DNA of 32,000 bases from Pyrobaculum calidifontis JCM 11548 (lineage in GTDB: Archaea > Thermoproteota > Thermoprotei > Thermoproteales > Thermoproteaceae), in contig NC_009073.1 of assembly GCF_000015805.1 (NCBI RefSeq), positions 240,001-272,000 on the forward strand, given 5' to 3'. The translations under genes and the position numbers were made by a program. Shown piece after piece: positions 1 to 32,000 of this stretch; position 1 is the stretch's first letter, and each line of letters opens with the position of its first letter. Below the pieces are notes generated by a model. That model was not told the origin of the DNA. It saw only the letters and a list, made by a program, of their open reading frames with translations, and made no database searches.

Positions 1-1092
1 GTCTTTTTTCACCGACTGCACCACGCCGAAGACCGTGGCGGGGCCGACGGCCACGAGCACAGTCTCGCCTTGCTTAATCGGCTCGGGCTTCTCGCCGCCC
101 ATGCGGGGCATGGGCCTTGTCTCAATCTCCACGGCGGTCCACACGGGGGGCAGAGTGCCCGGCTTCCCAGCCACGGCGCCTGCCAACGCGTCGGCCTTGG
201 TCAAGGCCGGGTCTAGGCCCGTCATTATCCCCACGAGGCCTCCCGGCCTCGCCTCCTCTACCTTGTGCCCGCTGTACTCAATGCTGAGGACCTTTGTGCG
301 AATGGGCTGGTAGCCCTTCTCCAGCTTGAGGCCTGGCCTAATCTCAATCTCGTCGCCGACGCGGAGGACCCCCTGTAGCAGAGTGCCGCCTAGCACGCCT
401 CCTCTGAGCTTCTCAGGCGGGGTGCCCGGGGGGTTGACGTTGAAGCTTCTGAGGACCGAGAACCTGGCGGGCTTCCCCGTCTCAGCCTCCCTCCTCGGTA
501 TCTCCTTGGCGAGGTATGTGGCGAGGACGTCGATGTTCACCTTGTGGAGGGCCGAGATGGGCACCACCTTGGCCTTCTCGGCCCACGTCCCTCTGAGGAA
601 CTCCCTTATCTGCTGATAGTTTTCAATGGCCTTCTCCCTCGTGACGAGGTCAATCTTGTTCTGCGCCACTACCATGTGCCGCACGCCGATTACGTCTAGC
701 ACCGCGAAGTGCTCGGCCGTCTGGGGCTGGGGCACGGGCTGGGAGGCATCCACCACCATCACGGCGCCGTCCACCACCGCTGCGTCGGAGACCATGGTGG
801 CCACTAGGACCTCGTGCCCCGGCACGTCGAGGAGGGATATCATTCTGACAAGCTTCGGCTCGTTGCCGTTGGGACACTTGCCGTCTTGGAGCAAGCCATC
901 GCTGTAGTAGTACTCATCGCCGCAGTCGTATATGCCCACCTGGGCGTATCCGAGCTTTATCGTCATGGCCTTCTTGATCTCCTCGCTGTGCCTCATGACC
1001 CAGACTCCGGAGAGGGCGTAGGTGGTCTGCGTCTTGCCGTGGTCCACGTGGCCGGCGGTGGAGACAATGGCGTCGGGGTAGACGAAGGTCAT
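1..1092 (-). CDS. eif2g: Translation initiation factor aIF2 gamma subunit (N-terminal 364 codons; C-terminus runs off the left edge)
   Basis: Own minus-strand translation from the ATG (rc of 1090-1092) reads MTFVYPDAIVSTAGHVDHGKTQTTYALSGVWVMRHSEEIKKAMTIKLGYA...DVPGHE...QNKID (GTPase G1/G3/G4). The frame stays open to position 1. It is absent from the ORF track because no stop lies in the window. TATA-like tatttaaa (1119->1112) sits 27 nt upstream. Confidence 0.9.
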   Translation of the reverse strand, partial: MTFVYPDAIVSTAGHVDHGKTQTTYALSGVWVMRHSEEIKKAMTIKLGYAQVGIYDCGDEYYYSDGLLQDGKCPNGNEPKLVRMISLLDVPGHEVLVATMVSDAAVVDGAVMVVDASQPVPQPQTAEHFAVLDVIGVRHMVVAQNKIDLVTREKAIENYQQIREFLRGTWAEKAKVVPISALHKVNIDVLATYLAKEIPRREAETGKPARFSVLRSFNVNPPGTPPEKLRGGVLGGTLLQGVLRVGDEIEIRPGLKLEKGYQPIRTKVLSIEYSGHKVEEARPGGLVGIMTGLDPALTKADALAGAVAGKPGTLPPVWTAVEIETRPMPRMGGEKPEPIKQGETVLVAVGPATVFGVVQSVKKD

Positions 1093-1111
1093 GACCCCCC
1101 TCTTACACCGC

Positions 1112-1140
1112 TTTAAATACTTATCTGGTTAATTTATATA
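1112..1140. promoter_or_regulatory. Divergent promoter region with two TATA boxes (tatttaaa on the minus strand for eif2g; tttatata at 1133-1140 on the plus strand for the ABC ATPase)
   Basis: Each A/T box has its 5' edge 27 nt from the respective start codon (1092 minus, 1160 plus). The same spacing recurs at many genes in this window. Confidence 0.5.
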
Positions 1141-1159
1141 TAGGCGCGTTAGAGGAGAC

Positions 1160-2188
1160 GTGGCCGTCGTCCGGCTGGAGAAGTTGCGCAAAGTTTTTGA
1201 CAGAGTGGTGGCCCTGGACGACGTAGACCTCCAAGTGGGCGACGGCGAGATAGTGGCAGTCCTAGGCCCCTCCGGCTGCGGCAAGACGACGCTTCTCCGC
1301 CTGGTGGCCGGCCTCGACGAGCCCACCTCCGGCAGAATATACTTCGACGACAGAGACGTCACAGACCTCCCGCCGCAGAAGAGGGGGACCGCCCTGGTGC
1401 CTCAGACGTGGGCGCTGTGGCCCCACATGACAGTCTTTGAAAACGTGGCCTATGGGCTAAGGCTGAGGAAGCTGAGGCCAGAGGAGGTGGCGAAGAGGGT
1501 GAAGTCTGTGCTAGAGCTGGTGGGCCTCAGCGGGCTTGAGAAGAGGAAGCCCTTCCAGCTCTCCGGGGGGCAGCAGCAGAGGGTGGCGCTGGCGAGGGCC
1601 CTGGTGGTGCAGCCAGAGGTGCTCCTACTGGACGAGCCGCTGGCAAACCTCGACGCAAAGCTAAGGGTTGAGCTGAGGGAGGAGGTTAGGAAGATAGCCA
1701 AAAAGCTGTCTATAACCACGATATACGTCACACACGACCAAGAGGAGGCCATGGCGGTGGCCGACCGCGTCGCGGTGATGAACGCCGGCAGAATACTACA
1801 GGTGGGGAAGCCTGAGGAGGTTTACCACAGCCCTGCCCACTTCTTCGTCGCCACTTTTATAGGCCGCTCCAACGTCTTGAGAGGCCGCGTGGTCGAGAGG
1901 CGGGGAGAGGCCGCGGTAGTGGACGTGGGCTTCCCCCTGGCAGCCGTCGCAGTGGACAAGGCGGCCCCAGGCGAGGAGGTCCACGTAGTGTTTAGGCCCG
2001 AGGACGTGTACATGGGCGGCGGCGGGGTTAAGTGCCAGGTAGAAGACGTGGCGTTCCTAGGGCGCTACTACCAGGTCACGTTGGTATGCGCCGGGCGTAG
2101 GATAAAGGCAGAGGGGCCTAAGCCGCCGGCCCTCCCAGGGGAGGAGGTGGCAGTGGAGATAGCCAGGGCCTGGGCGTTTAAGCCATGA
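1160..2188 (+). CDS. ABC importer ATP-binding protein (FbpC/PotA/CysA-like)
   Basis: Walker A GPSGCGKTT, signature LSGGQQQR, Walker B LLLDEP, H-loop THD. A C-terminal ~100 aa extension is typical of importer ATPases. GTG start. Confidence 0.9.
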   Translation: MAVVRLEKLRKVFDRVVALDDVDLQVGDGEIVAVLGPSGCGKTTLLRLVAGLDEPTSGRIYFDDRDVTDLPPQKRGTALVPQTWALWPHMTVFENVAYGLRLRKLRPEEVAKRVKSVLELVGLSGLEKRKPFQLSGGQQQRVALARALVVQPEVLLLDEPLANLDAKLRVELREEVRKIAKKLSITTIYVTHDQEEAMAVADRVAVMNAGRILQVGKPEEVYHSPAHFFVATFIGRSNVLRGRVVERRGEAAVVDVGFPLAAVAVDKAAPGEEVHVVFRPEDVYMGGGGVKCQVEDVAFLGRYYQVTLVCAGRRIKAEGPKPPALPGEEVAVEIARAWAFKP

Positions 2189-3987
2189 TAAAGTGGTCCG
2201 CGGCAGTTGGCTACATCTACCTCGGCCTCTTTCTACTATTCCCCCTCCTCTTTATATTTTGGCAAGTGGTAGAGGGCGTAGCCGAGGTCTACAAGCTCGT
2301 GGCAGACCCGTTCTACGTAAACCTATCTCCAGACGCCTTCGCCAGCGCCGTGTATATCAGAGAGGGCAACCCGCCGACCCTCGTGGTGAGGGGGCCCGAC
2401 CTCGGCGTCATATTCAACAGCCTGTGGGTCGCCCTCACAGTCGCCGCCGTGGACACTGCCTTGGGATTCCTCCTGGCCTACGCGTTGGCCAAGTACGTGT
2501 TCCCCGGCAGAACTGCCCTCGGGCTGTTGGCCACGGTGCCGCTCATAGTGATGCCCTTCGCCACCGCCTACGCCGTTAGGAAGTTCCTAGACCCGCGGTG
2601 GGGGACCTTGAACTGGCTCCTCAACGACGTCTTGGGCATCCCACTCAAGGTGGAGATCTCGGGCCTAGCCGCGGTGGCCCTCGTCCAATCCCTCATGTAT
2701 CTCCCAATAGCCTATCTCAACATCTACGCCGCGTTGACTAGGGTCGACCCCACGCTGGAGGAGGTGGCCAACAACCTCGGCGCAGACGAGCGGCGCGCTG
2801 TGCGAGACGTGGTGCTCCCCCTGGCCACCCCCGGACTCGCCGCGGCCTTCGTCCTAGTGTTCATCTTCGCCATAGACGACGTGGCGGCGCCCATAATCTT
2901 CCAAGACGACCCAGCGGCGAGGAAGCTCCTCTCCTACCAAGTGTACTCCCGCTTCCTCGACCAGCTGAGGGGGCAGATAAGCCCAACGGCGGCATTCCTA
3001 GCCCTAGTACTCCTCACAATTGCCGTCACCTCCTTCCTCGCCGTGCGGAAGTACGTGGGGCTGAGGCAGTACGCCATGTTGATACGCCAGCTAAGGCCGA
3101 GGATATACAAGCCGGGCCCGCTGGGGAAAGTTCTAATATACGCAGTGGCCTTCCCCCTGGCGCTTGTGGCGTCGGCCCCCCTCCTCGGCGCCATTTCGCT
3201 AGTGTTCGCGGAGAGGTGGACCACGTCGCCGCTGCCCGAGTCGCCCAGCCTCTCCACCGCCGCCGAGAGGCTCGCCGCAGTTTTTCAAAACGAGCTGTTT
3301 GTAAGAGGGATTTGGAACACTGTGATATACGGCGTCTCCGCCACTCTGATAATGGTGGCGATAGGCGTGGCCGTGGCCATCGCCGCGGCTAGGCTGAGGG
3401 GGCCCGCCGCAGATGCGCTAGACGCCTTGGCCACAGTGCCCATAGCTGTGCCAGGCCTCGTGGTGGCCTACGCCTACTTCCTCACCTCCCTAGCCGCCGT
3501 CAGCTGGCTTAGGCCAATAAGCCCGGCGCTGGCGGACCTCCTAGACCCGTTGAGGCACCCAGAGTTCTACCTAGTCGTGGGCTACTCCGTGAGGAAGCTC
3601 CCCTTCGTGGTGAGGAGCATATACGCGGGGATGCAGCAGATACACCCCTCCATGGAGGAGGTGGCCTTAAACCTGGGGGACAGCTACTGGGGCGTGGTTA
3701 GGAAGATCCTACTGCCCCTACTGGTGACAAACGTGATAAGCGGCGCCTTGATAGGCTTTGTGTATGTCACAAGCGAGGTCTCCCTGAGCATAACCCTTGG
3801 AGTGCTCAAAGGCGTGGGAAGAGACACGGCCATGCCCATAACCGCCTTCATGCGCGAGCGTTTTGAAAGCGGGCTATACGGCGTACAAGACGCGGCTACC
3901 CTAGGCCTCCTCCTCGTCTTAATCCAAGTCACAGCTATCACATTAACCACGAGAGTGCTCAAGACGAGATACGGCTTCGTCCTTTAG
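2185..3987 (+). CDS. ABC importer permease, fused double transmembrane domain (FbpB/ThiP-like)
   Basis: ATGA overlap with the ATPase gene. The 600-aa protein is very hydrophobic. It has two EAA-type loops (EEVANNLGADERRAVRDVVLPL and EEVALNLGDSYWGVVRKILLPL), indicating two tandem permease modules. Confidence 0.85.
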   Translation: MIKWSAAVGYIYLGLFLLFPLLFIFWQVVEGVAEVYKLVADPFYVNLSPDAFASAVYIREGNPPTLVVRGPDLGVIFNSLWVALTVAAVDTALGFLLAYALAKYVFPGRTALGLLATVPLIVMPFATAYAVRKFLDPRWGTLNWLLNDVLGIPLKVEISGLAAVALVQSLMYLPIAYLNIYAALTRVDPTLEEVANNLGADERRAVRDVVLPLATPGLAAAFVLVFIFAIDDVAAPIIFQDDPAARKLLSYQVYSRFLDQLRGQISPTAAFLALVLLTIAVTSFLAVRKYVGLRQYAMLIRQLRPRIYKPGPLGKVLIYAVAFPLALVASAPLLGAISLVFAERWTTSPLPESPSLSTAAERLAAVFQNELFVRGIWNTVIYGVSATLIMVAIGVAVAIAAARLRGPAADALDALATVPIAVPGLVVAYAYFLTSLAAVSWLRPISPALADLLDPLRHPEFYLVVGYSVRKLPFVVRSIYAGMQQIHPSMEEVALNLGDSYWGVVRKILLPLLVTNVISGALIGFVYVTSEVSLSITLGVLKGVGRDTAMPITAFMRERFESGLYGVQDAATLGLLLVLIQVTAITLTTRVLKTRYGFVL

Positions 3988-4081
3988 ACGAACCCTGCGC
4001 CAGACTGCAGTCGACGCAAACCCCCTGGGAGCCGCCTTGACACTACTGCCTATTTTAAATATCTACATCGTTTCAGGGGGC

Positions 4082-4402
4082 ATGGGGCAGACGATTGACC
4101 CGAGGGATAAGATGAGGTTTGGCGAAGATTCCACCCGGCTAGTCGAGGCGGGGGCGAGGGCCGCGGCCAAAGAGCTGGGGATAAGGCTCGTGGTAGAGGA
4201 CATGCGCGTAGAGATCGGCGACGTAGTCGCAGAGTTTGACGGAGGTAGGTTGAGAATTGGAAGTCTTGAGGTTAGCGTAGATGAGGACCAGTGGGCCGGC
4301 TTCAAGACGTTGCTCCTCTCCTTTTTAGCAAACCACAGGCGGCCTCCGACCGAGGCGGAGGTAAAAGAGCTCATCTTCGCCGCGACGGGTAGAGAGCCAT
4401 AG
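4082..4402 (+). CDS. Hypothetical protein (106 aa from the ATG at 4082; the ORF track starts at TTG 4037)
   Basis: ttttaaat box at 4053-4060 lies ~29 nt upstream of ATG 4082. No recognisable motif. Confidence 0.5.
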   Translation: MGQTIDPRDKMRFGEDSTRLVEAGARAAAKELGIRLVVEDMRVEIGDVVAEFDGGRLRIGSLEVSVDEDQWAGFKTLLLSFLANHRRPPTEAEVKELIFAATGREP

Positions 4403-4454
4403 TATTCCCAGTCCGATAGGAAATAAGAGATATAACGAGACTTATAGTGACTAC

Positions 4455-4673
4455 GTGTCGCTGATCCCTGTGGACCAGCTCGACAGTTCTATTGTGGGTA
4501 AAAGAGTGGCGCTGACGCTGGCTACATGTAACCAAGTGGAGGAGTCCCAGTTAATGGTAGTGGAGGGGGTATTTCTCTACGTTTCCAAAGACAGAGTGGG
4601 CATTGAGACAGAGAAGGGGGTAGAGGTGGTGGAAAGGGGACTTGTGGTGGCTGCGCGAATTTTAAACACTTAA
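4455..4673 (+). CDS. Small hypothetical protein (72 aa)
   Basis: GTG start with an A/T box (agatataa, from 4428) 27 nt upstream. The beta-rich pattern is vaguely Sm/barrel-like, but no domain is confidently recognised. Confidence 0.4.
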   Translation: MSLIPVDQLDSSIVGKRVALTLATCNQVEESQLMVVEGVFLYVSKDRVGIETEKGVEVVERGLVVAARILNT

Positions 4674-4693
4674 GAACCAACGGTGGTGGGTAC

Positions 4694-5839
4694 ATGGATG
4701 AGTTTCCCCTACTGCTGCATGTTGGATACTTCGCCACAGCGGGCGTAGGGATTCCCCCGGTGTCCGCGGCTAGGGCTGTCGCTGAGTACGTTCAACTTGC
4801 TGTGGAGGACCCTGAGGAGGCCGTGGCCGCGGCTGGAAAAGCGGCCGAAGTCGCCCGCACGGCTTTTGCCGAGCTGATTGGCGCATCCCCCGGCGAGGTG
4901 GCCGTGGCTGGGCCAGGCACACTCGCCGCATTGGAGAGGGCCCTCACGGCGGTGGGGTGCAGCGCTGGGAGAAACGTTGTGACTGACGACCTCGAGTACC
5001 CAGGCCTCTTGAACCTCGTCGCCACCTTCGCCAGCCGCTGCGGCTACGAGCTGAGAGTCGTGCGCCACAGAGAGGGCCAGCTCTCCCTCGACGAGTTTAA
5101 GAGGGCCGTGGACGGCGAGACGGCGGCCGTTGTGGTAAGCTCTGTCCAGTGGATTAACGGCGTCCGCCTCGACGTAGACGCCCTGAGCGAGCTTGTGGAG
5201 AGGACCGGCGCCTTTCTCATCGTGGACGGGATACAGGAAGCCGGCGTCAGGCAGCCGGCGCTTAAGAGGGTGGACTTCTACGCCGCCGGCACCCAGAAGT
5301 GGCTCATTGCTCCATTCGGCGCCGCCCTGACCTACGTGGGCCCCCGCATGGCGGAGAGGCAGTCCCTGCTGAGCGTAAACAACGCCGAGATGGACGTCTC
5401 GCCAGAGGCCTACTTCGCCGACGGGGAGAAGACCCCAGAGAGGCTGGGCCTCTCCAAGCCCAGGGGGGCTAAGAGCTTCGAGTTGCCGGGGATGGGGCCG
5501 GCGGCGGGGGTTGTGGGCGCCGCGGCGGCGCTCAGCTACTTGGCTAAGGTGGGAGACGTGGAGGCTAGGGTGAGGCGGCTGAGAGACGCTGTGTGGAGGG
5601 CCTTGGAGGAGGGCGGCCTAAAGGTGTTGACCCCAGAGGAGGCCGACTGGAGCGGCATCGTTCTCGCCACCACCGGGGCGCGGAGGGGAGACGAGGAGCT
5701 CTACTGCAGATTGAGGGAGGAGGGGTTTAGGCTCCACCTAAGGGGCATGTCAGGCGTGGCCGGGCTCAGGTTCTCGGCCCACTTCTACGTGGACGAGACG
5801 TGGGTCGACAGACTGGCCGCCGTCTTGAGGCAGCGCTAG
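4694..5839 (+). CDS. Class V aminotransferase / cysteine desulfurase-family PLP enzyme
   Basis: 381 aa. FLIVDGIQ and AAGTQKWLIAPFG (putative PLP-lysine segment) give an overall class-V fold-type I pattern. Confidence 0.7.
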   Translation: MDEFPLLLHVGYFATAGVGIPPVSAARAVAEYVQLAVEDPEEAVAAAGKAAEVARTAFAELIGASPGEVAVAGPGTLAALERALTAVGCSAGRNVVTDDLEYPGLLNLVATFASRCGYELRVVRHREGQLSLDEFKRAVDGETAAVVVSSVQWINGVRLDVDALSELVERTGAFLIVDGIQEAGVRQPALKRVDFYAAGTQKWLIAPFGAALTYVGPRMAERQSLLSVNNAEMDVSPEAYFADGEKTPERLGLSKPRGAKSFELPGMGPAAGVVGAAAALSYLAKVGDVEARVRRLRDAVWRALEEGGLKVLTPEEADWSGIVLATTGARRGDEELYCRLREEGFRLHLRGMSGVAGLRFSAHFYVDETWVDRLAAVLRQR

Positions 5840-6489
5840 CCGCTCAAAAGCTGTCTGATCTTGTCCACGTAGGCCCCCTCCACCACCGTGAGAGTGCCGT
5901 TTTTGTAGATGATGAAGGTGGGCGTCCCCCTAATCTTTATGCCCACTTTTCCAAAGGCGTCTGAGACGCCCATGGCTTGTGCAAGTGTGACATTGAAGCG
6001 GCATGCATATGGCTGCAAAGTCTTTGACATATTGGCCAAGGCGTCGCTCTCTGAGATCGCCCTCTTAATTGCGGCTAGGTACCATACGTAGTACAGCTTG
6101 TTTACAAGGTCGAGTGTGGCGGAGGGGCCCAGCTCATTATATGCGCAGTGGAGGGGCTGGTGCAGAGCCCATGCCGCATCTCCGTGGACTGGGAAGTCGA
6201 CGAGGATGTAGTAGAGCTTGCCCTCCTGCACCTTCTCCTTAATCAACGGGCCCAGTTCCACATGGGCATAGGCACAGTAGGGGCAGAGGAGGTCAAAGAA
6301 CTCCACCAAGACCACTGGCGCGCTCCCGTTGCCAAACCGCATGGCCCAAGGCGGAATTGGAAGCCCGCCTGGATTTACTACCTGCGGCGGCTGAGGAGGA
6401 GACTGGGAGATGAGGGGGGCCACTAGGAGAACTGCCACCGCCACCATTAACACCACAACAACGACGATTGCCAAATTAACAAGCCTCAT
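5836..6489 (-). CDS. Membrane-anchored thioredoxin-fold thiol:disulfide oxidoreductase (DsbA-like)
   Basis: N-terminal TM helix. CPYC active-site motif (FFDLLCPYCAYAH). C-terminal GTPTF cis-Pro-type loop. atttatat box ~29 nt upstream. Confidence 0.75.
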   Translation of the reverse strand: MRLVNLAIVVVVVLMVAVAVLLVAPLISQSPPQPPQVVNPGGLPIPPWAMRFGNGSAPVVLVEFFDLLCPYCAYAHVELGPLIKEKVQEGKLYYILVDFPVHGDAAWALHQPLHCAYNELGPSATLDLVNKLYYVWYLAAIKRAISESDALANMSKTLQPYACRFNVTLAQAMGVSDAFGKVGIKIRGTPTFIIYKNGTLTVVEGAYVDKIRQLLSG

Positions 6490-6566
6490 GCTCCCACGAG
6501 CGACACCAGTATATAAATTGTGCCCCCGTAGAAAGACCCCGATCCCGGGGCTCGGGGGTCAAAAAG

Positions 6567-8102
6567 CTAGGGTATTTTCTGCATTACTGCTTGGTACTGT
6601 TTCCTCGCGGCGTCTCTCCACGCCGAGTAGATCTTGTCGCGGTAGGTGGGGTTGCCCAACTTGTCGTTTATCTTCATGGCGTAGTCGAGGGTGAGCTTCA
6701 CCGTCTGGCCTGTGTCGGGGTCTGTGAAAGTGACGGGGCTTGTCAGCTCTCTGGCGAGGGCCTCGGCTGTTGCCTTGTCTATCTTCCCGCTGTAGTAGGC
6801 GTTGACGAGCTTCCACCAGGCCTGTTGTAACACGTCTTGGTTGTCCTTTACCGCCGCGTCGAAGTAGTACATGACTACGTTCTCCACGGAGATGGCTAGG
6901 GTGTCGTTGAAGTTTATGGTCTTGAGCGTCAGCAGGTAGTCGTATACCTGCTTTAGGTCGGGCCTCCTCTGGCCCTCAGGCGTGTTGAAGGCGTTGGGGT
7001 TCACCGGCATTCTGTTGATCTTTGGGTCAAAGACAATGACTTGCCCACCTGTTATCACCCAGGCCACGAAGGCCTCGGCGGCCTCTCTACACTTGGTGCC
7101 CTTCACCACGGCTATGGGGTCTCCGTTGACTGAGGTGTCCGGCGGGATGACGTACTTGGTGTCTGGGTTCTGAAGCTGGGCAGTGTAGCCATAGAAGTCA
7201 ATTGTCCAGCCGGCGCCTATTTCGCCTGCGATTACTCCATCTCTTACAGCCTCGCTACCGCCGTAAATCTTGCCGTTGGCAGCCGTCAAGACGATTATAC
7301 GCCAGCCCTCCTCCCAGCCATATGCCTGGAGAATTATCTCAGCAATCCTAGTATTGCTGGTCGACTGCGTCAAGCTGGCCAGCCCAGTCACTGGGACCCC
7401 ACGCGCCGCCGCTCTTCCATACTCAAAAGAGGCGAGGTCTGCCCACGACTTAGGCTCCGAGAGGCCGTAGCTGCCCAAGACCTTCTTGTTTATCGTAATG
7501 CCGAAGCTGGACACGGCCCACGCCACCCAGTACACCTTCCCATCGCTCCCAACCCTCATCATAGGCATCCCCGCTATTGTCTTCGGTATCTGCGCCATGG
7601 CGGCCTTGACCTCCGGCCCCTCAAGGGGCAACAACAAGCCGTCTGAGTAAAGAGAGTCGAAGAGGGTGGGGCCCCCGCCCCAAGCCACGTCCGCCTGCCC
7701 CGCCTGGATAATCGCCCTCCACTGGCCAGCAGCCACAGGCCTAAAAACCACGTCCTTTACCCCATACCTCTTCGCCACGTCGCTCTTTAGGAAAAGAGTA
7801 CGCGCCGCGTCTAGGATATCGGTGGGGTGCCTAGTTAACACCACCAGAGTTGTACACGCAGAGGGCTGCGGAGTGGTTGTTGTCTGTGGCGGCGTCGTGG
7901 TGGTCTTCGGCGGAGTTGTAGTAGTCTGAGTAGGCGTCTGCGTAGTAGTCGGCGGCGTTGTAGTCGTGGGGCTGGGGGTCGGCGGGGCTGTGGTAGCTGG
8001 AGTAGTCGTGGCAGTGGTTGGCGGAGTCTGTGTAGCAAAGTAGGCGACCACCAGTGCAAGAACTACAACGGCGATTAGTCCCGCTATTAGGCCCAATCGC
8101 AT
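6567..8102 (-). CDS. ABC transporter substrate-binding protein (Fe(III)/AfuA-like family) with N-terminal TM anchor and Thr/Pro linker
   Basis: N-terminal TM, then a ~60-aa T/P low-complexity linker, then a ~400-aa alpha/beta solute-binding-like domain. tataaaag box (8129->8122) lies 27 nt upstream of the ATG. Probable partner of the 1160-3987 transporter. Confidence 0.7.
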   Translation of the reverse strand: MRLGLIAGLIAVVVLALVVAYFATQTPPTTATTTPATTAPPTPSPTTTTPPTTTQTPTQTTTTPPKTTTTPPQTTTTPQPSACTTLVVLTRHPTDILDAARTLFLKSDVAKRYGVKDVVFRPVAAGQWRAIIQAGQADVAWGGGPTLFDSLYSDGLLLPLEGPEVKAAMAQIPKTIAGMPMMRVGSDGKVYWVAWAVSSFGITINKKVLGSYGLSEPKSWADLASFEYGRAAARGVPVTGLASLTQSTSNTRIAEIILQAYGWEEGWRIIVLTAANGKIYGGSEAVRDGVIAGEIGAGWTIDFYGYTAQLQNPDTKYVIPPDTSVNGDPIAVVKGTKCREAAEAFVAWVITGGQVIVFDPKINRMPVNPNAFNTPEGQRRPDLKQVYDYLLTLKTINFNDTLAISVENVVMYYFDAAVKDNQDVLQQAWWKLVNAYYSGKIDKATAEALARELTSPVTFTDPDTGQTVKLTLDYAMKINDKLGNPTYRDKIYSAWRDAARKQYQAVMQKIP

Positions 8103-8203
8103 ATACTCCCTATTTCCCTATCTTTTATACATTTCTAATCGTGTTGAATCAAGGCCGATGTTGAGGAAGGATAACTGTTATAAATTCGGCCATGTTGGTA
8201 TAC

Positions 8204-9535
8204 ATGCGGTTGGGAATAGCAATATTCCTGGTGGCGGCGCTCGTAGCCGCCCAGCAAATCTATGTCCCAATTCTGGCCGACGTGGCCCATGGAGAGGCCA
8301 CCAAGGGGCTCGACAGGTGGGTCAACAGCACGGCCAATCCCGACGCCATATCAGATTTCGCAAAGCTCTACGTCCTCGTGTCGCCCGGCCTCTCCGACCC
8401 AACGCTAGACCGGTTGAACAAGACGAAGATTGCCACGTTCATTGTGGGGGACTTGTCCACAGTTGACCTCTCCCAGTTCAAGGTGATAATACTCGGCCAG
8501 CCTCAAAAGCCGTTGACAGACGCCGAGCTCGCGGCTTTGAAGAAGTGGTTTGACGAAGGCGGAAAAGTGCTGTGGTGCGCCGCAGACAGCGACTATCCGG
8601 CGCAAGGCTCCGAAATGGCGCAAGAAGTGTGCAACGACGTGGCTGAGTACTTGGGTGCCCACATTAGATTGGACTACGTCTCAGTAGAAGATTCGAAGCA
8701 CAACGCCGGCGCTGGGTATAGAGTGGTAGGTGTGATAGACCCGCCGCCGAACTTGGCGTTCCTCGGCTTCATGGCCCAGCGTGTCCTCTTCCACGGGCCG
8801 GGCGTAATAGCCGTGGTGCTCCCCAACGGCACCTGGGTCCCAGCCACAAGCCCAGTCGTGCCTAAGTACTATAACAACATAGCAGTAATTGCCAGAACTA
8901 CTGAAAACGGCGTGATCGTTGAATCTAGGACATCCGCCGATGGCAAGGGGAGAGACGGCAAGGCCCACAAGGCCGGCGACAGGGGAGTCTTCGCCCTAAT
9001 GGCTGTTGAGTTTATGCCAAGTGGAAGCGTCTTGATCCTGTCCGGCGAAACTCCCTACGGAGGCTATGAGCCAGGCGTGGCGCCCGTCTACTACGGCGTG
9101 CCGTTGGACGGGCCGAGATTCTTCAGAAACCTAATGCTCTGGGCCACCGGCAACTACAGAGAGCTCTCCACCTTCATAGCACAGACGCAGGCCACAGCCG
9201 CCATGTCCAACCAGCTGGCCACCCTCGCCGCTACCACTGGCAACTTGGCCAACGACGTAGCCGCGCTGAAGTCGACTGCAAACCAGCTCAACTCGCAGGT
9301 GGGACAGTTGTCGGGGCAGGTGGGCCAAGTCAGCTCACAGGTAAGCGCCCTCTCGTCGCAGATAAGCCAGCTCAACCAGAAGATTGACCAGCTCACTCAG
9401 CAGCTCAACGCCGCCGTGGCCGAGGCCAACAACGCCAAGACCGTGGCCTTCATAGGCACAGCGCTGGCGCTGATATTCGCAATAATCGCCGCAGTCCTCG
9501 CAGTACGCAGAGGCGGAGGGAGAGAGACGCGATGA
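8204..9535 (+). CDS. Exported protein: DUF4350/GldG-like N-terminal domain, Gln/Ser-rich coiled-coil stalk, C-terminal TM anchor
   Basis: The ORF opens at ATG 8192, but ttataaat (8178-8185) is 26 nt upstream of ATG 8204 (MRLGIAIFLVAALVAA, signal-like). VIILGQPQKPLTDAELAALKKWFDEGGKVLW is a GATase1-like motif. The heptad-like QLNSQVGQLSGQVGQVSSQVSALSSQISQLNQKIDQLTQQLN is followed by a TM segment plus RRGGGRETR. Confidence 0.7.
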   Translation: MRLGIAIFLVAALVAAQQIYVPILADVAHGEATKGLDRWVNSTANPDAISDFAKLYVLVSPGLSDPTLDRLNKTKIATFIVGDLSTVDLSQFKVIILGQPQKPLTDAELAALKKWFDEGGKVLWCAADSDYPAQGSEMAQEVCNDVAEYLGAHIRLDYVSVEDSKHNAGAGYRVVGVIDPPPNLAFLGFMAQRVLFHGPGVIAVVLPNGTWVPATSPVVPKYYNNIAVIARTTENGVIVESRTSADGKGRDGKAHKAGDRGVFALMAVEFMPSGSVLILSGETPYGGYEPGVAPVYYGVPLDGPRFFRNLMLWATGNYRELSTFIAQTQATAAMSNQLATLAATTGNLANDVAALKSTANQLNSQVGQLSGQVGQVSSQVSALSSQISQLNQKIDQLTQQLNAAVAEANNAKTVAFIGTALALIFAIIAAVLAVRRGGGRETR

Positions 9536-11424
9536 GGAGCCTATTGCTCCTCTTCCTTGCAACGGCGCTTGTTTTTTCCGCCTCTCTTGTAGACCCCCGC
9601 TGGGCAGTCCCGGCCTACGTTACGCCTGGCGGCACGTTTAACGCGACCTTCGACGGGCCTGTTATGGTTAAGACGGCGGAGCTCGCGGCGCCGGGCGTCG
9701 GGCCCATAAGGCTTGAGGTAGTGTCCACCAGTGGCGCCGTGGCCACGCTGAGGGTGCCCCCCGGCACTCCCGTGGGCCTCTACGACCTCGTGATAAACGG
9801 CGGCGAGGTGTACGAGCCCAAGGCCGTGTGGGTGGGCAATGTCACTGGGCCGCTGAGGATTATCCAGCTCACCGACGTGCACGTCGGCGTGGAGTTGGAC
9901 ATGGCCTCTGTCTATAGGCTGATCCACGGCGTCTTAGTGGCAAACTCAGGCCCATACGACGTGATCTTCTTCACCGGGGACTTGGCAGACGTGGGCGGCC
10001 AAGTGTGGCACTACGCCCTCTTTGTCAGATATGCGTCAATGGCCACAAAGCCCGTCTTCGCCATACCCGGCAACCACGACCACGCCGGGGACGACCCCCT
10101 GGTGAACTACAGGAGGTTCGTAGGGCCGCCGGTGTGGTATAGAGTGGTGGGCCCATACCTCATAATAGGCCTGGACAGCGGGGAAAATGGCTTTTTGACT
10201 GACGGCCAAGTCAAGTTATACGAGGAGGTGTTGAAGAGGTACCCCGACAAGGTGAAGATCGTCCTTGTGCACCACCCGCCCTTCTACCTGCAGAACGGCT
10301 ATGTGGTGGAGACGTATAGGGGGCCGCAAGACGTGGATAGACTTAACAGAGACCCCACGGGCAGGAGGTCGTATTATATCGTTTACACCAGCTACCTCCA
10401 GAACCGCCCCGCCTATGAGAAGTTCTTAGACTTGACCATTAGGTACAAGGTGGCGCTGGTGATGGCGGGCCACGTCCACAGCGGCAACTCTACGATCGTG
10501 ATAAACGGCACGTACTTCGTCACAACCAGGACGCTGGGCGGGTCTATAGACACGTCACACGGCTTTAGGACCTACGTGGTGTACCCAGATGGAAGAGTGG
10601 AGGTGAGCAGGGAGACGTGGACGTACAAGAACTTCGCAGTGGCCACGTGGGGCTCTAGGGCCGCCCAGTTCTACATCGACAGCGAGTTTGTAGGCGGCGT
10701 GGTGGCGGTGGACCTCCCCGGCAACTACACTGGCGTGAGGGCTCTGCAGGGCGACGCCAAGTTGCTAGATGCGAAAGTGCACCCGATGGGGAAGTACGCC
10801 AGGTACACAATAGCCGTCTCTGGGAGGCCCGTCTGGCTTGCCGTGGGCGACTACGCCCCGGCGCCCACGATTAAGGTGGAGAAGATAACGCCGAGGAGCC
10901 CCACCACAGGCGACCTAGTGACGATCAACTTCAGGGCTGAGGACCCCGCCGCCGGCGTGCCCTTCATAGTAGTGAACGGCACCCGCGTCTTGGCGTCCTA
11001 CCTAGAGGAGCAGCCGGTCTACATCTACAGGTTTAAGTACAGCAAGCCCGTCCAGCTCAGCGCGGCGGCCCCCGGGGGACAGCCGCTCACAGTGCAGATA
11101 GGGGCGCCCACAGCCACGCCAAGCCCAACGCCCACGCAGACAACTCCACAAGCCACGCCCACAGCCACGACCCCTGCCCCCACGCCGACGCCACAGCCCA
11201 CGACGACAACAACGCCGCAGGCCACGCCGCCTTCTCCTATAGCTTCCACGCCGACGGCGACGCAGCCAACGGCCACTGTCACAAGCCCCACCCCTACGGC
11301 CACTTCCGCGCCTCCGCCGACTCTGCAACCTCAGCCAGCCAGCTTCCCAGTGGAGGCTATCGCGTTGATCGTTATTGCTATTGTCGGCGCAGTTGTCGTG
11401 GCGGCTTTGGCTAGGAGGAGGTAG
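9532..11424 (+). CDS. Surface-anchored calcineurin-like metallophosphoesterase with Thr/Pro linker and C-terminal TM anchor
   Basis: ATGA overlap with the upstream gene. Signal peptide present. Phosphoesterase motifs LTDVHVG, FTGDLAD, IPGNHDH, VLVHHPP, AGHVHSG. A ~90-aa P/T-rich linker, a TM segment and RRR lie at the C-terminus. Confidence 0.85.
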   Translation: MRSLLLLFLATALVFSASLVDPRWAVPAYVTPGGTFNATFDGPVMVKTAELAAPGVGPIRLEVVSTSGAVATLRVPPGTPVGLYDLVINGGEVYEPKAVWVGNVTGPLRIIQLTDVHVGVELDMASVYRLIHGVLVANSGPYDVIFFTGDLADVGGQVWHYALFVRYASMATKPVFAIPGNHDHAGDDPLVNYRRFVGPPVWYRVVGPYLIIGLDSGENGFLTDGQVKLYEEVLKRYPDKVKIVLVHHPPFYLQNGYVVETYRGPQDVDRLNRDPTGRRSYYIVYTSYLQNRPAYEKFLDLTIRYKVALVMAGHVHSGNSTIVINGTYFVTTRTLGGSIDTSHGFRTYVVYPDGRVEVSRETWTYKNFAVATWGSRAAQFYIDSEFVGGVVAVDLPGNYTGVRALQGDAKLLDAKVHPMGKYARYTIAVSGRPVWLAVGDYAPAPTIKVEKITPRSPTTGDLVTINFRAEDPAAGVPFIVVNGTRVLASYLEEQPVYIYRFKYSKPVQLSAAAPGGQPLTVQIGAPTATPSPTPTQTTPQATPTATTPAPTPTPQPTTTTTPQATPPSPIASTPTATQPTATVTSPTPTATSAPPPTLQPQPASFPVEAIALIVIAIVGAVVVAALARRR

Positions 11425-11623
11425 GTTTAAACCCCGTTTTTTCCCCCACTTCTCTCAGCGCTGTGCATATATCTTCGAGGGAGAACCCCTCCCTCGCCAT
11501 TTGAGCCACGAAGAGACCTAGTAGGGTGGGCAAGTCGGAGGCGGGGCCTATTGCCACGGCCTCCCGGCCCCCCTTGGCGTATACAAGTCTGAGGAATGCC
11601 CCCTGTTGCTCCACCTTGAGCAT
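11411..11623 (-). CDS. Hypothetical protein (70 aa)
   Basis: ORF lies directly downstream of the DUF504 gene on the same strand. No motif recognised. Confidence 0.35.
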   Translation of the reverse strand: MLKVEQQGAFLRLVYAKGGREAVAIGPASDLPTLLGLFVAQMAREGFSLEDICTALREVGEKTGFKPTSS

Positions 11624-11645
11624 GGCCTCTTCAACGGCCCTGTTT

Positions 11646-11891
11646 TTATCTCTTCCGCCTGTCGAGGAGCACCTCGCCAGTGGCCAGCCGCACTTCCACT
11701 ATGCGGTGGTAGGGGATGTACCTCTCCCCAGAGCCCGTGGAGATGGTAACCCCTCCGCTCCCCACCTCTACCACGTCGTCGATGGAGGCCACCTCCTCGC
11801 CTCCCGCTGCCCCCCTGCTTACATAGGAGAAGTAGGCCTTGGCGCCCGTCCACTTGAGCTTGTTAAACAGCTGGCGCATTGGATTAACCAC
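11646..11891 (-). CDS. DUF504/UPF0248 family small protein
   Basis: 81 aa with the family-typical C-terminal YIPYHRIVEV...G motif. An A/T box (atatatta) lies ~24 nt upstream. Confidence 0.65.
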   Translation of the reverse strand: MVNPMRQLFNKLKWTGAKAYFSYVSRGAAGGEEVASIDDVVEVGSGGVTISTGSGERYIPYHRIVEVRLATGEVLLDRRKR

Positions 11892-12080
11892 ATATTTTAA
11901 CCGCTTTCCTAATATATCTTTGCGCCCCCACGTTCATGGACCCCAGGAGAAATGTGTGGGTGAAGATCATACGGGAGAAGGCCAAGCCGATTGAAGCTTA
12001 GGCGCGCATTGCGCAAGAGGGCCCTGGGCCACGTGTTCGAGATCGTTTTTATTACCGCGTCCTGTTGAGGCTGCGCCGTC

Positions 12081-12419
12081 CTACACTACCCTCTTTTTCA
12101 CAACGAAGTAGTCTCCCCGCCTCTCGACGATGTGCGTCTCTAGGAACTTCTCCCACGCGCGCTCTACGGCCTCGGTGCATTTCCCGCGGCAGGCCCATTT
12201 TCTAAACCACAGCCCCTCTAAAAGCGCCAGGGAGAGCCTCTCCAGCTTTTTCTCAACGTCGGCGGGCCTTACGAACATTATGTCGCACTTGTAGGGCGTA
12301 CCCCAGCAACACAGAGAGGCCCTAGGCTCTGCCTTCTCGGAGAAGATTACTATGTCTAAGTCGCTTAGAGGCCCCGGGGCCCACGACCCCGTTACCAAGG
12401 CCGAGAAGTTCCCGAGCAT
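12081..12419 (-). CDS. Minimal nucleotidyltransferase (MNT), antitoxin-type partner of HEPN
   Basis: GSWAPG...SDLDIVIF matches the NTase G[SG]-x9-13-DxD pattern. It lies immediately downstream of the HEPN gene on the same strand. Confidence 0.75.
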   Translation of the reverse strand: MLGNFSALVTGSWAPGPLSDLDIVIFSEKAEPRASLCCWGTPYKCDIMFVRPADVEKKLERLSLALLEGLWFRKWACRGKCTEAVERAWEKFLETHIVERRGDYFVVKKRVV

Positions 12420-12441
12420 AGCCCTTAGATACTCGGCAATC

Positions 12442-12858
12442 TTAGAAGAGCCCGGGACTACCTACCACACTCCATGCCTCCACCCACTTTATGACCCTCC
12501 TCGCGTGTTCCAACGCCCTCATGGCCATGGACTCTGTGAAATACTCAAACGGGTTGCCCTCGTCGTATACGTCAGGGCACCGGGGCGGGGTGTAGAAGTG
12601 GTCTAGCTCCGCCGCCACCTCTTTGACCTCGCCCGGCGCTTGGAGAGACAGCTCCCGCTCTGCCGCCTCAATGAGCTTTAGCACAGAGTGCCCGCCCTTT
12701 GCCACGCCCCTCGCCCGCAGCAGGGCCTTTACCGCGAGCTCTGCCGCTTGTTGAGCCTTAAAACAAGCCCACTCGTAGTACCCCCTAGCCAAATCTAGCT
12801 CAGCCGACTCCAAGTTCCTCCGCGCTTGACGCATCCACCTGGCAAACTCCCTCTCCAC
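12442..12858 (-). CDS. HEPN domain protein (toxin-type partner of MNT)
   Basis: ARRNLESAELDLARGYYEWACFKAQQAAELAVKALL plus RGVAKGGH (Rx6H) is typical of HEPN. The preferred start is GTG 12858, which is 26 nt from the TATA (ttttatat, 12884->12877). The ORF-track extension to 12933 would overlap the PaREP1 start. Confidence 0.75.
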   Translation of the reverse strand: MEREFARWMRQARRNLESAELDLARGYYEWACFKAQQAAELAVKALLRARGVAKGGHSVLKLIEAAERELSLQAPGEVKEVAAELDHFYTPPRCPDVYDEGNPFEYFTESMAMRALEHARRVIKWVEAWSVVGSPGLF

Positions 12859-12876
12859 ACAGACACCGAGACAAAC

Positions 12877-12884
12877 ATATAAAA
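12877..12884. promoter_or_regulatory. Single shared TATA box (ATATAAAA/TTTTATAT) for divergent HEPN-MNT and PaREP1 genes
   Basis: The box's 5' edge is 26 nt from ATG 12903 on the plus strand and 26 nt from GTG 12858 on the minus strand. Confidence 0.5.
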
Positions 12885-12902
12885 GGGTATAGAGGGTGAA
12901 CC

Positions 12903-13445
12903 ATGGAATTGGCAATAGAGAGGCCGCTTCCAAAGCCCACGTCTGCCGACTACGCCTCTGCCCGCCTTCTTGAGGCGCTTGTGGAGGCTAGGCTAGCTCT
13001 CGACTTCCTCAGACGCGGCCTTACTCGCAACGCGGCTGGAAAGGCCTTCCAGGCATGGAAGGCTGTGCTCGCCGCTTTGCTCAAGCTTGAGCTTGAGAGG
13101 CTCAAGGCCTTAGCCAAGGCCGAAGAGGAGAAGAGGTGGCTAGAGGAGAGGGCGGTGGCAAGAGTGCCCACCACGAAGATGCTGTCTCTCTCCCAGCTGT
13201 TGAAGGAGGTGGGGTATCGGGAAGTGCCTGCGTGGACGAGCTTGGCGCTGGACCTACACGACTATCAGTACCACGGGCCAGATCCGGATATGGCCCTTAG
13301 CAAATATCGCACGAGGGAGGAGGCGGCCTACTTCATTAGGAGCCTTGTAGAAGTGGTGGCTGAGTACGCCGAGAGGCTGAAGAGTCGCGTCGCGTGGACT
13401 AAGGAGCACGAGGAGGCCTACAAGGCGCTGGTGGGGGAACTGTAG
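12903..13445 (+). CDS. PaREP1 family protein, copy 1 (180 aa)
   Basis: MELAIERPLPKPTSADYASARLLEALVEA...LTRNAAGKAFQAW. I recognise this helical repeat-gene family as the archaeal PaREP1/PaREP8 family. Two further paralogues lie downstream. Confidence 0.75.
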   Translation: MELAIERPLPKPTSADYASARLLEALVEARLALDFLRRGLTRNAAGKAFQAWKAVLAALLKLELERLKALAKAEEEKRWLEERAVARVPTTKMLSLSQLLKEVGYREVPAWTSLALDLHDYQYHGPDPDMALSKYRTREEAAYFIRSLVEVVAEYAERLKSRVAWTKEHEEAYKALVGEL

Positions 13446-13510
13446 CTCGCCCCTGCGCCCAAGCTCCAGCGCCTCAGGTGGCGTATTTATAGCTGGGTTT
13501 TTGCCATTTT

Positions 13511-13717
13511 ATGGACTTGGAGGACGTGGTGGCCCCCGAGCTGCGGCCCGTTGTGCGCTACCTCTTTACTGGGGACGAGGGCGCGTTGAAGGGGCTCGGC
13601 GTCGACGTCTCTGCGGTGTTGAAGATGGCGAAGCCGCTCCGGATGGTGGTAGTCGCGCCTAGCTTCGTAGGCGTCAAACTCGACGTGTGGCCGAGGAGGC
13701 GCACCTCATCTGGCTAG
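13511..13717 (+). CDS. Hypothetical protein (68 aa), possibly the 5' fragment of a disrupted longer gene
   Basis: tatttata box at 13484 is 27 nt upstream of the ATG. Protein-like sequence continues in another frame after ~13687 (see findings). Confidence 0.4.
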   Translation: MDLEDVVAPELRPVVRYLFTGDEGALKGLGVDVSAVLKMAKPLRMVVVAPSFVGVKLDVWPRRRTSSG

Positions 13718-13812
13718 ACCCCGACCTGGGGAGAGTCTCCGCCTACTACGTCCACTGCCCATTTAGAGTGCCGGGCGCAAGGCGCCTTGAGGTAAACTGA
13801 CTCATCGTCAAA

Positions 13813-14577
13813 GTGGCCGACGACGCTGGCTTTAGGAAGTTCCTAGGCTACGCCTACGACGCGGCGCTGGGGGCGCCCCCGGCCAAAGGCTGTGTCAGAC
13901 TGCTGGGGGAGGTCGTGGTGTGTATACGCAAGAGGCAGAAGTACGTCGACGAGGTGGTAAGGAGGCTGGCCTATGGGCTTGAGGTGGCCGCCAGAGAGAC
14001 GGCGGCCCAGCGCATAGCGGAGAGACTCAGAAAGCTGGGGTTGTACGTTGAGACTTATAAGGGCAAGGTGTCGCTACCCTTCGTAGACCCGGGCATAGAC
14101 ATAGACGCCTTGACAAACGCGCTGAGAGGCGTCGTGGAAGAGGTAGACCTCGGCGACTTGGGCGAAGGGGAGGTAGAGCTGAAGTGTAGCAGCGTGGGGG
14201 ACGAGGGACTGTGCACTGTGGAGTACAAGCCCTCCGAGGAGTTCCTAGAGGGGCAAGTGGTCGAGGCGCTGGAGAACGCCCCGAGGGACGTCCACCGCTT
14301 TGACGTAGGCGACTACGCAGTTGAGTACTTCGGCGTGGGGCCAGTCCTAGGCGTAGAGGCACCCTTCGCAGAACTCCAGCTCGAACTAGACACAGTCAGG
14401 GAGCTCGGCCTCATATACGCAGAGGAGTACATCGCCGCCTCCCACCCCGCCCGCGGCAGACGCGCACTGCCGCTGGCAAAGCCCACCGCCGTTGAGGTGA
14501 AGAGGGTAGACTGTCTCTCCAACTACCCACTAAACACAGTCACAGCCATGAAGCTGACACAGGGCCACGCCCACTAG
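13813..14577 (+). CDS. Hypothetical protein (254 aa)
   Basis: Long ORF with balanced composition. GTG start with no TATA of its own. No motif recognised. Confidence 0.5.
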   Translation: MADDAGFRKFLGYAYDAALGAPPAKGCVRLLGEVVVCIRKRQKYVDEVVRRLAYGLEVAARETAAQRIAERLRKLGLYVETYKGKVSLPFVDPGIDIDALTNALRGVVEEVDLGDLGEGEVELKCSSVGDEGLCTVEYKPSEEFLEGQVVEALENAPRDVHRFDVGDYAVEYFGVGPVLGVEAPFAELQLELDTVRELGLIYAEEYIAASHPARGRRALPLAKPTAVEVKRVDCLSNYPLNTVTAMKLTQGHAH

Positions 14578-14656
14578 CACAGAGCAAGCCACTATGCGTT
14601 AAGCGCAGACCTTTTGACTCATCAAAACCTATTTAACATGTGGCACTCAAAGAGCC

Positions 14657-15199
14657 ATGGAACTGGCAATTGAGCGCCCACTTCCAAAGCCCACGTCGGC
14701 TGACTACGCCTCAGCCCGTCTTCTTGAGGCGTTGGTGGAGGCCAAATTGGCATTGGAGTTCCTGCGCCGAGGTCTCACCCGCAATGCCGCGGGTAAAGCC
14801 TTCCAGGCGTGGAGAGCCATCTTAGCGGCGCTCCTAAAGCTAGAGCTGGACAAACTCAAGGCCATAGCCAAGACGGAAGAGGAGCGGCGCTGGCTAGAAG
14901 AAAGAGCAGTGCCCAGCGTCCCTACGACGAAGATGATACCCCTCTCGCAGATGTTGAAAGAGCTGGGCTACCAAGATGTCGTGTTTATAACGAGCCACGC
15001 CTTAAGCATCCACGGGTATCAATACCACGGGCCAGATCCAGACATGGCCCTCAGCATTTATCGTACGCGGGAAGAGGCTGCCTTAGCCATTAGGGAGTTG
15101 GCCAAGGCAGTGGCACAGTATGCAGAGACGTTGAAAAACCGCGTCACGTGGACAGAGGAACACGAGAGAGCCTACGCGGCACTAGTGGAAGAACTCTAG
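14657..15199 (+). CDS. PaREP1 family protein, copy 2 (180 aa)
   Basis: Collinear with copy 1 over its whole length. tatttaac box at 14630 lies 27 nt upstream. Confidence 0.75.
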   Translation: MELAIERPLPKPTSADYASARLLEALVEAKLALEFLRRGLTRNAAGKAFQAWRAILAALLKLELDKLKAIAKTEEERRWLEERAVPSVPTTKMIPLSQMLKELGYQDVVFITSHALSIHGYQYHGPDPDMALSIYRTREEAALAIRELAKAVAQYAETLKNRVTWTEEHERAYAALVEEL

Positions 15200-15264
15200 C
15201 TCTACTAGACTGCCGAGACAACTATATGGCGTAAACTATTTAGGGCATACTATGGACGATAGTT

Positions 15265-15759
15265 ATGGAACTGGCAATAGAGAGGCCACTTCCAAAGCCC
15301 ACATCTGCCGACTACGCCTCTGCCAGCCTACTCGAAGCGTTGGTAGAGACCAAGCTTGCTATCGACTTTCTCAAACGCAGGCTCACCCGTAATGCGGCGG
15401 GTAAGGCTTTTCAAGCGTGGAAGGCCGTACTCACCGCTCTTCTCAAGCTTGAGCTTGAGCGGTTGAAGGCCGTTGCAAAGACGGAGGAGGAGCGGCGCTG
15501 GCTAGAGGAGAGGGCTGTGCCGAGGGTGCCCACTAGCAGAGTGGTCGCACTCTCGCAGATGTTGAGAGAAGTTGGGTATGAGGACGTGGTTGGCGCTACC
15601 TTTGTGGCGCTGTCTCTACACGATTACCAGCACCACAGTCCCGACTCGGACATGGCGTTGAGCAAGTTTAGGTCTAGGGAGGAGGCGGCGATGGAAATTG
15701 CCACATTTCTCCGTACAGTGGTCAAATATGTCGAAAAGCTGAAGGGGGCCTGCGGCTAG
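15265..15759 (+). CDS. PaREP1 family protein, copy 3 (164 aa, C-terminally shortened)
   Basis: Same N-terminal sequence as copies 1 and 2. It ends at TAG 15757-15759. In-frame read-through gives CDRLIGELKEELKGV, resembling the ...ALVGEL terminus of copy 1. Confidence 0.7.
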   Translation: MELAIERPLPKPTSADYASASLLEALVETKLAIDFLKRRLTRNAAGKAFQAWKAVLTALLKLELERLKAVAKTEEERRWLEERAVPRVPTSRVVALSQMLREVGYEDVVGATFVALSLHDYQHHSPDSDMALSKFRSREEAAMEIATFLRTVVKYVEKLKGACG

Positions 15760-15824
15760 TGTGACAGACTTATCGGCGAGTTGAAGGAGGAGCTTAAAGG
15801 GGTGTAAGCTCGGCCGCGGGCGGG

Positions 15825-15829
15825 TTTTT
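15825..15829 (+). terminator. Oligo-T tract after a GC-rich segment (possible archaeal terminator for PaREP1 copy 3)
   Basis: ggccgcgggcgggTTTTTc lies in the convergent intergenic region. Confidence 0.3.
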
Positions 15830-15880
15830 CATCCCACCGCCGCTGGCGGGCGTCCAACCCATCTCTCACTCTCCCCCATT

Positions 15881-16750
15881 TTAAAAGCTTGTCGGCGTAA
15901 TTTCCTGCTCCACGGCCACGTCGCGAGCCAGCGGCACGTCTAAGACGAGCCTCAGCGCGTAGGCCGGGCCAGGCCCCAGCCCCGCGACGCCGTTTCTAAA
16001 GAGGTCGAGGGCCTCGTCCCTCGGAGTGCCGGCTATTATCACCACCTTGGGCCCTGCGAGTCCGCGGAGGTCTACCACCTCGCGGACTGCGCCGCCCCGG
16101 CTCTCGGCGAGCTTCATCTTGTGAGTCTTCTCGGGGGTCTTAGCCACTAGCTCCAGCCTCGCGGCCCTAGCCTTGACAAGCCAAGCTTCCACCACGGCCT
16201 CCACCTGGCCGGGCCCCACAGGTCTCACAACGGCGCGGGCGTAGTCGCCCTGAGGCGTGGAAATGAACAGCTCCCCCGACGCAGACTTAGCCATGGCGGG
16301 GTCCAACACGGCGAGCATAAAGCCTCTGTAGGGCCCCTCCTCCACTCTACACCCCGCCGCCCTGCCGTAGATCCAGTCAACGAACGCCACAAGGGCGTAT
16401 TCGCCCGGCTTAGGCAAGCCTCTAACCACGCCGCCCGTGGGAGTAAAACGCGCCCAGCCCCGGGAGCTCCTCCCCCCGCTTAAGTAGAAGAACTCCACAT
16501 AGCCCAGCGCACAGTTGGCAGACTCCCAGCCGCGGGACTGGACAAAGCGTGCGGCCCGGCGCCACTTCCACAAACCCCACCCAAACAACGGGCCCACTAT
16601 GAGCGTCATGATGGCCACGGCGAGGAGACCGCCTTTGGCGAAGCCGACTAGCACCACCACCAGTAAGACCAAGAGCGCGTACCAAGGCCGCGTACCCCCT
16701 ATCACCACCACGTCCACTCCCACGGTCACGCCACCCTTTAAAAAGTTCAC
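15881..16750 (-). CDS. Membrane protein, paralogue B (2 predicted N-terminal TM helices plus a ~200-aa soluble domain)
   Basis: Shares GCRVEEGPYRG, GDYARAxVRPxGPG, VEAWLVKARAARLEL, LAESRGG and GVAGLGxGPxYxLRLVLD blocks with the upstream gene. Only a 6-nt gap separates it from that gene. Confidence 0.65.
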   Translation of the reverse strand: MNFLKGGVTVGVDVVVIGGTRPWYALLVLLVVVLVGFAKGGLLAVAIMTLIVGPLFGWGLWKWRRAARFVQSRGWESANCALGYVEFFYLSGGRSSRGWARFTPTGGVVRGLPKPGEYALVAFVDWIYGRAAGCRVEEGPYRGFMLAVLDPAMAKSASGELFISTPQGDYARAVVRPVGPGQVEAVVEAWLVKARAARLELVAKTPEKTHKMKLAESRGGAVREVVDLRGLAGPKVVIIAGTPRDEALDLFRNGVAGLGPGPAYALRLVLDVPLARDVAVEQEITPTSF

Positions 16751-16756
16751 CCCAAG

Positions 16757-17653
16757 CTAGGCGTCCAGCCACGGGGGCTGTGGAGTCACCTCTTCCTCTA
16801 CTGTCACGTCCCGAGACGCGGGCATGTCGAGGACGAGTCTGAGCTTGTAGCTGGGGCCCCAGCCAAGCCCCGCCACGCCTTCGGCGGGCAAATCTAGCGA
16901 CCAGGCGTGGGACGTCCCCGCCACCACGACCACCCTGCGCCCGTAGAAGCCTCTAAAATCCACCCTTCTCTCCGCTGTCCCACCTCTGCTCTCGGCTAAT
17001 GTCACTCTGTGCGCTCCCATAGACGTCTCCACCATCAGCTCAAGCCTGGCCGCCCTCGCCTTGACAAGCCAAGCCTCCACCGCCACGTCCGCCAAGCCTG
17101 GCCCCGCGGGTCTCACGGCGGCTCTGGCGTAGTCGCCATGGGGCGCGGAGACGGACAGCCGGGCGGAAAGGGTATAGGCCCTCTCCGGGTCTATCACGCC
17201 CACCACCATCCCCCTGTAGGGCCCCTCTTCCACTCTGCACCCAGGCGCCCTTATGTATATCCACTGCCCCGAGGCCACTACGACGTAGCTCCCCGTCTCG
17301 GGCCACTCATACCTAGGCCCCCCAAGCGGCTCAAAATTCGCCCACAGCGACGAAGCCCTCCCCGAGAGCCCAATTTCGACAAAGCCGGGAGTGCACAACA
17401 GCTTCTCTCTCCACACGGCGAGCCCGAGGCCCCTGGCCCTAGCCCACAGCCGCGCCGCCCTCACCGCGTTGAACAGAACATACGCCAAGACTCCCAGGGC
17501 AATTGCATACGTCACTGGGTGCACAATGGCGAAAAGCACGGCGAGGCCGGGGACGAGGAAGGCAACAGCCAGAAGGGCCTCCCCCGGGTGCTCTACTCCG
17601 ACGATGAAAACCCACTCGTCCACCCACTCACCCTGCTCTGAGTACGCCGTCAT
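16757..17653 (-). CDS. Membrane protein, paralogue A (start taken at ATG 17653, MTAYSEQGEW...)
   Basis: Same conserved blocks as 15881-16750. The ORF-track N-terminal extension to 17773 is Arg/Gly-rich and looks non-coding. Confidence 0.65.
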   Translation of the reverse strand: MTAYSEQGEWVDEWVFIVGVEHPGEALLAVAFLVPGLAVLFAIVHPVTYAIALGVLAYVLFNAVRAARLWARARGLGLAVWREKLLCTPGFVEIGLSGRASSLWANFEPLGGPRYEWPETGSYVVVASGQWIYIRAPGCRVEEGPYRGMVVGVIDPERAYTLSARLSVSAPHGDYARAAVRPAGPGLADVAVEAWLVKARAARLELMVETSMGAHRVTLAESRGGTAERRVDFRGFYGRRVVVVAGTSHAWSLDLPAEGVAGLGWGPSYKLRLVLDMPASRDVTVEEEVTPQPPWLDA

Positions 17654-17875
17654 ATAACGCGGGCCCCCGCCCCCAGCGGCTGGACAAACGCCTCCTCGCA
17701 GGACACCGCTACGGCGGGCCTCCGCGCAACCCCAGCCGCCAAGCCGCCCTGCCACACGCCCGCTCCGGGGCACCGCTCGACGAGTCTGCGAAGTCCACCA
17801 CAGTGCTGCAAAGCCCCTTGCCCAAGAGCCCCTCGTCGACTCACACGAAATAGTGAGAGTTGCGAGTTAAAAGCC

Positions 17876-18628
17876 TTACCCAGAGGAAAGCTCGGCGTAT
17901 CCCAGGCCGTAGGTCTTCCCGTCGCCGAAGCCCACCGCCGCGCCGTACTGCACCAAGGCCCAAAAGTGGCGCGCCCTCCTCTTCCCCTTCACCTCGTAGG
18001 TGGCCCAGCCCACTGCCCCCACCTGAGACGCCCCGTCGGCGTACACCACGGCTGTTCTGAGAGAGGCCTTGGCCACGGCCACGTAGCCGTAGGCCCAAGC
18101 CGCCACCCTCCTCACAAGGCCCTCAGTGGCAGAGAAGCCCAGCACCTCCTGCGAGGAGGGGCCGAGGGCCCTGGCCGCGTGAAGGCCGGCGGAGAGGGCA
18201 AGGTTGTGGGGAGCCGGCATTACGTCAAACACGCGCCCCCTCTTAAACCTCACCGGAGTCAAGAACCTTAGGGTAAAGCGGGGCGGGGGGTCGCCGCCCA
18301 CCTTGAGGGGCCAGGCCTCCGCCTTAACGGCCTCAGCCCTAGCCCCCTCCACCTTGACCTCGCTGAGCTTAGCCACGGCCTCCCCCACGTACTCCCCCAA
18401 CACGGCGAAGCGCGCCGAGACAACCTCCCCAGCCTCCACCCTAGACCCCCTCAAGAGGGGCTTTCCCCCGCGGAGGAGGGGAGAGGCGGAGAGGGGCTTA
18501 GGCCCAGGCGAGTCGTGGTGTCTCCCGCCAACTAGCCAGTAGAGGATTGCCCTAGCCGCAAGGCCGGAGAAGCGCCTAAAGACCACGGACTCAAGAAGGC
18601 GGAGCTCCACGCGCAAAATCCAAATCAC
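17876..18628 (-). CDS. cas6: CRISPR repeat endoribonuclease Cas6
   Basis: 250 aa. C-terminal glycine-rich Cas6 loop GFGDGKTYGLGY. Double-RAMP-like layout. GTG start with an atataatg box 27 nt upstream. CRISPR arrays and a Cmr module lie nearby. Confidence 0.8.
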   Translation of the reverse strand: MIWILRVELRLLESVVFRRFSGLAARAILYWLVGGRHHDSPGPKPLSASPLLRGGKPLLRGSRVEAGEVVSARFAVLGEYVGEAVAKLSEVKVEGARAEAVKAEAWPLKVGGDPPPRFTLRFLTPVRFKRGRVFDVMPAPHNLALSAGLHAARALGPSSQEVLGFSATEGLVRRVAAWAYGYVAVAKASLRTAVVYADGASQVGAVGWATYEVKGKRRARHFWALVQYGAAVGFGDGKTYGLGYAELSSG

Positions 18629-18661
18629 GTAGAGCTAAAAACAGCTACATTATATTTGTCC

Positions 18662-18937
18662 ATGAGGCAGATCCCGGCCCTAGGCTTCGAGTGGCAACAC
18701 GTCGTCGCCGCACTCAGCCGCCACAACGTCAAAGAGCTGTGGCTCTCCAACGCGAACCCCTCCCACGAGAGGGTAAGGGGAGCTGTGTCAGAGCTGGAGA
18801 GAGTGGCCAAGAGAATGGGCGTGTCGTCTATCCACGCCGTGGAGGTGCCCACTGACGACGTACGGACCCGCGTAAAAAGGCGGCAAAGGCATTTGTGTCA
18901 GTTATCCCCACGTCTGCCCCCAGAACTGACGCAATAA
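18662..18937 (+). pseudogene. csa3-like CARF N-terminal remnant
   Basis: MRQIPALGFEWQHVVAALSRHNVKELWLSNANPSHERVRGAVSELERVAKRMGVSSIHAVEVPTDDV aligns by eye with the N-terminus of the intact Csa3 (RLLVFTLGFEEKFAIRAF...VEVNVRDF). The frame then degenerates. A shifted frame gives VSVIPTSAPR (compare VVNLSGGPRAL), and no wHTH follows. Confidence 0.45.
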
Positions 18938-19037
18938 GGCGCTAGCTAACAGTCGGCACGTAGGCCACATCACGAGTCAGAAAGGGAGACCATCCCCACG
19001 GCCCTGTTCACGAGGCGCCTAAAAAACCTAACGCTAC

Positions 19038-19451
19038 CTACGCCCCCAAACACTTTCCAGCGGCGTCCATCAGCCCCCCACACGGCCCCTCCATTGTACA
19101 CAACACCTCTCCGACGCCCCAAACCGATAAGCGACACTCCCATATACCACGAGCCAGCTCAAACCCCCGCCCGTCGAAATACGCCTCGCACCGACCCCAA
19201 TGAGAAACAGCGCCGTTACCCTCGGCGGAAACACCCGCGCCAGCGGCATCCCGTCGAACACCACCACGTCGATAAACCCTGGCACACACCCTAAGAAGCT
19301 TGGAGGAAATGGCGACGCCCCCCGTCAAAATCCAAATCCTATCCACTTGGTAAATGGGCACCCTCCTCTCGCCGCCGCCCCTCTGCCTAATCACCACCGC
19401 GCCCCTAGAAAAGCCCAGGTAGACCCCCCAGCTCTTAATTACCAGCTCCAT
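19038..19451 (-). pseudogene. cas1: cas1 fragment (N-terminal domain only, at least two frameshifts)
   Basis: MELVIKSWGVYLGFSRGAVVIRQRGGGERRVPIYQVDRIWILTGGVAISSKLLRVCA is Cas1-like. The expected continuation GFIDVVVFDGMPLARVFPPRV is in another frame (ORF 19070-19285). The reading then returns to NGAVSH...EAYFDGRGFELARGI. The C-terminal catalytic domain is absent. Confidence 0.6.
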
Positions 19452-19529
19452 GGCAGTACGCGAAGAAGGGACATGAGTCCGGGCACCTAGGCGCAAGGCC
19501 GGGGTCGCACCTCGACGACACAAGCTCCA

Positions 19530-20286
19530 TCAACGAGCCCCCTCCTCGGAGAACAGCCTCCTCAGCGAGTCGCCAACCACCACCGGCTTAGCCTTAACCA
19601 CGTCGTCAACGTGGACGTACAGCAGAAGCCCCCTCTCCATAGGCATCTCCTCATCCGCCTCCAGGGCCAAGGCGTAGCCAGCCACAGCCAGCTCACGCCG
19701 CGGGCCCCACCTTCACCTCCACCACCACGTCGTAGGCCAAGGCGTCGGACCTCACGTAGGTAAGGCCCAGAGGCCTCCCGTCAACCACGTACTCAGTCCA
19801 CAGGGGAACGGCCCTAGCCGCCAAAGAGTCCCCATCCACGTGAGACCTAGACCTAACCTCGTCCACCCTCGCCGCCACTTGCACCGCCAGCCACCTAGCC
19901 AGCTTCACCCCCCTCACGTCAGGCTCAAACTCCGCCGCGGCCGCCGCATCCTTAGCCACACCCTCAGCGTCAAACGCCTGCAAAAGCTCCCACCCAGACG
20001 CCACACCATCTTCAACAAGCCTACGAAGCCGCTTAAGAGACAGCCTAAACACCTCGTGGATATACGCCCCATACTTCACAGCCCGAGAAGGCCGCCCCTC
20101 GACGCCCCCCACCCTCCTCAAGTACACGTCCCGCCTAGTCTCACACACCCCACCCCCGACCTCCGACACCGACACTCTAACCCCCAGAGGAGGCGGAGCC
20201 ACAGGAGGCGAGTCCCAGCGCCACCCCCTAAGCTCCTCAGACACCTCCACCCGCACCGACTTGAGCCACCTCAACTCCCGAAACAT
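19530..20286 (-). pseudogene. csa1: csa1 (Cas4-like RecB-family nuclease of type I-A adaptation modules), frameshifted
   Basis: MFRELRWLKS...ELRGWRWDSPPV...VCETRRDVYLRRV...DVVVEVKVG stops at 19693. The expected continuation ELAVAGYALALEADEEMPMERGLLLYV...SEEGAR* is open in another frame down to the stop at 19530-19532. ttttatag box lies 26 nt upstream of ATG 20286. Confidence 0.55.
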
Positions 20287-20368
20287 ACCCCCCAGAACGC
20301 CCAACTATAAAACCGTTTGTATATGTATATGTCAAACTTTACAAACATACAAAAATGTGCCAACGGCG

Positions 20369-20541
20369 GAAGAATGGCGCGCTTACAACGGCGTCCGTCT
20401 AAGAGGCCCCCAGAAGAATGGCGTACGACAACGGGGGCAAACGGATATGTGTGTATGTAAAGAGGGGGTCAAAAGCGACGTGCCGTTCCCACAAAAACGA
20501 GGGAAAAACTTATAAACTCACAAGAGCCGCAAACGTGAGCG
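20369..20541 (+). promoter_or_regulatory. CRISPR leader 1 (173 nt) with TATA-like cttataaac at 20509-20517
   Basis: Collinear with 24731-24903. Shared blocks are gaagaatg(g/a)cgcgctt, gaagaatggcg, atatgtgt(gt)atgtaaag, aaagcgacg, gttcccaca, gggaaaaactta, cacaagagccg and acgtgagcg, ending directly before the first repeat. Confidence 0.7.
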
Positions 20542-20704
20542 GAGAATCCCCAATGGGGGTAGAAACTTATACTCCACGATATACGCCTTAATTCCGAGGC
20601 GTTCCAAAAGAGAATCCCCAAAGGGGGTAGAAAGAGGTAGAGCGAGACGGCGGTGGGCGAGTCCACGCCAACGGTCACGGAGAATCCCCAAAGGGGGTAG
20701 AAAG
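20542..20704 (+). CRISPR. CRISPR array 1: 3 repeats (25 nt, GAGAATCCCCAA[A/T]GGGGGTAGAAA[C/G]) and 2 spacers (43 and 45 nt)
   Basis: Repeats at 20542-20566, 20610-20634 and 20680-20704. The repeat has an internal CCCC-N3/4-GGGG stem. Its 3' end GTAGAAAC/G resembles the 8-nt crRNA 5' handle (AUUGAAAG-type). The leader lies on the left side. Confidence 0.9.
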
Positions 20705-20812
20705 GCTTAGACGTAAACAGATGCTGATCTCACCGGTAGCGGAAGTTCTAAGAAGTATATAACGAAGTAGTAAAGCCGTACGGACTTGAAAGCGATAATT
20801 TACAGCTGTACT

Positions 20813-21478
20813 TCATTCGCGTAGACATGTTATAACCTTAGCATCTTGTGTTAGCTCTGCCCTAAGGGGCCTCTTGCTCAGCACTTGGACTAAGCCCAAC
20901 TCCTCTAAGCGCCGTATGTGCCTCCTCACAGTGGAGGAGTCTAGGTTTACCTCCCTTGCCAGCTCCTCCGCCGTCGCCACCCCCCTCTGGGCCAGCTTCT
21001 CCAAGACGGCGAGTTTTTCCTCGCCGAGCCTCTCGGCGAGTTTTTGGGCATACACAGCGCACAGCGGTACTTCCACGAGGTAGGTCCCATCCTCGAACTC
21101 CACCTCCACTCTAACCCTCTTTGCCACGTCGTCGGGGAGGAGCTGGACGGCCGCGTAAGTGGCCAAGACCAGGGCCCTCGGCCCGCCCGAGAGGTTCACC
21201 ACCACGTCCCCGCCGGCTTTTTCAAGGACGCGCCGCCTAATTTCACAGACGGCGCCCGGGAAGTCTCTCACGTTCACTTCGACGAGCTCAATCTCGACGC
21301 CCCCGCCGTAGTACCTTTGGACGAACTCCCGCAGAGTGTTGTACGCCCTTACCACTCTGTCGGCGGCCGGCCTCGCCGCTACGAGGAGGATTCTGTCCCC
21401 CACGTCTAGCCCCCTCCTCGTGAAGGCCCTTATGGCAAACTTTTCCTCAAAGCCGAGGGTAAACACGAGGAGACGCAC
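20813..21478 (-). CDS. csa3: Csa3-type CRISPR-associated transcriptional regulator (CARF domain plus C-terminal wHTH)
   Basis: From the GTG start: RLLVFTLGFEEKFAIRAF...VVNLSGGPRALVLA (CARF), followed by LAVLEKLAQRGVATAEELAREVNLDSSTVRRHIRRLEELGLVQV (wHTH). aaataaat box lies 26 nt upstream of GTG 21478. Confidence 0.8.
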   Translation of the reverse strand: MRLLVFTLGFEEKFAIRAFTRRGLDVGDRILLVAARPAADRVVRAYNTLREFVQRYYGGGVEIELVEVNVRDFPGAVCEIRRRVLEKAGGDVVVNLSGGPRALVLATYAAVQLLPDDVAKRVRVEVEFEDGTYLVEVPLCAVYAQKLAERLGEEKLAVLEKLAQRGVATAEELAREVNLDSSTVRRHIRRLEELGLVQVLSKRPLRAELTQDAKVITCLRE

Positions 21479-21613
21479 GGCTGTGTATAGCTTTAAATTT
21501 ATTTTAAGAGGAAAAAGTGTGTGCAAATTCTTATCGGTCGCCGTAATGACGGTTGTACTGCGCTGAAGGGTGATAGCGAAATCCCTGGACTGATGCTTGC
21601 GCTAGAGGCCAGC

Positions 21614-22171
21614 TCACTGTCTAAGGCATAGGACTCCGCCGCACTCCTCCACCACCTCTGCGCAGAGGTCTCTGAGGGCGCTGCCCAGATCCTTTTTTAC
21701 CAGGGGTAGCTGGAGTAATAGAAGCGACTGGCCGTAGGACAAGGCGTATGTTAATAGGCGGTAGAGCATAGACCCCTGAGGCTCCGAGCCGATATACAGC
21801 GCGTAGAGGCCGTGGGGGAGGGGCTGCCTTGGGACAACGTCGTCGAGGGGCTCCAAGACGTTCTCCCCCAGCGCTATAAACACGGCGCCGAGCCCCGCCA
21901 GCCTACACGCGAGCTCCCTAAACCGCGGCAGAAGAGCCGCGGCCGTCTCCGCCGCCACCCCCAGGTCGTAGAAGCCAGTGCCCAGATAGGCCTCGCAGGG
22001 CAACAGAGAGACGCAAGCCCCACCCCACCTCTCCACCACCACCGCAACTCCCTCGAAGACGCGGACCTCCAACCCCTCCTCAGACGCCTCGCCACACTCC
22101 CCACCGTAAGGCCCCAGCGAAGACAAGAAATTCCCCAACCTCTCCTCATCTTTAAAACAGATGTATATCAT
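21614..22171 (-). CDS. Hypothetical protein (185 aa), third gene of the ATPase cassette
   Basis: ATGA start/stop overlap with the upstream gene (22171-22168). No motif recognised. Confidence 0.55.
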   Translation of the reverse strand: MIYICFKDEERLGNFLSSLGPYGGECGEASEEGLEVRVFEGVAVVVERWGGACVSLLPCEAYLGTGFYDLGVAAETAAALLPRFRELACRLAGLGAVFIALGENVLEPLDDVVPRQPLPHGLYALYIGSEPQGSMLYRLLTYALSYGQSLLLLQLPLVKKDLGSALRDLCAEVVEECGGVLCLRQ

Positions 22172-22683
22172 ATGCCCACCACGAGGACCTCGTTTAGCCC
22201 ATTATCTTTAAGCTTCTTCTTTAGCTCGCTCGTGTTAGTTGCCACCGTCAACAACACCGAAGCATGAGCTCCCCTACCACAACAAGCTTCACTTGCACCG
22301 TTTCCCAGAGTCCTGTAGCGGTTAAATTTCTGAACCAGCCTAGACACTATAGAAGCCACATTTTCGCCGACTCTACATTCGATCCATATACACGCCTTCC
22401 TACCCCTCTTATCCCTTATCAAGAGGAATAAATCGAAACTTTCGCCGATGTACCGCCGTCCACACGGAGGCAAGGCTGGCTCTTTTTGAGGCTTATCGCA
22501 CCGGCATAAGTATACAACCGTATTGGTTGAAATTTTCAATTCTGCCAATCTTTGTTCGAGTAGTTCTAGTATTTGAAGGAGTCTCCCTTTGTTGAGTCCA
22601 CACTCCCTGTCCTCTGGCTCCATGTCGTTGCCCAGTTCACAAGCGTTCTGCTTTTCGCAGTCTACGTCGAGCTTCTGCATCAT
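22168..22683 (-). CDS. Cys-rich hypothetical protein (171 aa from ATG 22683) with a possible PD-(D/E)xK-like nuclease core
   Basis: ATGA overlap with the ATPase stop (22683-20). A helix (LLQILELLEQRLAEL) is followed by GESFDLFLLIRDKRGRKACIWIECRVGE, a D...ExK-like pattern with R in place of K, reminiscent of Hjc/restriction-fold proteins. Ten Cys residues. Markedly A/T-richer DNA than the flanks. Confidence 0.5.
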   Translation of the reverse strand: MMQKLDVDCEKQNACELGNDMEPEDRECGLNKGRLLQILELLEQRLAELKISTNTVVYLCRCDKPQKEPALPPCGRRYIGESFDLFLLIRDKRGRKACIWIECRVGENVASIVSRLVQKFNRYRTLGNGASEACCGRGAHASVLLTVATNTSELKKKLKDNGLNEVLVVGI

Positions 22684-23951
22684 GTCACTTGTTGATATGC
22701 CCAATACTCGCTGCGGAAGAGCTCGATGTCCTTGAGACTCTTCACGTCAAGCATCTTCACTTTTCCGTCTTTTACATAGTAGGCAACGCCATATTTTAGC
22801 GCATAGGCGAGCAGGAGGCCGCTGTGAGTCTCTACGATAACTTGCACGCCGAGGTCCAGGAGGAGTTCCATAAGCCTGTAGAGCCAGTCCACGTGTATGT
22901 TAAACTCAGGCGTATCGATGATTAGCAACGGGGGCGGCGGTTCAATCCCCCACCTTTTCATCTCCTTCAAGCTGTACACCGCAGAATAGGCCTCCGCCAG
23001 GGTGTTCACGACATGTAACATGCCGTCGCTGAGTTGTCTCAGCTTAAACGCGCCGCCGCGAAAAACGAGCTCAACGTCGGCTGCTATCTCTATTATCTCT
23101 TCGCCGCCGTGGGAGGCGGGTTCAACGCTGACGTCGATTGCTATGTCTATTATTTCTTCGCCGAAAACATACCCCAAGTCCTCCTTGAACTTGTCCAAGG
23201 CGCGGACCCCGTACTTCGCCAGCCCAGCCACGCTCTGCCTAACAGCGCCCAGCGTTGCCGGCGGGCGCACATGGCGCACGAGGGTCTCGGCCATGTATTG
23301 CAGAGGCCTCCAGCCAAACTCCTCGTAGACGCCCTCATCCACCTTTACATGTTTAACTACGGCGTCCCGTAGCCAGCTCAGGGCGTGTCTGCGCCTTTCA
23401 ATCCTCACACTCTCGCTTATTTCGCCGCCTGCCCCGCTGTGCTCATACACCTCGACCTCGAAGGGGCCGCACTCCCTCAGCACGTCGCCCAGCAACCCCC
23501 CACTTCTCACCGCCTCGCGCGAGAAGAGGGAGCCCTCGGCGACGTAGGGGGCGAAGGAGATGGAGATTTTCCTATCGCCGCACTTCACGTACGTGGAGCC
23601 CTCGAAGAACTCGGCCACGAGGGGCCCGACGCGGAACCACCTGCGCCTAGTTACGCGGTAGTCGTCCACCTCGGCGCCGTACTCCACTTCCACGTAGCCG
23701 CCGGGCACCCACACCAGGCCCGCCACCCTGAGAGTCCTTGCCGAATAGTTCACCTCCTGGGGACAGGCGGTCCGCACGCCGTAGACGTAGTGGAGGAGCC
23801 TCTGCAACGCACACAAGATGCTGGACTTGCCAGACGCGTTAGGCCCATAGAGGACCGTCAAGCCGGACAGCTCAAGCTCCACCTCGCCCTCCACCCTCTT
23901 AAAGCCCTGTACCACAAGCCTTTTGACAAGCTGTACGGCGCTAGCGGACAT
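22680..23951 (-). CDS. ABC/SMC-type (AAA_15/AAA_21-like) ATPase; start uncertain (ATG 23951 preferred, ORF open to 24110)
   Basis: LVVQGFKRV...VLYGPNASGKSS (Walker A near the N-terminus), a long insertion, QLSDGMLHV (signature), LLIIDTPEFNIH (Walker B/D-loop), VETHS (H-loop). This architecture is typical of ATPases in two-gene defence systems. Confidence 0.75.
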   Translation of the reverse strand: MSASAVQLVKRLVVQGFKRVEGEVELELSGLTVLYGPNASGKSSILCALQRLLHYVYGVRTACPQEVNYSARTLRVAGLVWVPGGYVEVEYGAEVDDYRVTRRRWFRVGPLVAEFFEGSTYVKCGDRKISISFAPYVAEGSLFSREAVRSGGLLGDVLRECGPFEVEVYEHSGAGGEISESVRIERRRHALSWLRDAVVKHVKVDEGVYEEFGWRPLQYMAETLVRHVRPPATLGAVRQSVAGLAKYGVRALDKFKEDLGYVFGEEIIDIAIDVSVEPASHGGEEIIEIAADVELVFRGGAFKLRQLSDGMLHVVNTLAEAYSAVYSLKEMKRWGIEPPPPLLIIDTPEFNIHVDWLYRLMELLLDLGVQVIVETHSGLLLAYALKYGVAYYVKDGKVKMLDVKSLKDIELFRSEYWAYQQVT

Positions 23952-24437
23952 GATCCCACCCGCCGAGCGCCGCCTTGACCCCCCTCTTGCACTCAGCCGC
24001 GCTATTACACGCAACACTCGTGCACACCATAGCTCCTCAATCCAGAGACCTTTTAAGCTTACACACGCAAGAATCCGTCCCCAAGCCGAAATCTCTGCGC
24101 CGTTTCCCATCCCGCCGGGTTAGATACGCCTTTAATCTGCTGGCGCGCATTTCCAAAAGCGGGATTCAAAGACTGTACAATAATGAACATCGAATTGTTC
24201 AATCGACACGGCGCGTTACGCCGTAGTGCGCCGTCTGGCCACTGGCGGCTGTAAAGTCCGAGGAAGACGTGTGTTTCAGCGACCCCACTCATTTCCACCT
24301 TATCTTGTTTTAAGCCGTCGTCTACTATACGGTGGCATGCGTCTGTGCTTCTGCCCGAGGAAGTTGGCTAACCTCTTTGGAGAGAGAAGAGATTGAACAG
24401 TAGCGACATCATCTTATATCTCTTGGGAAAACTCATT

Positions 24438-24510
24438 GGGGGAGGGGATGATGAGAGGCTTGGCAAGGGGTACCTGCCTGAATCCAGGCTCGCTGACCCT
24501 CCCCTCCCCC
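24438..24510 (+). ncRNA. Candidate C/D-box-like sRNA flanked by an 11-bp terminal inverted repeat
   Basis: GGGGGAGGGGA (24438-24448) pairs perfectly with TCCCCTCCCCC (24500-24510). C box AUGAUGA is at 24448-24454. It is followed by 12 nt, a degenerate D' (GGGG), 3 nt and a C'-like UGCCUGA. Then come an 11-nt guide AUCCAGGCUCG and the D box CUGA at 24493-24496. TATA-like tcttatat at 24412 lies 26 nt upstream of 24438. No ORF covers the region. Confidence 0.4.
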
Positions 24511-24730
24511 TCTCCACGTAGACTATTGTGCATCTAGATAAACTTTTCTCCGCAGACCCAATACCCTACTTGTATCGACTTGAACATCCGCGAGTTGGCA
24601 GTCGCCCTGGCTACTGTGCGCTGATTTAAGTTACGGCAATCCCCTTAAGCCTTTACTCCTCTTCCCCTTTTGCCCATAGCCTCCAATGCGCGCACATATC
24701 CTGCGCTACTAGCCGATCCGCCTCTCGCGC

Positions 24731-24903
24731 GAAGAATGACGCGCTTTTCACGGCATCTACGATAGTGGCGTCGAGAAGAATGGCGGGCCACAACGCGGGA
24801 CTGCGGGCATATGTGTATGTAAAGCGGGGGCTGAAAGCGACGCACTGTTCCCACACTCACAAGGGAAAAACTTAAAAAACCACAAGAGCCGAGGACGTGA
24901 GCG
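24731..24903 (+). promoter_or_regulatory. CRISPR leader 2 (173 nt) with TATA-like cttaaaaaac at 24871-24880
   Basis: Same length and block structure as leader 1. It ends in acgtgagcg directly before the first repeat. Confidence 0.7.
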
Positions 24904-25257
24904 GAGAATCCCCAAAGGGGGTAGAAACAGCTTGACGTACCAGAACAGTACCTCAAAATCTCTTAGGTCCCGGAGAATCCCCAAAGGGGGTAGAAACACG
25001 AATTCGACGATTTTTTGTTCAATGTCCATGTCAAACTGAGAGAGAATCCCCAATGGGGGTAGAAAGCAACTTTCTTCTACCCCGGGTAAGCGAGATGTAT
25101 ATGTAAAGCCAGAGAATCCACAATGGGGGTAGAAACTTGATCTTCCTTGCTATAAGGGAGTTGAGCTCGCCCTCTTGAGGGAGAATCTCCAATGGGGGTG
25201 ACAAAATTCGCTTTTCCTCTCTTCTGTTAAACGGAGAATTTCCAGAGGAGTGGAAAC
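24904..25257 (+). CRISPR. CRISPR array 2: 6 repeats and 5 spacers (44, 44, 45, 44, 28 nt); distal repeats degenerate
   Basis: Repeats at 24904-24928, 24973-24997, 25042-25066 and 25112-25136 (one mismatch). Further repeats at 25181-25205 (gagaatctccaatgggggtgacaaa) and 25234-25257 (gagaatttccagaggagtggaaac). Decay away from the leader supports plus-strand orientation. Confidence 0.9.
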
Positions 25258-25322
25258 ACGTGTGGTCGAGCTAGGTTATGAGGGATTGGCCGAGGGGTAG
25301 GGGGCGTAGGTAATGGTTTGTG

Positions 25323-26602
25323 TTAAATGTAGTTTTTGACCACTTCGTGGTTTAGTATTTGGTCTATGTCGATGGTGTAGGCCAGCGTGGGGCCTCTCTC
25401 TCCTGGGCATATTTTCACCGCGGCGTCTAGGAGGCCGGCGTGCGCGGCGAAGTTCCGTATGTCGCGCTCGGTGATTTGCCCCCTTTGCAACCTCTCTGCC
25501 TCTTCCACTTTTCTGGGCCTACGTTTTTGAAGGCGTAGTACGGCGCGCAGTAGGCCGGTCTCTTTGTCAACAGCTTGTTCAACGCGGCGAGCTCTTCGTT
25601 TACCAGGGTCTCGTAGAGGGGGGATAACTTCCTGAAGTAGTCGCCCCTCATCTCGGTGACGACGTTGCTCCAACCAGCCTTGCACACCTCCCAGGCGAGC
25701 AACATCCCGTAGACCACCTCGGGGGGCTCTACGGCGGGCTTTTCCACTGCGCACTCCTCCGCCGCGCGTATTTTTACGCCTTGGACAAACCTCTCGACGA
25801 CTTCCTCCGCCTTTGGCGGCTCTGCCTCTCTGCAGGCGTAGTAGACGGCGAGGGGCGCTGCCAGGGCGAGGGCCCTTAGTACTTTGCCCGAGGCCCCGCC
25901 GGTTGCCCTGGCCGCGGCGAGGTCTATCCTCCTCACGTTGGCCTGGTACACCCTGGCCACCTCGTACTCGCCGCCGGCCGCCTCCACGGCGTTGAAGGTC
26001 TGGACCTTCGCCTCAGCCGCGCCCCTCGCCACAGCGAGCGAGGCCAGCATGTGGACGAGCTCGTACGCCAGCGTGGTGGCGTAGTTCACGCCGTGCGTCG
26101 TGTCTAAGTATATCTCGCTGGGCGCCTCGCCTCCGAGGAGGGCGTACAGCTCTGCCAGAGAGATGGAGAGGAAGGCCCTGGGGTCTCTCAACACGTGTCT
26201 ACACATCCCAAGCCTCCCCACCGCCGGCGCCACCACCACGTCCACCTCCCCGCCCCCAGACGCCTCGGCGACACATTTGACGTAGTTCACAACTGCCCTC
26301 CTCCACTCGCGGTAGTCCTCTGCCGCGGGGAAGATCTCCACGTCGCCGCCCCGCTCCCGCACCGACAGCCCCGCCTCTCTTGCGCAGTTCAGCGCGTCCT
26401 CGTTCACGAGGGCGCGAGGGGCCGCCGCCGCGGCGGCGCTGTCCAGGGCTATTACCACGACTCTGTCCACAACCCCCCTGTAGCAGGGCAAGTCGGTGAA
26501 GGTCTGGCCCTCTGGGCAGTTAAGCGGCGGGACGCCGGTGTACCTGGCCCTCCTCCACGTCAGCGGGCTCCCCCACGTGGCCACCAAGAGCCTCACGGGC
26601 AC
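25323..26602 (-). pseudogene. csx1: csx1 (CARF-HEPN ancillary RNase) interrupted by a frameshift near 25500-25530
   Basis: The 391-aa frame shows MPVRLLVATWGSPLTWRRARY...YLDTTHGVNYATTLAYELV, Csx1-like (compare P. furiosus Csx1 as I recall it: KLLVVSWG..., STHGLNY). The HEPN motif ERDIRNFAAHAGLLDAAV (RNxxAH) lies only in the overlapping ORF 25323-25754, in a different frame. Confidence 0.7.
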
Positions 26603-27426
26603 AGCAGACTGCCATAGCCCCTCTCCCTGTGCAACCCCGCCGAGGGGGCCGGCTCTCTGAGCCTAAGGGCCGTGCCCTGGGGCAACGCTTGGTATATGGC
26701 CCTCCTCCGCCTCAAGCTGAGGCTGTAGCCAAGGCCCACATACGTCGACTTGACCTTCGCCCTGCCGCCCTCCAACACGCCGTAGACCTCCTCCACGTTT
26801 TCAAGCCCCGATTTTTCAACTCCTGCGCTTTTCCCCACCTCTGCGTAGGGCCAATCGGCGTAGAAGAGCAGCGGCGAGAGGAGCACCCCCTCTCTACACG
26901 GCTTGGGGGCCACTTTGTCGTCGTCTTGCACTTCTACCACGGCCACTCTCCCCTCGCCTCCCACCCATTCCACGCCGCCTTTCAGCCCCTCGCAGTCGGC
27001 GTAGTATAGGTAGGCCACCTCTCTCGCCCCCTCGACCCACAGGTACTTGGCGTAGTAGAGGTTTTGCACAACCTTGTCCCTAAGGCGGACCCCCGGCCTC
27101 TCCAGCTCCACTACCTCGTACCTCGCCCTGGGGGGCTCCCCCTCGCCCTTGGCGGCCGCGATGTACCTTCCCGCCTCTTCCACTGGGTAGAGGGAGGACG
27201 CGGCTTGGAAGTAGAGGCGCCCGTCCACTTCCACTAGGGGGCCCCAGAGCTGTCTGCAGAGCTGGAAGGGGTCTCCCCCGCGCACCCCCGCCAGGGAGGC
27301 CAACACCCCTATGGCCGTGCTGGGCATGATGGTCGCATACACCGCGTCTGCGCCTATGTCGTCTACGCCGCTGACCTGCTTAGCGCCGACGTGGATGGGC
27401 TCCAAAAGCCTAATTTTGACGATCAT
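26593..27426 (-). CDS. cmr3: Cmr3 (type III-B RAMP subunit)
   Basis: ATGA overlap with cas10. MIVKIRLLEPIHVGA...IMPSTAIGVLASLAG matches the Cmr3 P-x-PST-x-G pattern. Position after cmr2 also fits. Confidence 0.7.
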   Translation of the reverse strand: MIVKIRLLEPIHVGAKQVSGVDDIGADAVYATIMPSTAIGVLASLAGVRGGDPFQLCRQLWGPLVEVDGRLYFQAASSLYPVEEAGRYIAAAKGEGEPPRARYEVVELERPGVRLRDKVVQNLYYAKYLWVEGAREVAYLYYADCEGLKGGVEWVGGEGRVAVVEVQDDDKVAPKPCREGVLLSPLLFYADWPYAEVGKSAGVEKSGLENVEEVYGVLEGGRAKVKSTYVGLGYSLSLRRRRAIYQALPQGTALRLREPAPSAGLHRERGYGSLLCP

Positions 27427-30230
27427 GGCAACCTCCTGAGTATCTTCATGGCCTCTTTCAGCCCCTCGCCTGCCTCTGCGCCGTATTTCTCAATGAAGCA
27501 GAGGAGGCGGGTTAGAGTCTCGGGGGAGAGCTCCCTGGCGTTTCTCTTTAGGGCGTAGCGCCACGCCTTTAAATACGCGGCTAAGTCCCTCTTCAGATCC
27601 TCGTAGGCGTCGAGGTCGTGGGGCGCGTTCTTGCTGAGGCGCCCAAGGGCCATGAGGAGCCAGAGCTCCTTCAGCCTCTCCACGGCCTCTCTGGGCCGCC
27701 TAAAGGGGAGGACCGCCTTTGCCTCAACCCTCGAGCTGGTGATCGTAAGGGAGTCTTTTTCAAAGCAGTCCCACCTGCCCCCTTTGGCCAAGTGCTCTAG
27801 GTCGTGGTAGGACTTCCCAAGCTCCTCAGACATTAGGTCCATTAGGTGGACGAAGCGCACCGCCGTGCTTCTCCCATACGCCGCCAGGGCTGGCACGGGG
27901 TAGTTGTCCACAATGTGGAAGCCCCCTTCTCCCCAGTAGTTCTCTCTGTACTCCGCGGCGGCGTCTAGCGCAGTCTCCACGGGCAACAGCGCCACTACGT
28001 CGTCGCCGCCGGCGTATATCAACAGGCCGCGGTGCTTCTCCGTGGTGGCCAAGTCCTTCAGCGAGGTGAGCACCATGGCGCGGTTCACCGCCACGCGGTA
28101 GGTGGGGGTAATCACCACGGGGGGCGGCACGCCGAAGGAGCGCATGTGCTCTTCTACGGCGCGGAGCACCTCCAGCGCCTTCTCGCGGCCCTCCGCCCCC
28201 ACGCCTTCCACCACCTCCGCCACCGCCCCATACCAGTTGACCGGGAGGTGGCCCTCCAGCAACTTCCCAACGCTGTCCCCGTCCGCCCTCACCACCGCGT
28301 AGAAGAGCCTGGGGCCCGCGAACTCCTCAACAGCCTTCCCCACGTCCCCCTCTACGCCAAAGATCTCTCTCACGAGTCTCTCTACCCCCCGGAGCCTGCC
28401 GAATTTTTTAAAGCAGTTGTCCCAGTCCCGTCTCATGGCCTCTGGGTTTCCCCAAATGACCTCAAGGTCTCTGCCCCCCGTTGTCCTCAAATAGTTGACC
28501 ACCTTAACACACTCCTGTACTCTATCTAACTCTGCATAGTGTTGCTCGTGACTCTCAGCCAGCTTTACCACTGCCACGTCCTCTGTGCTTTCAAATTTTA
28601 TGAGCTCCCGGTCGGCGGCTCTGAGGTATATCAGCCTCTTGGCCAAGCACACTGGGCCTAGGTACTCGCCGGGCCGCAACACTTTGCGCAAGTGGTTCTT
28701 CAGTCTACTCACTTCTATCCCCACTTCTGCAGATATCCGCCTCAAGTCCTCCTCGTTGTAGTCCTCCCTCCCCTCCCTCGCCACCTTCCTCACTCCGACG
28801 ACGGCGGGCTCAGAGCCGCAGAGACTACAGACCCTCCAGTTTGGGTCTAGTGGGAAGTTGAAGTGGGGGTTGAGGTCGTCGTATCCGCCCGGCTTAAACC
28901 AGGGGCCTCGCGTGGGGATGAACCTGCGCCTCTGGGGTTCCACGAGCTTTGTCCCCTCCCTCCCCCCTCTCAATACGGCGTCGAAGAGGAAGAGGATTTT
29001 GCAGCGCTCCTCGCCGTCCCCCAACGCCTCTTCTATGGCCTTCGCCACCTCCCTTGGACACTTTATGCTGTCATACACAGCGCCGACGTCCACCACCTCC
29101 ACTCTCAGCGGGAGCCTAAGCTCTGCGTACTTCTGCAACCATGCCGCAATTTTTTCCACCTCGCCTCCGCCTCTTCCCTCTCCGCGCCCCTCCTCTACCA
29201 CTTTGAAGAAGTCTTCGCAGTACTCATCCCCCGCGCCCCGTTGCCCCTTTGCGAAATGGGTTAGACACTCGACGGCCCTCTTGAACCTGTCTCGGACAGC
29301 CTCTCTCACCTCCTCGGCCCCGCCCCAGCTGGCAATTTTGTCCCCCTCGACGCGGTACGGCGGCAGGACAATCTGGGCCCTCTCCCCAATCAGCGGCTGG
29401 ACAACGGCAAAGTTGACCAAGTCGTAAAACGACTCTCCTTTGACGTAGGGGGACAGCAATTTGGCAAAGACGCCGTGTTCCACCCCCAGCCCCCGGGCGG
29501 CGGCGAAGGCGTAGTAGTAGGGGTTGAGCCTCGCCGTGGGCCTCAGGAGCACGTCGGGGCCGTACTCCCAGGCAAAGGGCCACACGGTGAGCCACACCGC
29601 CATGGACAAGGCCCAGCTACCTGCCCAAATGTCGCCGGCCTTTCTCCCAGCCTTGACGAAGTCTTGCACCCCCGGCACGTCTAAGGTGACGAAGTAGCCG
29701 GAGGGCTTGCCCCCGGCGAGGAGCCAGTTGGCCACCATGGCCGTCGCGTACAAGTGGTCAAACACGTCGTGGGTGGGGGCCCTCGGGTCTGCGAGGCTTG
29801 GCCCAAGCCCCTCGTCAATCCACAGGGCCTCGAATAGGGCGTAGAGGACGTGGTACGCCTCTCTAGGCCCCTTAGCCGCCCTCACTCGGCCGCCCAGATT
29901 CTCGACGTACTCGGCGACTTTCCCCGGGTCCGGCGGCGCGAGGGCGCGCCACAGGCGTGGGTTGAAGAGGTTGTGGAGCTTGTCGTACTTCACGCCCTCC
30001 CCGCCCCCCGAGTAGAAGGCGTATCTGTCCATGGAGGCGGCCATGCGGTCCGCCAGCTTGACCACCTCCCTCGCCCACTCCGGCAGTTCGCCGTCTAGCG
30101 GGCTCCCGCGGCGCACCTTGTTGAACATGTCCCAGGCCCGCTCCTCGTGGCCCTTTAGCCCCCACATTTTGTCGGGCGGGTCGTGGAAGAGGGCGTACGC
30201 CTTTGTCAAAAAGAACTCGCGCAAGTCCAT
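27423..30230 (-). CDS. cas10: Cas10/Cmr2 large subunit, type III-B
   Basis: 935 aa. N-terminal YALFHDPPDK...HEERA (Cmr2-type HD region), FYAVVRADGDSVGKLL (palm 1), a CSLCG...C zinc-finger-like cluster, and LIYAGGDDVVALLP (GGDD cyclase motif). Confidence 0.9.
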   Translation of the reverse strand: MDLREFFLTKAYALFHDPPDKMWGLKGHEERAWDMFNKVRRGSPLDGELPEWAREVVKLADRMAASMDRYAFYSGGGEGVKYDKLHNLFNPRLWRALAPPDPGKVAEYVENLGGRVRAAKGPREAYHVLYALFEALWIDEGLGPSLADPRAPTHDVFDHLYATAMVANWLLAGGKPSGYFVTLDVPGVQDFVKAGRKAGDIWAGSWALSMAVWLTVWPFAWEYGPDVLLRPTARLNPYYYAFAAARGLGVEHGVFAKLLSPYVKGESFYDLVNFAVVQPLIGERAQIVLPPYRVEGDKIASWGGAEEVREAVRDRFKRAVECLTHFAKGQRGAGDEYCEDFFKVVEEGRGEGRGGGEVEKIAAWLQKYAELRLPLRVEVVDVGAVYDSIKCPREVAKAIEEALGDGEERCKILFLFDAVLRGGREGTKLVEPQRRRFIPTRGPWFKPGGYDDLNPHFNFPLDPNWRVCSLCGSEPAVVGVRKVAREGREDYNEEDLRRISAEVGIEVSRLKNHLRKVLRPGEYLGPVCLAKRLIYLRAADRELIKFESTEDVAVVKLAESHEQHYAELDRVQECVKVVNYLRTTGGRDLEVIWGNPEAMRRDWDNCFKKFGRLRGVERLVREIFGVEGDVGKAVEEFAGPRLFYAVVRADGDSVGKLLEGHLPVNWYGAVAEVVEGVGAEGREKALEVLRAVEEHMRSFGVPPPVVITPTYRVAVNRAMVLTSLKDLATTEKHRGLLIYAGGDDVVALLPVETALDAAAEYRENYWGEGGFHIVDNYPVPALAAYGRSTAVRFVHLMDLMSEELGKSYHDLEHLAKGGRWDCFEKDSLTITSSRVEAKAVLPFRRPREAVERLKELWLLMALGRLSKNAPHDLDAYEDLKRDLAAYLKAWRYALKRNARELSPETLTRLLCFIEKYGAEAGEGLKEAMKILRRLP

Positions 30231-30241
30231 ACACTGGAAAA

Positions 30242-30256
30242 ATTAAAATATTAAAT
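30242..30256. promoter_or_regulatory. Overlapping opposite-strand TATA boxes in the 38-bp cas10/cmr4 intergenic region
   Basis: ATTAAAATATTAAAT. On the plus strand attaaaat (30242) is 27 nt from ATG 30269. On the minus strand atttaata (30256) is 26 nt from ATG 30230. Confidence 0.55.
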
Positions 30257-30268
30257 CTTTTACAGTCT

Positions 30269-31171
30269 ATGGACAGAGTTAGCAGGGGGCTCCTCATATA
30301 CGCCGTCACGCCGCTGCACGTGGGCGTGGGGAGGGCCGAGGGGGCCCACGTCGACCTCCCAGTGCAGCGAGACGAGTTCGGCCTGCCCACCATATGGGCG
30401 TCGTCGCTTAAGGGCAGCTTGAAGAGCCACGCGAGGAGCCGCTCGCCCAACGACGCCAAGCTCGTCTTCGGCCCCGACCCAGACGGGGGGCCTCCCGACC
30501 ACGCCTCCGGCGCCGCCCTGTTAGACGCCAGGCTTTTGGCCATCCCGGCCCGCTCCGTGAGGGGGGTATGGGCCTACGTGACCTCTCCCCACATGTTGCG
30601 GACCTTTGTAACCTACGCCGAGGCCCTCGGCGCGTTTCAGCCCCTTGCCGAAAAGGCCTGCGCCCTGCTTCAAGCTACTGCGGGCTTGAGCGAGGGGAGG
30701 GCCGCGGTGTCGGACCACGCGCTCCTCCACGGGGGACGGCTCTTTCTGAACGAGGTGGAGCTCCAGGCGGAGGTGAAGAGGGAGGTGGGGGACTTCATAG
30801 AGGAGTTAGACAAGGCGCTGGGGGGAGATCTCCCGAAGAAGGCCCTGGCCGTGGTCAGCGACGACGTTGCTAAAGAGGTGGTGAACAGGTCCACGCTTGT
30901 CCAATACAGAGTGAGGCTGGACAGCGCTAGGAAGACAGTGGTAGAAGGCGCGCTGTGGAGCGAGGAGTACGTGCCCCAGTTCACCGTCTTCGCCTCAGGG
31001 GTGGTTTGTAGGCCCGTGGCGCTCAAAGACGCGACGATAAAGGCGGAGGAGATATGTGAAAAGTTTACAAAGCTGTTGACGAATGGGCAGGGGAACAAGG
31101 CCAACGTGTGGGTCGGGGGTAAGGAGACGATTGGGAAAGGGCTCATCTCGGTGTACATATGGACGAGGTAG
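30269..31171 (+). CDS. cmr4: Cmr4 (type III-B backbone RAMP/target RNase subunit)
   Basis: MDRVSRGLLIYAVTPLHVGVGRAEGAHVDLPVQRDEFGLPTIWASSLKGSLKS...LLDARLLAIPARSVRGVWAYVTSP is a classic Cmr4 pattern. The ORF-track start at 30203 overlaps cas10 and is rejected. Confidence 0.8.
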   Translation: MDRVSRGLLIYAVTPLHVGVGRAEGAHVDLPVQRDEFGLPTIWASSLKGSLKSHARSRSPNDAKLVFGPDPDGGPPDHASGAALLDARLLAIPARSVRGVWAYVTSPHMLRTFVTYAEALGAFQPLAEKACALLQATAGLSEGRAAVSDHALLHGGRLFLNEVELQAEVKREVGDFIEELDKALGGDLPKKALAVVSDDVAKEVVNRSTLVQYRVRLDSARKTVVEGALWSEEYVPQFTVFASGVVCRPVALKDATIKAEEICEKFTKLLTNGQGNKANVWVGGKETIGKGLISVYIWTR

Positions 31172-31584
31172 AGGTGGCAATTGAGTGCACCAAGGCGGTG
31201 GCCGAGGCGGCCGACGGCGACGTGAGGAGGAGGTACGCCCAGCGGTGCCGCGCGTTCCACGCCGAGATCTTCACCCTCGGGGTGGCCCACGTAGTGGCGC
31301 TAGCCGCGGCGCGGGCTGGCGCCAAGGCGGTGGAGGCGGGGCTTAGGCATTCCACCTGCGGCGAGGTGGTCAAGGCCGCGCTGGCGGAGGCCGGGGGCCC
31401 CGAGGAGAAGTCCTACGGCCTCTACGGCGCGGTACTGCTCTACGCGATGAGGAGGAGGGGCTATGTGAAGTCCACAACGCTCCTAGACGCGTTAGGCGAG
31501 CTGAAGGACCCCGCGCTAAACGCCGCGGCGTACCGAGCCGCCGAGTGGCTAAAGAGGCTTGCCGAGGCCTACTTTAAGGCATGA
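31159..31584 (+). CDS. cmr5: Cmr5 (type III-B small subunit)
   Basis: A 141-aa all-helical Ala-rich protein between cmr4 and a RAMP gene, overlapping both neighbours. Confidence 0.65.
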   Translation: MDEVEVAIECTKAVAEAADGDVRRRYAQRCRAFHAEIFTLGVAHVVALAAARAGAKAVEAGLRHSTCGEVVKAALAEAGGPEEKSYGLYGAVLLYAMRRRGYVKSTTLLDALGELKDPALNAAAYRAAEWLKRLAEAYFKA

Positions 31585-32000
31585 GGGCCCTCTTCAGAGC
31601 CACAATCGCCACCCCCCTCTCCCTGGGCTGGTACGAGCCGGGGGTCCTCGACGAGCGTTTCTACATCCGCCCCGCGTCTGTGAAAGGGGTTTGGCGCTGG
31701 TGGGCCAGGGCGTTTGTAGGCGGAGTGCTCTACGAGAGGGGGTGCCTAAAGGGGAGAAGGGGTAGGGACGTCTTCTTAGCCCCCACGCGGGAGGAGGCGG
31801 AGGCCGTGATGAGGCACGTTGGGAAGACGCTGGGGTTGGGATACGCCGGGGAGGAGGGGGCGCAGGCCTCACAGTTTAGGCTGAGGGTGAGAGTCCTCCG
31901 CAGGCCCGAGAAGGGCGTCGCCAGGCGCAGGGAGGGCCTCGTGAGAGTGGCCGGGCGGCAGGCCGCTCTGCAGAGGTTTAAGCTCCTCACGTTAAACAAC
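31581..32000 (+). CDS. cmr1: Cmr1-like RAMP protein (N-terminal 140 codons; continues beyond the window)
   Basis: Own translation from the ATG at 31581 (ATGA overlap with cmr5) reads MRALFRATIATPLSLGWYEPGVLDERFYIRPASVKGVWRWWARAFVGG. The KGxxRwWxRA motif is typical of Cmr1. The frame is open to position 32000. It is not in the ORF track because there is no stop. Confidence 0.6.
   Translation, partial: MRALFRATIATPLSLGWYEPGVLDERFYIRPASVKGVWRWWARAFVGGVLYERGCLKGRRGRDVFLAPTREEAEAVMRHVGKTLGLGYAGEEGAQASQFRLRVRVLRRPEKGVARRREGLVRVAGRQAALQRFKLLTLNN

Follow-up and report, generated by a model that had tools for sequence, protein, structure and literature searches.

The window analysed here, a 32,000-nucleotide stretch of the Pyrobaculum calidifontis JCM 11548 genome, contains a three-gene cassette that is very probably an accessory module of type III-B (Cmr) CRISPR systems. 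Homologous trios recur in about eight divergent Thermoproteota lineages with a fixed subunit order, and wherever flanking sequence exists they lie within or beside a type III-B cmr operon and are co-directional with it; none was seen elsewhere. The explanation that we favour overall, at a little better than even confidence, takes the cassette for a Cas_RecF/RFas-type accessory operon of type III-B systems that acts as an ATP-gated nuclease effector together with Cmr. The three genes, g1 (423 aa), g2 (171 aa) and g3 (185 aa), are all on the minus strand and are flanked by two short CRISPR arrays:

23951..22680, minus strand: g1, an ABC-type (OLD/PtuA/AriA-like, AAA_21/AAA_15) ATPase of 423 aa, from Pfam and PDB profile matches
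22683..22168, minus strand: g2, a 171-aa Cys-rich protein, candidate PD-(D/E)xK nuclease subunit and hypervariable allele
22171..21614, minus strand: g3, a 185-aa protein, the third conserved subunit of the trio, from homologues and dN/dS

The initial annotation had described a single operon coupled through ATGA start/stop overlaps and wedged between two CRISPR arrays, and both points are confirmed: the coordinates and the two 4-nt overlaps are correct, with a coding-strand ATGA at 22683-22680 (g1/g2) and at 22171-22168 (g2/g3), and the repeat is identical in the two arrays. The coupling is conserved, with both junctions also overlapping by 4 nt in the relatives L002 and L003. The 423 codons of g1 are counted from the ATG at 23951, and its true start may lie upstream of this; the frame is also open from a TTG at 24014, which yields a product of 444 aa, as called in Logan assemblies, and from an ATG at 24110 (476 aa). 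Comparison with metagenomic relatives yields dN/dS values of 0.10-0.28 for g1, g2 and g3, showing that all three are under purifying selection and are thus real genes. Searches of the cassette for RNA families and for bacterial-type promoter and terminator signals returned nothing above chance.

The partners in related loci are recognizable by sequence. In pairwise comparisons g2 matches its counterparts in L004 and L005 with E values of 1e-13 and 2e-12, and g3 does so by BLASTP at 3e-23 and 6e-7. In L004, L005, L009, L014, L037 and L036, HMMs place g2-like and g3-like ORFs immediately downstream of the ATPase, and in L032 they detect g2-like ORFs; ORF order and alignments were the basis for assigning the trio of L031, the second of the two trios in L036, and the third ORFs in L036 and L032. 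The gene order is cmr2-3-4-5-1-6, trio, RAMP gene in L009; cmr2-cmr3, trio, cmr4-5-1-6 in both L014 and L037, such that the trio sits between cmr3 and cmr4; cmr4-5-1-6, two tandem trios, CRISPR, csx1 and cas6 in L036; and RAMP genes, trio, cas10 in L004 and L005. A CRISPR-ancillary role, one of the options raised from the sequence at the outset, is therefore strongly supported by homologous trios inside the cmr operons of several distant lineages, and the neighbourhood survey bears out the linkage of the homologues to each other and to CRISPR loci. The g1 family is small: a search of 1.84 billion proteins recovers 11 representative clusters at E<=1e-30, rising to 36 at <=1e-10. Thirty clusters were looked up and come from metagenome or MAG assemblies, apart from one that has a member from cultured Thermocladium modestius. 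The trio was not found in viral contigs, phage records or plasmids.

The initial annotation had proposed a new kind of module, but an ATPase with partners of about 170 aa near type III loci has already been catalogued, among the accessory genes of type III systems in Crenarchaeota, under the names Cas_RecF and RFas, the latter for RecF-associated (Vestergaard et al. 2014, PMC3973734; Shah et al. 2019, PMC6546367, where cluster 17 goes with clusters 83/84/108/211). These were listed in 2014/2018 without a known function (PMC3973734, PMC6546367), and published examples are P186_0874/0873, VMUT_1481/1493, TTX_1229, Pcal_0278 and Pars_1112. Judged on published descriptions rather than sequence comparison, the cassette is probably of the same kind. 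As in the trio, the ABC/SMC-type Cas_RecF ATPase is always immediately beside at least one small protein of ~160-180 aa without a database match, the small partners are diverse, and the genes are found within or adjoining type III modules of Crenarchaeota, among them type III-B modules of Pyrobaculum (P186_0873/4, Pcal_0278, Pars_1112); in the window, g2 and g3 each overlap the upstream gene by 4 nt and belong to no database family. There are also differences. The window ATPase (423 aa) is longer than Cas_RecF (~330 aa), although related ATPases of ~300-335 aa are encoded in L014, L036 and Thermocladium modestius. Proteins of Shah 2019 cluster 108 (cas_RFas, Pcal_0278 type, about 180 aa) have an N-terminal transmembrane signal, whereas no hydrophobic N-terminal segment was found in g2, g3 or their homologues (maximum 19-residue Kyte-Doolittle mean 0.84-1.85, always internal). 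The window partners are moreover two unrelated families in fixed order, one of them with a PD-(D/E)xK-like motif, and no such motif has been reported in RFas partners (PMC3973734, PMC6546367). Compared likewise by description, the Cas ABC ATPase and sRRM pair of crenarchaeal CRISPR loci (YN1551_2137/2138, TTX_1256/1257; Vestergaard 2014) resembles the trio in that the ABC ATPase always has a ~150 aa protein as its companion beside cas cassettes, but the sRRM partner is described as an RRM-domain protein, and neither g2 nor g3 matched an RRM family. Later surveys of type III accessory genes (PMC11229360; bioRxiv 10.1101/270033) do not mention the module.

By its sequence matches g1 is an OLD/PtuA/AriA-like ABC ATPase, as the initial annotation had it. 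The Walker A (GPNASGKSS, residues 36-44), ABC signature (QLSDGM, 306-311), Walker B (LLIIDTPE, 342-349) and H-loop (ETHS, 374-377) motifs occur in the expected order, and the alignment with PtuA spans both lobes. Pfam matches exceed the cut-offs for AAA_21 (63.9 bits against 27, E 3.5e-17), AAA_15 (41 against 32.1, E 2.4e-10) and AAA_23 (31.4 against 27). The nearest solved relatives in a PDB profile search are PtuA (6.8e-11), OLD (7.3e-10) and AriA (2.3e-05), and the best PADLOC matches are to AriA, NsnB, HEC-01A, mad3, AbiLi, Old, GajA and PtuA, with the AriA model at the top. The protein P0006 is 100% identical to g1. Thr347 of g1 aligns with the catalytic Glu of PtuA (Gln in mutant entries), such that the Walker B Asp is not followed by a Glu; this position is non-acidic throughout the g1 subfamily, and E/D is kept at +3.

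The second protein, g2, contains the motifs FDLFLL (residues 83-88) and IWIECRV (99-105), and a recount bears out its ten cysteines (5.8%). Cysteine content ranges over 5.8-9.7% for g2 and 1.8-4.5% for g3, compared with a background of 0.63%. The candidate nuclease motif in the window is D84 ... E102-C-R104. All 12 aligned family members (28% mean column identity) share D84, C60 and C74, and 10/12 have (E/D)x(K/R), giving the family motif (F/P)D…(E/D)x(K/R); several members are literally PD...ExK (PD...E-L/C-K). In the clade to which the window's g2 belongs, the motif Lys is replaced by Arg (ECR); one family member has SCR and one ECT. The AF2 model has an a-b-b-b-a-b secondary structure that puts D84 on strand 2 and E102 on strand 3, at a mean pLDDT of only 52.3; the g2 and g3 models were both built from shallow alignments (pLDDT 52-53), and neither matched the PDB at E<=0.001 with Foldseek. 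Two different family members have below-threshold Pfam matches, to PDDEXK_13 (E 0.21, 11.3 bits against a cut-off of 27) and to PDDEXK_9 (E 0.019). PDB sequence and profile searches with g2 and g3 gave chance matches only, with no significant nuclease match for g2, and g2 has no significant family in Pfam, NCBIfam or PADLOC (none at E<=1 in the latter). Of the restriction-fold nuclease suggested initially, the D...ExK core stands as a family-conserved feature and the fold is not confirmed; we put the case that g2 is an active nuclease at slightly short of even. With hhalign, g2 showed no relation to Cas4/Csa1, and paralogy of g2 and g3 was rejected (hhalign probability 0.5%).

No family in Pfam, NCBIfam or PADLOC matches g3 (none at E<=1), and PDB profile, sequence and fold searches were empty or at chance. 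Its homologues always come after the g2 homologue, and its dN/dS is 0.10-0.13. Compared with the profiles of Csx1 and Cas_APE2256 as a candidate CARF-like sensor, g3 showed no relation, and searches of the trio turned up neither a CARF or SAVED domain nor any further signal-sensing domain of a known type.

In the favoured reading as an ATP-gated nuclease effector, g1 would bind ATP, and its dimer or oligomer would serve as a scaffold or switch with ATP hydrolysis probably slow or absent, because the Walker B motif lacks the usual catalytic Glu. The scaffold would carry g2 as a metal- or disulfide-stabilised PD-(D/E)xK-type nuclease, with g3 as an adaptor or sensor subunit. The g1-g2-g3 complex could then form an extra nucleic-acid-degrading interference arm beside the Cmr effector, released or activated upon Cmr target engagement by analogy with PtuA-PtuB and AriA-AriB.

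Alternatively, the trio may consist of non-nucleolytic Cmr auxiliaries, with an ATP-binding ABC protein and two metal-binding adaptors that aid the assembly, loading, recycling or regulation of the Cmr-crRNA complex; in g2, the D...ExK-like motif would then be structural or a metal site. This is unlikely but the strongest of the rival accounts. It would fit the core-subunit-like placement of the trio in L014 and L037, where cmr3 and cmr4 flank it, the lack of a significant nuclease match for g2, the Arg for Lys substitution in the window clade, the extreme cysteine content of g2 and g3, and an ATPase without the canonical catalytic Glu. However, the Asp and the acidic residue of the g2 motif are conserved, and their spacing and predicted positions on the strands are those usual in PD-(D/E)xK enzymes; ATPases of the PtuAB, AriAB and GajA clade are characteristically paired with nucleases, and most type III-B systems function without such subunits.

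The base composition singles out g2. Its GC3 is 0.53, whereas every neighbour falls within 0.70-0.84; the value dips mildly in the 3' half of g1 (0.69), and that of g3 is unremarkable (0.75). The hand-counted G+C values reported initially, 23/60 at 22501-22560 and 45/60 at 26401-26460, are exact, and the A/T-richness ascribed to g2 and the 3' part of g1 is clear for g2 but only mild for g1. Of the foreign origin proposed for these genes, at most g2 is eligible, and a recent import of g2 into this genome is unsupported because low GC3 is common to every g2 allele examined. Nucleotide identity drops exactly across 22658-22159, and the dS of g2 is 1.2 in comparison with 0.3-0.37 for neighbouring genes. 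The combination of a dN/dS of 0.24 with a dS of 1.2 points to ancient allele replacement and rules out rapid positive selection; g2 is an ancient hypervariable allele.

In the window the trio lies outside the cmr operon, with a CRISPR array between them and csx1, cmr3 and cas10 at distances of 1.5-4 kb. The surrounding features are:

20369..20720, plus strand: leader A (20369 to ~20540) and CRISPR array A, 3 repeats, with cores at 20544, 20612 and 20682
20813..21466, minus strand: csa3, a CARF-like Csa3_N plus wHTH regulator (Pfam Csa3_N E 1.1e-28, HTH_20 and others)
23952..24730, no strand assigned: ORF-free spacer from g1 to leader B, ~79% nucleotide identity to L007 with no consistent frame
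24731..25250, plus strand: leader B (24731 to ~24901) and CRISPR array B, 5-6 repeats that degenerate towards the end
25326..26602, minus strand: csx1 (CARF plus HEPN), frameshifted (Pfam Csx1_CARF E 1.7e-22)
26593..31584, no strand assigned: type III-B core as a whole (Pfam Cmr2_N, Cas10 palm2, RAMPs)
26593-27426, minus strand: probable cmr3 (BLASTP E 4.5e-10 to the L014 protein at the cmr3 position, which itself has no Pfam match)
27423-30230, minus strand: cas10/cmr2, with HD and GGDD motifs present (ALFHDPPDK, YAGGDD)
30203-31171, plus strand: cmr4
31159-31584, plus strand: cmr5-like gene, named from position and size only

The cores of array B are at 24906, 24975, 25044, ~25114 and 25183, with a degenerate copy near 25231, and the leaders are duplicated (78% identity between 20369-20566 and 24731-24928). 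The promoter region, with a TTAAAA element near 24045, presumably lies in the spacer upstream of g1, which matches no Rfam family. Parts of the cas locus are decaying: csa1 is interrupted, cas1 is a fragment, and csx1 has a frameshift near 25490-25517 that puts its HEPN motif RNFAAH out of frame, a tblastn search with the L007 Csx1 splitting between frames -2 and -1. The view of csa3 as the sole intact CARF protein of the locus stands, csx1 being frameshifted. The csa3 gene lies ~148 nt downstream of g3 in the same orientation and is called as 217 aa in L058; its linkage to the cassette is limited to the window's close relatives (L007, where synteny is identical, and L058/59) and is absent from the distant trios. 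Control of the cassette by csa3 and cOA is pure speculation.

The window arrangement, with a separate upstream region for the cassette and an array between it and the cmr genes, could also suit an autonomous Septu/PARIS/AbiL-like anti-virus ATPase-nuclease system that is CRISPR-independent and shares only the defence island. The best PADLOC matches of g1 are indeed defence ATPases (AriA, AbiLi, Old, GajA, PtuA and others), and g2 is hypervariable as components of arms races often are. PtuA of Septu and retrons, the closest solved relative of g1, belongs to the same clade of ABC ATPases and is encoded beside a small nuclease that it regulates, and in PARIS (AriA-AriB) and OLD/Gabija (GajA) an AAA_15/AAA_21 ATPase is paired with or fused to a nuclease. 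However, PtuAB has two genes, an HNH partner and no CRISPR linkage, and PtuA keeps the Walker B Asp-Glu pair; the AriB/GajA-type systems have a Toprim nuclease, no g3-like third subunit and a location outside cas operons. The PtuB HNH, AriB/GajA Toprim, GajB helicase and AbiLii partners are absent from g2 and g3 by PADLOC (E<=1) and Pfam, which agrees with the earlier remark that the partner set is not that of Gabija, PARIS, Septu or AbiL. With the trio co-directional and within or abutting a cmr operon in every lineage with enough flank, PADLOC blank for g2 and g3, and viruses and plasmids in which it was not found, we regard an autonomous system as improbable.

Still less probable is a toxin-antitoxin or addiction-type selfish module that stabilises the CRISPR locus or hitch-hikes with it. 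The decaying cas region, the atypical composition and allelic replacement of g2, and the name 'putative AbiEii toxin' that Pfam gives to AAA_21 could be taken this way, but that label is generic and carries no functional test, no mobile-element genes flank the trio in the window, and both the purifying selection on all three genes and the long-term vertical conservation inside cmr operons, across orders, argue against it. A housekeeping RecF/Rad50-like DNA-repair complex near CRISPR by chance, to which weak SMC_N, RecF and Rad50 N-terminal P-loop similarities and one relative annotated 'Rad50/SbcC-type AAA' might point, is effectively refuted by the trio's distribution, the family being tiny, patchy and always cmr-linked, and these matches are confined to the P-loop and all below family cut-offs (SMC_N/RecF N-terminal match 25.4 bits against a Pfam cut-off of 40; NCBIfam recF E 9.8e-5, far below its cut-off).

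Type III CRISPR systems are noted for cOA-activated ancillary effectors, yet the trio has no recognisable signal-sensing domain and resides within the cmr operons of several archaeal lineages. A more specific form of the favoured effector reading, which we offer tentatively and consider rather unlikely as a whole, is that the trio is a cOA-independent type III-B effector arm in which a hydrolysis-impaired ATPase on Cmr licenses the g2 nuclease after target RNA binding. Here g2 would be a hypervariable, metal-cluster-bearing PD-(D/E)xK nuclease and g3 the coupling subunit, and the trio genes would lie between cmr3 and cmr4 because the ATPase docks on Cmr; the anciently diverged g2 alleles would be exchangeable, for example in escape from viral inhibitors. 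Residues D84, E102 and R104 of g2 and Thr347 in the Walker B motif of g1, together with the fixed subunit order and the availability of divergent homologues for structure prediction, provide handles for tests. If g2 is an ATPase-gated nuclease, the trio would represent a different way to couple a type III complex with collateral or targeted nucleic-acid destruction, with a mechanism nearer that of Septu and PARIS than that of Csx1 or Csm6.

The cassette consists of three minus-strand open reading frames with ATGA on the coding strand at the g1/g2 and g2/g3 junctions alike, as the initial annotation had described. The motifs that it listed lie at g1 residues 36-44, 306-311, 342-349, and 374-377 and at g2 residues 83-88 and 99-105, the ten cysteines of g2 are present, and the hand-counted G+C values of 23/60 and 45/60 are exact on recount. 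Its observation as a whole is thus confirmed, and its interpretation is partly supported. The principal features are as follows:

23951..22680, minus strand: g1, ABC-type ATPase, 423 aa counted from the ATG at 23951
22683..22168, minus strand: g2, 171 aa, 10 Cys
22171..21614, minus strand: g3, 185 aa
20813-21466, minus strand: csa3, which lies with the cassette between two short CRISPR arrays of the same repeat
20369-20566 and 24731-24928: duplicated CRISPR leaders, 198 nt and 78% identical, one before each short array

Two in-frame upstream starts of g1, at 24014 and 24110, are also open, and the Logan gene calls give a 444-aa form. The 4.36-kb unit between the duplicated leaders holds csa3 and the cassette, and looks like a split array or a duplicated leader-array unit. 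Upstream of g1, some 780 bp (23952-24730) contain no ORF, coding signal, or Rfam match, and share ~79% nucleotide identity with the related contig L007; this is possibly a promoter or leader region. The locus is also present in Logan assemblies ERR9765783 and SRR4028147, and the exact g2 and g3 sequences are absent from the results of a homology search of 5.8 billion proteins.

Homologues recovered in that search (three of g2 and two of g3) are all from hot-spring metagenomes, with the same gene order on their contigs. Two distant ATPase homologues, at 30% identity, each lie inside a type III-B locus and are followed by two small unannotated ORFs, which proved to be homologues of g2 (BLASTP 1e-13 and 2e-12) and g3 (3e-23 and 6e-7). 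When the ATPase alignment was used to scan genome and metagenome collections, further loci emerged, and HMMs of the two small families place their members directly downstream of the ATPase in these as well. The trio of genes is co-directional with the cmr genes of the type III-B interference operon in every lineage having usable flanks, in the following arrangements:

L009: cmr2-3-4-5-1-6, trio, RAMP
L014 and L037 (Desulfurococcales MAG type): cmr2-cmr3, trio, cmr4-5-1-6
L036: cmr4-5-1-6, two tandem trios, CRISPR, csx1, APE2256, cas6
L004 and L005: RAMP genes, trio, cas10 further downstream

In the window, the type III-B genes (csx1, a probable cmr3, cas10 containing both HD and GGDD motifs, cmr4, and a cmr5-like gene) lie 1.5-8 kb from the cassette, across array B. 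Because embedding of the trio in cmr operons is conserved among the related loci, the proposal that the cassette is a CRISPR-ancillary module is well supported. Linkage of csa3 to the trio is seen only in the closest relatives of the window, and the suggestion of csa3 or cOA control has no support beyond adjacency. Viral contigs, phage records, and plasmids yielded no trio. The ATPase subfamily is very small: a search of 1.84 billion proteins gave 11 representative clusters at E<=1e-30, rising to 36 at E<=1e-10. The 30 clusters looked up are of metagenome or MAG origin, the one cultured exception being Thermocladium modestius, whose homologue carries the annotation Rad50/SbcC-type AAA protein.

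The initial annotation regarded the module as new, and this does not hold because the same kind, judged from the published descriptions, is already catalogued as Cas_RecF/RFas. Two catalogues from the same group (Vestergaard et al. 2014, PMC3973734; Shah et al. 2019, PMC6546367) describe the ATPase/small-partner arrangement; in the latter, Cas_RecF (cluster 17, about 330 aa) is accompanied by clusters 83, 84, 108, and 211 (cas_RFas; VMUT_1493, TTX_1229, Pcal_0278, and Pars_1112 are examples), clusters that lack database matches and are of unknown function. Compared by description only, the cassette fits these features, and related loci carry ATPases of ~300-335 aa, matching the described Cas_RecF size, but the N-terminal transmembrane signal of cluster 108 is missing, neither g2 nor g3 having a transmembrane segment. 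L036 contains two complete tandem trios (3478-8195) directly following cmr6 and preceding the CRISPR array, which fits a published remark on 'multiple divergent copies'; in each trio a g2-like and then a g3-like ORF come after the ATPase, which is 335 aa long in one and 324 aa in the other. A literature search found no later papers on a Cas_RecF/RFas-type module.

The assignment of g1 as an ABC-type ATPase stands: it belongs to the AAA_21/AAA_15 group, with Pfam scores of 63.9 and 41 bits, both past the cut-offs. The best PADLOC models are AriA, NsnB, HEC-01A, mad3, AbiLi, Old, GajA, and PtuA, with no full-length system match, and all NCBIfam scores fall well short of the respective cut-offs. 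By family profile the nearest solved structures are PtuA, an OLD-family protein, and AriA. PtuA-PtuB and AriA-AriB, in which an ABC ATPase holds and regulates a nuclease, are the nearest characterised systems in working principle; membership of the cassette in either was rejected because their partner proteins are absent by PADLOC. Thr347 of g1 (about 22911-22913, minus strand) aligns with the Walker B catalytic glutamate of PtuA, the residue mutated to Gln in PtuA mutant entries. Among homologues P0006-P0040 the Walker B Asp/Glu is followed immediately by T, A, I, N, V, G, S, K, E, or W. Position 347 is reported as non-acidic in the specific g1 subfamily, which has a conserved E/D at +3 and an H-V-D-W/L motif; generic AAA_21 matches, unlike this subfamily, retain D-E or E-E. 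From these alignments g1 would be an ATP-binding switch in which hydrolysis is weak or unusual. Just ahead of its ABC signature motif, g1 also has an in-frame tandem duplication (23074-23163; 33-nt units 57 nt apart, 88% identical) encoding GEEIIDIA.../GEEIIEIA..., present in the window and L002 and absent from L007 and P0008.

Neither g2 nor g3 belongs to a family in Pfam, NCBIfam, or PADLOC. In an alignment of 12 divergent g2 family members (mean column identity 28%), C60, C74, and D84 are invariant and C28 and D63 nearly so, and ten of the twelve have an (E/D)-x-(K/R) triplet 14-18 residues past D84; several contain a literal PD...E-L-K, and the window clade reads E102-C-R104. A low-confidence AF2 model (pLDDT 52.3) gives a helix at 32-45, strands at 56-60, 82-91, and 96-104, and a helix at 109-126, so that D84 falls in the second strand and E102 in the third, the arrangement seen in PD-(D/E)xK enzymes. 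The restriction-fold claim for g2 is supported by a conserved motif and a low-confidence topology but not by any significant structural or profile match: two family members match two different PD-(D/E)xK Pfam families non-significantly (E 0.21 and 0.019), and Foldseek returned no match with the model. Given these results, a nuclease role for g2 is plausible but unproven, and the main rival is that the trio encodes non-nucleolytic auxiliary subunits of Cmr. Cysteine makes up 5.8-9.7% of g2 family and 1.8-4.5% of g3 family residues, and this enrichment over the 0.63% background of other window proteins suggests metal sites or disulfides. The g3 family conserves an N-terminal M-x-Y-I-C-F strand, a C...SL-x-PC element, and EP and LP motifs, with no detectable relative; comparisons with g2 and with CARF proteins showed no relation.

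The A/T-richness that was described for g2 and the 3' part of g1 is real for g2, where GC3 is 0.53 against 0.70-0.84 in every other gene tested, but is narrower than claimed, at 0.69 for the 3' half of g1 and a normal 0.75 for g3. Low GC3 (0.42-0.57) is common to all g2 alleles, with g1 and g3 at 0.74-0.79; composition is therefore a property of the gene family, giving no evidence of recent import here, and a foreign origin would apply at most to g2. Relative to L001 and L007, dS is ~1.2 for g2 (dN/dS 0.24) versus 0.37 for g1 and 0.30-0.32 for g3, and dN/dS values of 0.10-0.28 indicate purifying selection on all three. Nucleotide identity to L007 is 62-70% exactly over 22658-22159, the g2 segment, and 83-94% outside it (g1, g3, and csa3), recovering past the segment. 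Thus g2 forms a hypervariable segment with sharp boundaries, an anciently diverged allele exchanged within a conserved operon.

The window csx1 (25326-26602, minus strand) is frameshifted near 25490-25517, so that the CARF domain and the HEPN motif (RNFAAH) no longer share a reading frame. The L007 orthologue (94-95% identity) is intact; in the window, either csx1 is a pseudogene or the sequence contains an error. Type I-A adaptation genes at 19038-20304 (minus strand) are decayed, with csa1 interrupted (a 203-aa ORF of a 292-aa protein; 193 + 46 aa in the L058 calls) and cas1 reduced to a fragment of about 150-160 aa. Two ORFs of 289 and 338 aa adjoining cas6 (15881-17773, minus strand) match no Pfam family and may be divergent cas genes, and two PaREP1-family paralogues, suggestive of a genome of the Pyrobaculum/Thermoproteus type, lie at 12903-13445 and 14657-15199 (plus strand).

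We suggest that the trio would form an ATP-gated nuclease effector complex acting alongside the Cmr complex. The module is known in kind, and the present work contributes specific residues open to testing, together with an unusual pattern of allele replacement.
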